This document shows positions 1-64,000 of a stretch of DNA of 64,000 bases, in pieces; position 1 is the stretch's first letter; the number at the start of each line of letters is the position of its first letter. The position numbers were made by a program, and so were the translations under genes. The notes beneath the pieces are model-generated. The model saw nothing but the letters and a program-made list of their open reading frames with translations, did not search any database and had not been told where the DNA came from. The DNA comes from an uncultured Acidobacteriota bacterium (lineage in GTDB: Bacteria > Acidobacteriota > Blastocatellia > RBC074). The stretch lies in assembly GCA_963796275.1 (NCBI GenBank), contig CAWCKY010000001.1, forward strand, positions 1,088,001 to 1,152,000, given 5' to 3'.

Positions 1-11
1 AAATATTGTTA

Positions 12-611
12 TTATTTCAAAGCTTTCTCGATCGCCTGGGCGATCTTATCGCTCTCGGGTTTCTCTCTTGTTGAAAAGCGGTCTACAACTTTACCCGTGC
101 GATCGACCAGGAACTTATTGAAATTCCATGAAATGTCGCCGCTGAATTCGGGATTTGTCTCTTTGCTGGTGAGGAACCGGAAGAGCGGGTGAATATCATC
201 TCCAGCGACCGAGATTTTTGAGAACATCGGGAATGTTACATTGTATCTGGTCGAGCAGAAGGTCTTGATCTCCTCATCCGTCCCGGGCTCCTGCCCCATG
301 AAGTTATTAGCCGGAAATCCCATCACGACCAGCCCTTGATCTTTGTATTTCCGGAAGGTGCTCTCCAGCCCTTCATACTGCGGCGTATATCCGCATTTGC
401 TCGCGACATTGACCATCAGCAGCACCTTCCCCCGATAGTCGTCCAATTTGACGTCCTTGCCGTCGATATTTTTCATGGTGAACTCGAGTACTGATTTTTC
501 GGCCATCTTCACACTTTCATTCTCTGCAGTTTTATTGATTCGCGTCAGCGCGAGTGAAGCTGATGTAATAATAAGAATCGCGATTCCGAGCAGTGCAACC
601 TTTGTTTTCAT
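12..611 (-). CDS. gpx: Glutathione peroxidase family protein with N-terminal signal/anchor
   Basis: Motifs NVASKCG (peroxidatic Cys), GFPANNF..QEPG and WNFNKFLVD are the GPx signatures; hydrophobic N-terminus. Confidence 0.93.
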   Translation of the reverse strand: MKTKVALLGIAILIITSASLALTRINKTAENESVKMAEKSVLEFTMKNIDGKDVKLDDYRGKVLLMVNVASKCGYTPQYEGLESTFRKYKDQGLVVMGFPANNFMGQEPGTDEEIKTFCSTRYNVTFPMFSKISVAGDDIHPLFRFLTSKETNPEFSGDISWNFNKFLVDRTGKVVDRFSTREKPESDKIAQAIEKALK

Positions 612-933
612 TTATTCCCTCTGAATTGGTTTTTATATGGTTTACGCTACTACAAAAGTAAACCCTCGATAAATTCGATAAATTTGTGAGCGAACGGTGG
701 GGGCCTACTGAATATTGTGATTACGCGACATTTTCAATCGAATCTCGGTCGATTGAAGTCTTATGCTTTTCTCACCCGGCAGGCGAGACATTTATACGCC
801 TGTTGCCCGGAAAGATTGTCATAATATCTGTCGTCTAGCAAATAGTTGGCCGGGCTAGCTCAATCGTCGCAGCGCAGTCGCTGCGCGCGCCTGTAGGCTA
901 CGCGATGGAATAGCGCTTTATAAAAATCCGAAT

Positions 934-2064
934 TCAAAATGAACGAAACGAGAGTAATAGCCAATAACCCACACCAGCCAGGATAGCCGCGACCGGGAGA
1001 GTGAGAACCCAGGATAGAACGATTCCCATGACAACACGAACATCTGCTTGCCTGGTCACCAGGCCGATGCCGAAGAGAGAGCCGACCGAGACGTGAGGTG
1101 TCGATACTGGCAGACCAAGGCGGCTGGCGAAGATGACGAGCAGCGCGGTGACCAGATTCGAAGTGAATCCCTGCCCATGATTGAGCCGCGTTATCTTCTG
1201 GCTCATAGTGATCGCCACCTTCCGGGCGTTGAGCAGGCCGCCGATCGCCATTCCACCCGCGACGGCGAGCATCCCCCACTTAATTCCCAGGCCCTCGATG
1301 ATCAAAAGGAGCGCGACGATCTTGGGCGTGTCATTCAACCCGCGCGCAAAACTCATACTGCCGGCGCTGATGAAATGGGCAGTGTCCAGGGCCTGTTGTG
1401 CGCTGATCCCAGCCAGCTTGCCTCGATAGCGCTGTGTGCAATTCTCCCGCGTGGCAATTTTGATATCCGGCAGTGAAATACGACCGAAAGACAAGACGGA
1501 GGCCGGCTCGGAGATGGGAATCAATTGTTCTTTCTCACCCACGCAGAGACACCACTCTTTCGTTACGCCCAGCCGGATGCGGACGGCGCGCGCCACAACA
1601 TAGGCTGCAGCCCCCAAACATACAGCGATCAATGGACTGACGAGGAGCGGGAGAAAGAAAGAGCCGCCGAGCATGGCGAAATTGACTTCTCCCCCAACTG
1701 ATGCCAGGCCGCTTCCCACCAATGCCCCGGTCAGTCCATGCGTGGTAGAGACGGGGAAACCGAAGACGGTCGCCAGCATTACGGTCAACCCTGCTCCCAG
1801 CGCTACCGACAGCAGGAAGTCGGGAGAACCTATAATTGCGTCAGGGACTAGCCCTTTGCCTGAGAAATTTCTGACCAGAGTTTGGGCTAAAAAAATCGAA
1901 CTGACCGATCCGGCGAAGGTCGTGATCGTCGCCCACCAGATGGCTTTCTTGTAGCTGGTCGTTTTGCTGCCGAAGAGCGTCGCCACACCCTTGAAATTGT
2001 CATTGGCGCCGTTCGAATAAGCTAAAAAACAAGTGACGAAGAAGAGGACGAACACGGTAACCAT
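934..2064 (-). CDS. pit: Inorganic phosphate transporter, PiT family
   Basis: Duplicated PiT signatures NGAND...PVSTTH and GLND...PVSTPH; multiple TM helices. Confidence 0.9.
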   Translation of the reverse strand: MVTVFVLFFVTCFLAYSNGANDNFKGVATLFGSKTTSYKKAIWWATITTFAGSVSSIFLAQTLVRNFSGKGLVPDAIIGSPDFLLSVALGAGLTVMLATVFGFPVSTTHGLTGALVGSGLASVGGEVNFAMLGGSFFLPLLVSPLIAVCLGAAAYVVARAVRIRLGVTKEWCLCVGEKEQLIPISEPASVLSFGRISLPDIKIATRENCTQRYRGKLAGISAQQALDTAHFISAGSMSFARGLNDTPKIVALLLIIEGLGIKWGMLAVAGGMAIGGLLNARKVAITMSQKITRLNHGQGFTSNLVTALLVIFASRLGLPVSTPHVSVGSLFGIGLVTRQADVRVVMGIVLSWVLTLPVAAILAGVGYWLLLSFRSF

Positions 2065-2347
2065 AGGATTGCAATCGATGGGGCTCGAGTCATCCAGTCG
2101 TACTGGCGAGGGAATTTACCACAAAAAACGCAAAATTGGACAAAAACGCGCAAAGAAGGGAAATTGTGTATCTTTATTATATTTAGCTTTTTGCGGTACC
2201 CGAATGCCAATTCCAGCTCACATTGACATTCTACCTGAGTAGCTCGAGACTTGGCCGCTGCTCTATGGGATCAGTTCGACGATCCGGTCACCTATGTCGC
2301 GGTCTCTGTCTTTGCCACAGCAGTGGTTGATCGGCATTCTATTGGGC

Positions 2348-2881
2348 TCAATCGTGGCGGAGAGCCACCATCGGATCGACCTTCGTCGCCCGTCGCGCCG
2401 GCAGGTAACACGCCCCGAGGGCGACGGCGACCAGAGTGAAAGCAATCCCACTCATCGCCAGCGGATCGTGTGTGGGTAAGGTGGGGATCGCCGATGCCAG
2501 GAAGCGTGCCACTGCGTATGCGCCTGCGAATCCGAGCAATCCGCCCAGGAGGATCAGCAGAGAGCCTTTTCTCAAGACGAGCCAGAGCACATCGCGGGCT
2601 TGCGCGCCGAGCGCCAGGCGAATCCCGATTTCGCCAGTGCGTTGGACGACTGAATACGAGATCACGCCGTATAGCCCGATCGCAGCCAATCCGAGACCGA
2701 GCGCGGCAAAGGCGCCGAGCAGTGTGCCGAGGAGGGAAATACTTCCCAGACCTTGATCCACTATGCTACGCGCGGTTCGGATCCGGTACGCCGGCAAGCC
2801 GGGATCGAGTTCGGCGATGGCGTTTCGTAGTGAACTCCCGAGCGATTGCGGTGCTGCGGAAGTTCGTAATGCGATGTTCAC
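2348..2881 (-). pseudogene. 3' fragment of ADOP/MacB-type ABC permease split by the transposon
   Basis: C-terminal FtsX domain (GLYGVISYSVVQRTGEIGIRLALGA...[14 protein letters not shown]); joins in frame to the 11651-13561 fragment (...PSGNV|NIALRTS...). Confidence 0.9.
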
Positions 2882-2885
2882 GTTT

Positions 2886-3041
2886 TGCTCTGGCTATCGA
2901 CATCGTTGGCACATATGGCGGATTAGCGATAGAACCCGTTTCTGACATCCAATGTCGTCGATGAAACGCGACGTGATCCCCATCTCGACAACTTCTCTGC
3001 CAGGCATTCTTCATTACAATTGAGAATGAGCTCCGAAATGG
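2886..3041 (+). repeat. Left long imperfect terminal inverted repeat (~150 bp)
   Basis: Aligns with revcomp of 11604-11650 joined to ~9098-9202; shared blocks AACCC..TCTGA, AAAC.CGACGTG, CCATCTC, CTTCA..ACAATTGAGAAT.AGC. Confidence 0.85.
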
Positions 3042-3587
3042 CAAATATTAATGTTTATGACATTGACACATTTGTTTCTGTTCCGAGTCTATTGCTTTAT
3101 AAACGAATGAAATTAATTCTCTGAATACGGGTAAATTTTTCCTTTTTTAGCGGTCATATAGACATGACGTGCACAGGATTTTTGAGTGCATACGGAAAAG
3201 TTCAGAAGATTATGCTTGACTCATATCTTTAATCGAAACTATATACATTTCGCATCATAGGTATCTCAACAGTAACACCACCGGCAGCCGTGTTTTGCCT
3301 GCTTCACAAAACCAGGAAGACGTATGAGATTACAATTACCGCCCGCCTCTGCCTTTCTCATGCTTGCGATCATCTATCCGTCCAACTTCAATACGCAACT
3401 CGCAATCCACCGAGACTTTCGATATTTCAAATTATGACTCTGTCGTCGGCGGTTATCCCATTATTTTGGTGATGGGCGCATCAAATAGTGAAGCTCTAAA
3501 ACAAGGCGCTGCAGCCGTTCAATCGCTGATCTTTGAAGCGCCGCCAAAAACAAAAGCGGACGAACTCACTCTAGGTTTGGTCGCCAG

Positions 3588-6053
3588 ATGAATTCGCCCG
3601 CTTTCACAACAATCCCTACCCAATTCGGAGGAAATGTCATGCGGATATTAAGTTTGCCTGTCAACTTCGTCAAGATTTCAATCAGATCGACGCGGACTCC
3701 GCTTCTCGCTTTCGCGGTCGTAAGCGTGATGGCGATAATATTGGCTAGTTCGATCTTCGCCGTAAAACGCTCATCGGTGATTGGAATTAACTCGACTGAA
3801 AAGACCCGGCAAGGGTGTTGCTCGGATCAGCCAGCAATATTGCGCCGAATGGTCGGGACTTACTATACAACCGAGGACGGCTTCCAATCCACTCTTATTC
3901 TAAACAATAAAGGGCCGAATCAGATCATCGTCACTCCCATCCTACACAGCCAAAACGGACAGAGTTACACCGCATCGCCAGTAGCCGTAGTCGGCCAATC
4001 ATCACTTGAAGTCGATCTGAACCTGCTGGCATCGATTGCCGGGCCTCAGTTCCGCTCCGGAAGCTTTGAATTCACCTACGAGGGACGATTGTTAGAGGTA
4101 GGCGGAGGATTGAGGATCATCAATCCGGAAAAGAGCCTGATTTTCGACGAGCAATTGCTTGAACCTGGCATGAAATTCCCATCTTCTCGACTCGAAGCCG
4201 TCTATGCTGTTCCCTTCGAAGATTCACAGGTAAACATAATTGTGACCAACATAACGGCGGAGCCGATCTTTGTAAATGGAGATGCAATCTTCGCCGGGGC
4301 CAACGGGCATCACCCGATTCAGATCAAGCTTGAACCTCACCAAACGCTAGACGTCAAAATGCCTCACGGTCTGATCAAGAAGGCTTCAGCCGGCGCGGTT
4401 TCACTCAATCACAACGGTGGCAAGGGCGCGCTGCTGGCAAAGATTCATCTCCAGGCTATTGACAGGGGATATTCCGAATCGGTCAACTTCATCAATCCCG
4501 ACGGCAAGACCAATGAGCGGCACGGCGCAGGCCTGCGACTCGGAAGTGTCAACAACGATCCGCTCAGAACCTTGATCGCCGTCCGCAATATCGGTGATAG
4601 CTCAACAACCGTGACGGCGACTGTCCCTTACTCGAAAGACAGCGGCAAAATTGGAACAATCGTGCTGCCGGAGGTTTCGCTTGACTCGGGTGAGATTAGA
4701 CTGATGGAGACATCTAACCCGCAATTGAGACAGATCGACTTCGCCACTGCCGGCCTTGAGATAAAATACACAGGCGAGCCGGGCAGCGTGATTGCTACGG
4801 CATTGAGCGTATCGCAAAGCGGCAATCATGTCTTCGCGGTGCCGATGAAAGACCCGAAGGGTGGTTTGAGCAGTACAGGTGGTTATCCGTGGTTCATTAA
4901 AGAGAGCTCCTCAACGGTTGTCTTTATAAAGAACGTAACTAGTGATTCACAGGAGTTTCTACTAAATATTATTTATCCGGGAGGTCGCTGGGGAAAGAAT
5001 CGAACAATTGCACCGAATCAAACCATCCAGATAGACATTCGTGAGGTGCGCAACTCTCAGGAAAAAGGGGTTGAAGGTAACGTAATTCCAATAGACGCGA
5101 CCTCTGGGCATGTTTCATGGGCTTATCGTGGCAAACAAAACAAGGTACTGATCGGTCGTGCGCAATCTGTTGACTTCAGCAACGGCTTGGCTTCAACTTA
5201 TGAGTGTCAGTGTAGTTGTGGGAATATTTACAGGGTGTCTCGATTGGTGCCATTTAATTCCACGATACAGTTTCCTGGATCTAAACAATTGGAGCCTCAA
5301 AGCGCATACTATGATTGTTTTGGGAATCCTACGGATTTTTTCCCTGCCTCTCCTATGAATTCAATATTCTGGAGTTCGGATAATACGAATGCTGCTTCCG
5401 TTTCCAATGGGCATGTAACCGGTAATGGGAGTGGAAGCGCAACAATATATGCCTCATGGAATGAATACTATTCCGAGTGTTTCATTCTTCCTGGTGAACT
5501 AAACTGCTATACATCTTGTATGGATCGGACAGGGTCCGCTAGTACTTATGCTTCGGTTACTGTGCAGTGCGTTTACCCGACCGGCGAAACCTTTGCATCC
5601 ACCGGTTGGTCGGCGGAAGTGCCAACCGCCCAGAAATGGATGATGACTCTTACCCCCACGACTACAAATTTTGCCGGACGCTTCGTTTTTGAAACAGACC
5701 CTGGCGGCGGGATTGATGGGTGCCACTTCCCCGGCTCCGAAATCGATCCAGAGCCTTCGTGTTGCGATAACGCAATCCCCTCCACTTGGCCGGTCGAAAG
5801 CGGCAACCGGTGGGGCCCTGATGTTGTTGGATGGCTCCCGTCGGCCGTTGAATATTATCAGTTAGAGAGGCTCACTCGTGGGTTACCCTTGCCCTGTCGC
5901 GCGACCTGGCCCCAGAGGATGAGGATGCACTGTGGGACGCTGGGGGCGTCCAGCAATTACGTGGATAATATTCTCTTTGCAGAAATTGATGTGACCACGG
6001 TTAGTAGTGGGCGCAACGGCCGTTTTGAGCAAAGAGAATGGCCTGTCCCGTAG
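3588..6053 (+). CDS. Secreted multidomain beta-rich protein with Ig-like (Big_2-like) domain and Cys-rich C-terminal region; transposon passenger
   Basis: 821-aa ORF; hydrophobic N-terminal segment; four ~110-aa modules with a hhhxN motif; ECQCSC motif; WSSDNTNAASVSNGHVTGNGSGSATIYA is Big_2-like. True start may be the ATG at 3639 (GGAGG upstream). Confidence 0.7.
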   Translation: MNSPAFTTIPTQFGGNVMRILSLPVNFVKISIRSTRTPLLAFAVVSVMAIILASSIFAVKRSSVIGINSTEKTRQGCCSDQPAILRRMVGTYYTTEDGFQSTLILNNKGPNQIIVTPILHSQNGQSYTASPVAVVGQSSLEVDLNLLASIAGPQFRSGSFEFTYEGRLLEVGGGLRIINPEKSLIFDEQLLEPGMKFPSSRLEAVYAVPFEDSQVNIIVTNITAEPIFVNGDAIFAGANGHHPIQIKLEPHQTLDVKMPHGLIKKASAGAVSLNHNGGKGALLAKIHLQAIDRGYSESVNFINPDGKTNERHGAGLRLGSVNNDPLRTLIAVRNIGDSSTTVTATVPYSKDSGKIGTIVLPEVSLDSGEIRLMETSNPQLRQIDFATAGLEIKYTGEPGSVIATALSVSQSGNHVFAVPMKDPKGGLSSTGGYPWFIKESSSTVVFIKNVTSDSQEFLLNIIYPGGRWGKNRTIAPNQTIQIDIREVRNSQEKGVEGNVIPIDATSGHVSWAYRGKQNKVLIGRAQSVDFSNGLASTYECQCSCGNIYRVSRLVPFNSTIQFPGSKQLEPQSAYYDCFGNPTDFFPASPMNSIFWSSDNTNAASVSNGHVTGNGSGSATIYASWNEYYSECFILPGELNCYTSCMDRTGSASTYASVTVQCVYPTGETFASTGWSAEVPTAQKWMMTLTPTTTNFAGRFVFETDPGGGIDGCHFPGSEIDPEPSCCDNAIPSTWPVESGNRWGPDVVGWLPSAVEYYQLERLTRGLPLPCRATWPQRMRMHCGTLGASSNYVDNILFAEIDVTTVSSGRNGRFEQREWPVP

Positions 6054-6207
6054 AATGGGATAAATGGGATAGTCATTGGAGCCCCGGTCACGGTGAGCGA
6101 CCAATGTTAGTAGATGGAGAATCCTGGGATCGGTACCAAGCCTACTAAAACTGACAAAGGGCTTTTCCGGTCCTATTACAATCGCGACGAGGTTAGGAGG
6201 TGAATCA

Positions 6208-7008
6208 ATGCGACTAAGATCGTTTTACTATCACCATGTGATTTCCTTGTTGGTTCTCTTTGCAATCTTCGTGTCCGTCTATCAGCCCCCCGGATTAACA
6301 CTACATGCATACGAAGCAGGAACCCAAGGGGTTGAAAAGCTCTCGGTTAATAACCACCGTCCGATTGCCGAAGCCGTCAAACTACTCCAGAACAAATATG
6401 GGTTGATCATTACCTATGAAGATCCTCGGTTTATTTACGAAGCCGACCTCGTGGATGAGACGGATCCACAATATCGTCAAGAGCATCCTGGCGGGTACAG
6501 GGCGCTCTCTCCGAAAGGTGGGCATCTTGAAATCAACTATGTTGTATCGCCGGTGATTGGGAAACCAGAGTCCCCCCTAACCCTGCTTCAACAAATTTTA
6601 GATGCCGCTGCCGCCTCTGGGTATCCAGGGCGCTTTCGCCCTATCCAGACTGGGCGTTTTTTTCACGTCATTCCAAGACAAGTCAAAAATAGTCGAGGGC
6701 AATGGGTGGATCAGGGCTCGATCCTCGATCTTCCGATCAGTTTTCCTGAACGGGAACGAACGGTCTTTGAGACGGTGGAAACCGTCCTCAAAGCGGTAAG
6801 TCAATCGGCCGGGATCAGAGTCGCACTCGCGACGGCTCCCGTGAAGCTGTTGATCTCGACCAAAACCACTCAAAGCGCCTCTAACGAGATTGCCAGAGAC
6901 GTCCTAGTCAGAACGCTGGAAAGTACCAAGCAGAAGCTCTCATGGCGTCTTCTCTATGGCCCAGGTCAGAAATGGTACGCGTTAAATCTGCGTTCAGTCC
7001 CCAACTGA
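6208..7008 (+). CDS. Secreted/periplasmic hypothetical protein (possible STN-like repeats); transposon passenger
   Basis: 266-aa ORF with AGGAGG RBS and signal-peptide-like N-terminus; two similar helix-strand units (PIAEAVKLLQNKYGLIITYE; TVFETVETVLKAVSQSAGIRV). Confidence 0.7.
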   Translation: MRLRSFYYHHVISLLVLFAIFVSVYQPPGLTLHAYEAGTQGVEKLSVNNHRPIAEAVKLLQNKYGLIITYEDPRFIYEADLVDETDPQYRQEHPGGYRALSPKGGHLEINYVVSPVIGKPESPLTLLQQILDAAAASGYPGRFRPIQTGRFFHVIPRQVKNSRGQWVDQGSILDLPISFPERERTVFETVETVLKAVSQSAGIRVALATAPVKLLISTKTTQSASNEIARDVLVRTLESTKQKLSWRLLYGPGQKWYALNLRSVPN

Positions 7009-7272
7009 GAAGAAACCTCGGCATCGGCTATGTAGTCCTTAAACGGCCTCCGGTAATGTTTAGCAATGGAACGATTTTGGTCGTTTTCAAACTTATTGTT
7101 TAATGGCACGTCCGCCAGCGCTATTCATTTCATCTGGCTTTCCCAACGAGCGTAAGCTCTTTGAGATGATGAAGGCGACTCTGCGATATTCATAAACATG
7201 GGTTACATGGGTGGATAATTTCGCAATTTCACGTGAGCACGAAAAGCCCAATAGGTTGTGGAGTCAAAGCCC

Positions 7273-9072
7273 CTACGCAGATTTGATAAGCTCAGGCCCA
7301 AGATATAGCCGTAACTGCTTGGTTTCATGTGGCTTCTTCATAGATCTTTGGATCGTCTGGTGATTAGGTTCGATCCGGTCACGCACCCAGAGTGGATCAA
7401 ATGGGGTTATCTGTCTCGATTGAAATGAGTGGTCGTGATAGACCGGTTGCGAGATGGCGGTTGGACGAGCAGATTTCTTGCCCCACTTGCACTGGTACTC
7501 AGTCAATATCTGAGATTGATACTCGGCACGCAAACGTCCACCCCAGCACGAGAGCTGGATGGGGGTGCGTGGCAGACCTGCTTCGACATAAATCCTCCAA
7601 CGCCCGATTCGGACGAAGCCGCGATCATCGGTCGTTCGTTGGCAGTATCGTTGCCCAAAAGCTCGCTGTAGATCGGCCAGGTCAATCTGCTTGCCTCTGG
7701 ATTCTCCGAGGACCTCCAACGGCGTGCGTCTTCCATCATTGCGGCGTTGGTGCGCCCAGTGTGGCAACCGGTTGTGATCGCGAATCAATTCGCGATGAAA
7801 TTCGACTGCAGACTCGATCGTCTTGCATCTTTCCCAGTGATACTCGCCAACCCGGGCCTGAATGCCGAACTGGCTCTCGATCAGGTTCTGCCAGGGATGG
7901 CCCTTTTCATACAGGTGATGGTGAATGCCGAGCTGCCTATTGGCACGCGTGAAATCGTGGCTGATAAACTGGCCTCCGTGATCGGAGATCACTTCTTCCC
8001 AAAGCCCCCAACGCAGTAGCGCCTGAAAGTAGACGTAAAGGATCACGCCGACTTCCTGTTCTGACGTGAGCGAACCGGCGAGGATGGTTCTGGAGAGACC
8101 TTCCAACAACAAGGTTGAATAGAGTTGGACACCTGCGGGCTTGGCGTCGAGATAGCGGAGGTCAACGTAAACGTGTTGGAATGGATGCTGACTTTTTGAC
8201 GGTCCCTCGCGTGGATCCCGTGGCTCGACGATAGCCACAAGTCGTTGTGGGGCCAGGTGGATGCGGCGATTGAGCGCCATGATCTTTTTGATCGTCGCCG
8301 GGCTAAGATAGATGTCGTAGTCCTGTTCTAAATATCCATTGATGCGGAACCAACCAGCATATCCGTATTTCTTTTGCAATTCGAGCACAGCGTGAATAGC
8401 GCCGAAAAACACTTTACGAGCCGGTCGATGCGGTGCGCGTGAAAGATCCAGCAGCCAGAGTTGTTTGTTGTCCGGTTGCGATTCAGCTTGGCGCGCGCGG
8501 CGCAGCCATTTTATGACGGTGTTGCGTGAGCAACGGAGTAATCGCGCAATCCGTTTCTCCGTCCAGCCCTGTTGTCGTAACTTGACCATTTCCTGCCGTA
8601 ACAACTGAGGGCTATCCGGCACGGGATACTGAATGAGACGTTGAAATTCAGGGTAGCGCCAGATGGGATAGCGTTCCAGCAATGCCTTTACCGTTTCGTG
8701 ATGGATGCGGTGATCAGTGGTCGCAAGCAAAACTCGCGCCAGTTCCCGGTCGGAGGCTGAGGGCACACAACACTTATAATAAAGCAGCGTCACGATGACC
8801 TGTTCGGGTGTTTGTGGTTCACGGGGATAGTCAGTTGCCGGGAACAGTCCCCGCATGCCTTCTTCCCGAAACTGGCGCAACCAACGACAGACAGTACTGT
8901 AAGAAAGCCCAAGCGCATCTTCCTGTTCTTCCGCCGATCGTTTCCCGGCCAGGCAGGGGGCGATGTAATGATATCGTTGCTGAGTTTCGCAAGTGATGGG
9001 CACTTCATCAAAATGCAAGGCAAGCTGTACAGACATTGAGTATATCCTTTCAATACGATGGGTGGCACTCAA
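7273..9072 (-). CDS. DDE transposase (rve/integrase core, IS481-like) with N-terminal HTH domains
   Basis: HTH motifs (STVCRWLRQF, RNTVIKWLRR); catalytic D (YVDLRY), D (ISDHGGQF) and E (NLIESQFG); likely ATG start at 9036. Confidence 0.88.
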   Translation of the reverse strand: MSATHRIERIYSMSVQLALHFDEVPITCETQQRYHYIAPCLAGKRSAEEQEDALGLSYSTVCRWLRQFREEGMRGLFPATDYPREPQTPEQVIVTLLYYKCCVPSASDRELARVLLATTDHRIHHETVKALLERYPIWRYPEFQRLIQYPVPDSPQLLRQEMVKLRQQGWTEKRIARLLRCSRNTVIKWLRRARQAESQPDNKQLWLLDLSRAPHRPARKVFFGAIHAVLELQKKYGYAGWFRINGYLEQDYDIYLSPATIKKIMALNRRIHLAPQRLVAIVEPRDPREGPSKSQHPFQHVYVDLRYLDAKPAGVQLYSTLLLEGLSRTILAGSLTSEQEVGVILYVYFQALLRWGLWEEVISDHGGQFISHDFTRANRQLGIHHHLYEKGHPWQNLIESQFGIQARVGEYHWERCKTIESAVEFHRELIRDHNRLPHWAHQRRNDGRRTPLEVLGESRGKQIDLADLQRAFGQRYCQRTTDDRGFVRIGRWRIYVEAGLPRTPIQLSCWGGRLRAEYQSQILTEYQCKWGKKSARPTAISQPVYHDHSFQSRQITPFDPLWVRDRIEPNHQTIQRSMKKPHETKQLRLYLGPELIKSA

Positions 9073-9202
9073 TGCTATACGCCGCGAAAATCCTCATCCG
9101 ATTTTCAGCGCTTATTCTCAATTGTCGTGAAGGCTGAGATGGCCTCTAGAGATGGAGGCCACGTCGTGTTTTAACAGCGAAATTAGATATCAGAGATGGG
9201 TT

Positions 9203-11603
9203 GTCGGGTAAGGGGGCGACGTTGCCGCCGCGCGCCCTCCCCTCAGAACTGATCGTGCCGGTTATCCCGGCAATCAGCTCAAGCCTTTCCAACGCCCTTT
9301 TCAGGACGCGGTTTCACCACCACTAACTTTTGGCTATGGACTTCTTGATGGCATCCAGGGTGTAGCAAGACCAGATTACTTGCGCCGTCTGTTCCACCGT
9401 GAGATTTCCAAATGAGGTGATGCGTTTGCCATCCCGTCAGCTTGGTGATTCTCTCCTGGCAGACCGGACATTTCCCCTCTTGCTCTCTCCACAGAAACAG
9501 CAGCATTTTGAGCCCTCTGAGCGACCCCTCTGTCTTAACATCGAGGCGCTGCTCAAAATACCTTTCCCAGTGTGGATCATAGGGATTGGCTTCACCTTTG
9601 ATTTTGGTGTGCCTGCGAATGGGCGTGTAGGCGAGGCTGTAGAGCCTGATTTGCCTTGTATTTCCGCGCAGTCGCATTTCCCCGCTAAAGACCCAGTGGC
9701 GATCCCCGATGGTCTGGAAATATTTCTCCTTGATCCATTGGCGTGATTTACGCGGATGACGGCGGCGACACCACTTCCACAGCGATTTGAAGGTCGCACA
9801 GTCTATCTTCTGAAAAGTCTGTTTACTCGATGCGTGCCGGTGGTAGTTTGCCCAGCCCCTCAGGATCGGGTTGAGCATCCAGATCAAAATCCCCGGCGCG
9901 ACGTGGCGGTTGGCTTTGATCACTTCGCGGATTCGCTTCAGCAGGCTGTTGATGCTCTGTTGAGACGGATGGATCAGTGTCTTCCCCTGACCATATTCCC
10001 GGATGTGCTGACCGAGGAAGTCAACCCCCTCAGAGATATGTACGATCTTTGTCTTCTCCGGTGAGAGTTCCAGTCCCCTGATTTCGAGAAACTCTTCAAT
10101 CAGCGGCATGACCTCGTTCTCCAGTAGTTCTTCCGAACTGCCGGTCACGATGACGTCATCGGCGAATCTCACCAAATTGACTTTGGCCTGTCTGCCTGGG
10201 CGTGTGTTCTTCTTGAACCTTGGGTTCTTGCTCAACACCCGTTCCAGGCCATCGAGCGTCCAGTTCATCAGCACTGGCGAAATCGTCCCGCCCTGTGGCG
10301 TCCCGGCTTCGGTTTCATGCCACTCACCTTGCTCGATAAATCCTGCTTTCAGCCATTTCTTCAGGGTCTGCTTGTCCATCGGAACGTGGTCCAAGAGCCA
10401 CTGATGGCTGATCCTGTCGAAGCAGGATCGGATATCGCATTTGAGTATCCACTTGGCCGAACCTTTTCGGCACAGCATCCGGAAGGCATGGTCGGTGGCG
10501 TCCACCGGTGCCCGACCTATCCGAAAGCCATAAGAGTTCGGGTCAGCCTTTGTCTCCGCAATCGGATCGAGCGCCAGTAAGTGTAATGCTTGCCGGGCTC
10601 GATCGTTCATGACGGGAATACTCAGGCCGCGCTGTCGTCCGTCACTTTTGGGAATGTAGACACGCTTGAGTGGTTGGGGGTGGTAGCCCCTCACCTTCAA
10701 TTCGTCTACAGCTGTTGCTTTTTTCTCCGGTGTGTCCCAGATCACTCCGTCTACACCGGGAGTCTTTTTTCCTTGGTTCGTAGTCACTCGTTTAACGGCC
10801 AGACATCGGGCGCTGAACGAGTGGGTGAGCAGACGTTGCAGGGCTCTGACCTTGTTCCATCTGCCCTCCTGTGTTGCCTTGACGATACGTGACTGGAGCC
10901 GACGCACGTTCTGATTGACTGTTCGCCAGCTGATGGTCGTCCAGTCGATCTGCCCGTTGGGGACCGCACCAGCCTGTGTCTCCACTGCTGCCATCTGCTT
11001 TGTCTCCGGTGTCGGTAGCTCAGTTTTCTCGCCGGGAAAGACCAGATGGAAGTCTGCCCGCTTTCGCGTGGAGTGATCTTGTCGAGTGGCGCAACTCCTA
11101 TCCGTCTCATTACAAGGCGGCTTTCGCTTTTTCCATCCTCCTTTGCCCGCACTCCTATCGGCTCGCCTCACGGCTCGCTTTCCCATCCGGGAGAAGTACG
11201 GGTTTACCACGTTCCGCAATTGCGACCTGACGGGTTAGGTCTCGCCTATACGCCGGTAGCCCAACGTCTGCGGTGGCGGACTTTGGAGCCTCCACCCTGG
11301 CTACTTACCTTTTGGTTCAAGCCTCTCAGCCGGTTTGGCTTGTCGGATCTCACGACGCTTGCGGCGATTCACATTTGTTGACCATACCGTCGAACCCTAG
11401 CCCCCGACCGCCTTCCGGCTGGCAGTCACAGCTTCCTCTCGCGATTCGGCTGCCAATCTCTCACGATTGGGGTTACATTGTTCCGAGAGCTTCACACCCC
11501 GCCGTTGCCGGCGACGCATGTCCCGGTAGGGTACTTGCGGCAGAACGCAAGGTGATCTCATAAATTCAAGGATCACAGTCGAAATTGCGACTTCGTGTCG
11601 CAC
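9203..11603 (-). mobile_element. Group II intron (IIB/chloroplast-like class), 2401 nt
   Basis: 5' end GTGCGACACGAAG at 11603; domain V GAGCTGATTGCCGGGATAACCGGCACGATCAGTTC with AGC triad; domain VI ending CTTACCCGAC at 9203; removal makes the right transposon IR collinear with the left IR without a gap. Confidence 0.92.
9279..10994 (-). CDS. ltrA: Group II intron reverse transcriptase/maturase with HNH endonuclease
   Basis: VRRLQSRIVKA N-terminal region, TPGVDG, GTPQGG.ISP, RFADD, maturase X domain (LNPILRGWANY), C-terminal CPVC...HH...NLVLLHPGCH; ATG at 10994 preferred over the ORF-track start 11219. Confidence 0.95.
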   Translation of the reverse strand: MAAVETQAGAVPNGQIDWTTISWRTVNQNVRRLQSRIVKATQEGRWNKVRALQRLLTHSFSARCLAVKRVTTNQGKKTPGVDGVIWDTPEKKATAVDELKVRGYHPQPLKRVYIPKSDGRQRGLSIPVMNDRARQALHLLALDPIAETKADPNSYGFRIGRAPVDATDHAFRMLCRKGSAKWILKCDIRSCFDRISHQWLLDHVPMDKQTLKKWLKAGFIEQGEWHETEAGTPQGGTISPVLMNWTLDGLERVLSKNPRFKKNTRPGRQAKVNLVRFADDVIVTGSSEELLENEVMPLIEEFLEIRGLELSPEKTKIVHISEGVDFLGQHIREYGQGKTLIHPSQQSINSLLKRIREVIKANRHVAPGILIWMLNPILRGWANYHRHASSKQTFQKIDCATFKSLWKWCRRRHPRKSRQWIKEKYFQTIGDRHWVFSGEMRLRGNTRQIRLYSLAYTPIRRHTKIKGEANPYDPHWERYFEQRLDVKTEGSLRGLKMLLFLWREQEGKCPVCQERITKLTGWQTHHLIWKSHGGTDGASNLVLLHPGCHQEVHSQKLVVVKPRPEKGVGKA

Positions 11604-11650
11604 CCAGAGCTGATCCGCCATTTGTGCCAACGATGTTGATAGCCAGCGCA

Positions 11651-13561
11651 CACGTTTCCCGAGGGGGTTTGCGCCAGGGGCCGGAAAGATTGAAAACGCG
11701 TGTATGGTTCGCCCAGGCTTGCGGGGAACCCTACGTCGTTCACCACACCGACGATCTCCTGCCAGCCGCGATCGTTGGGATTCGTGCCGCCGATGCGTTT
11801 GCCGATCGGGTTTTCGTTTGGCCAGAAGCGCCGCGCCATCGTTTCGTTGATGATGATAACCGCAGGGCGGTCGGCGATGTCGGCCGAGGTGAAAAAACGC
11901 CCCGAGAGCAGGCGGATACCGTAGGTCTCGAAGTAGCGCACGCTCACCGGTTCGCGGAAGACCTCCGGATATTGACCAGGCGCTGGCACGGGTTGACCTT
12001 CGACGACGAAGGAGCCACTGCTGCCGAAACCCCAGATCGGTTGCGAAGCGGAGAGCGCGGCCTGCTCGACGCCGGGCAGCGTGCGCAGACGCTCTTCGAG
12101 TTTTTGATAGAAAGCGGCGCGTTGAGCTGGGGTCGTGTATTCCGCGCCACGGGGAGAGGTTTGCGCCGTCAACAGACCGTCCACGCTCCAGCCGGGATCG
12201 AGAATGGCGAAACGTTGCAGCCCGCGCAGGAATAGACCGGCTCCCGTGAGCAGGATCAGCGCGAATGCCACCTCGCCGACGATCAGTGCGCTTCGCAGGC
12301 GTTGCTGCGAACGGCTGGCGCTCGATCCGCGCACGTTCTCTCTCAGAACCTGATTGACATCGGCGCGTGAGGCCAGCCATGCCGGAACCGTGCCGAAGAT
12401 CAGACCTGTCAGCACGGAGCAGAGCAAGGCGAAACCGAATACGCTGAGATCGAGCGTCACCTTCATACCAGGTAACTCGTTGAAGAGTCGGCGGCTGATG
12501 AATCCGACGCCCAGCATCGCGAGCACGAGGCTGAGCGCGCCGCCGATGAGCGCGATAGCGAGGCTTTCGATGAGGGATTGCCGCAGCAGACGGATGCGCC
12601 CGGCACCGAGCGCGGCGCGAACGGCGAACTCGCGGGCGCGCGCTGCGGTGCGGGCGAGCTGTAGATTGGCGAGGTTGGCGCAGGCGATGAGCAGCACGAA
12701 GCCGGCCAGGCCGAAGGTGAACCACATGACCCTCCGCCCGATCTGATCCGACATCGACAGCCGAAGCTGTTCGAGACGCAGACTCTCGTTCTGGTTTTGC
12801 GCAGTCTCTTTTGTGATATTTGCGGCGAGCGTCTTCATCGCCTGGTCGGCCTGCGCGATGGTCACGCCGGGCTTAAGGCGCGCGAAAGCCTGCAGGTAGT
12901 TGTTGCCGCGGAATCGTCGCCCCTCGGCGTTAAACGCCAGGGGACGCCACACATCGACATTGCCCCACAGGAGCGGATGATCGAAACCGCCGGGCATGAC
13001 GCCGATGACCTTGATGTTTTCGCTGTTCAGTCGCAAAGCTCGTCCGATGACATTAGGGTCGCCGCCGAAGCGGCTCATCCAGAACCGGTTGCTGAGGACG
13101 ACGACCTTGTCAGCGCCGGTCTCATGCTCCTCCTGTGTGAATACGCGCCCCAGGACCGGCTGAATGCGCAGCGCAGGGAAGAAGTCGGCCGAGACCACGA
13201 AGCCCTGCAAGCGTTCGGCGGGCTCTCCCGGCTCGGCGAAATTGGGACTTATCCCGCTGTAGGCGACCATTTGCTCGAATACGCCATTCTTCTCGCGCTG
13301 ATCGAAGAAGTTCCCCGGCGAATGCGGCCAACTCTGCGAATGTATGGATGTCCGAAAAATACGCACCAGCGCATCCGGGGCCGGATATGGAAGCGCGCGA
13401 AACAGATATGTGTTGAGTACACTGAACATCGCCGTATTGGCGCCGATGCCGAGCGCGAGGGTGAGCGCTGCCACGGCAGTGAATCCTTTATCCTTCAGCA
13501 GCATCCGCAGGCCGAACCGCAGGTCTTGCAACATTTCGTACTCCCATATTTCAGTTGTCAT
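11651..13561 (-). pseudogene. 5' fragment of ADOP/MacB-type ABC permease split by the transposon
   Basis: [36 protein letters not shown] start and [12 protein letters not shown] motif; homology stops at the TSD. Confidence 0.9.
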
Positions 13562-13846
13562 AGCGCCTTCGGGCGCAGTTTAGATAGGCATGTGAGGTTA
13601 GTGATCAGATATAGGTTTTGGTTTCAAACAGAGGAATTCCCCATAAACAATATGAAAAACAGACATAAAGGCATGAAGTGCTTTGACGGAATCCCACCAA
13701 CGGCAGTTGGGGGATTAGATCAAAGTAGGCATGACTGTATGTTGGTATTAACGATCCCCTACTCCCGTTTTGGAGATTAGTAGTGCACCTGTACCCCTGT
13801 GTCGGCTGATCTTATAACCAATCCCCACCGTTCACTTACGAATGCT

Positions 13847-14278
13847 TCAATGGCTTTCTGGGAGCGTGTACTCGAAATCGTAGTAATGCTTGCCCCCATC
13901 GATCTTGATCGCCATCTTGCCTGCGAGCCCTATCAGTTGATTTGTGCCGGAGTCCGGCACCACTGTCACGCTCAATTGCGGCACCCCGCGCGTCATTGTG
14001 CCGCTGTGCTGAAGTACGAATGAGCCTTGGCGGCCACCCAGCGTTCCGCTGACCCGCTCGATCGCGACGTAGCCTGCCGAGTCCTTCACCGGCGTGCCGG
14101 CGGTCAGCATCTGACCCTGGCTGGTACCTTCGAGATCGCCATGAAACTGTTTGTCGATTGTCATTCTGCCCAGGGTCACATCCTCAGATTCCTTCCCTGT
14201 GGATTTGTCGTCCCGCCCCTGAGGGCTCAACTTCACTTCAAACATTCCACTTGCAAGAGTCGTCATGATCGCCTCCAT
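13847..14278 (-). CDS. DUF3224 family protein
   Basis: [46 protein letters not shown] pattern. Confidence 0.85.
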
Positions 14279-14454
14279 TTATGTTGGATTTGTAATGCGA
14301 CCGCCTGGCAGGTTGATGACCGGAACGGCCTTGATCCGGAGTAAGACTGCTGAAGACGGCTGTTATGTCTGCTATTGGCAATGATCATACGCAGCATTTT
14401 ACACTCGACCAACTTGAGCGAGCCACTTTTTTCGGAGGCGTTGGGACAGGAATA

Positions 14455-14522
14455 GTTTTCAGTTTCAGTTGTAGAAGTTGCTCACTTGAAGTGCGAACTG
14501 AAAACTAAAAACTGAAAACTGG
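14455..14522. repeat. Inverted heptamer array (TTTTCAG / CTGAAAA)
   Basis: Tandem 7-mers in opposite orientation at the 3' end of the MarR-GNAT gene. Confidence 0.6.
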
Positions 14523-14524
14523 AT

Positions 14525-15457
14525 TTACAACCTCAGCTCCCAGGTCTGTTCCACCAGATCATGACCGAAGCTGTGATGTGGACCCTCGTGAATCAGCTGA
14601 AAGCCGGCTTCCTGATATACGTGCCGCGCTGCTCCGAGCACGCTCTGCGTCCATAATACGATCTTCTTGTAGCCGGTTTTACGAGCGAAGCGCACGCACT
14701 CGCTCACCAGGCGTTTGCCGATGCCCATCCCGCGCGCGCCGGGTTCGACCAGCAGCAGACGCAATTGCGCCACGCTCTTCGATTTTTTGACAAGAAAGAT
14801 CGATCCGACGATCTCACCGTTTCGTTCGGCAATCCAGCAGCGCTCCCGTTTCGGATCAAAATTCTGGATGAACCTGGTTACGATCTCAGAGACCAGCGCT
14901 TCGAAATGCTCATCCCAGCCATACTCTTCATTATAGAGGACGCCGTGCCGGTGAACGATCCAGCCCATGTCGCCAGGCTGATGCGGGCGAATGATATAAG
15001 GCACCTTCTGTTCCGGCCGCGCTCCGAGCAGTTCCTCGATGGTGCGCATCGCTTCGAGAAGTCGGCGCTGATCGGACGGAGAGAGCCGGCGGATCAGCGA
15101 TTCGATCTGATGATGCGATTGCGCATTGAGTTGAATGAAGGCCTTCTGCCCCTTCTCCGTCAACCAGATGAGGCTCTGGCGCCCATCGGCTTCGGAGGTC
15201 TTGCGGGCGATCAGATCGCGCTTTTTGAAATCACTGAGCATACGGCTGAGATAACCCGCGTCCATCCCCAACTCGCTGCCCAGTTCAGTCGCCGTCGCTT
15301 TTTCATGCTGCGCCAGTTCGTAGATGATTCGCGCTTCGGCCAGGGAAAACGGGCTTTTCAGCAGATGTTCGTTCAGAACGCCGATTTGCCTGGTATAGAA
15401 ACGGTTGAATCCCCGCACCAATTCAATATGCTGCGCCAGGTCGCTCTTCGCCATCAT
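14525..15457 (-). CDS. Bifunctional MarR-type HTH regulator / GNAT acetyltransferase
   Basis: VRGFNRFYTRQIG, MDAGYLSR and DGRQ winged helix; C-terminal LLLVEPGARGMGIG acetyl-CoA motif. Confidence 0.9.
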   Translation of the reverse strand: MMAKSDLAQHIELVRGFNRFYTRQIGVLNEHLLKSPFSLAEARIIYELAQHEKATATELGSELGMDAGYLSRMLSDFKKRDLIARKTSEADGRQSLIWLTEKGQKAFIQLNAQSHHQIESLIRRLSPSDQRRLLEAMRTIEELLGARPEQKVPYIIRPHQPGDMGWIVHRHGVLYNEEYGWDEHFEALVSEIVTRFIQNFDPKRERCWIAERNGEIVGSIFLVKKSKSVAQLRLLLVEPGARGMGIGKRLVSECVRFARKTGYKKIVLWTQSVLGAARHVYQEAGFQLIHEGPHHSFGHDLVEQTWELRL

Positions 15458-15486
15458 CGCCTTCCTCCGATAATATTCAACATTCT

Positions 15487-15521
15487 TTGACTATATCAAC
15501 TATTTACTTGAGATTGTCAAG
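15487..15521. promoter_or_regulatory. Tandem palindromic operators TTGA-N5-TCAA, probably MarR autoregulation
   Basis: TTGACTATATCAA (15487-15499) and CTTGAGATTGTCAAG (15507-15521) just upstream of the MarR-GNAT start. Confidence 0.5.
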
Positions 15522-15630
15522 ATGAGTTATTGATCGGTTATAAAATGGATGAGGAAGGAAAAAGGCGGGGGACTTATTACTGATCACCGGTTAGCAGACT
15601 GCATTTGTGTTTTGCATAAATCTGTGGTGA

Positions 15631-17254
15631 ATGTCTTCTTGCGTCGGCGTCGGCGTGAGCGATGAAGAGCTCAGGCTTGTCGGACGATTTAATGATCAAG
15701 CTGGTCAAGGAGCAGATGTGACAACTATTCCAAACAGGTCGCAGTCTTATACGCTGATAGCCGTGATCGGACTGTTACTGTACGGCGCATACTTAATTCG
15801 AAGCGCATCCTATTCGGTGAACGGCGTTGACGGCTCGGGTTACGCCAATATCGCGCGCTCGTTCTTGCAGGGATCACCCGTAAAACCGGTAAAAGAGTTG
15901 GATCAATTCGGATTACCGGAAAGCTTCATCCCCCTCTTCACACCGGTCGCTTACATTCCGATACTCTCATCCAAGACCATTGTCCCGATGTACCCGATCG
16001 GGGTACCTCTACATATGGTCGCGGCCGTTCTGATTTTTGGATGGAATTATGGGCCATTTTTAGTCAACCCGATTTTGGCAGTCTTGTGTCTGATCCTGAT
16101 CTATCTGCTGGGCCGGGACCTTGGACTTGAGCGCGGATACTCGATCGCCGGCGCGCTAATACTGATAGCCAATCCGACTTTTAACTTCATGGCGGTGCAA
16201 CCCGTGAGCGATATTGCGGCTATGTTTTGGGCGCTCGTCACGATCTGGGCCGCCAGACGCTCCGACCGGGGCGTCATATGGGGGTTAGTGACTGGAGCCG
16301 CTTTTGGAATTTCATTTCTCGTGCGGCCGGTAAATGTACTTTTATTGCCCACCCTGATCTTGGTTACCGGTTTCAGGCTTAAAACATTGATAACAATTAT
16401 ATGGGGAGGGCTACCCTTCGCAATTCTATATTTTACCTACAACACTATAGTTTTCGGGAGCCCCTTGTTGACCGGCTACACCCTCGCCACTGCACAAAAT
16501 CTGGTGACGCTCAGCGGATTCACCGAACGATTCGAGTTTTATTTCTACTGGCTGACGCTGACGATGAGCCCGCTTGTGCTCATCGGATGGATTAGCATGG
16601 GATTCCTCAGCTCGATCGAGGGACGGCGGCGCGCGCTCCTGATCCTCTGGTTCGGCACATTCCTGCTCTTTTTCGCCTGTTACAATATATATGATGAATG
16701 GTGGTGTACGCGCTTTCTGCTGCCGGCGTACCCGGCGCTGATAATCGGCGCGCTACTTGCCGCGCAGCATTTGATGGACGAGTTTATTAGGCGCAAATAC
16801 ACGCTGGCGCAGAGCAACGGCTCTGGCGTTACTCGCTGTGTCGCTAGGCTTCGCCCATCATTATTTGCGTAAGTGGGAGATATTCGGCTTCGGCGCGCGC
16901 GAGGCTGTTTACGCCGAGTCGTGCCGCTGGGCTGACTTGCAAGCGCCGGCTAAGACGATGATTGTTGCCAGGGATATCAGCGGAGGGCTGCACTTCTACA
17001 CAGATCGTTCGATTATTCGATGGGATTACTTGCAGCCATCGCAATGGGAGACCTTGAGCGATCGCGGATTGAAGCAGGGCTACCAGTTCTATGCGTTATT
17101 GTTGCCGAACGAAGTGAAGGAAGCGCGCGAGCGTGTGCCGGGAGATTGGATCGAAGTAGGCAAGAAGAACTTTATCAGTCTGTGGCGCATCGTCCCGATT
17201 GACAGAACCTCTCACGCGGTCAGGATTGCCAACGGCGATAACGACAAATACTAA
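15631..17254 (+). CDS. GT-C fold membrane glycosyltransferase (PMT/ArnT-like), frameshifted near 16820-16840
   Basis: D.SGY, YPIGVP, SD, VRP and RFLLP motifs with many TM helices; ORF 16838-17254 supplies the C-terminal domain; true start probably GTG near 15718. Confidence 0.7.
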
Positions 17255-17604
17255 TATCATTATCCAGCTGCGACATCCCATATGCTGATTTGGCGTTCCC
17301 GCAATCGGCTGCCGCGCGGCCCGGTTGCCGCCGAGCGAATAGTACGTCGATTTCTTAGACCTTATGGGCGGTTGCCCTGACCCTTTATTCCCAGGGACGC
17401 AGGTTAATCTCAACTTTAACTTTTTACAACTTTACCGCCGATGCTCATTTCCCGTAATTCGGACATTGCGTAAACTCCTGGCTATGCGGTTATAATGCCC
17501 AGCACGATAACCTGAAGATGGAATCATCGCCAAAGAAATAGAGATCATTACGACTTGCGGAGCAAAGTCGCTCACAGGAGTTAATAGAGGAGTAAATTGA
17601 CCTT

Positions 17605-18711
17605 ATGAGTGTTGCGACAGGAGACCTGTCCGTCAGAGCGCAAGAGGCGAGGGCGCAGCTCGATGCCCACGTGCGCGAGATCATCGAGTGGCACTTCAAT
17701 CCGGATACGGGTTGCCCGTTCTGGATCGACTTCGCGAAGAAGCTGGGTTGGGATCCGAGAAGCGAGGTCCGGTGTTTTGATGACCTGAAAAAATTGCCGC
17801 CCTTTGAGGACGAATGGTTGCGCGGCGGTCCGGTGCGCCGGTGGCTGCCGAAGGGGTTCGCCGGCAAACCGCTCTTCGTCTTCGAGACCGGCGGCACGAC
17901 CGGAGTGCCGAAGAGCCGCCTGGCCATCGATGACTTCCGAACTGATTACGAGATGTTCAGCCGCACGCTCCCCGATCAATATTTTCCCGCGGGAGCGAAC
18001 TGGCTGATGCTCGGGCCCTCGGGACCGCGCCGCCTGCGGCTTGCGGTGGAACATCTGTGCCAGCACAGGGGCGGGATATGCTTTTCGGTTGACCTCGATC
18101 CGCGTTGGGTCATCAAACTGATCAAGTGGGGAGAGTTCGAAGAGCTGGAGCGATACAAAGCACACGTGATCGATCAGGCGATCACGGTTCTCGGAGCCGG
18201 GCACGATATTCGCTGCCTGTTCACTACGCCCAAGCTGCTCGAGGCGCTCGCTGAAGAACTCGAAAACCGGGGCACGAGCATCAAGACATCGGGCATCACG
18301 GGCATCTTCGCGGGCGGCACGGAATTCACGCCTCAGTACACGCGGTTCGCCATTGAAGAATTGCTGGGCGGGGGCGTATACCTGACTCCGACATACGGTA
18401 ATACGCTCATGGGACTTGCCTGCTCTAAGCCGGTGACCCCGGAGGAGGGTTACAAGATCAGCTACTTTGCGCCGCAGCCCCGTGCCGTTATCGAAGTAGT
18501 CTCTTTCGATGATCCAACCCGAGTCGTGGAATACGGCGAGACGGGAAGGGTGCAGCTCACTACGCTGACACGGGAGACTTTCATCCCGAGGTTCCTGGAG
18601 AGAGATGAGGGCGAGCGAGAGCGGCCCTGCGACAAATATCCGTGGGACGGCGTGAGCGGCGTGCGCCCATTCCGCAAGCTCGCCGCCCAGACGACCGTGG
18701 GAGTTTATTGA
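17605..18711 (+). CDS. EhpF/GriC-like adenylate-forming enzyme (PaaK-related)
   Basis: WHF...GCPFW, ETGGTTG.PK loop, DLDPRWV, TTP, GGTE, VEYGE.G, ERD and terminal GVY match my recollection of phenazine-pathway EhpF. Confidence 0.8.
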   Translation: MSVATGDLSVRAQEARAQLDAHVREIIEWHFNPDTGCPFWIDFAKKLGWDPRSEVRCFDDLKKLPPFEDEWLRGGPVRRWLPKGFAGKPLFVFETGGTTGVPKSRLAIDDFRTDYEMFSRTLPDQYFPAGANWLMLGPSGPRRLRLAVEHLCQHRGGICFSVDLDPRWVIKLIKWGEFEELERYKAHVIDQAITVLGAGHDIRCLFTTPKLLEALAEELENRGTSIKTSGITGIFAGGTEFTPQYTRFAIEELLGGGVYLTPTYGNTLMGLACSKPVTPEEGYKISYFAPQPRAVIEVVSFDDPTRVVEYGETGRVQLTTLTRETFIPRFLERDEGERERPCDKYPWDGVSGVRPFRKLAAQTTVGVY

Positions 18712-18773
18712 AGGCAGTAGACAATAGTGGGCAGAAGGCGTTCGCTTGAACTGTGGCTGGTGGCATCAAACAG

Positions 18774-18882
18774 ATCATTTATCATTTATCATTTGTCATT
18801 TGTCATTTTACATTTGTGATCGAAGGAAGGTCGTATCTTCAATGACAAATGTAAAATGACAAATGTAAAATGATAAATGTAA
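18774..18882. repeat. Inverted heptamer array (ATCATTT/GTCATTT vs AATGACA/AATGTAA)
   Basis: About six units per arm around a short spacer. Confidence 0.8.
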
Positions 18883-18898
18883 TTTCTTTTGTATACCG

Positions 18899-20339
18899 AT
18901 GAAAATACTCAATATTCCAATTCTGAGATGGGGTCAACCTTACAATAGTTTGGACAGAGAAGACGTGGTGCATTTCGTCACTGGCGAAACGCTGGCTCGG
19001 GTGAGCCAGGCGAACACCGGGCTACTGGGCCGTGACATACGTCACGCCGAACGCGCCCGAAATGCGCTGACCGCGATTCCGGTCTCGGAACTGATCGCAA
19101 TGATGAAGAAGGCGGCCGATTTATATCTTCATTCGACACTTCCGATGGGAGATGGGGAGCAAAGTCCGGACGACTTCGCCCGCCAGCAGTCCGCCAGCAC
19201 GGGATTACCAGAGCACATGTGCAAAGCCAACATGAGCAAGAACCACTTCGTGCTCTCGAATATGGAAAAGATACTGGATTCGCTGACTCGAGGATTGGAT
19301 TTGAATATCCTGACGCGCGGATACGGGGTCGAGTCTCGCGGAGTTACAGTCAGCTATCAGGTTCAGGCGCCCGTTCTAGGTTTGGTGCTGCCATCAAACT
19401 CTCCGGGCGTCCATACTCTGTGGCTGCCGGTGATCCCGATGCAGATCGGGCTGCTCCTGAAACCGGGTCCTCAAGAGCCGTGGACACCCTATCGAATGGC
19501 CGCCGCATTTACCGCGGCCGGCGTTCCCAAAGAGTCGATCGCCATCTATCCGGGCGGCGGCGAGATGGGTGCCGAGGTCCTGCGGCGATCCAATCGCACG
19601 ATGATCTTCGGCGGCACCGCGACGGTTGAACGGTATCGCGGCGACACACGCGTCCAGGTGCACGGACCAGGTTTTAGCAAAATTCTGCTGGGCGACGATG
19701 TGGTGGATGACTGGGAGAAGTATCTCGACGTGATGGTAGACAGCATATTTCTCAATAGCGGTCGCGGCTGCATCAATTGCTCGGGCGTCTGGGCCTCGCG
19801 TCACACGAAGGAGATCGCCGAGGCGCTGGCCGAACGAATCGGACCAATAGAGCCGAAGCAACCTGAGGATCCGCAGGCGAGCCTCGCCGCGTTCACCGTC
19901 CCTGGAGCCGCAAAAGCCATCTGGAAGAGCATCGAAACGGGATTGAACGCTGGGGGAACCGAACACGTCACCGCCAAATTCGGCCCGCGGCTGGTGGAGA
20001 AACAGCGCTGCGGATATCTGAGACCGGTCGTGGTCCATTGCGACTCACCAGAGACCGCGCTCTCCAACACCGAGTTCATGTTCCCCTTCGTCAGCGTGGT
20101 CCGGTGCCCGCAAAGCGAGATGCTGAATCGGGTCGGTCCAACATTAGTGGGCAGCGCAATTACAAACGACGAAAAATTCCAGCGGCAACTGATCGATGCG
20201 ACACACATCGACCGGTTGAACATCGGACCCGGTTCCCACGATCCAACTCGACTGGCTGCAGCCACACGAGGGGAATATAGTCGAGTTCCTATTTCGGCCG
20301 AGGGCATTTCAGGCAAAACAGGAAAAAGTAGCAGTTTAA
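18899..20339 (+). CDS. Aldehyde dehydrogenase-fold protein (EhpG/GriD/LuxC-like), one-base frameshift near 20229
   Basis: LPSNSPG, LKPG, FGG, HGPG.SK, NSGRGCIN catalytic Cys, EFMFP; the shifted frame gives a plausible end VPTIQLDWLQPHEGNIVEFLFRPRAFQ, stop at 20339. Confidence 0.8.
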
Positions 20340-21209
20340 AAGAGTGGATCGGTCCAACGCAGGCAGGCCCCGCAATCAAAAACGACGGAAAGTTCCGGCG
20401 GCTGGTCGATCCGACACACATAATCCGCCTGAACCCGGGTCAGTGGCTATCATTCGGAGCAGTAGCGGGGAGAATTGTGGAATTCTTGGTCCGTCAGGGC
20501 ATTTCATGCCAGGCGGGTATAAAACGACACACATTTAACTCAATACACAAAAAACAAGAACTCAGAAATAGATCAACATTCAGCAGCCTGGGTGCGTCTG
20601 ACTCTATTTCTATCATTGTTCTTTCCTCATTCTTTGATATTCGCGATCTAAATCACAATCCTTTTATTTTTAGCTATTTGCGATAGCACTTTAGCTTCGT
20701 GGTCAATAAGGCGCGTGTTCCTGCCTTCAAAAATTCAACGTGTGGCATGAGGCTACTCTCAATTTTGAATTTTTAAAGGAGTGTGTCGAAATTATCCTTT
20801 AACCATTCTTTTTTTAACTTCTGCCCACTTTTTCAGCGACCACGAGAGATACTGAAAGCATTAAATTAAATAAAGTTATCGCCAGCGATTACACTGACTC
20901 GTTTCGGTAAATATAGGTACTGCAGGGTTTGCCGATTCTTCCCAGGGCACGGCCTGTAACTTTGGGGATTAGCTGGCCAGGCGGATGGATGTGTCAGTGT
21001 GACTGGCATCCGGGTTGCTGGGTAAACGGGGAATTAATAGTTTTACTCACAAATAGCTTACCTAACCCAGCAAGCTTCGCTCTCTCTCTAAATAGAGGGC
21101 TAGAAGAGGTCTGTTCAATAGGTAGATATAGATTAGAAGGCAGAGCTGGTCAAGAGGCGCAGTTAGGAACCTGACGATTAACAACTAACCACGCGAGGTG
21201 AAAATAAAG

Positions 21210-23007
21210 ATGTCCACGAATATCAGTCCGCCGCAGCCGACGAGTACGTCCCGGTCATTAGTCAACATAGCTTCAAAAGAAGAAACGCTCAGGCAGCAGC
21301 TGGCGGAAGAACGCGCTCGCCTGGCTCGTGAGATGGGTATAGAGGAGCAGCAAAAGCAGCAATTCAAGCGGCCGGTCGAGAATCCGTTCACTAAAAGCCA
21401 GCGCGAGCACACCACGCTGCTTTTCGGTGGGCTCACCTGGAAGCACGAACAGCTGGTTCATGGCGCCCTGGAAGGGCTGGGGTATAAGTGCGAGGCGATT
21501 CCGACGCCGAATGTGTCCGCATTCCAGTTGGGTAAGGAATATGGCAATAACGGCCAGTGCAATCCAACCTACTTCACGGTCGGGAATCTGGTGCAATTTC
21601 TGCAGGGGCTCGAAAATCAGGGTCAATCGCGCCAGGATATTATCGATAATTACGTCTTCTTCACGGCCGGGGCGTGTGGTCCCTGCCGGTTCGGAATGTA
21701 CGAAGCCGAGTACCGTCTCGCGCTGCGAAATTCCGGTTTCGACGGTTTCCGGGTCATGCTCTTTCAACAGTCGGGCGGATTGAACCAGTCGGAAGCCGAA
21801 GCCGGATTGGAGATGAACGTAGACTTTTTCCTCGCCATCCTCAATGCCCTCAATATGGGCGACCTTATCAATGACGCGTGCTATCAGATTCGGCCATACG
21901 AGGTAAACCCCGGCGAGACGGACGCTGTGATGAAGGAGTGCATGGATTACCTGCACGACGTCTTCAAGAGTCACCGGAAGTTCGCGCTGGATAACACGAC
22001 CGCCGGTTTCCTCAAGAATCTGCCGATCGGAGACACTGCCGAATATATCGGTAAGTTTCTCGATCAGCTTTTTGGCACCGAATACCAGGACGCATTCAAG
22101 ATAGTCGGTGAGAAGCTGGCGCAGATCAAAGTTGACCGGACGCGCGCCAAACCGATGGTCAAAGTGACCGGCGAGTTCTTGGCGCAGACGACCGAAGGCG
22201 ACGGTAATTTCAATATGTTCCGCTTTCTCGAGGGCGAGGGCGCACAGGTGCTGGTCGAACCGATCGGGACCTGGATTATGTACCTGATGCATCAGGCCAA
22301 GCAGCAGAAGAAGGATCGCAAGGGGGTCAACGAGAATGAGGCGATGCCGGCGGCCTGGCGCATCGACAAGCGTATCAAGAACGAACTGAGGACCGAAGAA
22401 ATCTTTGGCGCAGCTGACGCTGGCCGAGGCCATCTTCAAGCGTGAGTGGAACCGGCTGCGGGAGACTCTCAACTATCTGCCGCACGATCTGACCGACCAG
22501 TATGAGCTCCAGCGGATGGCGCATCCCTTCTACAACTCGCGCGCCGCGGGCGGTGAAGGGCACCTGGAGGTCGCCAAGAATATTTATTACTCGAACAAGG
22601 ACCTCGCGCACATGGTCCTTTCGCTCAAGCCATTCGGATGCATGCCTTCGACGCAATCGGACGGAGCGCAGTCTGCGGTCGTCAACCTCTACAAGGAAAT
22701 GATCTACCTGCCGATCGAAACATCGGGTGAGGGCGAAATAAATGCCCACAGCCGCGTGCAGATGGCATTGGGCGAAGCGAAGGTTAAATGCAAGCAGGAG
22801 TTCGCGCGCGTAATCGAAGAGACCGGTATGACGGTCGAGGCGGTGCGCGAGTATGTGGCCGGCCATCCGGAGCTGGAGAGCGGTCTCTATCACGTCCCGC
22901 ATTACAAGGGGATCGTCGGGACGGCGGCGAACTTCGTCAAGCATGTGTCGGAATTGATGGCCGCGGATAAACGCGCGCATGTGGCGACCAATGCTGCTGC
23001 TCATTAA
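21210..23007 (+). CDS. 2-hydroxyacyl-CoA dehydratase-like Fe-S subunit (PlsR-like), frameshift near 22400
   Basis: QCNPTY, GACGPCRFGMY, VTGEF and KPFGCMP motifs across ORFs 21198-22445 and 22405-23007; GAGGTG RBS before ATG 21210. Confidence 0.8.
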
Positions 23008-23264
23008 ATGCGAGTGAGCGCATTGAGAAAGGTGACCAGGGGAATATTGGCCGGGGGGTGGGGGCCGCAAGGTGGCCGGGTGGTGGAGCGAAGGTATTCC
23101 TGGTTACTGGCATATGAAAGTCGCGGAGCCCTGTAGGGGTGTGATTACTCCTAATTGCGCTTCTCAGGGCTGGTCGAAATTGGAACATCTTCCAGGGCTG
23201 CGCGGTGCTTTGCTCCTGGCTATTAGCTTGTGCCCCTTTGGGGCTTCAATAGGTAGCATAGATA

Positions 23265-26200
23265 ATGAACCAAAATTACGAGAGGCTCTATATTGGACTG
23301 GACGTCGGTTCGACCACCGTCAAAGCGGTTGTGGTGGATCCGGTGAAGGACGAGATCCTGTGGCAGGACTACCAGCGTCACGAAACCAAACAGCCTGAGA
23401 AAGTCCTCGAATTTTTAGGGCGGATTGAAGCTGAATTTCCCATCTCAACAAGAGAACGTCCGCATATTCGTCACCGGTTCGGGCGGCGGCGGCCTGGCGC
23501 GTTTGATCGGCGCGAAATTCGTGCAGGAGGTCAATGCCGTCTCGCTTGCGGTCGAGAAGCTCTATCCCGAAGCCGGATCGGTCATCGAACTGGGCGGCCA
23601 GGACGCAAAGATCATCATCTTCAAGGAAGACCCTGAGACAGGGAAGAAGAAGAAGATCCCATCGATGAACGACAAGTGCGCGGGCGGCACGGGCGCGGTC
23701 ATCGACAAGATCAACGCCAAGCTGCGCATCCCGGCGGATAAGCTCTGCGAGATGGGTTATTACGGGTTGAAGCTGCACCCGTCGCGGGCAAGTGCGGCGT
23801 CTTTGCCGAGACGGACATCAACGGCCTGCAGAAGATGGGCGTGCCGCCCGACGAGCTGATGGCTTCGCTGTTCGAGGCGATCGTCGGGCAGAACCTTTCG
23901 GTGCTCACGCGCGGCAATACGCTGAGGCCTCACGTCTTGCTGCTCGGCGGTCCGAACACCTACATCCGCGGCATGGTCGATGCCTGGAAATACAACATAC
24001 CCAAGGTGTGGGAAGAGCGCGGCTATCCGCTGCCGGAAGGAGTCGATCCGAAGGAACTGATCAAAGTACCGCATAACGCGCAGTATTTCGCGGCGCTCGG
24101 CGCGGTCGAGTTCGGAAAATCGGAAGACGAGACTGTCGGGGTCTATCGCGGTCGCGCCGACCTCGAACACTACATCAACGTCGGCCGGCTCGAAGAGAAG
24201 AAGAAAGCCGGCGGCAAGGGGCTCTCGAGCAATCCGGATGAGCTGAGCTTCGTTCAAGGAAAAATACAAACACAAGAAATTCATCCCGGCCGTTTTTCAA
24301 TCGGGCCAGGTGATCGAGGGTTTTATCGGCCTCGATGGCGGCTCGACATCGACCAAGGCAGTGCTGCTCGACAAGGACCGGAATGTCCTGGTCAAGACCT
24401 ATCAGCTATCGAAAGGCAACCCGATCGAGGACACGAAAGAGGTCTTTGCGAAGCTGGAGAAGCAGGTGACCGATCAGGGGGCGGCGCTCAAGGTGATGGG
24501 CGTCGGCACTACCGGTTATGCCAAGGACATCCTGAAGGACGTTCTCGCGGCGGATGTCGCGCTGGTCGAAACCGTCGCGCACACCGAATCGGCTCTGCAG
24601 TTCTACAACGACGTGGACGTCATCGTCGATGTCGGCGGGCAGGACATCAAGCTGATCATTCTGAAGAACCGCCAGGTCAAGGACTTCAAGCTCAACACGC
24701 AATGCTCGGCGGGCAACGGCTACTTCCTGCAATCGACGGCCGAAGGTTTCGGCGATGAAGGTCGAAGAATACGCCGACATCGCCTTCGCCGCGCAAGTCG
24801 ATGCCGAATTTCGGCTACGGCTGCGCGGTCTTCATGCAGTCGGACATCGTCGATTTCCAGCGGCAGGGCTGGAAGCCGGAAGAGATCATGGCCGGGCTGG
24901 CAGCGGTGTTGCCGAAGAACATCTGGCTGTACGTCTCGCAGATTCCGAACATCGCGGGGCTCGGGACAAACTTCGTCCTGCAGGGCGGGACGCAGCACAA
25001 TCTGGCGGCCGTCAAATCGCAGGTCGATTTCATCGAGTCGCGCTTCAAAGGCAAGGAAATCCAGCCTCGACGTCATCGTCCACGAGCACTGCGGCGAGTC
25101 GGGCGCCATCGGCGCGGCGATCGAAGTCGATCAGGCTCTGGGGCAATGGGAAGCAGTCGAGCTTCATCGGTTTGGATAAAGTGGGGCAGGTCAGCTACGA
25201 CACGCACCGCAATGAGAACACGCGCTGTTACTTCTGCAAGAACAAATGTCTGAGAACTTTCATCGACGTGAAGGTAGTGGGTGCGCCTGTTGAAGAGCAG
25301 GAGCAGCCGCGCAAATCGAAGATTCCGATCCTGCCGGGCGTCAAGCGGTTGATCGTCGGCAACTCGTGCGATAAGGGATTGGTCGAAGACGTCAACGATA
25401 TGAAAGTTATCAAGAAGGGGATGGATGAAGTCAAAGCTGCCAACCCCAACTTCGTCGAGGTCGCGGCCAAGGCGGTCTGGCGCAGCTTCAACCCGCCGAA
25501 TGTCGCCGATCCTCCGCACAAGTTCGCTCTGACTCAGACGCAGAAGCAGCGCAACGAACTGGTCAAGCGGCGCGCGAAGATGCGCATCGGCATTCCGCGC
25601 GTGCTCAACCAGTATTCGGTCAATCCGCTCTTCTCGGCATATTTCGAGAGCTTGGGCGTACCGCCGCAGAACTTAATCTATTCGGATTACACGACCGAGC
25701 AGCTCTACAAGGAAGGCGCGAAGCGCGGAGCGATCGATCCGTGTTTCCCGTCGAAAGTGGGCATCCCGCACGTGCATAATCTGCTCCACGTGCATCACAA
25801 GAAGAAGCCGCTCGATATGATCTTCTTCCCGATGATCGATGCCCTGCCATCGGATTTATTCAATACGCTATCGAGCCGCGCCTGCCCGACGGTGACCACA
25901 ACGCCGGAGGCCGTCAAAGCCGCGTTCATCAAAGAGGGCAATCTCTTTGATGAGATGGGGATCAAGTATCTCAATCCGATTTTGAACATCGATAAGCCGC
26001 GTTTTCTCGAGAAGCAGATGTACGAGGCCTTCAAGGACATTCTTGGTCTGACGCAGAACGAGCATCACCGCGCCATCGAGGAAGGGCTCAAGGCTCTCGA
26101 CAACTTCTACAATGTGCAGCTACGCGGCGCGGCGCGCGAGGCGCTCAATCAGCTCGAGGCTGAGGACAAACTCGGCGTAGTGGTGCTGGCCCGGCCCTAT

Positions 26201-26807
26201 CACAACGATCCCGGCCTAAATCACGAGATCCTCGAAGAGTTCCAGAAGCTCGGATATCCGGTCTTCACCATGGATTCGTCTGCCGATGGATGACGACATC
26301 CTTTGGCGATTGTTCGGCGACGATGTGCGCGCCGGAATCATCAAGCATCCGATGGATATTCAGGATGCGTGGAAGAACTCATATTCGGAGAATACCAGCC
26401 GCAAGGTCTGGGCGGCCAAATACACGGCGCGCCATCCTAATCTGGTCGCGCTCGAGTTGTCTTCGTTCAAGTGCGGTCACGACGCGCCGATTTACACGGT
26501 AGTCGAAGAGACCGTTCAGAATTCGGGCACGCCGTATTTCTGCTTCAAGGATATCGATGAGAACAAGCCGACCGGCTCGATCAAGATTCGCGTCGAGACA
26601 ATCGGTTATTTCCTCAAGCGATATCGCGAGGACATGATCAAGAACAAAAATAAAGTGAAGACGCTGGAAGATCGCATGGCCGAGTACGAGCGGATGCTGC
26701 GACTGCAGCTGGAATTGGAAGAGAAGACCCAAGCATCAGAGTTTGGTAAATCGCTTCCGGTGCTGCCGGTGAATGTCTCGAACGAGCATCACATCGGAGC
26801 CGATTGA
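23265..26807 (+). CDS. CoA-substrate activase: two BadF/BadG/BcrA/BcrD ATPase domains + DUF2229 (PlsA/Ger-like), multiple frameshifts
   Basis: GLDVGSTT, ELGGQDAK, NDKCAGGTG; GLDGGSTS, DVGGQDIK, NTQCSAGNG, GCAVF; CYFCKNKC; IGIPR, CFPSK, CPTV, RPYH, FKCGHD; pieces spread over about 8 overlapping ORFs. Confidence 0.82.
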
Positions 26808-26811
26808 GGCC

Positions 26812-26876
26812 TGTTTTCAGTTTTTTCAGCGGGCCTTGGTTTTGAAACTGAAAACTGAAAACTGAAAACTGAAACT
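26812..26876. repeat. Inverted heptamer array (TTTTCAG / CTGAAAA)
   Basis: AAACTGA x4 with complementary upstream units. Confidence 0.7.
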
Positions 26877-26878
26877 TT

Positions 26879-27160
26879 TTGGGTATGCGTGAATCGGAAA
26901 AAGTCATGTTCCAGATCTATCGTGAAGCGAGCTACAACCGCCGCTACAAGGTGGTCTACTTCACTGAGCTGAATGAACATAACAAAGAGACGGAGATTAA
27001 TCGCGCGATGGCCGGCGACCATTATTTCGATGGCTTTCTCAAGGGGAATCACAAAGAGGAAGCCAAGGCCGTTATTGATCTGGTGCTCGCTCGCCTCAAC
27101 AACGGCGAGGCGGTTCGCCCCGATGAGATAGAGAGGGAGTTGGATGGTTACCTTGCCTGA
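26879..27160 (+). CDS. Small hypothetical protein in the radical SAM cluster
   Basis: ~90-aa ORF, co-oriented, protein-like composition (YFTEL.EH...EI.RAMAG). Confidence 0.7.
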   Translation: MGMRESEKVMFQIYREASYNRRYKVVYFTELNEHNKETEINRAMAGDHYFDGFLKGNHKEEAKAVIDLVLARLNNGEAVRPDEIERELDGYLA

Positions 27161-27303
27161 ATCAGGACGGGACAGGTAGTTGTTGTAAGCATTCATCCTT
27201 GAAGCCATTAGAGTCATTCATGTCGTCGCAGACGACATACAGATAACGATGCCAGCTACTGGGAGCAAGCGCTAGCAGTAGTTGCAGAGGAGCTAAAACA
27301 GAT

Positions 27304-29397
27304 ATGCATAAACCTATAAAATATTTTGAAAAGGGCCTGACATACGCGGCGGGGGCAGCCTGGGCCGTGTTTGAACGACTCAATAGCATCAGGCCGAACC
27401 CTTCGTTCACTCCGAAATGGTCCGACAAGCCGCTGCTCAAATCCTGGCAGAAAACCAAGCCCACCCTCGGCTGGCCGCGCACTACTGACAGCCTTTGTCC
27501 GAAATGCATCCCCGAGATCCGTCAAAAGATCCTCGACGGTGACATACCGGTGGACATCCTGCGTAATGATAGAGTAGGCGAGATTAAGGCTCAGATAGTT
27601 GAGCGCGATGGCAAGATCCTCATGATCAAGGATTGTCCGGTCCATGGCCATTTCGAAGATGTGATGTCGATCGATCCGACGATGTTTCGCCATCTTGAAG
27701 AAGCCTTCCCCGGTCGCGATATTCGGGCGCACAACGACGAGAAGCTCCACGATCACGGATCGAGCACGATCCAACACGGCCGCGGCGCGGTGCTGACCAT
27801 CGACCTGACCAACCGCTGCAATATGATGTGCGATCCGTGCTTTATGGACGCGAATCAGGTCGGCTTCGTCCACGAGCTGAGCTGGGAAGAGATCAAGACG
27901 ATGCTCGATAACGCCATCTCGATCAAGCCGCGCCGCCAGCTATCGGTGCAGTTCTCGGGAGGCGAACCGACTCTCTCGCCCCACTTCCTCGACGCCATCA
28001 GATACTCGCGCGAAGTGGGTTACAACAGCGTCCAGTCGGCGACCAATGGGATCGAATTCGCCAAGAGCAAAGAGTTCTGCCGCAAGGCTGCCGAGGCGGG
28101 ACTGCGTTATGCCTATCTTCAGTTCGACGGCATCGGCAATGCCGCCAACAGCCACCGCAAGGTCGGCAACCTTTTTGATGTGAAGCTGCAGGCGATCCAG
28201 AACCTTCACGAGGCCGGCGTCGAGGTGGTCCCGGTCACGACGATCGTCAATGGGATCAATAATGAACAGGTTGGGCGCATCATCGAATTCGCGCTCGACA
28301 ACCCGAAGATCATCTCACTCTGCTCCTTCCAGCCTGTTTCATTCACCGGCCGCGACGAAGAAATCACGGATGAGCGGAGACACGCTCAGCGTTACACGCT
28401 CTCGCACCTGGCGCACGATGTTAAGAAACAAACGGGGCTGGGCGAACCCGTTCGCGACTGGTTCCCGATCTCGTTCATGGGCACATTTTCGGATTGGGCC
28501 GATCTCGTGCACGGGCCGGATCATGATTGGGGCCAGTTGAGCTGCGGTTGCCATCCGAATTGCGGCGTCGGCATGGCCGTCATGGTCGATAAGCAGACGA
28601 AAGAGGCCGCACCGCTCACTGCTTTCTTGAACATAGACCGGTTGGCTAAAGATGTGCAAAAGGTCAATGACGCGGGCCGCGGTAAATTTCTGTCGGTTCT
28701 AGGTATGGCGCTGGCCGTCGCGAAAAATTACGATCCCTTCAAGGCGACCACGCACTTTCATCTGTGGAGCCTGCTCATGAAATTCGACAAGGGGTTCGGC
28801 GCGAGCGGGCGTAATTACGGCAATGTCAATGGAAATCGAACGATGGAGGACATCGAGAAGCGGCGCAGCGACCGCTGGAACATTCTCTTCCTCGCCGGGA
28901 TGTGGTTCCAGGATCTCTTTAACTACGATTTCCGACGCACTGAAATGTGTATCATCCCTTACGCGACGCAAGAGGGCGAGATCAGTTTCTGCGCGTATAA
29001 CACCGGCGTCGGCTGGCGGCAAATCGTCGAGAAGATGCATATGACCGCGACGCTGACCAAATGGTACGAAGAACACGGGCGCCACGAGATTTTCGCGGGC
29101 GGGAAGAGCGTCAATCTCAATGCCGTCGATCATAAGATGTTGCTTCGCGAAGAACTGATAACTCAGGATGTTCAGCACGATCTCGACCGACTTGGTATCG
29201 CCAAGAATTCCCGCGAAGAGCAGATCAAAGCGCGCGCTGAGAAGCTGCGCCAGCAAAAAGAGAACGAGCGCATGGCGCAACTCTATCGCCAGCACATCTT
29301 GAAAGAGCCGGAAGAAGAGAAGCCGAAGCTGGTGCAGATCGAAATGGGCGGTAAGCCCAAGGTCAGCGAGGAAGTCGCTTCAGTTTCAGGAGATTGA
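27304..29397 (+). CDS. Radical SAM protein, tetraether synthase (Tes/GDGT-MAS, MJ0619-like) homolog
   Basis: N-terminal SLCPKC...KDCPVHG rubredoxin-like site; DLTNRCNMMCDPC; QFSGGEPT; YLQFDG; FQPVSFTGR; CHPNCG; C-terminal CIIPY...SFCAYN auxiliary-cluster motif. Confidence 0.85.
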   Translation: MHKPIKYFEKGLTYAAGAAWAVFERLNSIRPNPSFTPKWSDKPLLKSWQKTKPTLGWPRTTDSLCPKCIPEIRQKILDGDIPVDILRNDRVGEIKAQIVERDGKILMIKDCPVHGHFEDVMSIDPTMFRHLEEAFPGRDIRAHNDEKLHDHGSSTIQHGRGAVLTIDLTNRCNMMCDPCFMDANQVGFVHELSWEEIKTMLDNAISIKPRRQLSVQFSGGEPTLSPHFLDAIRYSREVGYNSVQSATNGIEFAKSKEFCRKAAEAGLRYAYLQFDGIGNAANSHRKVGNLFDVKLQAIQNLHEAGVEVVPVTTIVNGINNEQVGRIIEFALDNPKIISLCSFQPVSFTGRDEEITDERRHAQRYTLSHLAHDVKKQTGLGEPVRDWFPISFMGTFSDWADLVHGPDHDWGQLSCGCHPNCGVGMAVMVDKQTKEAAPLTAFLNIDRLAKDVQKVNDAGRGKFLSVLGMALAVAKNYDPFKATTHFHLWSLLMKFDKGFGASGRNYGNVNGNRTMEDIEKRRSDRWNILFLAGMWFQDLFNYDFRRTEMCIIPYATQEGEISFCAYNTGVGWRQIVEKMHMTATLTKWYEEHGRHEIFAGGKSVNLNAVDHKMLLREELITQDVQHDLDRLGIAKNSREEQIKARAEKLRQQKENERMAQLYRQHILKEPEEEKPKLVQIEMGGKPKVSEEVASVSGD

Positions 29398-29568
29398 GTC
29401 ATCTCCAGGTGAGTTACAAAAAGTTCTTGACGAGGTTTGTTCTGATTTATGCCCGTGTTTTTGGGGCTTCGAGTTGAACTAACCAGCTTTTAAACTCACT
29501 TCCAGAGTATTTTTTGGGATTTATTACACAACCAACTTGCTATCGAGAACAGGAAAGGAGCACTAGGC

Positions 29569-30858
29569 ATGCTTGAAGAAGCGGGCGTAGACAATCAGGC
29601 AACACAGGCGCCATCGACACCGACTTATAGAGTCGATGTTCCGCTCTATACGCTCTTGCAAAAGACATCTGCCGGCAGATCGACATTGCCGCAGAGGGAT
29701 GAACCGGCGACTCTTCCGGATCCGGTCTTCCCCATGTTAACCAGGACCACGGACCTCAAGCGATCGGGGTTCATTTATCACGCCAATAATGGCGTGCGCG
29801 CCTTCCGGCGCTGGATGGTTCCATACATCCAATCGCGCATCTATGCCGATGAGTTCCGGCCATTGCTTTCGTACCTCTTCACTGAATGGAAGTGCAATCT
29901 CGATTGCCATTACTGCTGGTCGTACAATAACAACATCAAAGGAATGTCGGAGGATGTTGCCCGCCGTTCCATCGACTGGCTGCATTCGGTCGGCTGTCGC
30001 GTAATCGCGATCATGGGCGGCGAGCCGCTTCTGCGGCCGAAGTTCATTCACAAGATCGTCTATTACGGAACGAAGCGCGGATTCTTTGTTTATCTGCCGA
30101 CAAACGGTAGATTGATGAAGCCCGAGGTGACCGATTGGCTGGGCGATGCGGGCGTCGCCGCGATCAACTTCGCCGTCGATTGCGTGGACGAGAAGCCGGG
30201 TCTGCCCAAAATACTCAACAAAATCAGGTCTAATTTCGACTATCTGGTCAAGGTTCAACGGAAATACGGCTACATGATGGTCTTCAACATCAACATCTGC
30301 CGTAACAACATGGATGACGTCAAAGAGCTGACGGAGATCGCGCACGACAACGGTATCTCGACCGATTATCACATCAACGAGACGCCGATGCTCGAGCAGG
30401 ATCACTTCAAGCACTATAATGACAATCCCACTTATCTGCGGCCGGAAGATTTTCCGAAGGTCGATGAGCTGCTCGATTACCTGATCGACAAGAACAAGCA
30501 GGGCTACATCATGGTCAACTCCAAGGCGCACCTGGAGCGTATGAAACTCTTCATGCGCGGCCACGTCGAGCCGTGGAATTGCCGGGCGGGCCATAATTCG
30601 CTGATCATTCGCACCGACGGAACGCTCGCGCCGTGCTTCCCGATGTACTCCGCGACCGTGGACTGGGGTACCATCGAGAATCATAAGTTCGATAATAAAC
30701 AGCTCGACGTGATGAAGAAGGACTGCGTCAAGCATTGCCTCTCGACGTGCCAGTATGTGCTCGGTCATTACTATAACAACCAGACCGTTCTGCGCTGGAT
30801 CGTCAAACAGGCATTGCATGGCATGAGCGGTAATACCACGGCTATAGCGCAAACGTAA
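29569..30858 (+). CDS. Radical SAM protein with SPASM/twitch-like C-terminal Cys cluster
   Basis: CNLDCHYC, MGGEP, CRAG...DG..APC, C..HCLSTC; AGGAG RBS. Confidence 0.9.
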   Translation: MLEEAGVDNQATQAPSTPTYRVDVPLYTLLQKTSAGRSTLPQRDEPATLPDPVFPMLTRTTDLKRSGFIYHANNGVRAFRRWMVPYIQSRIYADEFRPLLSYLFTEWKCNLDCHYCWSYNNNIKGMSEDVARRSIDWLHSVGCRVIAIMGGEPLLRPKFIHKIVYYGTKRGFFVYLPTNGRLMKPEVTDWLGDAGVAAINFAVDCVDEKPGLPKILNKIRSNFDYLVKVQRKYGYMMVFNINICRNNMDDVKELTEIAHDNGISTDYHINETPMLEQDHFKHYNDNPTYLRPEDFPKVDELLDYLIDKNKQGYIMVNSKAHLERMKLFMRGHVEPWNCRAGHNSLIIRTDGTLAPCFPMYSATVDWGTIENHKFDNKQLDVMKKDCVKHCLSTCQYVLGHYYNNQTVLRWIVKQALHGMSGNTTAIAQT

Positions 30859-31054
30859 TAAATCGAGAATACGTCGATTTCAACTAGATGAATGTCAAGA
30901 CAAGCCACAGAGCCGCAGAGACGCTGAGAAGGAAAATAGGGGATAGTCGGTCGGGCTATCTCGATGGTTTTATCTTCACCGTGTCTCTGTGCTACTGTGG
31001 CTTATTCTTGGTATCCACCCAAATTAATTAATAGTTCGGTCAAAGGAGGGATGG

Positions 31055-32074
31055 ATGAAAGTTGCTGATGTATTTCGTGGTTGGGGACGTATTCTGAGCG
31101 GATATCGACCGATGCTGTCGATCGAAATTACGCGCGAGTGTCCTCTACGCTGTCCGGGATGTTACGCATACCAGCCGGAGCATTTGGGGGATGTCGGACC
31201 GCTCCGATCGCTGGCGGACTACAAGGGGCAGGAGTTGATCGATAGAGTACTTGAGCTGGTGCGCCGGCATCGTCCGCTCCATCTTTCGATTGTGGGCGGC
31301 GAGCCTTTAGTGCGGTTCAGGGAATTGAACGAATTGCTGCCTCGACTGGATGAGATGGGTATCGAGATCCAGCTCGTCACAAGCGCGGTCAGGCAAATAC
31401 CGCCGGAATGGACGAAGATCAAGGGGTTGCACCTGGTCGTATCGATTGACGGCCTGCAACCGGACCACGACCGCAGGCGCAAGCCGGCTACTTACGACAA
31501 GATCGTGCAGAATATAGTGGGACACTCTATCATCGTTCATTGCACGATTACCCATCAGATGATGGTAAAAAATAATGCAGGAGAGAAGTACTTCGAAGAG
31601 TTCCTCTCTTTCTGGTCGGCGCGCCCTGAAGTTCGGAAGGTCTGGTTCAGTATCTTTACTCCTCAAATAGGAGAAGAAGCCGAAGAGATATTATCGCCGG
31701 AGGAGAGATCGTCGGTATTGGCTGAGATAGCGCGACTGCGGCCGCTCTTCCCCAAACTGTATATGCCGGATGTAATCCTGCAGGGGTATCGCAAGCCTCC
31801 GCAATCTCCGGATGAATGTATCTTCTCGCGCACAACATTGAGCATCACGGCCGACCTGAACAGCCGGATATCTCCGTGCCAGTTCGGCGGAAACCCCGAT
31901 TGTTCACAATGCGGCTGCATAGCATCTGCCGGGTTGGCGGCCATAGGCGAGTATCAATTGTTCGGAATTCTACCGGTGAGGTCGATCTACTTTGCGTCGG
32001 ACCGCATCGGCCAGACGGCATCTCGTATATTTAATGGAAATGAATCTGCAGGAACTGAAAAAGTACGCAATTGA
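31055..32074 (+). CDS. Radical SAM protein
   Basis: CPLRCPGC, VGGEP, SIDG, C-terminal CIF...PCQFGGNPDCSQCGC. Confidence 0.9.
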   Translation: MKVADVFRGWGRILSGYRPMLSIEITRECPLRCPGCYAYQPEHLGDVGPLRSLADYKGQELIDRVLELVRRHRPLHLSIVGGEPLVRFRELNELLPRLDEMGIEIQLVTSAVRQIPPEWTKIKGLHLVVSIDGLQPDHDRRRKPATYDKIVQNIVGHSIIVHCTITHQMMVKNNAGEKYFEEFLSFWSARPEVRKVWFSIFTPQIGEEAEEILSPEERSSVLAEIARLRPLFPKLYMPDVILQGYRKPPQSPDECIFSRTTLSITADLNSRISPCQFGGNPDCSQCGCIASAGLAAIGEYQLFGILPVRSIYFASDRIGQTASRIFNGNESAGTEKVRN

Positions 32075-32324
32075 ACATCGAATCGAGATCAAGTTCGGAA
32101 ATCCTCATACTGGCCACGAATGCCTGATCAACAGCAGGGGGCTGGTAAATATTCCGGGCGAAGATAAAGATTTTCGCGTCGAGGATGTGCTGGATGCGGC
32201 GGAAAAGTTCGAGATCGTCAGTGGCGCGAGCGCTCAACATCACAATCGAGATGCGATGAGCAAGATTATTGCTGATGCCTCTGCAGGGAAGGCATCAGGA
32301 GCGCACGAGGAAGAGGATGACTGA
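32040..32324 (+). CDS. Small hypothetical protein with acidic tail
   Basis: MNLQELKKYAIEHRIEIKF... overlapping the upstream gene end; ends EEEDD. Confidence 0.65.
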   Translation: MNLQELKKYAIEHRIEIKFGNPHTGHECLINSRGLVNIPGEDKDFRVEDVLDAAEKFEIVSGASAQHHNRDAMSKIIADASAGKASGAHEEEDD

Positions 32325-32327
32325 GCA

Positions 32328-32412
32328 TTTTACATTGTTCATTTAACATTGTTCATTTGTCATTTAGTAGCTGTTATTGGGTCAAGATAAATGAACAATA
32401 AACAATGACAAT
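32328..32412. repeat. Inverted heptamer array (CATTGTT / AACAAT)
   Basis: Degenerate 7-mer arms between cluster genes. Confidence 0.65.
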
Positions 32413-32444
32413 GCTGCCCTCCCCCGATCAACAAACAACCAACA

Positions 32445-33435
32445 ATGAAGAAGCTTTCTTTTATAGTCCGCGAAGCAGCATTTATTACCCGCGGACTATT
32501 ATCGACCAAGCACCCGATCCTTGCGCACCTCGTCCCGATGCGGCGATGTAACCTGTCGTGCGGGTATTGTAACGAATACGATAAGACATCCGACCCGGTG
32601 CCGCTTGAGGTAGTAAAAGGCCGGATCGATAAGCTGGCTGAACTCGGCACCTCGATTGTTACTCTCAGCGGCGGCGAACCGATGCTGCATCCGCAGGTTT
32701 TTGAGATATTCGCGCATATTCGATCGCATGGCATGATCGCGGGGCTGATCAGCAACGGGTACTATATGACCAAAGAGCGGATCGAGAAGTTAAACGCCGC
32801 CGGTCTCGAATACCTGCAAATCAGCATCGACAACGTCACTCCCGACGAAATATCGCAGAAAAGCCTCAAGGTACTCGAACGTTACCTGGGTTATTTGTCC
32901 CAATACGCTAAATTTCACGTAAGTATCAATTCGGTTATTGGCGGCGGCATCAAAAATCCGGAAGACGCGCTGACAGTGGCGCGCCGCGCCGTTGAATTGG
33001 GATTCAGCAGTTCACTAGGCATAATTCACGATCGCACCGGACAGCTCAAGCCGTTGAGTGAAAAAGAGGCGAAGATTTACGAAGAGTTGAAGAGTTTCGG
33101 GAAAAAGAGCTGGACGCGGTTCAATCGTTTTCAGGATGATCTGGCTTATGGCAGGCCGCACGATTGGCGATGCCGTGCCGGAGCCAGGTATCTTTATATC
33201 TGCGAGAATGGGTTGGTTCACTATTGCTCGCAGCAGCGGGGATTTCCCCGGAATACCGCTTGAGAGTTATTCTTTGGAAGATATCAAGCGCGAGTTTTAT
33301 AGCGAAAAGCCTTGCGCGAAGATGTGTACCATCGCATGCGTTCAACAGGTTGCGATGATCGATAACTGGCGCTCGCCTCAGCAACAAGATAACCCTCCTA
33401 GTCAGCTTGATACTGAATCGGCTTATGGGTCGTGA
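32445..33435 (+). CDS. Radical SAM protein with SPASM/twitch-like domain, frameshift near 33248
   Basis: [32 protein letters not shown]; continues in another frame as GIPLE...[10 protein letters not shown] to the stop at 33435. Confidence 0.87.
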
Positions 33436-33558
33436 GTCTCTTTTCCTGGTATAACCATATCATTTAATTGCCGACTTCGGCTGTCTTGGCGGGTTGATAA
33501 GTATCAGCCTTGAGTTTCATTTTTTCGACTCCCGCCTCAATCCAGATCAAGTTGTGCT

Positions 33559-36500
33559 CTAGTAGTCTTCAGGACTTGTCAGTTCTATTTGCAGAGTGCC
33601 AATACTAGATTCCACTGAGAAAGTCGCTGCATATTCCAGCCCGGAAGACAATATCGCCTGAATATCTGACTGGTCTCGACTTGCAATTTTACCCACTAGT
33701 TCATTATTCACCCAAATGCCGAAGGAAGATAACTCAATATCTTCAATAGGGCGTAGAGAGGCTGCATCCTGCGATAACTTTGTTAATTCTGTTTCTGCTT
33801 CGATAAAAGTTTTTCCACTAGTGAGTAGCTCCACTGCTGGCCCGCCTTTTTGATCACGGCAAAATTCCAGCAACAGTCTAAGCTCGGCAAAAGATGCTGA
33901 AAAGAGTTGTTGCCACTGGGTTAGGCTAAGCTGACGCAACCACGTAAAAACGTCCTGCTGTGCATTTGCTGTAAACCAGCATTTAGCTATTCGCATTGCC
34001 AGGGTTCTCGAAGTCATTCCTTTTAACATAAGTTCTGTCGCTGTAGTGTTATCCACACCCCAACGCACATACGCAGGTAAGATTCCTGGAATAACGCAGA
34101 TAACACCTTCAGCCTCCAAGAATTGATTAGTCCATGCGACTATCGTGCCGAAAACCCAGGGAAAAAATCCCTCAAAATATTGGGATATCAAATCGCCGAG
34201 CTGCTCGAAGCGGTAATCAATATCCTTGATGAGTTGTAGGTGTTTATCGGCAAGTTCTACAATCTCAGCTCCTTGTATCCAATCAATTAGTACATCTTCG
34301 ATAGAGATGGCAATTGCTGTTCGATGCTTGCCCCCTCTTTTCGCATATACCGACCGTTGCGGGGCTTCTGGCAGCATAAGTATTTGGTCCAGACGTCCAT
34401 CTGCTAGGATATATCTTATCAACCTAATGGTATCTTTAGGAAGATCGTCAACTGTGATCGAGTTAGCAAGAGATCGAGAAATGTGCTCAATTTTGCTAGC
34501 CGAGCTTACCGATGTACCGGCGGCTGACCAGCGTCGACGTAGGTTTTCATCTGTTTTCCTATATCGATCAAGGGTTAGTTCTGCGAGTTCAAGCCATTTA
34601 TTTTTATGATCGTCGGTTAGCTGAACCCATGCAAGAGTGTGGCTCAGTACATTGCTAATCCGCTCGATAGTTAAGTGTTCATGGTCAATCTTTTCCAATT
34701 CAGATGCAATGAACCACACAAATGACAGGAAATTTGAGACAGTATTACTCGCGATTTGGAAGAGTGCGTCCTCAGTTGTGCGTTGGATATCTTCGAAATG
34801 GGAAAGCTCGTTTAATGCATGCTCTGTTGCTAGCATGGAGAGTACCTGTGTGTCATCATTTTTCGGATCTAATCGCTCGAAATCTGTTGTATTAGGTCTG
34901 GACTGTAGAGCCAAAACGACAATACCCTCAGTTTCTTTAGTAGCACGTCCAGCTCGCCCAATAATGTTTATCAATTTGGATCCTTTAATATATTCATTGT
35001 ATCCGCTCGCGCTGTATGATCCCTGTGAGGCTATTACAACCGATCTGACAGGAAGATTCACACCTTCTCCCATGGTAGTTGTTGCTACCAAAAATTTTAT
35101 ATGACCATTTACCACTGCTTCTTCTATAGCAACCCTTATTTCGCTTGGGAGAGAACTATGATGATAAGCAACTCCATTCTGGAGAACCTCCCACAGTGGG
35201 TGTTTGGCGCCTAATCTCGCTTCAACTAAATCAAGTATGCCTTTGAGTTGATAGTGGCTTGAAAGTGGCTGAGTCTTTGCTATTGCACGTGCCATTCTGG
35301 CTGCTTGCGGGCGCGTACCCTCGATGATCAGCACAGAACCTGCCTTAGCTAGGTGAATAATGATTGGTAAGAGCGATTTGTAAAATGGAGTGCTGTGATC
35401 ATCTTCCTTTTTTCTATTGCCACTGGTATCAACTATGAGGGCTAGCTGGCCTATTGGTTTAGTTGTTCTAATTGAACTTGTTTCTCCTGTTGCTGATAAT
35501 CTTACGTCTAGCTGTCCAAAGAGGGGATGTATTACTCGAAGCGGATGGGTAGGCGAGCGTCTCTTTATCTCTGTTCTGGTATCCCAATTCACGTTGGTGG
35601 AGTAAATCGTGTGAATCCGCCTAGGTCCCCGCCAATCTGAGGCTCGATGTATAGCGGTATTGCCGCCTTCCTCCAGCCATTTTACAAAGTGAGCCTGGTT
35701 ACCAACTGCAGCCGATATTAAGATTATACGTTGGCTGTTGCCGTTCGTCGCGTAATGAAGGTAGGCGAGATCTTGCTCTAATATCCAGCCACGCTCCGGG
35801 TCATTAATGTTATGAACTTCATCAAAAATGAACAACCCTACCTCGTTTAAAACTCTTGTGCTGTCAGTGCGAAGTAGGTAGGACAGCCGCTCTGGGGTCA
35901 TAACTTCGACTTTCGGGGCAGAGGTCGGGAACTCCCTCAACCAACCTCCTTCTGGCAACCCATCTACTATCTCTTTTCCGAAGAAGCGAAGGCGTGACTC
36001 GAGAGACACTCTTACCTCTCGACATAAACTTCTTGTTGGTGCCACATAGTAAACTGACGTTCGATTTTTAACTAAATGCGACGCGATAATTAGTTGTGCC
36101 AATAGTGTCTTGCCGCTGCTGGTGGGCGTTGATAGGAAAAGCCGCTTCACTTCCGAGGAAAGTGGAGATGGATCATTGGGTCCACTAGGCTTAAGCAACT
36201 CAATCTGTGGCGGCCAGAATGTCAAGACTTTTGGGCGGCCCATTACAAAGGCCTTTGTCAAATTGATTGGAGTATCAGGTGGAAGCAGCGTCCAGATAGA
36301 GCTTTTGTCCAGGTCGCTCGATAAATCAAGTAAATGAGCTGCTATCCAACGTGAGATTTGATCATCTGTCGATGGCTCTGCGATAATGGCCTTCTGCAAT
36401 GTATGTCGCGCCTTTTCGAGAGCCCCTCGATTACCATATACCAAAAATGTCATCAGGTCTTTTGTTCCTAGTGCGACACCTGCTGCCGCGCCGTATGGCG

Positions 36501-37050
36501 TAGAGAAGATATCGTCAATATCCCAATCGATTATCGCCTGCCTTATTTCTGCTTGTATGTTTTTGACCGTTTTATAAATATAGCTGACATCAAAACCTAA
36601 AAATGCCACCCCGAAGTAGAGAGAAATGTTTGTGAATTCCGAAAACAGAGAAACTGGAGTTAGATTTGAGCCGACCTCCTGATTGTATACGGCTATTGCA
36701 TTGGGATTAAGCTCACTGCGTAAATAAGCTATTTGTGAACCAAAGCAAAACTTAAGCTTATCTGTTTGATTTAGCTCTGGAATTTTTGTCGCAAGATCAA
36801 ATATGTGGCCCGCAATTCTGAATGCCGCCCGTTGTCTATTGAGCCCATATATGCGTAGGGCATATTTAGATGATGCGATAGCATGCAGATACCACGCCGT
36901 TTCGATGAGAGTAGCATCAACTTGCGGCTTGCTGAGAAGCATCGAAAGCTCGGCTTGGGCAATCAAGCCTGTTACCTCTTCAGCAGATGGAAGAACGTCG
37001 TGCTTACCGAGGGCGAGTCGGAGAATATCAGGATTCAAAGCCCTTTCCAT
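33559..37050 (-). CDS. hamB: SF2 DEAD/DEAH (Ski2-like) helicase, Hachiman HamB-like
   Basis: PTSSGKT, TPER, DEVH, SAA, HHS, ATTTMGEGVNLP and GRAGRA motifs; long helical N-terminus; AT-richer than flanks. Confidence 0.75.
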   Translation of the reverse strand: MERALNPDILRLALGKHDVLPSAEEVTGLIAQAELSMLLSKPQVDATLIETAWYLHAIASSKYALRIYGLNRQRAAFRIAGHIFDLATKIPELNQTDKLKFCFGSQIAYLRSELNPNAIAVYNQEVGSNLTPVSLFSEFTNISLYFGVAFLGFDVSYIYKTVKNIQAEIRQAIIDWDIDDIFSTPYGAAAGVALGTKDLMTFLVYGNRGALEKARHTLQKAIIAEPSTDDQISRWIAAHLLDLSSDLDKSSIWTLLPPDTPINLTKAFVMGRPKVLTFWPPQIELLKPSGPNDPSPLSSEVKRLFLSTPTSSGKTLLAQLIIASHLVKNRTSVYYVAPTRSLCREVRVSLESRLRFFGKEIVDGLPEGGWLREFPTSAPKVEVMTPERLSYLLRTDSTRVLNEVGLFIFDEVHNINDPERGWILEQDLAYLHYATNGNSQRIILISAAVGNQAHFVKWLEEGGNTAIHRASDWRGPRRIHTIYSTNVNWDTRTEIKRRSPTHPLRVIHPLFGQLDVRLSATGETSSIRTTKPIGQLALIVDTSGNRKKEDDHSTPFYKSLLPIIIHLAKAGSVLIIEGTRPQAARMARAIAKTQPLSSHYQLKGILDLVEARLGAKHPLWEVLQNGVAYHHSSLPSEIRVAIEEAVVNGHIKFLVATTTMGEGVNLPVRSVVIASQGSYSASGYNEYIKGSKLINIIGRAGRATKETEGIVVLALQSRPNTTDFERLDPKNDDTQVLSMLATEHALNELSHFEDIQRTTEDALFQIASNTVSNFLSFVWFIASELEKIDHEHLTIERISNVLSHTLAWVQLTDDHKNKWLELAELTLDRYRKTDENLRRRWSAAGTSVSSASKIEHISRSLANSITVDDLPKDTIRLIRYILADGRLDQILMLPEAPQRSVYAKRGGKHRTAIAISIEDVLIDWIQGAEIVELADKHLQLIKDIDYRFEQLGDLISQYFEGFFPWVFGTIVAWTNQFLEAEGVICVIPGILPAYVRWGVDNTTATELMLKGMTSRTLAMRIAKCWFTANAQQDVFTWLRQLSLTQWQQLFSASFAELRLLLEFCRDQKGGPAVELLTSGKTFIEAETELTKLSQDAASLRPIEDIELSSFGIWVNNELVGKIASRDQSDIQAILSSGLEYAATFSVESSIGTLQIELTSPEDY

Positions 37051-37853
37051 ATTGCTTGTTGCACCTTTTCAGAAAACAACGGAAAATCGTCAATGGCAGT
37101 CAACATCCCTCTAAGTCTATTAGGTGTCGTGAAGCGCGGGAATTGAGTTCCAAATGTTGTGAAACAATTTGATGGAATGTTTGTTGAGTTAGTTGCGACA
37201 GCGACCCCAACCGAAGCTTCGGGACTTGCATCGATCCATAAATCAATTAGTTTGCCATAAAACTCTGCTAGTTCTGTATCTTGTAATTCTTGACCAATAG
37301 CTGTATACCTTGCTAAATATTCGGTTGCCCTTGTTTTTAATTGCTTATAGGCAGTGTTGACAGTATTGCTCACAGGTGATTGCCCCGTGGATTTCTTGAT
37401 TTCCCATAATCGAAACATCAAATCGCCATCTGGTACCTGATGAATCGCCATTCCGTCACCGCCATGATCCGTGGCCGCGAATCCGGATCGCTCAATTCTC
37501 CTTATTGGTTCAACTGATGACTCCAGGACAAGAAAGTACCAAAGATATTGAGATACTGCACCTTGGAGATGATCTGAACTAAGGGCTTGAGTCGGGAGAC
37601 CGAAGATTGGCTTTATAAATCCTTTGCTGAGTGCTTCGTAGGAGGTAGGCGGCAATTGTGTCCCACTTAAGAAGCGGTGTTTCCATGCCTCATAATGATG
37701 CGGACACTGAATGCAACGATCCTTCATTATCTTGTCTGCCAGACACACTGCCAAAGAATAAATTGGAGTCAGAATAGGATCATGACGTATGAGTGTCCAG
37801 GCGTGTGTTTGCTCGGCAGTCTCAATTTGCCGAAAAAAGTTACTCAGCTTCAT
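37035..37853 (-). CDS. hamA: PD-(D/E)xK nuclease-like protein, Hachiman HamA (DUF1837)-like
   Basis: 272 aa; GGDG...WEIKK motif; overlaps the helicase start by 16 nt. Confidence 0.65.
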   Translation of the reverse strand: MKLSNFFRQIETAEQTHAWTLIRHDPILTPIYSLAVCLADKIMKDRCIQCPHHYEAWKHRFLSGTQLPPTSYEALSKGFIKPIFGLPTQALSSDHLQGAVSQYLWYFLVLESSVEPIRRIERSGFAATDHGGDGMAIHQVPDGDLMFRLWEIKKSTGQSPVSNTVNTAYKQLKTRATEYLARYTAIGQELQDTELAEFYGKLIDLWIDASPEASVGVAVATNSTNIPSNCFTTFGTQFPRFTTPNRLRGMLTAIDDFPLFSEKVQQAIWKGL

Positions 37854-38605
37854 CGGTTCTTTTCAGTGTAGGGTTTGTGCTTTTGCTTGTGTCAATGGCG
37901 ACGTAAAGCTGAATCGCTCGCGCTCTTTGTTAAACAGAAATTCAATCCCTATCCATACCAAGCCCAGTTTCCGTTTTGTACGCATTATCGAGTGTGTGGG
38001 ATGGCAAATCCCCCTTGAGTTACGACGAGATATTCCTATCAAGGGTAGCCGTAGTATAAAACTACTCTTATCGTTTCGCAACAGGACTCGCAGGTGTGAA
38101 TGGAATCTGCCAGCAGAAGTTTGCGCGTATTTTTGCCAACCATGAGTTGCGACGATTTAGATAGGGAAGTAGGACAAATAGAATTGCGGGAGAGTACATC
38201 TTAAGCAGATTGCCGGGTTCATTCATGAGACTGCGACGAAATAGCCAGGCGAAGTTCAAGCATAGCTGTCAGCCCAGTTTAAGGTGGAGAGCCATCCGAA
38301 CCGACTGGCGAAATTAAGCTTGAGTCTCTCGTTAGAGATGCCCCCGGGCGGCAGGCCAAAGCAGCCGCCCAGAGAAAAGAAAGAGACGCTGTTGATATTA
38401 CCGGAGCGTTGGGAAGGCGTTAGCCTATTGTCGACGCAGACGCAAAACAGGCTAAAATCTATCCGTACATCAAGCCGATAGACAACAGCTTCGTTTCTGA
38501 GGAGAAGAATGAACCGAGATTTCCTTTACCTCGACCCTGCCCAAATAAATAGCAGTTCGATAATGTCCTCGCGCACGAACTTCATCATATCGGTAAAAGA
38601 GATAA

Positions 38606-39665
38606 TCAGGGCCGCAATTCTTTGATCACCTTATCCACGAATTCTCGATCTTCGGTAATCTTTTTGTATGCCGGTCGCGTCAAAAATGCCTCCCATGCCT
38701 TCTGGAAATCGGGAGCCAGTTGCTTGGCTCTCCGGAAAGACTCCAGCGCTTTCTCGCGCTCTCCGGCCAGGTAGGCGATGAATCCCACGTTCAAGTGATC
38801 ATCCGGATTGTTCGGCGCGTAATAGGCGGCTTTCTCCGCTGCCGCTAGCGCTTCCTTATCTTTATTGTCACTGAGTAACTGCCCAACCCGCCCGGCGTGG
38901 TTAATTCTGAGCTGGATGTTGAGCAGTCGCCGCAACTCCGCCATCGGCTCGGGGTGATCATCCACGTTGATGAACGCCACGCGATCATTGTTGAGATTAC
39001 GGCCGCCTCCCTTCCCCACCACGAGAATGGAAGCCGATTGCCGGCCGCGACGATCGCCGCCCGCGTCGTCACCCGCCTTTAAGGCCGCATAGAGTCGCTC
39101 GGAAAGTTCGCCGCGCGTGTTCTCGAACGCGCGGGCCATCGCCTCCACTAACATGCTCACCGACCAGGATATTACCCTGGACCGAGTAGGTGGCGCCTTT
39201 CTTGTGGCCTTTCCAGTCCTGGGCCGCCGTCCCCGTGAAGACTGCGACATTGCCCTTCGCATCGACGATAGCAATCTGGCGGCCGTCTTTGCCCCGGAAA
39301 GAATCTTCAGCCATGAGACGATCCAGCACTTGCTGGGCGGTCAGTCCTTGCTTCAGTAGTTCAAGCGCGCGCAATCCGTAGCCCACATTGACATTGGCTT
39401 GCGTCGCCACGGCGCCCACGTCGGCTTCAGCCCAAGGCACCACCGCGCCTACGGCGAAGTAGCGCGATGCCACTGCAATGCCCAGCTCTCCGGTAGCCGG
39501 ATCGATGCCAACAATGGAAAAGGTCGCATAGGCAGAAGTCGAGAGCAGCAATGGCCAAATCAGCAGAATGACGAATGAGAGCCAATAATGACGGCTATTC
39601 TTATGATTCAGGTCTATCTTCTTTGTCTTTTTCATGTTCTTACTTGTCTCCCGAATGTCGCCCAA
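38606..39665 (-). CDS. DUF1028 (Ntn-hydrolase-like) protein with signal peptide and C-terminal TPR, frameshift near 39150
   Basis: TFSIVG.DPATGELGIAVAS, GAVATQA, QGNIL, then L.AG..AGGDRRGRQSA...VDDHPEP in the second frame. Confidence 0.85.
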
Positions 39666-39666
39666 G

Positions 39667-42468
39667 TTAGAAGTTGATCTTCAAGCCAAACCGCACCAGG
39701 CGCGGGTTCAATATCCTGCTCGGACGCTGGTAGGCGGGGCCGAAGGCAGTCACCATACTCGTGACCGCGTTGCCGTTCCCGAGGTTGAAGATATCTACCA
39801 GCGGCTCGATGCGCAGCGACTCGCCATATTTGAATATCTTGCCGAAGCGCAGGTCGACTATGTCAACGCTATCGAATCGCAAATCGCCGCGTGGCAACAG
39901 CGCCACGGTCACCGTGTTCTGGTTGAGCGGCGTCGTCGGGCTGTTGCCAAAGACGTTGGTCGGCTGCACTGGCTGCCCGGTGAAGTGGCGGTAGTTGAGG
40001 CTGGTCGTGATCCCATACGGAAACTCGTAGGTGCCGGCCAGTTTTGTCACGTAGGTTGCGTCCAGGTCCAGATAATTATCGGCGCGGTTGATGTCCAGGT
40101 TCGGATTGTTGAAATCGTCGCCCAGACCGCGATCAAAAAGCCCCTTGTTGCGCTGGATGGTCAGCCCGGCCAAAAGCTGCCAGCGGGCACTCATCCGCTT
40201 GACGGCCGTGAACTCCACGCCGTGATAGGCATTGTCGTCCAACTCCTCAATATTCGTATAGAGGAAATCGGCGCGCCCCACGGTCCCCGCGCTCTGGTTG
40301 AAGATCGTCAATGGCTGATTGGTCAACGGATTGGTCGTTTGCACCGGCGCATACTGATCCCGCGGGACAGCCATATTGCGGCGGCTGATCAGTTGCTTAT
40401 GTGTCCTGTAGAAGTAATGCACTCCGATCCGCAGATCGCGATAAATCTGCTGCTCGTAACTGATACCGACTTGATCGGAGTAGGGGCGCTGCAAATCGGG
40501 ATCGATGCGCGAGACAATACCACCGAAGCGTCCCGTCACCGCGCCGAATTCCCCCGGCTGTGGGATCCGATCTCCGTTGGGATCGGTCCAGACGCGGCTC
40601 TCACCACCGAGGTTATTTGGGTTGACTGCTTCCGCCAGACGCGACCCTTCCACCAGGTAGAAGCGGCTGAAACTCCCTCGCAGCACACCCCGGCCTTTGC
40701 CGAAGAGATCGATGGCCGCCCCGAGGCGCGGTGAGACGTCGTTCCACGCGATCAGATCCGCCGTCCGTTGAAATGAGCGTTCCGGGAAATAGATTCCCGC
40801 CGGACTCTGCTGTTCCGGATTGAAGCTGACGAAGCGGTCGTAGCGCAGGCCGGCGTTGATCGTGACCCGGCCGAGCGTCCAGGCATCCTGGAGGAAGACG
40901 GCGCTTTGATGCGCGATACTGTTGGCGCGCACTGGCGCGTTGAGCAGGTCGACGCGGAGCGGAACGTTGTTGTTGAAGAAGACGTTAATCGCACCATTGG
41001 CATCGAACCAGTTGCCGTTTCGGAAGGTCCCCCACTCGAAACCGGCGCGGAAATTGTGCGTCCCGGATTTAGAGGCGCCGGCGAAGTAGGAAGCGGTCGA
41101 AGCAACTTGCCAATGCTGCGCCGGATTCAAGAAACTGTTTTGCGCCGCCCCGGTCAATGTCGAGAGCGTCACATCCGCGATCGAGAGATCGCCAGGCTTG
41201 ACGGTCGGCTGGTAGCTGAGTGGGAAGAGCAGATGCATATAGCCGATACGCGAATCGACCGAGAGCTTCGACGTAGGGAACGTCACCCACTGTCCGGTCA
41301 GGATGTAGGCTGGCTCGATCTGCAGCGCGGCGGCCTGATCATCTACAAACTCGAAGGCAGCGCTGCGCCGGAAGAAGCGGTTCTGACCGTTGTAGAGCCA
41401 ATTGAAGTTCAGCTTGTTCTTGGGTGTGAGCGCATAATCCAGCCGCAGGGTGGTATCGGTCTGATGGTTTATGTCGGCGACGTTGCCGCCCGTGCGCCGG
41501 CGCACGCTGAGCACGCTTTCGTTTATGTCATAGCGCCGGTAAGAGCCGAACCACCAGAAGCGATCCTTAATGAACGGGCCGCCCGCGTTAATAGTCGTGT
41601 CGCGCAGCATGTTGATCGGCAAACCGACGAGGATGCCCTGGCCGCGCAGATCACCGGGAATGTTATCGCTATTGAGCGCGCGCGTGGTGTAATAGCCGGC
41701 TGCGCTGCCGTGAATCCGGTTGCCACCAGAGCGTATGACATTGTTCATGTAGGTTCCGCCAACCCCGACCTCGGCCGGAGCATGATCGGAGACGACTTGA
41801 AACTCCCCTAGTGAATCGTGATCGAAATAGAAGGCCGTGAAGCCACCGCTGCCACCGGGCCAGTTCATATTCAGGCCGTTGACCGCATAGACGTGCTGTC
41901 CGGACCGACTGCCGTGAATAGACATACTGGCCTGTTGATAGCTCTCTGATCCGCCTACGTCGTAGGTTGTCAGTGTCGCTCCCGGCGCCTGGGCGACGGT
42001 CGACCAGGTGTCGCGACCGCTCGGGATATCCTGCAACATCGAAAGATCGAAGCTGGTGGCGTTCGAAACCCCTTTCACATCTACCACTGGGGGAGCGCCC
42101 GAGACGGTGACCGTGGTTTCCAGCGCGCCTACTTCCAGCGTGATGTTGACCGTCGCTGTGAAGCCCGCATTGACCACTATCCCTTTGTGCAAAGCGGTCT
42201 TGAAGCCATTCATACTGACTGTCAAGTCGTAGGCGCCCGGGGGGAGGGCCTCGAACAGGTAGGCACCGTTTTCAAGCGTCCCGGCCTCGCGCTTACCCAT
42301 GAGCGTGGCACCCTCGACCATCACCGTCGCACCGGGGATTGCCGCTCCGCCGGCGTCAGTAATCGCACCGGTGATCTTTCCGTGGACAGCGACCTGCGCG
42401 CAAATAGTGGTGGCGCCGTACAGCAGGCCCGCGCAGACTAATAGAATCTGACAGGGACGTGATTTCAT
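39667..42468 (-). CDS. TonB-dependent receptor (Oar-like, carboxypeptidase-regulatory N-domain)
   Basis: Signal peptide; G.ITDAGGAAIPGATV; FLQDAW, GLRYD, SPRLG; C-terminal PR.VRFGLKINF. Confidence 0.9.
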   Translation of the reverse strand: MKSRPCQILLVCAGLLYGATTICAQVAVHGKITGAITDAGGAAIPGATVMVEGATLMGKREAGTLENGAYLFEALPPGAYDLTVSMNGFKTALHKGIVVNAGFTATVNITLEVGALETTVTVSGAPPVVDVKGVSNATSFDLSMLQDIPSGRDTWSTVAQAPGATLTTYDVGGSESYQQASMSIHGSRSGQHVYAVNGLNMNWPGGSGGFTAFYFDHDSLGEFQVVSDHAPAEVGVGGTYMNNVIRSGGNRIHGSAAGYYTTRALNSDNIPGDLRGQGILVGLPINMLRDTTINAGGPFIKDRFWWFGSYRRYDINESVLSVRRRTGGNVADINHQTDTTLRLDYALTPKNKLNFNWLYNGQNRFFRRSAAFEFVDDQAAALQIEPAYILTGQWVTFPTSKLSVDSRIGYMHLLFPLSYQPTVKPGDLSIADVTLSTLTGAAQNSFLNPAQHWQVASTASYFAGASKSGTHNFRAGFEWGTFRNGNWFDANGAINVFFNNNVPLRVDLLNAPVRANSIAHQSAVFLQDAWTLGRVTINAGLRYDRFVSFNPEQQSPAGIYFPERSFQRTADLIAWNDVSPRLGAAIDLFGKGRGVLRGSFSRFYLVEGSRLAEAVNPNNLGGESRVWTDPNGDRIPQPGEFGAVTGRFGGIVSRIDPDLQRPYSDQVGISYEQQIYRDLRIGVHYFYRTHKQLISRRNMAVPRDQYAPVQTTNPLTNQPLTIFNQSAGTVGRADFLYTNIEELDDNAYHGVEFTAVKRMSARWQLLAGLTIQRNKGLFDRGLGDDFNNPNLDINRADNYLDLDATYVTKLAGTYEFPYGITTSLNYRHFTGQPVQPTNVFGNSPTTPLNQNTVTVALLPRGDLRFDSVDIVDLRFGKIFKYGESLRIEPLVDIFNLGNGNAVTSMVTAFGPAYQRPSRILNPRLVRFGLKINF

Positions 42469-42645
42469 GATCCCCTCCTCGAAATGAATTTTGGAAATTA
42501 CTCGCGCGCTAACGGATTTCGTGATTGCGAAAGATATTAAAACAAAGGGTGCTTAGCAGTTATGATCTTATAAATGCGTATGTGCGGTCTAATGGTCGGT
42601 ATATATACCATCATGGCTGGATGAATGGAAGGGTGATCTCAACGC

Positions 42646-42790
42646 AGTGCTGTAGGGGGAGCGTGGTTGATCCAAAAACTCTGTCGCCCATTTCATGGGC
42701 TTGATCAATTTATCATGACTCACCCAGGGTTCCGGCTTTCGCCTCCACCCTGGGCTTTATCCTATCGTCCGCTTCGCGGGCTACAGCACT
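42646..42790. repeat. REP/MITE-like palindromic element
   Basis: 10-bp terminal IR AGTGCTGTAG/CTACAGCACT enclosing hairpins GCCCATTTCATGGGC and CCCAGGGT...ACCCTGGG. Confidence 0.55.
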
Positions 42791-42818
42791 ATCAACAACT
42801 TAGTTTACAGAGCACTGA

Positions 42819-44017
42819 GTACTTTGGCAACTAAGTCTTCAGATATCTTGAATTATCGGGCAAAACGTTCTGATAATGACGATTCAATTTGTTTCTCGCA
42901 GACTCGATCGAAAATTGCCAGTTGATTTTGATCTTCTTTTCGTTACGTTCTTTGATAATCGCCGAGACATCTCTCTCCAGTTGCTTAATAGTCGGGATGC
43001 GCCGGTTTAAACACTGACGCGCCACCGCCGAGAATTCACACTCGATCATGTTGAGCCAACTGGCAGACTTGGGCGTATAGTGAAACTCGAAACGTTGCGC
43101 CAGCGCAAAGGCCTCCGCCGCCGGCAAGTTTTGATAGAAGGAACCGGCGTGGTGGGTGTTTAAATTGTCCAGCACGAGTCGAATCTTTTTGGCCTCCGGA
43201 TATGCTGCTGCCAGTCTCTGAGCGAACTGCGTGAACTCTTTCTTAGTACGTTGCCAAGAGACCTGCGCGAGTCTTTGCCCGGTCAGTGGTTCGATGGCAG
43301 CTAGCACTGCACACGATCCGTTCTTCTGATAAGCGTAATGCTCTTTGCGGACTTGGCCGCTTTGCATCGCCAGCGGTTCAACCTCCTCCCCGATCAAGAA
43401 GCACGGGCGCTCGTCGAAGCAGACCACCGGGTAGTTTGGATCATAGGCCAGCGCATACAACCGGAGAATCTCCTCCATTTGCGCGAGAAACTTCGCGTCG
43501 ATCTTACCAAGACACCAAGTCTTGTTGAGGTGCGGTTTCAGTTCGTTTTTTTCAGGATGTTGCCAATATGGGTCTTGGATATCTCTTCGCAATAACCCAT
43601 CTCGACCACCTTATCGGCCAACAACCGCAAAGTCCAACGCACATGCCCTTCGGGCGCTTCGCTGCAGGCCAAGGCTGTGATCTTCGCTCGCAACTTGCCG
43701 TCGATCTCCGGCGGACGTCCCGACCGCGGGGCATCTTCCAGGCACTTGAGGCCTTGCTCTTTGTACTTATCACGCCAGGCCATGACCGTCACTCGGCTGA
43801 CGCCGAGGGTTTCGGCTACCGCTTCGAGTGTCTTGCCGCGATCAAGTTCGAGCAAGCCCGTGGCTCGCTTGAAAGTTTTGGCCGGTAATTTCCCCTTGGA
43901 GATCAGGGACTCCAGATAGTCCCGGTCTTTTGCTTTTAATTTGACGTGCCGTTTTTTCATTTTCCCATGCTCTGGGAATGGTGATCCGCGTGTCAAATCA
44001 CATAGTTGCCAAAGTAC
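42819..44017 (-). mobile_element. IS630-family insertion sequence, 1199 bp
   Basis: Perfect 15-bp IR GTACTTTGGCAACTA (42819-42833 and 44003-44017), flanked by TGA on both sides (empty site CTGAG). Confidence 0.9.
42831..43996 (-). CDS. IS630 transposase (HTH ORF + DDE ORF joined by a frameshift at an A7 run)
   Basis: ORF 43538-43996 HTH (DAPRSGRP, RWTLRLLA); ORF 42831-43592 DDE (CFDE, LDNLNTH, SWLNMIE); AAAAAAAC in the overlap near 43546-43552. Confidence 0.9.
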
Positions 44018-44359
44018 TGAGCAACTATGATCCTATTTAGTTTTCGAAATAAGTCCCCTGAATGGAGACTGCCAATACATACTTATAAGATTTAGTAATG
44101 TCTGGAAATGTAGCGAAACTGTAGATCACTATCTTCATTTTTCTACTCATAGACACCCCTGATCTGCTTCGGAAGAGCCGGATGTTTGTAGGATTCGATC
44201 CAATCTCTAATCGGCTCCAAGGGCCGGATGTATAATCTACCGCGCCAACCGTTATCGCCTTCACTCCTATGACGCTTTTTACACTGTCACAATCCTATTT
44301 CCGAGCCGCTCGCGAGCGAGTTGATTTGATCGCATCGATTCTGTTAGAAATAAGTTAAC

Positions 44360-44585
44360 TCATTGACGAGGACAGACCCCTCCGAGAGGCTTTCTCGAAA
44401 CGGAAGCTGATATGAACGCATCAGCAGGCCCTAGTAGAGAAAGACGTCACGCTACGAGACAGCGCAAACGAGAGCCGCATCGGTCGGAAGCTGGATGGCA
44501 CCGCCGCAATAAGATTCGAAGGATTTGTGGTTCCAGCGGAAATTCTCCGGATAAACCGGATAACCTGGTAAAAGGATTTTCCGCT
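44360..44585 (+). ncRNA. Translational T-box riboswitch, ultrashort Stem I, Asp (GAC) specifier
   Basis: Stem I GAGG-ACAGACC-CCTC; Stem II CTTTCTC/GAGAAAG with GAA/AGTA S-turn; IIA/B pseudoknot; antisequestrator GCTGGA-TGGCACC-GCCGCAA/TTGTGGT-TCCAGC; sequestrator AGCGGAAA/TTTCCGCT enclosing the RBS. Confidence 0.85.
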
Positions 44586-45899
44586 ATGGAACAAACATTC
44601 AAGCAGCGCGCGCTCATTACTACCCTCGATCAATTCATCGATCAGGAAGTTCTTCTTCGAGGCTGGGTCTACCGGCTTCGCCTCCTGGCCAAAACTACCT
44701 TCATCGTCATCAGAGATTGTTCGGGAGACGCGCAGTGCGTGGCCGAATCCGAATTAATCAAAGACCATCATCTCAAGCTCGATGATTGCATTGAGATACA
44801 GGGGTGCGTCAGGGCCGATCAGCGCTCAAAAGCAGGCTATGAAGTTCTGATTAACCAGGTCAGAGTGTTGAATCGCTCGGCCACCGGTTTACCATTCAAC
44901 TCGTCCTCGAAGATTGAAGCGGTCGGGCAGGAGACCTTGATGGAATACCGTCCTCTGGCGGTTCGCAATGAGGCGATCGGAGATGTGTTTCGGGTTCAGG
45001 CCGCGGCGCTGAATTATTTCAGGGAATATCTGGCGAGCCGGCGCTTCACGGAGATCATCACCTCGAAAATAGTAGCATCCGGGACTGAAGGTGGAACGAA
45101 TCTCTTCGAGCTGAAATATTTCGACCGCGTGGCCTATCTGGCGCAGAGCCCTCAGTTCTACAAGGAGCATGGAGTCGCGGGTTTCGAGCGAGTCTATGAG
45201 ACGGGGCACGTTTACCGTGCGGAGCCTCACGCGAGCAGTCGCCACCTGACCGAGTATTACTCGCTCGATTTCGAGGTCGGGTTCATCGATGGGCCGGAGG
45301 ATGTCATTCAGATCGAGCGAGAGCTACTGTCCTACATCTTCGAGCGACTCAACCAAGAGTACGGACATATTCTTGAGCGGTATAGAGAAAATCCACTCCC
45401 GTCGATGCTCGAAGTTCCGATCTGGGAGTTCGGCCGATGCCTCGAACTTCTGAAAGAAAACTTCGGCCGGACGGATCTGACAGATGACCTCGATCCGGAA
45501 GGGGAGCGGCAGTTATGCGCTCTTGTGGAGAAGGAGGCGGGAGTCGCCGCAGTCTTTGTGATCGGTTATTCGCTCGCTAGCCGGCCTTTTTACACGGCGC
45601 CGCGCGAAACGGGAGGAACGCCAGGGGCGGCGCAAAGCTTCGACCTTTTGTTTCAAGGAGTCGAGATAACGACCGGCGGACAGAGATTACATCGCAGGGA
45701 AGATCTCGAGGCGGCGCTGCGCGGACGCGGGATTGATCCGGTCGGTTTTGAGAGCCATCTCAAAATGTTCGAGCTGGGTATGCCGCCGCATGGCGGGCTC
45801 GCCATCGGGCTCGAACGTCTGACGAGTCAAATCCTCGGACTGCGCAATATACGTGAAGCAACGCTCTATCCGCGTGACCGCTATCGGATAACGCCTTGA
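44586..45899 (+). CDS. aspS: Aspartyl-tRNA synthetase, archaeal/eukaryote-type (possibly non-discriminating)
   Basis: OB-fold (GWV..R...F..IRD), EGG..LF, AYLAQSPQFYK, YRAE...SRHL.E, PPHGG..IGLERL; 437 aa with no bacterial insertion domain; ATG 44586 after AAGGA. Confidence 0.92.
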   Translation: MEQTFKQRALITTLDQFIDQEVLLRGWVYRLRLLAKTTFIVIRDCSGDAQCVAESELIKDHHLKLDDCIEIQGCVRADQRSKAGYEVLINQVRVLNRSATGLPFNSSSKIEAVGQETLMEYRPLAVRNEAIGDVFRVQAAALNYFREYLASRRFTEIITSKIVASGTEGGTNLFELKYFDRVAYLAQSPQFYKEHGVAGFERVYETGHVYRAEPHASSRHLTEYYSLDFEVGFIDGPEDVIQIERELLSYIFERLNQEYGHILERYRENPLPSMLEVPIWEFGRCLELLKENFGRTDLTDDLDPEGERQLCALVEKEAGVAAVFVIGYSLASRPFYTAPRETGGTPGAAQSFDLLFQGVEITTGGQRLHRREDLEAALRGRGIDPVGFESHLKMFELGMPPHGGLAIGLERLTSQILGLRNIREATLYPRDRYRITP

Positions 45900-46039
45900 T
45901 TCAGATAGCGCAAAATAGCTTTATTACGGAGCTAAATCGAAACACGCGAAATTAATTCAGAAGGCAACCACGGATTTTCAAGGATGCGACGGATCAAACA
46001 CGAATTACTGTGATGCAATACCGGGAGCGTAAGCCATTA

Positions 46040-46271
46040 GTATACCAACAAGTCTTTGCGCCGAAGGCGCAGTGGAATGTAGCCGGTGGCGGAGCGAAGC
46101 GGAACCACCGGAAGCGCGCCGAATATGTGACGCGCCCTGGTAGGGGCGCAGGATCCGGCGCCCCTCCGGGACGCAAATTCTCTTTTGATCTATCCCGGTG
46201 GTTACGCTTCGCTCCACCACCGGCTAATTTCGAGCGTCCCTTCGGGACGCAAGGCACCTTTCGTGGTATAC
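46040..46271. repeat. REP-like nested palindromic element between convergent genes
   Basis: Arms TAGCCGGTGGCGGAGCGAAGCGGAACCACCGG (46080-46111) and CCGGTGGTTACGCTTCGCTCCACCACCGGCTA (46195-46226); terminal GTATACCA/TGGTATAC. Confidence 0.65.
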
Positions 46272-46476
46272 GGTTGGTTGGAAGATGTCGGTTATGATTG
46301 AAAAGCATTTGGGCGGCAGAAATTGATTGAGTCCTTTTGCGACCATCGACTGTTGCTTCCGCTTTATAACAAGCCGCTGAGCAGCATAATCGCCAGGCGC
46401 GTGAGCCTCTGAATAGCGTTATGGTCGGAATCGCTTATCAAAGCATCCAGCAAAAGCATCCAGCAATAATGCGGAT

Positions 46477-49005
46477 TCAGTCATACTTCAACGCAATCTT
46501 CGGATCCACTTTTGTAGCTCTCCGCGCAGGGATGTAGCATGCCAGCAATGCCACGGTCGTCAGCAGCAATCCGACCCCTCCGAATGTGATCGGATCGCTC
46601 GCCTTTACTCCATAGAGTAACCCGGACATCAACCTCATCAATGCAAATGAAGCGGCCAGGCCGATGAACACGCCGAGCATTGCCAGCCTCATTCCTTTCT
46701 TTATCACTAATCCGAGAATGTCTCTCGGTCGCGCCCCCAGCGCGACGCGGACTCCGATCTCCACCATATGCTGTGTGACGAAATAAGAGAGCACACCGTA
46801 GGTACCCAAGGTTGCCAGCACCAATGCCAGCCCGGCAAAGACCGTTAGCAATGTCATTCCCATCCGTCGCAGCGCAGTCTCCTCGTCGATAATTTCACCC
46901 ATAGTTGAGATATCGGATACCGGCTGATCCGGATCGACGGCCTGTACCTCTCGGCGGACCGACGGCACTATCTTCGTGGGGTCGATGGAAGTACGAATAA
47001 CCAGATCGCGCGGCCTGAACCATTCGTGGGTTTTGATCTGCCTGTAGGGGATATACATCTCGGCGCTGACCGGAGCATCGAGACCCATTTGCTTGACATC
47101 GGCGACGATACCGACAATCGTCATCCACTCGCTCTCCAAATATGGGTCGTTAACTTTAATCCGTTTCCCCAGCGCGTCTCCATTCACCCGTGTCTCATAT
47201 GTCCCCTCGTTTGTCCCGTTTGTCCCGTTTGCCCCGATTGCCCCGTTTGGCCAATATTGACGTGCCATAGTTTCGTTGATGATCGCGATGGGCATCGATT
47301 GCGCGATGTCACTTTCATTGAAATAACGCCCTCCGCGTAAAGTAATACCCATCGTCTGCAGGTAATCGACGCTGACCTGGCGGTGGTTGGCATCGGATGA
47401 CAACCCTTCGACCTTCATCTCCTTCTCTGAACGGCCCTCGATTGCGATTGCGCTAGTGCCTCCTTTCCACGCCAGAGGTACAGTGGTTGTGTAACCTGCC
47501 GAGACCACGCCCGGAAGCCCCTTCACTCGCTCCAGCACCTGGTCAAAGAAAAATGTACTCATCGCGTGGTCGGCATTTTTTTGTTTTGGCAAAGATGTTT
47601 GCAGCCTGACCAGATTTTCCGGGCGGATGCCTGAATACTGATTACGCAGCTTGTAGAAGGTCTGAATGAGCAAACCTGCTCCCACCAGCAATACCAGCGC
47701 GAGGGCGATTTCCGCGACGACCATTGCGCTTCGCAATAAGTTGCCGCCGATGCCCAATCCGCCGGACCAGCCGGCCTGTTTCAATGTTCGATTTAAATCG
47801 GGTTTCGACGCCTGCAACGCGGGAGCCAGACCGAAGATCATTCCAGTGATCAATGAGATCAATAATGAGTAACCGAGCACTTTCGCGTCGATGCTCAGTT
47901 TGGTCGTGAGCGCCATACCTTCAGGGATCATCTTCTCCAGGAAGGAGAAACTCGCGACGGCGAAGAGCAGCCCGATCATCGCCCCGACAAGGGAGAGCAG
48001 AATGCTTTCTGTCAGTAGTTGCCTCAATATACGCCAGCGGCTTGCGCCGAGCGACGTTCGAATGGCGATCTCCTTCTGGCGGCTGGCCGCGCGCGCGAGC
48101 AGTAGATTGGCGACATTCGCGCATGCTATCAAGAGCACGAATCCGACGGCCGCCAGCAGGATGACCAATGGACGGTTGACATCTCCCGCCAGTTCTTCGC
48201 GAAGCGGAAGAACGTAGGCAGAGATCTTTCCGGCCTCATTGGGATAATCGCGTGCTATCCGCTGCTGGATCGTCTTAATGTCTGAGTCGGCTCGCTCAAT
48301 CGACACCCCCGGCCTTGTACGCCCAACGACGAGCAGATAATTGCTATTGCGATCAACCAATTCCTGCTGCGACATTCCCATTGGAACCCAGAGGTCGATG
48401 AAGTCTTTGATAAATTGAAATCCAGCAGGCATCACCCCGATAACTTTGTGTCCCACGCCGTCGAGCAATATCTCTTTTCCGATTATCCCTCGATCGCCAC
48501 CGAATCGATTCTGCCAAAATTTATAACTTATAACCACGACCCTGTTTGCACCCGGGGCGTCTTCATCGAGTTGAAAGGTGCGCCCCAACATCGGGTTGAC
48601 CCCGAGGACCGGAAAGAAATCCGCGGTCACTCCGTATGCGATGACTCTTTCGGGCCGGACGATGCCGGTCAGATTGAATTCGCGCCAATCGAGCGCCGCC
48701 ATTCTCTCAAAGGTCTGATTCTGCGCTCGCCAGTCGTTGAAGTTTGCAGGCGCCGGCTGGTTTCGCGGGAAACCCGCTGATGTTGCATCTTCCCATACCA
48801 TCCCCAGCTGCTCGGGATTGGGGTAAGCGAGCGGCTTGAGCAAGACCGCATTAACCAGGCTGAAGATCGCCGTATTGGCGCCGATCCCCAGCGCCAGGGA
48901 GAGCACAGCCACTGATGTAAATCCCCGGCTCTTCCACAGCCCACGCCATCCATAACGCATGTCTTGAATCAGCGTACTCATCATCTCCTCCTCTGCTTTG
49001 AGCAA
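46477..49005 (-). CDS. ADOP/MacB-type ABC permease
   Basis: [53 protein letters not shown]; start probably near 48984. Confidence 0.92.
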
Positions 49006-49127
49006 TTCACCGCATAATTTGCAAAAATGATCAAAAAATCATGACAATGGCAAAGCCACAATAGGCTGTCCGGTGGGCTATTGATGGCCGATTAAAAATT
49101 TTATGGTGAATCAATCTATTCGATTGT

Positions 49128-52100
49128 TCAGCGTTGTGATTCAACGGCGATCGAAACTCGCCCTGATGTCTCAACTTCGGGTTCGTATACGCCAGCAACT
49201 ACACTCGCTTTTCTCTCGAGCTTCCTCCATCCGACCATCGGCCCGTTTAATGCCGCCAGCACCGATTTGATCATCACGTAATAGATCACCTGCCGGTGAC
49301 AGAAACGCTGCAGACACATCCAACAGAGGAGGCTCCATTGCTCGCGCTTCTCCATCGCAAAGGCGAGGATTGACGTCAATAAATCAACTCCCAAAAACAG
49401 TGCGTAATAAAAGACCACATGCTTCAGGTTCCCGATCGGATAGCCATCCGTGCATCCGAGCCGCTCGAGGACGGCTGCAACAATTGCCCAGATGAGCATC
49501 AAATCGATCACCGGGGAGATCGAAGCAAATATGATTTGAAAGATCCATACATTCGGCATGGCGATAAATCCGAGGGCGCCATATTTCGGCCGAAACAGCG
49601 CATCGCGATGCTTCCACATGCACTGCAGTGTCCCGAACGACCAGCGGAACCGTTGCTTCACCAGGTCTCTCACAGTCTCCGGCGCCTCGGTCCATGCGAT
49701 TGCGTCCTCCTCATAGACGATCCGATAACCGAGCCGGCGAATGTTGAGCGTCAATTCCTGGTCTTCGGCCAGAGTATCCGGGATCCACCCTCCGCATCGA
49801 TCGAGCAGTTCGCGGCGACACGCTCCGACTGCTCCGGGAATGATGGTGATGCAATTAAGCGCGGCGAAGGCGCGCCGGTCGAAGTTCTGCGAGGTGATGT
49901 ATTCGAGCGCCTGCCAGCGCGTGATCAGATTGTTGCGATTGCCGACCTTGACGTTGCCCGCCACCGCGCCGACGGTCGGGTCGGCGAAACGCCGCGCCAA
50001 CATGCCGATCGTCTCTCTCTCGAAGAACGTATCGGCATCGAGCCCGACTATCACCTCGCCTTTGGCGTAACGCAGGCCGTAATTCAACGCTTCGGCCTTT
50101 CCGCAGTTCGGGATATTGAATATTTTGACGCGCCCCTCGCTATTGAATTTTTCGCTGACTACCTCAGTGGTACGATCCGTAGAGCCGTCGTCGATGACGA
50201 TGATCTCAAGATTCTGGTAGGTCGATAGGAGCAGGGAATCGATCGTCTGCACGATCACCTTTTCTTCGTTGTATGCCGGCACGATCACCGAGACGAAGGG
50301 CTGATAGTCTGGGCTCGTTTGAATTTGCCCCCGACTCCTCAACCATTGGGCGAACGCCAGCAAACCTATAAAGATCGCTCTGAGTATGCCCAACGCGATG
50401 CCTATCATAAATATCCACCGCATCCCCCATCCGGTATAGGAAAGCGCATAAAATGTCGATGCAACCGCGGTCGTATAGATTTCTTGAATAGTCTGTTCGC
50501 CTTGCACCGGCGGCATAACATCATTGCGCGTCAAACCCGCCAGATCCGAAATCGTCGCGAAGCGATAGCCGCGGGATCGCAGATCGCGGATCAGACTCGG
50601 TAAGGCCTCGACCGTTTGTGAACGATCGCCGCCGCCGTCATGCAGAAGCACGACCTGACCCCGCTTTTTCGATTCGGGATTTGTGATACCAGCTATCGTT
50701 TTATCGACAATCGCCTGGGCTCCGGGTAACGACCAGTCTTTAGAATCGACTCCCGCCGCGACAGTGATGTAGCCGAGTTCGTTGGCGATCCACGTCGGCT
50801 CGACCTTCTCCGGTGTGCTCGGTTCACTGCCGAAGTATGGAGGGCGAAAGAGCTTCGTCGTTCGCCCCGTCAACGATTCGATCAGCATCCGCGTGGCGTT
50901 GAGTTCCAATCTGATCAGGCCCGCGTTTATTTCATCGAGCGTCGGATGCGTGAAGGTGTGATTTCCAATTTCGTGCCCCTCGTCAACGATGCGCTGCACC
51001 AGAGCTGGATCGGCTTGCCCGTTCTGCCCGATGATGAAAAACGTGGCCTTGATCTGTTCCCGCTTGAGGGTATCAAGAATGCGCGGCGTCCAGTCGGCAT
51101 GAGGCCCGTCATCGAAAGTTAACGCGACGAGGCCCGGCCTGTGTCCCGATCGCTGGATCACATATGATGATGGTAACACCTGATACTGATCGGCTGTGAT
51201 GATCCTACTTTCAGGATCGATGTCGATGCTGCGCGTGCCATCTTTCGGCCCGGTCAATATCTGTAATATTTCCCCATTCCCTAAAATATCGATACCGTAA
51301 CCATGGCGGAGCTGTTGCAGGCCAGTAGGCGATGCGCTCATCTTGTTTCTGCCGAATACCGACCACAAAGAAGGGTCTTCCGAGCCGAGACGCCAGAGCG
51401 CAAAGCCGGACACGCCGTAACTGCGCGCTTCGATCATCTGGTTGTAGGCGGTCACGGCATCGAGAAACCAGACCTCATGCTGTGAACCGTCTTTTTCGTA
51501 TTTGAAATATGGGTTGAGCTCAACCGGATCGAAGCTGATCTTCGCCTTTGATTTGTCCGCGGCCAGCATGGCCTCGCGGAACGTCATGACCGTCGGTTTC
51601 CCTTCCACTTGCCAGTCGTATCCATACCCGCCGATACAGAGAATGGTCTTCTCAGGCGCGAGTTCGCTCATTCGCTTTTCGAGCTTATTTTGGAACCACG
51701 GTTGGCTGCAGACGCTGCCGGGGGTGCTCCCTGCCCAATGCTCGTCGTAAGCCATCAACATCAGATAATCGGTGGCTTCCGCGTAAGCTCGGTAATTCCA
51801 ATTGCCGTCATCGAAGGGAACCGCCTCGATCACCAACCATCCGCGCTGATTGAATAAAGCGTGAAGCTCCTGCATAAACAACAGGAGGTTCGGCTGAGCG
51901 TCCGCCGGCACTTGTTCGAAGTCAACGCAGATGCCCTGCCACTTGTTTTCATCGATAACGCGAGTCAGTGAAGAGATCAGCTTCCGCCTGCTGTCTTCGC
52001 TCTCGAGGGCGTGAACGAGCGCCGCGACATCCCAACTCCCACCGTTAGAATTGTGAATCATAGGGATGACAGGCGTGTTCGGCGCTTGACTGCGAATCAG

Positions 52101-52529
52101 ATCGAACGCTTTCTGATCTATCTCGCGCACGACCGGCTCATCGCCGTCCTGTAATCGCATCCACTGCGGTACCACCACGTCAAGCTCCGTCAAATTGCGT
52201 TGGAGCGAAAGATAACTCGAATTATCCCAGTTGACATAAAACCCGATCGCGAGCGGCTTTGACGACCTGGTCCGCGATGCCGGCTTTTGCCCCTCGCTGT
52301 CAGTCGATACTTGCTGAAGTTGCGATTTGACGCCGGCGTCGGAAAGCGAGTTTTCGGCCGGTTTAAGGTTTAATTGCGGCATTGCCGGAAGTGAAACAAC
52401 TCTACCGATGAAAATTGTGGCGAGAGTCGTAATCGTCAAGCCGATGATGATCCAGGTAAGGCGTACACCTTTTTTTCTTCGGCCTTTAGGATCGTAAAAC
52501 ACCTGATGCCGATTTTTATTTAATGCCAT
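49128..52529 (-). CDS. Fused GH18-like / polysaccharide deacetylase (CE4) / GT2 glycosyltransferase
   Basis: VDFE, LMAYD, LWRLG (GH18); TFDDGP, NHTFTH, FRPPY, LLHDGG (CE4); DDGSTD, DAD, TLAED, QRFRW (processive GT2) with TM helices. Confidence 0.9.
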   Translation of the reverse strand: MALNKNRHQVFYDPKGRRKKGVRLTWIIIGLTITTLATIFIGRVVSLPAMPQLNLKPAENSLSDAGVKSQLQQVSTDSEGQKPASRTRSSKPLAIGFYVNWDNSSYLSLQRNLTELDVVVPQWMRLQDGDEPVVREIDQKAFDLIRSQAPNTPVIPMIHNSNGGSWDVAALVHALESEDSRRKLISSLTRVIDENKWQGICVDFEQVPADAQPNLLLFMQELHALFNQRGWLVIEAVPFDDGNWNYRAYAEATDYLMLMAYDEHWAGSTPGSVCSQPWFQNKLEKRMSELAPEKTILCIGGYGYDWQVEGKPTVMTFREAMLAADKSKAKISFDPVELNPYFKYEKDGSQHEVWFLDAVTAYNQMIEARSYGVSGFALWRLGSEDPSLWSVFGRNKMSASPTGLQQLRHGYGIDILGNGEILQILTGPKDGTRSIDIDPESRIITADQYQVLPSSYVIQRSGHRPGLVALTFDDGPHADWTPRILDTLKREQIKATFFIIGQNGQADPALVQRIVDEGHEIGNHTFTHPTLDEINAGLIRLELNATRMLIESLTGRTTKLFRPPYFGSEPSTPEKVEPTWIANELGYITVAAGVDSKDWSLPGAQAIVDKTIAGITNPESKKRGQVVLLHDGGGDRSQTVEALPSLIRDLRSRGYRFATISDLAGLTRNDVMPPVQGEQTIQEIYTTAVASTFYALSYTGWGMRWIFMIGIALGILRAIFIGLLAFAQWLRSRGQIQTSPDYQPFVSVIVPAYNEEKVIVQTIDSLLLSTYQNLEIIVIDDGSTDRTTEVVSEKFNSEGRVKIFNIPNCGKAEALNYGLRYAKGEVIVGLDADTFFERETIGMLARRFADPTVGAVAGNVKVGNRNNLITRWQALEYITSQNFDRRAFAALNCITIIPGAVGACRRELLDRCGGWIPDTLAEDQELTLNIRRLGYRIVYEEDAIAWTEAPETVRDLVKQRFRWSFGTLQCMWKHRDALFRPKYGALGFIAMPNVWIFQIIFASISPVIDLMLIWAIVAAVLERLGCTDGYPIGNLKHVVFYYALFLGVDLLTSILAFAMEKREQWSLLCWMCLQRFCHRQVIYYVMIKSVLAALNGPMVGWRKLERKASVVAGVYEPEVETSGRVSIAVESQR

Positions 52530-52626
52530 GACCTCTTTCTTATGATTAAGTTGGTGCTACTAACTCGATCAATAAAGGGCGTTATTTATTGATGTGGGCT
52601 TGTGGGAGAACGGTACTTAAGATGAT

Positions 52627-53991
52627 TCAGCTTCTGGTTTCATGGCCTGTTGGCGGCCACCAGTTGCCGGAGATGAGTAACATACTGAGTAGGTTGATAG
52701 TATCGCCGTAATAGCCCTCTCGCCAGTTTATGATAGTATCCCAACCGGAATTGAGGTATGACTGATGAGAGCCATCAACGATGCATGCTGCTATGAACGG
52801 GGCGGTAAACGCTAAACTACGATCGCTCACCAATTCCGTTCCGTCCAGCTTGTAACCTGCTTTAATCCCCACCGGGTTGGAGGCAGTTTTTTTCTTCAAC
52901 CAATTAACCATTTTGTCGGCGGCACCCTTCGTCTCGGGCGCACCATAATGTGCGTAAGCCGTCGCCATCCGCCACGGAAAGCGGCAGGCGTTCCAGGAGT
53001 AATCGCCGTCAGTGGTGGCTTCCAGGAACCTGGGTTGCGCCGGGCGAGCAGGTGATCCAACTACGAAATCGGGCACCAGCCCAGTTTCGGGCGAATATTC
53101 GGTGGTGATCTGTCGGATTAAGTCATAGACGGCGTTCGTGGCGTCGTTCCAGAAATCGTCTTGCGCGACTTCTCGATAAGCCATGAAATGGTCTACCATC
53201 CAATCGGAACTCCGTGTGGCCTGCTGGTTGGTAGACCAGCCGCCGAGAAGCACCCTCTTGGAAGAAAGGCTCATATCACTTTCTTTAATGCCATTGTTGA
53301 TCAAGCGTTTGGCCTCGTTGAGATACTTGATTCTATCGCTCGATCCCCACTGATGGTGAGCCAACAGGAGTGAGTAGGCGATATCCATATCTCCATCTGA
53401 TGCATTGTCCTGATCCTTGGAGGTCAACTCGCTCTTATCGATTACCCATGACATATTATCCGAATCGCCGGTGGCCCGGTGTTTGTCGAACATGTTGAAC
53501 ATGCCATCAAAATACTGTCTCGCCTGGCTGTCGTAACCTGCCATTAAAGCGAAGATGATCATACCGTAACCATGCGCTTCAGATGTCGTTATCTCATTTC
53601 CCGAACCGCCTGTCCCTCGGGTGAAGACATAATACCCGCCGCCAGGAGTAACTCCGTTGGATTGTTTGACGTAGGTATTTTTCCAATATTCGTAATAACT
53701 TATTATTGAGTTATTAATATCTGCCTGGGTGACGTGGTTTGGCTTAATACATCCCTGATAGTTGAGATTCTGCGGAAACGGCCGCGCAGATGCGGCCTTC
53801 ATAGAGGTTGACGATTTCGATGATTGCCCTTCCGACCCTGTCATCAAATACCATGCGCCTTGTATCGCTCCAGCCAGTTTAGCTCCATTACCGTTTATCT
53901 GTATGAACCAGAGTCCACCAATTAATCCGAGTATCAAAAAAAAGACAATCGATATCCGCTTCCTAGATAATCTATGCATTGAATAATTCAC
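52627..53991 (-). CDS. Glycoside hydrolase family 8 (endoglucanase/chitosanase-like), N-terminal anchor
   Basis: TSEAHGYGM, ASDGDMDIAYSLLLA, TRSSD, NACR.PW, YY..TI.LL. Confidence 0.9.
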   Translation of the reverse strand: MNYSMHRLSRKRISIVFFLILGLIGGLWFIQINGNGAKLAGAIQGAWYLMTGSEGQSSKSSTSMKAASARPFPQNLNYQGCIKPNHVTQADINNSIISYYEYWKNTYVKQSNGVTPGGGYYVFTRGTGGSGNEITTSEAHGYGMIIFALMAGYDSQARQYFDGMFNMFDKHRATGDSDNMSWVIDKSELTSKDQDNASDGDMDIAYSLLLAHHQWGSSDRIKYLNEAKRLINNGIKESDMSLSSKRVLLGGWSTNQQATRSSDWMVDHFMAYREVAQDDFWNDATNAVYDLIRQITTEYSPETGLVPDFVVGSPARPAQPRFLEATTDGDYSWNACRFPWRMATAYAHYGAPETKGAADKMVNWLKKKTASNPVGIKAGYKLDGTELVSDRSLAFTAPFIAACIVDGSHQSYLNSGWDTIINWREGYYGDTINLLSMLLISGNWWPPTGHETRS

Positions 53992-54379
53992 TTTATAGCT
54001 AGCCTACAATAGCTCTTTATGTCAATAAAATGCCTCACCCGGCACGCACTCTCAGCCACGGTGAGGTTTCGCACTTTACATTATGTTATTTATTATGACC
54101 GCTCGGCTTCAACACTCAGCCCGGGCAAGGCAATTGTGTGCAGCCGACTTTGCTTTCACTTTCATCTTCAGCAACCAATGTGCCATCGTATAAACACCAA
54201 TTACTCAGTGCCGAACCTATTGCGAGTGTACGATAATGGTAATATTGTATGCTCCCAACACGTACAGAAAGAAGATAATTAGTAAACTGTGCATTAAACA
54301 ACTATGATAATGATCAGATCTTCCGAGTTTCCAATTTGTGGATTTATTGAGCCTCAGGCAATCAGTATTACAAAGATTG

Positions 54380-54530
54380 CCTCGCTTCGCTTCCGCCGCG
54401 TCGCGACGCTCTGGATGTATCCCGGCGTTCAACGCGTTTCAACGCCTTGTTATGATCAAACTTTCACACGAAATGTACACCTTCTTCGTCGCGTAGCGAC
54501 GGTGTGAAATTAGCCGAGCGTTTTAACGCC
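54380..54530. repeat. Degenerate REP-like palindromic element
   Basis: CGTCGCGACG and CGTCGCGTAGCGACG hairpins plus GGCGTT..AACGCC arms. Confidence 0.4.
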
Positions 54531-54612
54531 TTGTCATTACCCAAACTTTGCGCTAATGGATCTCAGCCCCAACGTTGGGGCGGAGATCGTACAAATTCAT
54601 AGTTGGAGGAAA

Positions 54613-54825
54613 ATGGATAGGCAAGATGTTACTTCAACCAACATCAGGTCGATTGGTTACGACAACGACAGTGGAATGTTGGAAGTGGAATTCCATAACG
54701 GTGGAATCTATCAGTATCTGAATGTCCCCGAACTAGTATACGCGGCTATGATGAGTGCTTCGTCGAAGGGGAGCTATCTGAATAGCCAAATCAAGAAGCA
54801 GTATGAGTATAAGAAGATTCGCTGA
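54613..54825 (+). CDS. KTSC domain protein
   Basis: V.STNIRSIGYD...LEVEF.NG..YQY..VP...A.SKG.Y.N..IK; GGAGG RBS before ATG 54613. Confidence 0.9.
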   Translation: MDRQDVTSTNIRSIGYDNDSGMLEVEFHNGGIYQYLNVPELVYAAMMSASSKGSYLNSQIKKQYEYKKIR

Positions 54826-55431
54826 GGGAACATCACATCGCCCAAAATAGTAGCATGTGTTTAACGAACGTGCTAGCTTGACTATAATCTGTGGCCTTCC
54901 AGCCAAGGGCCCACGCCCCTGGCTGGAATTTGTGACCACATTGAGGCTGAAGACACCATCTAAACTCTTTATAGAACCCTTCTACCTACTGCAATATGTG
55001 TCATCACATTTTTGATTCCACCTGGTAAGTCGGAAACAAGTTCTAATGTTATATGTTATTGCTACTTTTTAAGATTTAATCTCGCGTCATATTCTTTGAA
55101 ATTAGGTGAAGCCAATTATGCAGCAGGATTAGGTTTCAGGATATAACTAAGCAAGGTATATGCCACAGGCAAAATCATCCTTACAAGCTTCAGGGCATAA
55201 TAAAATGTATGGGTCCCATATGATGATATGCCAGACACTAATACAGGGCTGCCTGTGTTTGGTTCTATATTGGTTTGGGATTTTGAGAGAGAGTAAGTAT
55301 AATTCAAGATAACTGGCAGCAATGATATCCTAATATATACCCATAAGGGTGGCTGAGGATGCTGTCGATCTGGGGGCACCGAAAGGGGCTCCCATTCTAA
55401 TAATATTTCAATTTCGGGACGCTCATCTCTC

Positions 55432-55479
55432 TTGACAAGAAGAACATGCTTGCATAGTTTTCGTCTGGAAAACGATTAC
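55432..55479 (+). promoter_or_regulatory. Putative sigma70 promoter with LacI-type operator for the sugar operon
   Basis: TTGACA (55432), 17-bp spacer, TAGTTT (55455), followed by TGGAAAACGATTAC resembling LacI/GalR sites. Confidence 0.45.
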
Positions 55480-55529
55480 TTGGAAGCACACCCAATCAAA
55501 CCCCTGATTGAGCTCTGGTTTAGTATGCA

Positions 55530-57107
55530 ATGAATCCCACTTTTGTGCTTGAAATGAAGGGAATCGGCAAGCGGTTCCCAGGTGTGGTTGCGCTGGATGG
55601 CGTAAATCTCGAAGTTCGTTCTGGCGAAGTAGTGGCCGTCATCGGTGAGAACGGAGCGGGAAAATCGACGCTCATGAAAATTCTCGGCGGCGTCACGGCG
55701 CCGGATGCGGGAACGCTTTCCGTCGCGGGGCAGGGAGTCGAAATTCGTTCGCCGCGCGATGCCACCCAACTCGGCATAGAGTTCATCCATCAGGAACTGA
55801 GCGTGCTTGATAACCTCGATGTCGCGGGCAACATTTTCCTGCGGCGCGAACCGATCCTCGACGGCCCGCTCAAGATTTTTAAGCTGATCGATCGAAAACG
55901 TATATACGCTGAAGCCGATCGGTATTTGCAAAAGATCGGGCTCGATATACCGAGCCGCACGCCTTTGAGCCGGCTTTCCATTGCGCAACAGCAGCTTGTC
56001 GAGATTGCCCGTGCGCTTTCGGCAGGCGCGCGCATCCTCATAATGGATGAACCGACATCCAGCCTGACTCTGAGCGAAACCCGGCGGCTGCTCGATATAA
56101 TCAAGGATTTTAAAGCCCATAATGTGAGCGTCATCTACATCTCGCATCGCCTCGATGAAGTTCAGGAGATAGCCGACCGCGTTGTCGTGCTACGTGATGG
56201 GCGCAATGCCGGCCACCTCGAGCGGGACGAGATCAACCACGATCGCATGGTGCGATTGATGGTGGGCCGCGATCTCAAGGACTTCTATCTGCGCACCTCC
56301 AATGGTGCGGAAAGCCACGATCCGAATTGGTTCAGCGTGAGCCGACTGCGGACATTGAGATATCCGCAACATTCCGTTTCGTTCACCGTTGGCTGGGGCG
56401 AAGTGCTGGGATTTGCAGGTCTTGTCGGCGCGGGGCGCTCGGAACTGGCGCGCGCAATTTTCGGCGTCGAGCAGATGATCGGCACTGAGATAAAGCTCGC
56501 CGGTAAACCGCTCAAAATCAGGTCCTCGCAGGATGCCATATCCGAAGGCATATATTTGATTCCGGAAGACCGCCGCCTTTCAGGACTGGTCGTCGACTTC
56601 AGCATCCGCGAAAATATTTCGCTGCCGGGACTGGATCGATATTCGATCGCGGGACTGGTGCAATCGGGGAAAGAGATGAAGATCGCCAGGGAGATGTGCC
56701 GCCGGATCAGCATCAAGACGCCATCGCCTGAGATCAGAGCCGCGAACCTGAGCGGTGGCAATCAACAGAAGGTCGTTCTCGCTAAATGGCTGGCCCTCAC
56801 GCCTAAGGTCTTGATATTCGATGAGCCGACGCGCGGGATCGATGTGGGCGCAAAAGCTGAAATTTACGGTCTTATCCGCGATCTCGCGCGCGAGGGTGTC
56901 GCCGTCATTGCCATCAGCAGCGATATGGAAGAGGTGCTCGGTATCAGCGACCGCATCGCCGTCATGCACGAAGGGCGCATCACGGGTATTCTCAATCGCG
57001 GACAATTCAGCGAGGAAGCGGTAATGCACTTGGCAACGGGGCAAACGGGGCAAACGGGGCAAACGGGGCAAGCAAAGCAATCAAAGCAAACGGGAGGAGA
57101 AAGATAG
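55530..57107 (+). CDS. Monosaccharide ABC transporter ATP-binding protein (RbsA/MglA-like)
   Basis: GENGAGKS, MDEPT, PEDRR, LSGGNQQK, DEPTRGIDVG; tandem ABC domains. Confidence 0.95.
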   Translation: MNPTFVLEMKGIGKRFPGVVALDGVNLEVRSGEVVAVIGENGAGKSTLMKILGGVTAPDAGTLSVAGQGVEIRSPRDATQLGIEFIHQELSVLDNLDVAGNIFLRREPILDGPLKIFKLIDRKRIYAEADRYLQKIGLDIPSRTPLSRLSIAQQQLVEIARALSAGARILIMDEPTSSLTLSETRRLLDIIKDFKAHNVSVIYISHRLDEVQEIADRVVVLRDGRNAGHLERDEINHDRMVRLMVGRDLKDFYLRTSNGAESHDPNWFSVSRLRTLRYPQHSVSFTVGWGEVLGFAGLVGAGRSELARAIFGVEQMIGTEIKLAGKPLKIRSSQDAISEGIYLIPEDRRLSGLVVDFSIRENISLPGLDRYSIAGLVQSGKEMKIAREMCRRISIKTPSPEIRAANLSGGNQQKVVLAKWLALTPKVLIFDEPTRGIDVGAKAEIYGLIRDLAREGVAVIAISSDMEEVLGISDRIAVMHEGRITGILNRGQFSEEAVMHLATGQTGQTGQTGQAKQSKQTGGER

Positions 57108-57113
57108 TTTGAT

Positions 57114-58118
57114 ATGAAAAAGGAACTTGGTATTTTCGTGCTCCTCGTAATTTTGTGTGCGATTGTATCGATAAAAACCCCGAGTTTTCTGAATGCAACC
57201 AATCTGCAGAATACCGGCCGTTTAATCGGTGCATTTGGCATCTTCAGCCTCGGCCTCGGGCTCGTCATCATCACAGGCGGCATCGAGCTGTCGGTTGGCT
57301 CGATGATGGCGCTGCTCGGCGTATTGCTCTCGATCATGCTCACCGAATGGCATCTGGGAGTCTTGCCCGCGATACTCTTATGTCTCCTCGTGGTGATGGG
57401 GCTAGGGTTGCTGCACGGATGGCTGGTGACCCGTGTAAAGATACAGCCGTTCATTGTCACGCTCTGCGGGCTGCTTCTATATCGCGGACTTGCCCGTTTC
57501 ATAGCTGAAGATGAGACCAAGGGGTTCGGCAGCTCCCAGGGTTTCGAGGGTTTGCGCTTCCTGGCGAGCGGGAATCTTTTCGGCATCCCGATGCCGTTCG
57601 TGTTACTGATAGTCATCAGCGCCATTATGTGGGTCTTCCTGCATCGCTCCGTCTTCGGCCGCTATCTGTTAGCGGCTGGCCGCAACGAAGAGGCGGCGCG
57701 CTATTCGGGCATCAACACCAACCTGATCATCGCGTCCGCTTATGTCATCGCAGGGGGGTTGACGGCCATATCGGGAATTATCTTCGCCTTTTATACCAAC
57801 TCCATTTCACCGGCATCGCACGGAAATTTCTATGAACTATATGGAATCGCTGCGGCGGTTTTAGGCGGCTGCAGCCTGCGAGGAGGAGAGGGATCGGTCA
57901 TCGGCATCCTGATCGGAACGGCGCTGCTGCAGGTGTTGCAGAACCTCGTCAATCTTTTGGATATCCCCAGTTCGCTGAACTTCGCTGTCATGGGCGCGGT
58001 GATTTTGCTTGGTGTGCTGGCCGATCAATTCTTCACCACGCGCCGGAGCCGGAAACAGCTCGCTTTGTTGAGAGAGTCAGCGAAAGCAGATATGAGCAGA
58101 GCCGAGGGGGCTGTTTAG
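57114..58118 (+). CDS. Monosaccharide ABC transporter permease (RbsC-like)
   Basis: GGIELSVG, PFIVTL, GRYL.A.G.NEEAARYSGI, ELYGIAAAVLGG.SL.GGEG. Confidence 0.95.
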   Translation: MKKELGIFVLLVILCAIVSIKTPSFLNATNLQNTGRLIGAFGIFSLGLGLVIITGGIELSVGSMMALLGVLLSIMLTEWHLGVLPAILLCLLVVMGLGLLHGWLVTRVKIQPFIVTLCGLLLYRGLARFIAEDETKGFGSSQGFEGLRFLASGNLFGIPMPFVLLIVISAIMWVFLHRSVFGRYLLAAGRNEEAARYSGINTNLIIASAYVIAGGLTAISGIIFAFYTNSISPASHGNFYELYGIAAAVLGGCSLRGGEGSVIGILIGTALLQVLQNLVNLLDIPSSLNFAVMGAVILLGVLADQFFTTRRSRKQLALLRESAKADMSRAEGAV

Positions 58119-58188
58119 AAAAAAGTTTGACCACGAAATCTCACAGGGATCGAATGGCATAAAGTGGTGAACTTCCCCTTTAATTAGT

Positions 58189-59238
58189 ATGCAAAACAAC
58201 GAACCGATCTGCGGGACATGGGAAGAGCGATGGCATCCGCTGCGCGAGGAGTGGGTGATCATAGCTGCGCACCGACAGAACAGACCGTGGAGCGGTGAGA
58301 CGGTCAGCAGCAATGAGGCGCCCGTCCCTCGTTATGTTGAAGATTGTTACCTTTGTCCGGGCAACCGGCGGGTGAGCGGCAAAGATAACCCTGACTATGA
58401 TGGCGTTTTCGTTTTCGACAACGATCATCCTTGCGTCGGGGCGGATGCGCCGCTAGCTTTGAAACAGGCGCCTGGCATAAATCGCAATCGTCCAGCGCAG
58501 GGCATTGCGCGCGTCGTCTGCTACACGCCGCGTCACGACCTCTCCCTGGCTGAACTCGAATCCGTCGAGATCGAGAATCTGATCTCAGCATGGCAGCAGC
58601 AGTATGTCGACCTCGGCAATCGTCCCGAGATCAACCACGTGTTGATCTTTGAAAATAAAGGCGAGGTCGTCGGGGTGTCGAACCCGCATCCGCACTGCCA
58701 GATATACGCGACGAATTTTGTCTTCAAAACTATCGAGACTGAGGCTATGGCGAGCCGACGTTATCTGAAAGAAACAGGGCGTACGTTATTTCAGGACATC
58801 ATCGCATCTGAGCAGCAGGATGGCAGGCGCGTCATCAGCGAAAATGAGACGGCGATCGCCTTCCTGCCATATTTTGCCCGCTATGCGTATGAAGTGTTTG
58901 TCGCGCCGAAGCAGACGCATGCAAACCTCGCTTCATTGAGCGATGCAGAGGCGCGCGATCTCGCCGGGGTTTTGCGAGATGTGCTGATCCGCTTCGATAA
59001 CCTGTGGCAGGTCTCTTTCCCCTACGTCATGCCGCTTCACCAGGCGCCGACCGATGGCGATGATCATCGCGGGTTTCATTTTCACATCGAATTTCATCCG
59101 CCGCTGAGGAAACCGAATTTACTGAAATATCTCGCCGGACCGGAGATCGGTGGGGGCAACTTTCTGAGCGATACATCACCTGAAGAGAAAGCGGCCGAGC
59201 TGCGCGCCCAACCAGTTGTTCATTACAAAAGGGGATAA
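58189..59238 (+). CDS. galT: Galactose-1-phosphate uridylyltransferase
   Basis: [27 protein letters not shown] active-site motif. Confidence 0.95.
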
Positions 59239-59242
59239 GGGG

Positions 59243-59340
59243 TAATGGATAATTGATAATGGATAATTGATAATTCGCATGAGTTGTTGCCACAGGCTGT
59301 CAGAATTATCCATTATCAATTATCCATTATCAATTAATTA
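59243..59340. repeat. Inverted heptamer array (TAATGGA/TAATTGA vs TCCATTA/TCAATTA)
   Basis: Near-perfect complementary arms between galT and the kinase gene. Confidence 0.8.
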
Positions 59341-59343
59341 TTT

Positions 59344-60792
59344 ATGTTGTTTCGAATCGAGCACGGTTCAATCCAGCGTCTTTCCGACACGGCAGCCTTC
59401 ATCGAATTGCTCAACAACTTTCCCCTGTCGTCTCTCTTTCATCCCGAGCGGGAATTAATCGTGACGCGTGCGCCGGGCCGCCTGGATTTAATGGGTGGGA
59501 TTGCGGACTATTCGGGCTCGCTGGTTCTGCAGCTTCCTATCGACAACGCATCGCACGTCGCGCTGCAATGCCGGGATGACGAGAAGATTCGTATCATTAG
59601 TCTGATGGATGATCCGAAGGAGCCCCCTCGTAGGATTGAAATGCAGCTCTCGGAATTTCGAACGAATGGGGAACTGATTGATTACGATGTAGCCCGAGAT
59701 CGTTTCAGCAGGGATCCGGCGGATCACTGGGCCGCTTATGCCGCCGGCGCATATCTCGCGTTAATGCGCGAGAAGCGGGCCAATTTCAAGTGCGGCGCTA
59801 CCATTCTGATCAGCTCGCAGGTGCCCGAGGGCAAAGGCGTCAGCTCCTCCGCGGCGCTCGAAGTATCGGTAATGCAGGCCATCGCCAGCGCCTATGAAAT
59901 AGATATCCCGCCCTATGAGCTGGCGTTTCTCTGCCAGAAGGTTGAGAACCTCATTGCGGGCGCGCCGTGCGGTCTGATGGATCAGATGACCGCGGCTTGC
60001 GGTGAGGCGGATCGTTTGCTCGCATTGCTCTGCCAGCCCGGTGAATTGATGGGAACGGTGAAACTGCCCGATGAGCTGCGGGTCTGGGGGATCGATTCCG
60101 GCATTCGCCACGCCGTCGCCGGAGCGGATTACGGGACAGTCCGCACCGCCGCTTTTATGGGCTATCGGATGATTGCCGAAATTGCCGGTCTGAAAGCCAG
60201 CCAAACGGGAAAGACAGGGTTGGTTAAGATCGACGATCCGAAATGGAACGGCTATCTCGCCAATGTGACGCCGGCAGAGTTCGAACAATATTTCGCCGGC
60301 CATCTGCCGGACAGGTTAGCGGGCGAAGAGTTCTTGAAGCGATTCGGGGGGATCACCGATCCGGTGACATCTGTGAAGCCGGAGGTCGTTTATCCTGTAT
60401 TTCAAGCGACGCGACATCCGATCTACGAGCACGCGCGCGTCCGGACTTTTGCGGAGATCTTGAAAAGTTGGAGTGGCATTGATCAGGGTGCCCAGCTCGG
60501 AGAACTGATGTACCAATCACACGACAGCTACTCCGCCTGCGGTCTTGGCTCATCGGGAACGGACGAGATCGTCAGGCTAGTCCGTGAAGATGGGATCGAC
60601 AATGGGCTCTATGGCGCGAAGATAACGGGAGGCGGGAGCGGCGGCACGGTCGCCGTGCTCGGGAACCGCGATACTGAGAAGACGGTAAACGAATTGACCG
60701 AAAAATATGTATCACATACCGGACATAGGCCGATCGTTATCTCCGGATCATCTCCGGGAGCAGGCGTCTTTGGTCATCTGAAATTATGTTAG
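59344..60792 (+). CDS. GHMP sugar-1-kinase, plant L-arabinokinase (ARA1)-like / galactokinase-like
   Basis: [69 protein letters not shown]. Confidence 0.88.
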
Positions 60793-60797
60793 TAGTG

Positions 60798-60858
60798 TGC
60801 AGTGTTCAGTTTTCACTAGTGATTTCCAACTGAAAACTGAAAACTGAAAACTGAACAC
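60798..60858. repeat. Inverted heptamer array (TTTTCA / CTGAAAA)
   Basis: ACTGAAA x3 plus GTGTTCAG/CTGAACAC closing stem. Confidence 0.7.
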
Positions 60859-60893
60859 TTGTTTGATGAATCCACTTGGGAGTTCGAACATAA

Positions 60894-61880
60894 ATGGCGA
60901 TTCTCGTAACTGGCGGGGCAGGCTACATCGGCAGCGTAATGGTTGAGCTGCTCTCCGACCGAGGTGAAAAGGTTGTAGTGCTGGACAATCTCATGCGGGG
61001 CCACCGCGCCGCTGTTGACCCAAATATACCATTCTATCAGGGCTGCGTCGGCGACCGTGAGTTGGTCGCCTCGATCTGCCGTGAGCACGACATCGAAGCC
61101 TGCATCCATTTCGCGGCGCTGGCATATGTCGGTGAGTCGGTAGGCTCGCCGAAGCTCTATTTCGAAAACAACGTCGAGAAAGGGATTGCGCTGCTCGATG
61201 CCGTGATTGGTGCGGGCGTCAGGAATTTCGTCTTCTCTTCGACATGCGCCACCTACGGCGAACCGGTGCGCATACCGATCGACGAGCAGCATCCTCAACA
61301 ACCGACCAATCCATATGGCTGGTCCAAGTTTTTTCTCGAGAAGGTTCTCGCGGCTTATGATCATGCTTACGGCCTCCGCTACGTCTCGCTCCGCTATTTC
61401 AATGCTGCCGGCGCGACCGGTGTGCGCGGTGAGCATCACCATCCCGAGACCCACCTGATCCCCAGCGTATTGTTCACCGCCATGGGCAAAATCCCGCAGG
61501 TGACGGTCTTTGGGGACGACTATCCGACCCCCGACGGGACTGCGATCCGCGATTACGTTCACGTCGTCGATCTCTGTTCCGCTCATATTCTCGCGCTCGA
61601 TTATCTGCGGAATGGTGGAAGTTCCGAGTCGGTTAATCTGGGCACGGGGCAAGGATATTCCGTGATGGAACTGATTGAGACGGCGCGTAGTGTGACGAAC
61701 CGCCCGATTAAGGTGGAGATTGCACCCAGGCGACCGGGCGATCCTTCGCGCCTGATCGCCGATTCTGAAAAAGCCAGATCGGTTCTGGGCTGGCAGCAAC
61801 TCCTGTATCCAAATCTGAGATCAATCATTGCAACTGCGTGGGAATGGCACAAAGCGCATCCCGATGGCTACGGAATTTAA
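60894..61880 (+). CDS. galE: UDP-glucose 4-epimerase
   Basis: [13 protein letters not shown]...[34 protein letters not shown]. Confidence 0.95.
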
Positions 61881-61905
61881 CGATAGATTCAAAATGGAGA
61901 ATAGT

Positions 61906-63045
61906 ATGGGCAAGATACTCACATCGATGGTTTTGATCGCTGCAGTAATGTTCACCGGCGGTTTCGGTGAGAAAGGCAAGGCGAGTTTGAAGAAAGAAAG
62001 TTTCGGTAAAACGACGGATGGGCAGGAAGTGGAGCTTTACACGCTGAGCAACGCTAACGGAATCGAGACCGAGATCGCCACTTACGGCGGCATCGTAGTT
62101 TCAATCAAAGTGCCGGACCGCAACGGCAAGATCGATGATGTGGCGTTGGGGTTCGATACGCTGGATGGTTACCTGAAAGGTCATCCTTTCTTCGGGGCAC
62201 TCGTCGGCCGTTACAGCAACCGCATCGGCAAAGCAAAGTTCACGCTCAACGGCAAGGAGTACAAGCTCGCGGTAAACAACGGCGAAAACACGCTGCACGG
62301 CGGCACCAAGGGGTTCGACAAAGTTGTCTGGAAAGCCAAGCCGGTAACGGCGAAAGACGGAGTCGCCCTCGAGCTCTCCTACCTGAGTAAAGATGGTGAA
62401 GAGGGGTATCCGGGCAACCTTTCGGTGAAGGTCATTTACACGTTGACCAATAACAACGAGCTGAAGGTCGATTACTCCGCGACCACGGACCAGGACACGG
62501 TTGTGAATTTAACCAATCACTCTTACTTCAATCTGGCGGGCCAGGGAAACGGCGATATTCTCGGTCATCAGATCCAGATCAACGCAGATCGCTTCACTCC
62601 TGTCGATTCGGGATTGATACCGACCGGAGAGCTCCGCAGCGTCAAGTCGACGCCGTTCGACTTCACACAATTGACGGCCATCGGGGCGCGGGTGAATCAG
62701 GATGATGAGCAATTGAAGTTGGGCAAAGGTTATGACCACAACTTTGTGATCAATGGGAAAGCGGGAACGTTGAGGCTCGCCGCCAAAGTTGTCGAGCCTA
62801 CGACAGGCCGTGTGATGGAGGTCTCGACGACGGAGCCGGGCGTCCAGCTTTATATCGGCAATTTCCTCGACGGAAGCCTTAAAGGTAAGGAGGGCAAAGT
62901 CTATAACGCGCGCTACGGATTCTGCCTCGAGACGCAGCATTTTCCGGATTCGCCCAACAAGCCCGATTTCCCGACAACGGTTTTGAAGAAAGGCGGCCGC
63001 TACCAGACGACTACCGTATATAAGTTTTCGACGGATAAGAAGTAG
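61906..63045 (+). CDS. galM: Aldose 1-epimerase (mutarotase) with signal peptide
   Basis: GRY.NRI, LHGG, NLTNHSYFNL, YDHNF, CLETQHFPD; hydrophobic N-terminus after GGAGA RBS. Confidence 0.93.
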   Translation: MGKILTSMVLIAAVMFTGGFGEKGKASLKKESFGKTTDGQEVELYTLSNANGIETEIATYGGIVVSIKVPDRNGKIDDVALGFDTLDGYLKGHPFFGALVGRYSNRIGKAKFTLNGKEYKLAVNNGENTLHGGTKGFDKVVWKAKPVTAKDGVALELSYLSKDGEEGYPGNLSVKVIYTLTNNNELKVDYSATTDQDTVVNLTNHSYFNLAGQGNGDILGHQIQINADRFTPVDSGLIPTGELRSVKSTPFDFTQLTAIGARVNQDDEQLKLGKGYDHNFVINGKAGTLRLAAKVVEPTTGRVMEVSTTEPGVQLYIGNFLDGSLKGKEGKVYNARYGFCLETQHFPDSPNKPDFPTTVLKKGGRYQTTTVYKFSTDKK

Positions 63046-63055
63046 GGACCGCGGC

Positions 63056-63167
63056 ATTGTTAATTGTTCATTGTTAACTGTTAATTTGTCATTGAATGAG
63101 CCGCGTAATCTTCAATGACAAATCAACAATGAACAATGAACAATTAACAATGAACAATGAACAATGC
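63056..63167. repeat. Inverted heptamer array between convergent galM and uvrB (probable terminator-like hairpin)
   Basis: ATTGTTA/ATTGTTC units versus AACAATG units. Confidence 0.8.
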
Positions 63168-63171
63168 CTCC

Positions 63172-64000
63172 CTAGCTTCCCAATTCCAGCTCTCGTTCCT
63201 TCAGATATTTGATCTTATCCCGCAGTTCGGCCGCCCGTTCGAAATCGAACTTCTTGGCTGCTTCGCGCATCTCGTGTTCGAAACGGGCAATCGTCTCGGC
63301 CAGTCGCTCCGGCGTATATTCTTCGAACTCATCGATGTTCAATGGCATTTTAAAATAATCGGCCTCATATGCAGTGACAAGCGTCGCTTCAATCGGCTTG
63401 ATGATCGATTGCGGCGTGATGCCGTTCTCTTCATTGAAAGCCAGTTGTCTGCCGCGGCGCCGGTTGGTTTCGTCGATCGCCTTGCGCATCGACTCGGTTA
63501 CGACGTCGGCGTAGAGGATCGCTTTGCCGCGAGCGTTGCGTGCTGCGCGGCCGATGGTTTGGATCAATGAGGACTCGCTGCGTAAAAATCCTTCTTTATC
63601 GGCGTCCAAAATCGCCACCAGGGAGACTTCAGGTAGATCGAGTCCTTCGCGCAGCAGGTTGATTCCGACCAGGACGTCGAATTCTCCCCGGCGCAGGTCG
63701 CGCAGAATCTTGATTCGTTCGAGAGTCTCTATCTCCGAATGCAGATACCTCACGCGAATGCTCAGGTCGCTGTAGTAATCGGTCAAATCTTCCGACATCT
63801 TCTTAGTCAGCGTCGTAACCAGCACGCGCTCTTTGCGCGCCACGCGATCGCGGACCTCGTGCAACAGATCGTCGATCTGCCCGCGGACTGGCCGGACATC
63901 CACCTCGGGATCGAGCAGCCCGGTCGGGCGGATGATCTGCTCGACAACTACGCCGCCAGATTTCGTCAGCTCATACGGGCCGGGAGTTGCAGAGACGTAG
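63172..64000 (-). CDS. uvrB: Excinuclease ABC subunit B (3' part; runs off the window)
   Basis: [42 protein letters not shown]-terminal UVR domain FERAAELRD. Confidence 0.97.

Follow-up and report, generated by a model that had tools for sequence, protein, structure and literature searches.

Results

Organization of the gene cluster

The DNA analysed here, referred to as the window, is a stretch of 64,000 nucleotides from an uncultured soil Acidobacteriota bacterium, whose class is inferred from MAG labels to be Blastocatellia/SD4. It contains eight co-oriented genes, which we name A, B, C, Tes-like, R2, R3, S and R4 (Table 1). Their coordinates and strand agree with those of an earlier description based on the letters alone (the sequence-only reading). 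In the assembly, however, the frames of A, B and R4 are interrupted, a point absent from that reading. The spacer between B and C coincides with a region (26828-26884) where public contigs spike in depth and have numerous loose ends, and is thus a low-complexity repeat.

Table 1. Features of the locus, in window coordinates.
Feature	Position	Strand	Description
Gene A	21210-23007	+	Putative PlsR-like second catalytic subunit with a predicted HAD/BCR/DCCP-type fold; ~595 aa if intact; broken
Gene B	23265-26807	+	Two BcrAD_BadFG, CxxCxxxC, DUF2229 and a ~170-aa tail; ~1180 aa if intact; broken
B-C spacer	26808-26878		(GAAAACT)n run and facing T-rich inverted copy
Gene C	26879-27160	+	93 aa; conserved, outside known families
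Tes-like radical SAM	27304-29397	+	697 aa, intact; GDGT-MAS homolog
R2 radical SAM	29569-30858	+	429 aa, intact; Radical_SAM 65.5 bits (Pfam)
R3 radical SAM	31055-32074	+	339 aa, intact; Radical_SAM 40 bits and Fer4_12 (Pfam)
S	32034-32324	+	96 aa from ATG here; conserved, outside known families
R4 radical SAM	32445-33435	+	~330 aa if intact; broken

The three broken frames contain ten single-base indels: a +1 insertion near 22393 in A, another at 33242-33246 in R4, and eight sites in B (near 23449, 23779, 24246, 24753, 24796, 25070, 25125 and 26277). In the relative G014 each of these genes occupies one frame (595 aa for A, 1206 aa for B and 334 aa for R4), and the nine A and B indels are absent from G014, G001 and G007 as well as from public contigs. 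The breaks are most likely consensus or assembly errors, so that the organism itself probably carries an unbroken cluster. A rather unlikely alternative is that they are real, so that A, B and R4 would be recent pseudogenes here and only Tes, R2 and R3 would still be functional. The ten indels fall within the ~6.6 kb of A, B and R4 and none within the ~4.7 kb of C, Tes, R2, R3 and S; nine of the ten sites lie outside long homopolymers, and long ORFs elsewhere in the window (821, 1163, 933, 842 and 1133 aa, read without consulting relatives) are open. Against such decay, nine of the ten indels are +1 insertions and just one is -1, in-frame stops and large deletions are absent from the three genes, and their pieces remain 80-91% identical to orthologs. 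Moreover, the extra base at 26277 is missing from a public contig that is otherwise identical across 151 nt. Single frames are seen in five assemblies of 130 to 1,120 contigs (G001, G007, G014, G327 and G333), while G008, the other few-contig assembly (30 contigs), is likewise broken in A and B. A second, intact R4 paralog is also encoded elsewhere in the genome (G000, C3:1215077-1216219).

Anatomy and conservation of the A-B-C module

Searches of Pfam and NCBIfam returned no match for A, and no PDB chain was matched by sequence at E ≤ 1. Its structural model (pLDDT 77.6) nevertheless predicts a HAD/BCR/DCCP-like fold: the top 11 Foldseek matches all belong to this family, and seven of its chains gave VIA Z values of 7.8-9.6 over model residues 62-534, among them 6eno (9.6), 3o3n_B (9.5) and 7yyl_A (9.2), with ~280 residues aligned, and 9gai_B (these four in the range 8.6-9.6). 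Three cysteines of A (C117, C159 and C478) are invariant, and C156 is found in at least 90% of alignment rows. The proposal that A is a dehydratase-like Fe-S subunit is in keeping with the predicted fold and the four conserved cysteines, although family databases give it no backing.

The double-ATPase and DUF2229 architecture proposed for B was recovered by Pfam. In its G014 ortholog, BcrAD_BadFG scores 241 bits in two stretches and DUF2229 scores 159 bits, while TIGR00241 is matched at 200 bits. B matches the PDB activators 1hux and 4eht (E ~2e-18), and its conserved cysteines (168/207, 510/549, 683/686/690, 853, 900 and 1096) are shared by type 1, 2 and 3 systems. C occurs in 49 of the 80 A-B loci, in many lineages. 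It is devoid of cysteine, has a mean column identity of 59% in an alignment of 24 sequences, and is modelled with a pLDDT of 93.3; no Foldseek PDB match was obtained at E ≤ 0.001, and its Atlas clusters are all named 'hypothetical protein'.

In PlsA-like paralogs the part homologous to A is the partner or the tail (E 4e-18 and 1e-10), the first value corresponding to 22% identity with the partner of the type-2 system. Compared with the two other PlsA/PlsR-like systems of Bryobacterales, which are 38% identical to each other, B is ~25% and A 20-22% identical. Judged by sequence, A-B-C is a deep sister subfamily of these two systems. The PlsR-PlsA(Ger)-like label of the sequence-only reading thus holds for the architecture of B and the homology of A to a PlsA-like partner or tail, but the module forms a separate, deeply diverged subfamily. 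Its members from many phyla remain 70-86% identical, and the B tree follows taxonomy only in part, with, for example, Blastocatellia-labelled rows adjoining Actinomycetota-labelled ones. In 14 diverse loci the genes flanking the module are heterogeneous (sigma-54 activators, TPR proteins, housekeeping genes) and, apart from one LPG_synthase_TM gene, none of them is a lipid gene.

The Tes-like enzyme and the other radical SAM genes

Pfam finds Radical_SAM in Tes-like, R2, R3 and R4, which bears out their first labels, and the Tes-like protein is, as had been suggested, a full-length homolog of Tes/GDGT-MAS, the archaeal tetraether synthase (PDB 7TOL, 7TOM): residues 93-591 align with residues 35-515 of 7tol_A (E 1.1e-63), and the NF045702 profile is covered from 2 to 483 of 486. 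Pfam also assigns it a Zn_ribbon_HMPTM domain. Ten cysteines (C65, C68, C111, C172, C176, C179, C416, C420, C549 and C563) are conserved in 21 of 21 Tes-family rows, three of which pass the NCBIfam cut-off; the CxxxCxxC motif, the N-terminal Zn-ribbon cysteines and four further cysteines are common to Tes-like and the cut-off-passing Tes proteins. Unlike canonical Tes, it scores 326.8 bits on NF045702, below the NCBI equivalog cut-off of 450, and belongs to an acidobacterial clade of ~700 aa with a ~100-aa C-terminal extension.

R2 carries the motif CNLDCHYC at residue 109, and its G014 ortholog matches SPASM at 22.3 bits; by sequence R2 is probably of the SPASM type, and possibly a candidate Gms-like enzyme. 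It follows Tes in G001, G007, G008 and G014. This order resembles the tes-gms clusters described in PMC11214058, in which a SPASM-type radical SAM protein of at least 400 aa comes directly after tes. R3, with the motif CPLRCPGC at residue 29, is an accessory member of the cluster: it is present in G001 and G007 and stands directly after C in locus L033, while in G014 its place after R2 is taken by a 557-aa B12-type radical SAM gene, as Gmm comes after Gms in archaea. Copies of S, 47-57% identical, were found in G001, G007, L029, L033 and L038. The R4 family is represented in 73 genomes of the phylum sample (251 in all). Six genomes of other families have R4 directly upstream of Tes, and in L035, L038, L084 and L095 it adjoins A-B-C.

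Association of the module with Tes

All seven B-holding genomes of family f1, that of the organism studied here (61 sampled), have A-B-C next to Tes; B was found in 0/14, 0/3 and 0/2 genomes of the other sampled families of the class (f3, f4 and f6, respectively). Across the 80 B loci, nine contain a Tes-family gene, against ~0.64 expected if two Tes-family copies per 5 Mb are assumed. The nine fall in four separate well-supported clades of the B tree and involve three Tes subclades: clade A (family f1), clade B (L070) and canonical Tes (L041, L046 and L076), the latter scoring 546-580 bits on NF045702 and being distinct from the ~700-aa acidobacterial clade. The suggested clustering of ether-forming and tail-coupling genes is thus above chance in separate lineages, yet most modules are not beside Tes: in 71 loci no Tes-family gene is seen, and where 3.5 kb or more of downstream sequence is available (63 loci), one lies within 6 kb in only 6. 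In the phylum sample Tes is held by 13 of 14 B holders versus 148 of 251 genomes overall (Fisher one-sided p 0.0055, a value overstated since relatives are not independent), with B and Tes on the same contig within 100 kb in none of the 12 other B holders that have Tes; the B holder G049 has no Tes at E ≤ 1e-60. Among the 15 holders labelled outside Acidobacteriota, 8 encode Tes-family proteins and 7, including one record labelled as a whole chromosome, have none at E ≤ 1e-30. Because so many loci have no Tes nearby and 7 of the 15 non-acidobacterial holders show none at that threshold, the module does not appear to require Tes.

This is in line with another reading, in which A-B-C would be an ATP-dependent low-potential reductase for some other substrate, self-sufficient and horizontally spread, its adjacency to Tes reflecting shared regulation or chance co-transfer. 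The heterogeneous flanks, the high identity across phyla with a B tree that only partly follows taxonomy, and the low identity of B to the other PlsA-like paralogs all speak in its favour, as does the presence among the structural neighbours of A of DCCP, whose natural substrate is unknown. We consider it unlikely, as the juxtapositions with Tes come in five different arrangements, far above the expected number of loci, and as R4 links to both A-B-C and Tes. Moreover, 8 of the 15 non-acidobacterial holders do have Tes, while one survey of 13,919 bacterial genomes counted 456 Tes homologs (PMC8941075). A module that forms ethers would also be useful without Tes, since simple mono- and diethers exist too.

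Discussion

What the analysis shows of this locus is its anatomy of domains and cofactor sites, its homologies and a gene neighbourhood that recurs. On this sequence evidence we propose, at slightly better than an even chance, that it is a candidate accessory operon-like cluster for the tailoring of ether-linked, membrane-spanning lipids of the iso-diabolic or brGDGT type.

B resembles PlsA/PlsR, the plasmalogen synthase of Clostridium perfringens, and Ger, the glycerol ester reductase known from Thermotoga maritima and Desulfatibacillum alkenivorans, in having two BcrAD_BadFG domains and DUF2229 in one polypeptide, together with a second HAD-like catalytic part, here provided by A. This likeness is one of architecture and of paralogs, the cysteine sets of B being common to other PlsA-like paralogs. 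In contrast with PlsA/PlsR and Ger, the partner comes first here (A, then B) and a third conserved gene of 90 aa, C, is present; the HGD-D segment (PF06050) of the published Ger architecture was not detected in A or B. The module also shares with the HAD/BCR/DCCP systems an ATP-dependent activator and a catalytic heterodimer, and the ATPases of B match HgdC and HadI. Unlike in those systems, a duplicated activator is joined here to one of the catalytic halves in a single protein, and no CoA-ester pathway genes are nearby.

The mechanism that we propose is drawn from homology at every step. The two ATPase domains of B would share a bridging [4Fe-4S] cluster, bound by four conserved cysteines, and would spend ATP on driving a low-potential electron into the catalytic pair of A and the DUF2229 half of B, an electron injection modelled on that of 2-hydroxyacyl-CoA dehydratases, benzoyl-CoA reductases and double-cubane proteins. 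This pair would turn the acyl esters of glycerolipids into ethers, the reaction carried out by PlsA/PlsR and Ger. The Tes-like enzyme would then join two alkyl chains at their omega carbons, giving one chain that spans the membrane, and its expected substrate would be a branched chain of bacterial type, acyl or alkyl, instead of phytanyl. R2 (SPASM, possibly Gms-like), R3 and R4 could perform further C-C or C-H modifications, with C and S as putative small accessory proteins.

The activase of B lends itself to a further, improbable, explanation, namely that A-B-C is an ATP-driven electron source or reductive activator that maintains the clusters of the four radical SAM enzymes (Tes, R2, R3 and R4) in the reduced state in an oxygen-exposed organism. 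B has its own double ATPase, ATP-coupled electron injection is the general mechanism of the family, as seen in its PDB relatives, and four radical SAM genes adjoin the module here. However, A and the DUF2229 half of B retain the catalytic-subunit fold and the cysteines of substrate-converting enzymes, and most modules have no radical SAM neighbours; no member of the family is known to serve other enzymes simply as a reductase. Finally, a RiPP or natural-product cluster in the downstream half, with R2, R3 and R4 as SPASM-type maturases and C or S as precursors, is very improbable: the PapB ranthipeptide maturase family is the best NCBIfam match of R2 (66 bits versus a cut-off of 340) and there are two short conserved ORFs between the enzyme genes, but every maturase match is far below its cut-off, Tes-like is a full-length GDGT-MAS homolog, S carries one cysteine, C has none, is confidently folded in its model and travels with A-B rather than with radical SAM genes, and R4-Tes pairs occur without S or C.

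Part of the lipid-tailoring reading that we favour is already published, namely the idea of Tes plus PlsAR/Ger and the tes-gms clusters in Acidobacteria. A PlsAR and Tes route is proposed for S. usitatus (PMC10087280), the joint presence of Tes with Ger is linked to brGDGTs and that of Tes by itself to tetraesters (Chen 2025, cited in PMC13023045), and Garcia et al. (2024, PMC11214058) describe tes-gms clusters in Acidobacteria and Planctomycetes. The 'BBD' core (BcrAD_BadFG twice, then DUF2229), which B has, is reported as conserved in all alkyl-ether producers, and cultured SD4 strains are reported to make ether bonds with Ger homologs undetected (PMC13159169). If the class is indeed Blastocatellia/SD4, the latter counts against our reading, as does the failure to find B in the other sampled families of the class. 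The physical A-B-C-Tes linkage and the distinct A-B-C subfamily appear to be new. R4 is tied to both partners, as it pairs with Tes in other families and adjoins A-B-C elsewhere. The co-oriented A-B-C module, the Tes-like gene and the three further radical SAM genes make up a set of candidates for the synthesis of branched tetraether lipids that lends itself to testing, although three of the genes are broken in this assembly.

Results

Organization of the gene row

A sequence-only reading had described eight co-oriented genes at this place of the source genome (9.46 Mb in 7 contigs, completeness 94.7, contamination 5.2; the window is G000:C1:1088001-1152000), and all eight are found there on the + strand. 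They are, in order, a putative PlsR-like gene (A), a PlsA-like gene with two ATPases and DUF2229 (B), a gene for a small protein (C), a Tes-like radical SAM gene, the radical SAM genes R2 and R3, a second small protein gene (S) and the radical SAM gene R4, with intergenic spacers of 70-260 nt. Pfam matches Radical_SAM in Tes-like, R2, R3 and R4, as had been proposed for four enzymes, with Zn_ribbon_HMPTM also in Tes-like, and finds no family for A, C or S. On the window the pieces of B carry BcrAD_BadFG (four pieces) and DUF2229 (160.5 bits).

Features of the window with their positions
Feature	Position	Strand	Length	Remark
Gene row, A to R4	21210-33435	+		eight genes
C		+	93 aa	between B and Tes-like
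Tes-like radical SAM		+	697 aa	
R2 radical SAM		+	429 aa	
R3 radical SAM		+	339 aa	
S small protein		+	96 aa	counted from ATG 32034
B-C spacer	26808-26878			
Single-base indels	near 22393, 23449, 23779, 24246, 24753, 24796, 25070, 25125, 26277, 33242-46			placed by DNA alignment to relatives G014, G001, G007
AMP-binding/F390-synthetase-like gene	17605-18711	+		
Aldehyde-dehydrogenase-family gene	18899-20686	+	595 aa	atypical
Low-GC stretch	33559-37853	-		directly after the cluster
Split MacB-type ABC permease gene	2348-13561	-		halves: ORFs 11573-13561 and 2348-2881
Integrase with HTH domains	7273-9072			between permease halves
Group II intron reverse transcriptase	9279-11219			between permease halves
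Intact MacB-type paralog	46477-49005			
IS630-like transposase	42831-43996	-		overlapping frames: HTH 43538-43996, DDE_3 42831-43592

A promoter and terminator scan behaved much as on shuffled sequence (10 promoter-like sites where 9.7 were expected, and 16 terminator-like sites where 13.5 were), so that operon boundaries cannot be drawn from it. The GC content of the cluster, 50-57%, lies near the genome value of 54.3 +/- 2.5% and thus gives no compositional sign of recent transfer. The spacer between B and C holds a (GAAAACT)n run opposite a T-rich inverted copy, where public soil contigs accumulate and end.

The two genes preceding the row, AMP-binding/F390-synthetase-like and aldehyde-dehydrogenase-family, were considered as cluster members and rejected, as neither lies beside the cluster in any relative examined; the former has a 66% paralog on contig C4. 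The stretch that follows the row on the opposite strand has a low GC content (~45% against 54% for the genome), encodes a 1163-aa DEAD/Hel308-like helicase and a 272-aa ORF without family, and may be a foreign or defence-type island. Elsewhere in the window, a MacB-type ABC permease gene is split: measured against the intact paralog, residues 12-665 match the ORF at 11573-13561 and residues 667-842 that at 2348-2881, and the 8.7 kb between the halves contain the group II intron reverse transcriptase, the integrase and two ORFs without family. An IS630-like transposase is likewise present, in two overlapping frames.

Frame breaks in A, B and R4

In the assembly, the frame changes once in A, eight times in B and once in R4, each time at a single-base indel (-1 at 23779, +1 at the nine remaining sites). 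The orthologs of these genes in the relative genome G014 are single frames of 595, 1206 and 334 aa, and public contigs from four runs over 21200-27200 lack all nine of the A and B indels. Among them, a 2707-nt contig (~94% identical) covers 23485-26195, a span that includes six of the indel sites, with six gaps, and a 151-nt contig, otherwise identical, is without the extra base at 26277. The frames of Tes-like, R2 and R3 have no breaks, and other parts of the window contain long uninterrupted ORFs. The sites share no common motif, and the R4 site alone lies within G/C runs.

We read the ten breaks as consensus errors, which may come from reads of other taxa drawn to a very conserved gene in polishing. 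Genuine recent decay of A, B and R4 would be the rival explanation, and seems unlikely to us. A and B are likewise broken in G008, the other few-contig assembly (30 contigs), and five assemblies of 130 to 1,120 contigs carry A and B without breaks.

Anatomy of the A-B-C module

The intact B of G014 contains PF01869 BcrAD_BadFG (241 bits, in 2 stretches), PF09989 DUF2229 (159 bits) and TIGR00241 (200 bits); the double-ATPase and DUF2229 architecture proposed for the window's gene therefore holds for its pieces and for the intact ortholog alike. The ATPases match the activators 1hux and 4eht (E about 2e-18). An alignment of 61 type-1 sequences (those of the A-B-C module) with one type-2 and one type-3 protein, the paralogs described below, shows two cysteines per ATPase domain common to all three types (C168/C207 and C510/C549), as well as a shared CxxCxxxC motif at 683-690 and shared C853, C900 and C1096 in DUF2229 and the tail.

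For A, neither Pfam nor NCBIfam gives a family match and no PDB sequence matches. An AlphaFold model built from 32 sequences, of moderate quality (pLDDT 77.6), returns only HAD/BCR/DCCP proteins in the top 11 Foldseek rows (E 2e-3 to 1e-2). VIA likewise aligns 273-286 residues with seven HAD/BCR/DCCP chains at Z 7.8-9.6 (6eno, 9.6; 3o3n_B, 9.5; 7yyl_A, 9.2; 9gai_B, 8.6). Cysteines C117, C159 and C478 never vary, and C156 hardly does. The dehydratase-like Fe-S label first given to A agrees with the predicted fold and four conserved cysteines, and finds no counterpart in a Pfam family match; in the model, A is a HAD/BCR/DCCP fold with cluster-type cysteines. A profile comparison of A with B is weak (probability 1.8%, E 0.027, 52 columns) and aligns C117 of A with C853 of B.

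The third protein, C, has ~90 aa, no cysteine and a confident predicted fold (pLDDT 93.3), for which Foldseek gives no structural match at E <= 0.001. Atlas searches with R4 and C returned unnamed or generic radical SAM clusters only. Signs of a RiPP radical SAM maturase system were not found: C is free of cysteine, S contains a single one, and all maturase profiles scored far under their cut-offs.

Relation to PlsA, PlsR and Ger

The module was placed relative to PlsA, PlsR and Ger (glycerol ester reductase) indirectly, via paralogs in Bryobacterales genomes. Four Bryobacterales/Solibacter-labelled genomes hold two or three DUF2229 systems each, and G000 and G014 hold one. In type 2, a single 1066-aa polypeptide unites two BcrAD_BadFG domains and DUF2229 (BBD), and a 547-aa partner comes next; type 3 is one fused protein of 1406 aa. 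Up to three such paralogous systems occur in the genomes of L119 (G042:C1:1897000-1911000) and L120 (G043:C43:1-12000). B is ~25% identical to the type-2 and type-3 proteins (E 1e-77 to 1e-81), a pair that shares 38% identity. A aligns with the 547-aa partner of type 2 at 22% identity (E 4e-18) and with the tail of the 1406-aa protein (E 1e-10). By these matches A would be the candidate PlsR-like part and B the PlsA-like part, and by sequence comparison type 1 appears to be a separate, deep subfamily.

B shares the BBD architecture with PlsA/PlsR and Ger, but the HGD-D domain (PF06050) of Ger was detected neither in B (E <= 0.01) nor in A (E <= 0.1). Published Ger architectures are BBDHDDH or BBDHDHDH, with a part after the BBD core that varies among producers (PMC13159169), and BBD-only proteins are also taken as Ger architecture in one preprint (bioRxiv 10.64898/2026.06.23.733905).

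Tes-like enzyme and accessory radical SAM enzymes

The assignment of the Tes-like protein agrees with its alignment to GDGT-MAS (7tol_A; query residues 93-591, E 1.1e-63). It covers the NCBIfam Tes model NF045702 whole at 326.8 bits, below the cut-off of 450, as do six further proteins of the same acidobacterial clades at 312-331 bits; the proteins of loci L041, L046 and L076 reach 546-580. Placed by alignment among family rows, ten cluster-type cysteines are kept in 21/21 Tes-family proteins, three of them above the cut-off. They comprise the CxxxCxxC cysteines C172, C176 and C179 (21/21), the Zn-ribbon-type cysteines C65, C68 and C111 (21/21; PF04055 and PF23545 match), and C416, C420, C549 and C563, which are common to Tes-like and the three proteins passing the cut-off. 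A FastTree of 21 chosen rows, from which L032 (partial) and L048 (truncated) were omitted, gives three groups: canonical (L041, L046, L076), acidobacterial clade B (G015, G007b, G035, G026, L070) and acidobacterial clade A, which contains the window's protein.

R2 lies directly 3' of Tes-like and has a Radical_SAM match; SPASM is reached by its G014 ortholog only (22.3 bits, cut-off 21.5). Gms, for which R2 would be a candidate, is described as a radical SAM enzyme of SPASM/Twitch type with 400 aa or more, encoded in a cluster with tes or mss (PMC11214058). At the place of R3-S, G014 has a 557-aa B12-binding-type radical SAM between R2 and R4 (L019, 3882-5555), possibly a lipid methylase, at the place where archaeal Gmm succeeds Gms. 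Its nearest homolog in G000, on contig C2 beside a squalene-hopene cyclase, is probably a hopanoid methylase and was judged unrelated to the cluster. At L122 (G000:C2:609000-627000), a 502-aa radical SAM adjoins squalene-hopene cyclase and a polyprenyl synthetase fusion, probably as a hopanoid methylase locus. Around a second R4 paralog on contig C3, lipid context is absent.

Neighbourhood and distribution

A scan of named genomes with the G014 B gave at least 567 relatives, of which the best 80 (70-86% identity, G014's own record aside) were examined as loci. In 75 of these 80, A is the gene immediately upstream of B, the other five having less than 900 nt of contig there, and C is found in 49, being absent from most Bryobacterales-labelled loci. 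A Tes-family gene is present in nine of the 80 (L029, L032, L035, L038, L041, L046, L048, L070, L076), against a chance expectation of about 0.64 loci that assumes 2 copies per 5 Mb; among the 63 loci whose contig continues for 3.5 kb or more downstream of B, 6 have it within 6 kb. A FastTree of B has 63 rows and omits 20 of the 80 loci, L029 and L070 among them, whose B frames are incomplete; its Tes-adjacent rows are spread over four separate supported clades.

Within f1, the family of the source genome, all seven holders of type-1 B have A-B-C-Tes, split over two contigs in G001 and G007. After Tes come R2-R3-S-R4 in G000, G001 and G007, R2, the B12-type enzyme and R4 in G014, R2 only in G008, and a CxxCxxCC protein with S in L029 and L038. 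In six genomes from other families, R4 immediately precedes a clade-A Tes, and it stands beside A-B-C in L035, L038, L084 and L095. In the 12 other B holders with Tes of the phylum sample, the two genes are never close together, and among 125 proteins flanking 14 loci picked for diversity, lipid genes are absent apart from one LPG_synthase_TM.

Tes-family genes occur in 41/41 genomes of a class-level set (unpublished G004 included) and, at E <= 1e-60, in 148 of 251 genomes of a phylum sample (unpublished G068, G092 and G189 included); the R4 family occurs in 73 of the 251 (unpublished G092 included) and type-1 B in 14. Tes is present in 13 of these 14 holders, with a Fisher p of 0.0055 that is overstated since relatives are not independent. 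Family f1 has B in 7/61 genomes and 5/17 genera. The best 80 relatives are labelled Blastocatellia, Terriglobia, Bryobacterales, Latescibacterota, Poribacteria, Nitrospinota, Miltoncostaeaceae, Limnocylindrales and others, and the closest among them bear Blastocatellia labels, which suggests this class for the window; 15 holders carry labels outside Acidobacteriota, and eight of them encode a Tes-family protein, which was not found in the other seven. In L037, L043 and L045, labelled Spirochaetia, Dadabacteria and Ignavibacteriales, ~20 kb around A-B-C have nearly the same order and the B proteins form one tight clade, which suggests mislabelled bins or a single lineage under three names.

Discussion

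Few molecular proxies of past temperature and pH are used as much as branched GDGTs. No genes making them are established, and candidates have until now been named from genome-wide co-occurrence alone. Tes and PlsA-type homologs were already known, separately, in Acidobacteria. PMC8941075 describes Tes homologs there, and PMC10087280 proposes a PlsAR, Tes and Grs route for S. usitatus; in its main text 'adjacent' and 'gene cluster' do not occur. Chen 2025, as cited in PMC13023045, ties Tes and Ger co-occurrence to branched GDGTs and reports tail coupling by acidobacterial Tes homologs; gms-tes clusters in Acidobacteria are described in PMC11214058, and in SD4 isolates no Ger was detected (PMC13159169). 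In PMC11868695, PMC8788747 and PMC13274423, the ether-forming step of Acidobacteria is called unclear and sn-2 ether formation enigmatic, the latter being unexplained per PMC8788747. Literature searches brought up no account of a physical A-B-C-Tes cluster; the supplements (Halamka Fig. S10/Table S5, Garcia SI Fig. S15, Sahonero-Canavesi table S21) may show one. Furthermore, with up to three PlsA-like paralogs in Bryobacterales and Solibacter-labelled genomes, the 'PlsAR/Ger homolog' of the literature is ambiguous as to system.

The anatomy of A-B-C, as read from its domains and cysteines, fits a putative ATP-driven Fe-S reductase of the PlsA/PlsR kind. Its position beside three Tes subclades, together with the triangle of A-B-C, Tes and R4, argues for one lipid pathway served by all of them, the chemistry of which we infer. 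The many stand-alone modules fit an enzyme that would also make simple ethers, again a chemistry that we infer. A wider joint reading is speculative and, in our view, rather improbable: type-1 A-B-C would be the missing reductase that turns esters into ethers in soil and water bacteria living with oxygen, possibly including the unexplained sn-2 ether step required for diethers and tetraethers; A-B-C and a Tes-family enzyme would form the minimal branched-tetraether gene set; Tes-encoding MAGs labelled Latescibacterota, Nitrospinota, Chloroflexota and others, with a near-identical module, would point to the non-acidobacterial brGDGT producers long sought by geochemists; and the three Bryobacterales paralogs would divide the labour according to glycerol position or product (vinyl or alkyl ether).

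The cluster is real and its function putative; its novelty is moderate, consisting of a new subfamily, a new partner protein and a new synteny for a published idea. A PlsA/PlsR-like reductase and a Tes homolog in one conserved row, recurring with three Tes subclades, bring independent genomic support for the Tes and ester-reductase route, and the row singles out one of three paralogous reductases together with a new 90-aa partner. If confirmed, the module would be a better metagenomic marker of tetraether producers than 'any BBD protein'.

Follow-up and report, generated by a model that had tools for sequence, protein, structure and literature searches.

Upstream of the aspS gene, in the window analysed here (64,000 nucleotides of DNA from an uncultured Acidobacteriota bacterium), lies a leader of about 230 nucleotides, from about 44357 to 44590, that is very probably a T-box with a short Stem I, specific for tRNA-Asp and controlling translation. 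The complete set of T-box elements is present between 44357 and 44590 (table 1). The helices of these elements covary among relatives, the leader is homologous to known T-boxes, two competing folds are nearly isoenergetic, and the association with aspS extends across phyla.

Table 1. Elements of the aspS leader and its surroundings, in window coordinates.
Feature	Position	Strand	Sequence	Basis or remark
Putative promoter	44321..44350	+	−35-like TTGATT 44321-26, −10-like TAGAAA 44345-50	18-nt spacer
Stem I region	44359..44388	+		RNAalifold helices and Rfam T-box alignment coverage
K-turn C-stem	44359-61 / 44386-88	+	CUC / GAG	predicted by RNAalifold; not in the first-pass annotation
K-turn bulge	44362-64	+		3 nt
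K-turn tandem G.A pairs	44365-66 / 44384-85	+		
Stem I helix	44368-71 / 44379-82	+	GAGG / CCUC	4 bp; read directly, predicted by RNAalifold
Apical loop	44372-78	+	ACAGACC	7 nt; candidate Asp specifier GAC 44375-77, then C44378
Stem II	44390..44443	+		covariation and Rfam T-box alignment
Stem II lower helix	44390-96 / 44437-43	+	CUUUCUC / GAGAAAG	
Stem II S-turn	44397-99 / 44433-36	+	GAA / AGUA	
Stem II middle pairs	44402-03 / 44429-30	+	GG / CC	
Stem II upper (inner) helix	44406-11 / 44420-25	+	GCUGAU / AUCAGC	
IIA/B H-type pseudoknot	44445..44464	+		
Pseudoknot IIA	44445-47 / 44454-56	+	CGU / ACG	
Pseudoknot IIB	44450-53 / 44461-64	+	CGCU / AGCG	compensatory changes in 5/5 counted pairs
Stem III	44475..44487	+	CCG 44475-77 / CGG 44485-87	not in the first-pass annotation
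Discriminator (anti-sequestrator)	44490..44537	+		
A1	44490-95 / 44532-37	+	GCUGGA / UCCAGC	
T-box bulge	44496-44502	+	UGGCACC	7 nt, between A1 and A2
A2	44503-07 / 44527-31	+	GCCGC / GUGGU	enlarged 19-nt loop
Sequestrator hairpin	44532..44590	+		constrained folds and RBS opening energies (computed)
Hairpin arms	44535-42 / 44578-85	+	AGCGGAAA / UUUCCGCU	around AAGGA 44572-76
Sequestrator base	44532-35 / 44587-90	+	UCCA / UGGA	includes UG of the start codon
Sequestrator middle	44536-42 / 44578-84	+	GCGGAAA / UUUCCGC	
Sequestrator inner	44546-48 / 44574-76	+	UCC / GGA	GGA of the RBS AAGGA (44572-76)
aspS	44586..45899	+	ATG 44586	archaeal-type non-discriminating aspartyl-tRNA synthetase, 437 aa; NF003483 match

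Which enzyme does the gene encode, and where does it begin? The product matches NF003483, the model for aspartate–tRNA(Asn) ligase, at 467.5 bits against a cut-off of 353, over residues 7–437. The AspRS sequences of relatives align from residue 1 at the ATG at 44586. The start assigned mechanically to the open reading frame, the ATG at 44412 (495 aa), would engulf the riboswitch. The reading frame is unbroken, and its nearest relative is 89% identical. In the AspRS tree the enzyme nests within the Blastocatellia, and a gene for an ADOP permease adjoins it; both agree with the acidobacterial origin that had been judged probable from the letters alone. From the putative promoter, transcription would begin a few bases upstream of the K-turn. 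A promoter consensus scan returned no sites; a hexamer of the TAnAAn type starts 12–14 nt upstream of a conserved ACUC in most of the related leaders compared. An IS630 element lies some 270 bases upstream of the leader, its open reading frames ending at 43996.

How faithfully does the leader accompany the gene? Related loci were collected by an aspS-based search of genome contigs, and the same leader stands upstream of aspS in 73 of the 78 that include upstream DNA. A covariance model of the family finds exactly one copy per locus, each just upstream of aspS, in these 73 loci and in the window, where the leader scores 158.8 bits and no second copy occurs in the 64 kb. The five loci without a leader form a single clade in the AspRS tree (support 99), so that a single change explains presence and absence. 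From an alignment of 69 distinct leaders RNAalifold predicted every helix unaided, with compensatory changes in 31 of its 41 pairs. When the pseudoknot is included, 96.2% of cells in the complete structure are paired, and compensatory changes are seen in 33 of its 45 pairs. Sliding the partners by 1–3 columns lowered pairing to 35–45%, and none of 500 shuffles reached any of the five measures. Folded as a single sequence, the window leader gives z = −0.79 and is matched by 45 of 200 shuffles. The copy in the window departs somewhat from the family: its Stem III has 3 bp, the loop on A2 is 19 nt long, and 9 nt are duplicated in tandem in the loop of the sequestrator. It retains every conserved motif.

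To what extent does Rfam recognize the leader? The T-box model RF00230 aligns with it along model positions 2–219 (44355–44537) at 22.8 bits (E 0.0018 on a 196-nt stretch). Of nine related loci scanned, two also align, with scores of 53.2 bits (E 8.6e-9) and 51.3 bits (E 2.8e-8). The other seven loci gave no match, and the window leader was missed in scans of the whole window and of a 501-nt stretch; in the latter the sole match (E ≤ 10), to a snoRNA, is spurious. Each time, 74 distal Stem I model positions are replaced by 5 nt, and the K-turn, the GAA/AGUA of Stem II, the stem after Stem II, Stem III and the T-box core are in register. The absent positions presumably span the specifier internal loop and the distal platform that binds the tRNA elbow. 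In spite of significant E-values and full-length alignments, these scores lie below the gathering score of 93 bits, a shortfall that we attribute to the deleted Stem I and the absent terminator. At 22.8–53.2 bits the leader would not be reported by Rfam-based annotation; the scan of the whole window at the gathering threshold returned a group II intron alone. The first-pass annotation had called the leader a T-box riboswitch and named the Rfam search and covariation as checks. The end-to-end alignment and the covariation among relatives' aspS leaders support that identity, and the Rfam cut-off was missed.

What codon does Stem I offer? Stem I is short and platform-less, with the candidate specifier in its apical loop. 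The loop reads A/N/A/G/A/C/C, and its second base alone varies (C in 57 leaders, U in 10, A in 6; n = 73). AGACC is thus without variation; GAC is present in 73 of the 73 aligned leaders and AAC in none, so the conservation of the GAC loop, on which the earlier reading had been staked, holds throughout. With a loop that does not vary, covariation offers no way to identify the specifier triplet, AGA and ACC being as invariant as GAC; it is GAC that fits the amino acid of the regulated gene. To judge by the position of the deletion in the Rfam alignments and by general T-box anatomy, GAC would immediately precede the 3' strand of the helix on top of the K-turn. Around the loop, the C-stem shows double compensatory changes in three sequences, and the pair G44368–C44382 is replaced by A–U in four. 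The tandem GA bases are kept in 71–73 of 74 rows and the 3-nt bulge is variable; the K-turn was judged by its sequence pattern. The base 3' of the candidate codon is C in all 71 rows that have a letter there. A conserved purine occupies this place in T-boxes according to a review, which assigns the same stacking role on the ribosome to C1400 of the rRNA (PMC7583486).

The three helices of Stem II show compensatory changes in all 14 counted pairs, with 95–98.6% of cells paired. The GAA and the U–A of the S-turn are nearly invariant across leaders, and GAA/AGUA align with the Stem II consensus of the Rfam T-box. For the pseudoknot the first-pass annotation had proposed CGCU/AGCG together with GUC/GAC. 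The former stands, but the latter is mis-registered: GUC 44446–48 and GAC 44458–60 can pair in the window, yet across the family this stem is 63.2% paired, and 51 of 65 sequences do not form the third of its pairs. We rejected it in favour of CGU/ACG, which is 95.4% paired, has its U–A replaced by C–G in six sequences, and matches the register of the RF00230 alignment (the model's stem after Stem II). Read directly, L072 and L076 have CGG...CCG in place of CGU...ACG; realignment to the covariance model left the pseudoknot of these two still shifted. Four relatives (L030, L051, L058, L061) lack the IIA/B pseudoknot. Stem III, which in the window amounts to just three Watson–Crick pairs followed by an invariant AA (44488–89), is across the family a 5-bp helix with compensatory changes in all five pairs and 95.9% of cells paired.

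In the discriminator, A1 is paired in 100% of cells, with compensatory change at two pairs, and A2, which also shows compensatory changes, in 99.3%. The bulge between them has UGG in all 74 sequences; at the fourth position 64 have C and 10 have U, none A or G, and ACC follows. The discriminator base of tRNA-Asp is G73. Both C and U can pair with G73, and the bulge base thus appears to fit what would be expected of a T-box for tRNA-Asp. Ten of the 13 defined positions of the window core agree with the T-box sequence quoted in PMC11297988. The Asp specificity suggested by the first-pass annotation is therefore supported by the invariance of GAC, the AspRS gene and the C or U of the bulge, and the elements that it had named (the GA-flanked mini Stem I with GAC in its loop, Stem II with its S-turn and inner helix, the T-box helix with its 7-nt bulge, and the hairpin over the RBS up to the aspS ATG) all lie where it had placed them. 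No tRNA gene was found in the 64-kb window, and the 60 related loci scanned (L001–L060) yielded two tRNA-Leu genes only and none for tRNA-Asp. In one family member the discriminator is duplicated.

What becomes of the 3' strand of A1 when A1 does not form? All six of its bases are taken up by the sequestrator, so that the two structures are mutually exclusive. In constrained folds each window conformer comes to −28.8 kcal/mol, and the predicted energy for opening the RBS is 6.2 kcal/mol with A1 formed against 12.6 kcal/mol with A1 prevented. The comparison was extended to 70 leaders, five loci being left out: L037, for which no start was found, the divergent L055 and L060, and the truncated L067 and L073. 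Among these 70 the start codon lies 19–48 nt past A1 (median 24), in 60 of them at least three bases from the A1 3' strand find partners downstream, and the energy gap between the two conformers has a median of 0.65 kcal/mol. When the A1 3' strand plus 7 nt was matched as a duplex with the RBS/start window, the mean energy was −10.85 kcal/mol, against −5.57 kcal/mol for 20 coding-region control windows per leader. The RBS/start window was better than all 20 controls in 36 of the 70 leaders, and at most one control was as good in 47.

Opening the RBS is predicted to cost, on average over the same 70 leaders, 6.8 kcal/mol when A1 is formed and 13.6 kcal/mol when it is prevented; in 64 of them the difference is at least 1 kcal/mol. 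At least three nucleotides of the SD core are paired in 34 of the 70 ‘on’ minimum-energy folds versus 42 of the ‘off’ folds. Since the SD is paired in 34 ‘on’ folds, the inner hairpin may still mask it when A1 forms; the switch would act mainly on the base of the hairpin and the start codon. No terminator-like site was found on the + strand within the window leader, which agrees with the lack of a U-tract terminator noticed earlier, and 63 of the 70 leaders lack five consecutive U in the interval from A1 to the start codon. We conclude that a translational mode is supported, at the level of predicted folds, by a start codon 19–48 nt past A1, by the lack of a terminator in the window, and by the complementarity of the alternative hairpin, which exceeds that of the controls.

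How might such a leader work? From the known mechanism of T-boxes we infer that it binds a tRNA, which tRNA that is, and the direction and size of its switch. GAC would pair with the GUC anticodon of tRNA-Asp, and UGGC at the start of the bulge with the free 3' GCCA of the uncharged tRNA, stabilizing A1 and A2, that is, the anti-sequestrator. UCCAGC (44532–37) would thus be kept off the start region, the ribosome would load on AAGGA and the AUG, and more AspRS would be made. With charged tRNA-Asp, on the other hand, the amino acid would block pairing with the bulge and hence the stabilization of A1 and A2. UCCAGC and the bases that follow would then pair just before and across the AUG, so that a long hairpin closes over the RBS and translation falls.

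Might the same T-box read tRNA-Asn, either alone or together with tRNA-Asp? The enzyme is of the non-discriminating type, which charges both, and exceeds the cut-off of the aspartate–tRNA(Asn) ligase model. A G.U at the first position of the codon could let GAC pair with the anticodon GUU. Since tRNA-Asn, like tRNA-Asp, carries G73, the C or U of the bulge cannot separate the two. We nevertheless consider such reading unlikely: GAC is invariant, with AAC in 0 of 73 aligned leaders, and no observation supports tolerance of the G.U, while the Stem II S-turn is described in PMC7778990 as monitoring codon–anticodon geometry. Reading of tRNA-Asp alone is preferred. That a T-box homologue acts chiefly through transcription termination, whether intrinsic or Rho-dependent, or through mRNA decay, is quite unlikely. 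Six leaders of one clade (L007, L016, L017, L018, L022, L078) do have a CUCC/GGAG hairpin followed by five U, 8–10 nt before the AUG. A U5 run is missing in 63 of the 70 leaders counted above, however, and a terminator-like site is missing on the + strand of the window leader, and the alternative helix lies consistently over the RBS and start codon, at the short distance past A1 already given.

A short stem with a 7-nt loop, close upstream of a synthetase gene, also recalls an operator at which AspRS itself would repress translation by binding a tRNA-like hairpin in the leader of its own gene. The thrS operator of E. coli is of this kind, a tRNA-like leader bound by its own synthetase, with a hairpin that mimics the anticodon arm. 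It shares with the aspS leader a synthetase feedback at translation initiation and a structured leader near the RBS, but its ligand is a protein, whereas the aspS leader has a codon in its loop and a T-box bulge of the kind that binds the tRNA 3' end. Because the loop holds GAC and not the anticodon GUC, it is not a mimic of the anticodon arm; the remainder of the leader, moreover, aligns with the T-box model, including a UGGN bulge that an operator would not need. We regard this explanation as very improbable. No more credible is the idea that the window copy resembles a T-box by chance, or has decayed and lost its function, to which the weak Stem III and the insertions, the nearby IS630 element, and a single-sequence fold no better than shuffles might point. 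Against this, the window leader scores as given above in the family model, every conserved motif is intact, the aspS reading frame is likewise intact and close to that of its nearest relative, and the promoter-like hexamers are kept.

Among known systems, the actinobacterial T-boxes that control translation of ileS, whose Stem I is short or ‘ultrashort’ (Sherwood et al. 2015, as cited in PMC7583486 and PMC11297988), come closest to the aspS leader read as a T-box for tRNA-Asp; structures of those from Mycobacterium tuberculosis and Nocardia farcinica are described in the same sources. By these descriptions, from which the likeness is drawn, both have the specifier in the apical loop, no distal platform for the tRNA elbow, a basal K-turn, the Stem II S-turn, a compact IIA/B pseudoknot, Stem III, the A1/bulge/A2 discriminator, and an RBS sequestrator instead of a terminator, with nearly isoenergetic conformers. 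Insertions in A2, as in the aspS leader, are noted for translational T-boxes in the review (PMC7583486). The two differ in codon and gene (AUC for Ile and ileS; here GAC for Asp and aspS), in host (Actinobacteria, as against Acidobacteriota and other Gram-negative phyla), in the base after the codon (a conserved purine, A19, in the ileS T-boxes; C here), and in the four related leaders that lack any pseudoknot. With the canonical transcriptional T-boxes of RF00230 the aspS leader shares the T-box core, the UGGN bulge, and the succession of K-turn, Stem II S-turn, pseudoknot and Stem III; it differs in lacking the 74 Stem I model positions and an intrinsic terminator. Its GAC agrees with the preference for NNC codons among two-codon amino acids reported in the TBDB paper (PMC7778990).

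Is the leader, then, something new? We take it to be a real addition to a known kind, an Asp-type translational T-box, as judged from sequence and alignment. The first-pass annotation had seen in it the same architecture with a new specificity in another phylum. This holds for Asp beyond the Actinobacteria but not for a single phylum, since our sample finds the class in Acidobacteriota, Gammaproteobacteria, Cyanobacteria/Melainabacteria, Ignavibacteria and Bdellovibrionota. No earlier description of such an Asp T-box, nor of any aspS T-box outside the Firmicutes, turned up in the part of the literature searched, T-box reviews and the TBDB paper among it. Asp is listed among the T-box specifier families in the TBDB paper, whose class II, the translational T-boxes with ultrashort Stem I, has a model that was searched only in Actinobacteria and in class-I matches with truncated Stem I (PMC7778990). 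Whether these leaders amount to an undescribed, cross-phylum class of Gram-negative aspartate T-boxes, attached to archaeal-type non-discriminating aspS, with a pyrimidine after the codon and some members pseudoknot-less, we consider an even call. Much less likely is a bolder extension, in which GAC allows the leader to sample tRNA-Asn as well as tRNA-Asp, both being substrates of the enzyme.

T-boxes are treated as mainly a Gram-positive device; Table 3 of a 2008 survey (PMC2494555) gives none for Cyanobacteria or Bacteroidetes/Chlorobi and two for Proteobacteria. A nearly invariant Asp T-box in at least five phylum-level clades would widen that distribution. Such leaders are missed by current models, given the Rfam cut-off, and so go unannotated, and gene callers can absorb them into an over-long aspS reading frame. 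They raise the question of how a cell regulates an enzyme that supplies Asp-tRNA-Asp and also serves the tRNA-dependent pathway to asparagine. They also supply natural variants for the study of T-box mechanism: a C in place of the stacking purine, members without the pseudoknot, and one with two copies of the discriminator.

What elements does the leader of aspS contain? The first-pass annotation had proposed, from the sequence alone, a translational T-box with an ultrashort Stem I and an aspartate specifier. On direct reading of window 44100-44800, all the elements that it listed were found where it had placed them, together with a K-turn pattern and a short Stem III that it had not mentioned. 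The GA dinucleotides either side of Stem I are part of the K-turn pattern. The T-box elements are confirmed, with one correction, to the register of the pseudoknot.

Elements of the aspS leader and neighbouring features in the window. A1 and A2 are the helices around the T-box bulge; the sequestrator is the alternative hairpin over the RBS and start codon.
Feature	Position	Strand	Remark
K-turn pattern: C-stem CUC / GAG, 3-nt bulge, tandem G.A	44359-61 / 44386-88	+	absent from first-pass annotation
Stem I, GAGG / CCUC	44368-71 / 44379-82	+	direct reading
Stem I 7-nt loop, ACAGACC	44372-78 (GAC at 44375-77)	+	direct reading
Stem II lower helix	44390-96 / 44437-43	+	direct reading
Stem II S-turn, GAA opposite AGUA	44397-99 / 44433-36	+	direct reading
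Stem II upper helix	44406-11 / 44420-25	+	direct reading
Pseudoknot second stem, CGCU / AGCG	44450-53 / 44461-64	+	direct reading
Stem III, short, CCG / CGG	44475-77 / 44485-87	+	absent from first-pass annotation
A1 helix, GCUGGA / UCCAGC	44490-95 / 44532-37	+	direct reading
T-box bulge, 7 nt, UGGCACC, on A1 helix	44496-44502	+	direct reading
A2 helix, GCCGC / GUGGU	44503-07 / 44527-31	+	direct reading
Sequestrator hairpin, AGCGGAAA / UUUCCGCU, around AAGGA (44572-76), up to ATG 44586	44535-42 / 44578-85	+	direct reading
IS630 transposase, two overlapping ORFs	42831-43996	-	upstream, opposite strand
ADOP-family permease			downstream of aspS

Is this structure shared by related leaders? The AspRS was used for one search of species-representative genomes, which yielded 80 loci. 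In most of them the AspRS match starts 50-115 nt after GGAUGG(N)ACC, whose flanks are nearly identical, and the Stem I motif lies another ~120 nt upstream. The alignment comprised 69 distinct leaders, that of the window and those of 68 loci. The 12 loci excluded were L001 (internal duplication), L060 (odd spacing), L041 and L055 (without the Stem I motif), L010 (without the exact bulge-side motif), L067 and L073 (without upstream DNA) and L074, L075, L077, L079 and L080 (without the motif).

From this alignment alone RNAalifold predicts the K-turn C-stem, Stem I, three Stem II helices, the second stem of the pseudoknot, Stem III, A1, the 7-nt bulge and A2, with compensatory changes in 31 of 41 pairs. 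When the first stem of the pseudoknot is also included, the resulting 45-pair structure is paired in 96.2% of cells and 33 of its pairs show compensatory changes, so that the covariation sought in the aspS leaders of relatives is present. None of 500 shuffles attained any of five measures for this structure, a control that ignores relatedness. Could the covariation then be an artefact of phylogeny? Sliding the partners by 1-3 columns leaves just 35-45% of cells paired, and in Stem II, for example, there are five or six pair types per pair; because of this control and these many independent pair types, such an artefact is unlikely.

The correction concerns the pseudoknot that follows Stem II. 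Its CGCU/AGCG stem had been assigned correctly, with covariation at all five counted pairs. The other stem had been drawn as GUC 44446-48 with GAC 44458-60; in that register only 63.2% of cells are paired, the third pair being unpaired in 51 of 65 sequences, and we reject it in favour of CGU 44445-47 with ACG 44454-56, at 95.4%. Here U-A is replaced by C-G in six sequences, L072 and L076 read directly as CGG...CCG at these places, and the Rfam T-box model aligns exactly this helix as its own stem after Stem II. The two stems make a compact H-type pseudoknot of ~20 nt, which fits the IIA/B element as the relevant passages of PMC7583486 describe it. Four acidobacterial leaders of ~170 nt (L030, L051, L058 and L061) lack the pseudoknot entirely and keep all other elements, their Stem I-to-bulge distance being 98-100 nt versus the usual ~120; they lie within a nine-member AspRS clade that also has Vicinamibacterales sequences.

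Which unpaired bases are conserved? A family covariance model (69 leaders, 192 positions, 42 pairs) was built and 74 leaders were aligned to it. The Stem I loop reads A, N (C 57, U 10, A 6), A, G, A, C, C and is otherwise invariant; the proposed GAC specifier is thus conserved throughout. The bulge reads U, G, G, then C (64) or U (10), then A, C, C. Either base at the fourth position is able to pair with G, and tRNA-Asp (like tRNA-Asn) presumably carries G73, following the tRNA identity rules. The window carries no tRNA gene, and no tRNA-Asp gene turned up in 60 of the related loci. The AA preceding A1 is invariant, and the S-turn GAA and the U-A of AGUA are nearly so. GAC is followed by a single base, after which the helix above the K-turn has its 3' strand; this is the position at which canonical T-boxes keep their specifier. 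The base after GAC is C in these leaders, whereas T-boxes have a functionally critical purine there according to the part of PMC7583486 that treats it; the same part places rRNA C1400 in the equivalent stacking position on the ribosome.

Are these leaders homologous to T-boxes? With Rfam release 15 no T-box match was found in the whole window at gathering thresholds, nor in a 501-nt stretch around the leader at E<=10. When 196 nt were searched alone, the T-box model RF00230 aligned 44355-44537 to its positions 2-219 (22.8 bits, E 0.0018). Among nine related loci searched whole, seven gave no match and two matched over positions 1-219: a cyanobacterium (L042; 53.2 bits, E 8.6e-9) and a member of the Steroidobacteraceae (L057; 51.3 bits, E 2.8e-8). 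The Rfam search suggested by the first-pass annotation therefore yields an in-register alignment whose scores, 22.8-53.2 bits, fall far under the curated cut-off of 93. In every alignment 5 nt stand in place of 74 Stem I model positions while the other elements remain in register. We conclude that the leader is a T-box homologue without the distal Stem I.

How might it act on aspS? We take the leader to be an Asp-specific T-box controlling initiation of aspS translation, an interpretation supported by the Rfam alignment, the covariation, the invariant GAC, the linkage to aspS and the predicted sequestration of the RBS and start codon. By analogy with the T-box mechanism set out in the relevant parts of PMC7583486 and PMC11297988, it would bind tRNA and switch. 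The anticodon of uncharged tRNA-Asp would pair with GAC and its 3' GCCA with UGGC, locking A1/A2 and freeing the start region; charged tRNA would be unable to do so, and the sequestrator would close.

The expression platform was analysed in 70 leaders (L037, L055, L060, L067 and L073 left out) with hand-chosen start codons. The distance from A1 to the start codon is 19-48 nt (median 24), the window's being the longest at 48 nt because of a 9-nt tandem duplication in the sequestrator loop, where CCGGAUAA occurs twice one base apart (44547-54 and 44556-63); its closest relatives L001, L002 and L009 lack this duplication. As first supposed, the window leader has no terminator-like site on the + strand, and a U5 run ahead of the start codon is absent from 63 of the 70 leaders. 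One clade (L007, L016, L017, L018, L022 and L078) has a CUCC/GGAG(G) hairpin with a run of five U behind it, 8-10 nt ahead of the AUG. This hairpin, whose stem does not overlap A1, resembles an intrinsic terminator that overlaps the SD.

Under constrained folding the two conformers are similar in energy, with a median difference of 0.65 kcal/mol (-28.8 each in the window). In the alternative fold at least three of the six A1 3'-strand bases pair downstream in 60 of 70 leaders. In the window this fold has UCCA 44532-35 paired to UGGA 44587-90, spanning the start codon; GCGGAAA is opposite UUUCCGC, and the GGA of the RBS is taken up by UCC. Duplexes between the 22-nt RBS/start window and the A1 3' strand extended by 7 nt averaged -10.85 kcal/mol, versus -5.57 for 20 coding-region windows per leader, and beat all 20 controls in 36 of 70 leaders. 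Opening positions -13 to +5 is predicted to cost 13.6 kcal/mol on average if A1 is prevented and 6.8 if it is enforced; the difference reaches 1 kcal/mol or more in 64 of 70 leaders and is zero or negative in two. Against a clean on/off picture, at least 3 nt of the SD core are paired in 34 of 70 'on' folds (A1 formed) versus 42 of 70 'off' folds (A1 prevented). In these models an inner hairpin may remain, and switching would chiefly affect the start codon and the base of the hairpin.

Is such a class known? In line with the first-pass annotation, PMC7583486 and PMC11297988 describe translational T-boxes whose Stem I is intermediate or 'ultrashort', and give AUC as the specifier for M. tuberculosis ileS. 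According to PMC7778990, TBDB confined the search with its translational (class II) model to Actinobacteria reference genomes and to class-I matches whose Stem I is truncated. A 2008 survey (PMC2494555, Table 3) places T-boxes in Firmicutes, Actinobacteria, Chloroflexi, Deinococcus/Thermus and two Proteobacteria (leuA) and none in Cyanobacteria or Bacteroidetes/Chlorobi, Acidobacteria falling outside its table. Our full-text literature search found no description of an aspS T-box class in Acidobacteria, which is not proof of novelty, the TBDB and Rfam full alignments lying outside that search. The leader is best classed as an Asp-specific translational T-box with a short Stem I.

How widely is it distributed? 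Run on the window and the 80 loci (604 kb), the family model gave a single strong match in each of 73 loci and in the window (158.8 bits, 44352-44559), in every case immediately ahead of aspS. Beyond these it yielded one weak stray match (E 0.31) and no further copy in the 64-kb window. Five of 78 loci with upstream DNA lack the leader (L074, L075, L077, L079 and L080), and since these group together as a single clade in the AspRS tree (support 99), a single change explains its presence or absence. The tree (FastTree, 81 proteins, local supports only, no outgroup) puts leader-bearing genes in separate supported clades: Pseudomonadota (eight sequences), Cyanobacteriota with Melainabacteria (three), Ignavibacteriota/Kapaibacterium (three) and Bdellovibrionales (L072 and L076, support 100), besides a large acidobacterial group. 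The two Bacteriovoracaceae sequences, L055 and L060, do not join the Bdellovibrionales clade but diverge close to the base of that region of the tree. The earlier expectation of this architecture in another phylum thus holds for Acidobacteriota, and the distribution is far wider than was supposed. Nested inside Acidobacteriota are a few sequences labelled otherwise, namely Eisenbacteria, Eremiobacteraceae, three 'Gammaproteobacteria' and one Verrucomicrobiia sequence almost identical to an Acidiferrales one; these may reflect transfer or binning errors. In the last pair (L033 and L047, both MAGs) the AspRS branches are 0.014 each and the leaders near-identical, which suggests transfer in the very recent past, or else a contig with the wrong label or in the wrong bin.

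Some leaders depart from the common form. In the closest relative, L001, the module of Stem III and T-box discriminator is tandemly duplicated (~2830-2990), the first copy having an altered bulge, UGGCGCC; the family model aligned there (2733-2925; 158.5 bits). Weak or divergent matches occur in L041 (2339-2510; 40.9 bits), with unrelated sequence at the expected place of Stems I-II, and in the much diverged or expanded Bacteriovoracaceae leaders L055 (2742-2978; 73.4 bits) and L060 (2654-2940; 50.5 bits).

The product of the ORF from ATG 44586 (437 aa) is an archaeal-type, non-discriminating AspRS, scoring 467.5 bits with the model NF003483, aspartate--tRNA(Asn) ligase (cut-off 353). It is sister to a Blastocatellia sequence (89% identity) and nests in Acidobacteriota, which bears out the presumed acidobacterial origin. 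A mechanical ORF list begins aspS at ATG 44412 (495 aa), and relatives align from residue 1 at ATG 44586; the additional 58 residues (44412-44585, +) are the riboswitch translated in frame. Automatic annotation could in this way bury the leader within the CDS. The IS630 element lies ~270 bases upstream of the leader, its ORFs (253 and 152 aa) matching the NCBIfam model in its C-terminal and N-terminal regions, which indicates a frameshifted or programmed-frameshift IS. Upstream of it, an ORF of 933 aa (39667-42468, -) has no NCBIfam match at E<=0.001. A group II intron D1-D4-7 (RF02012; 117.8 bits, E 3.6e-24) lies at 11400-11552 (-), ~33 kb from the leader.
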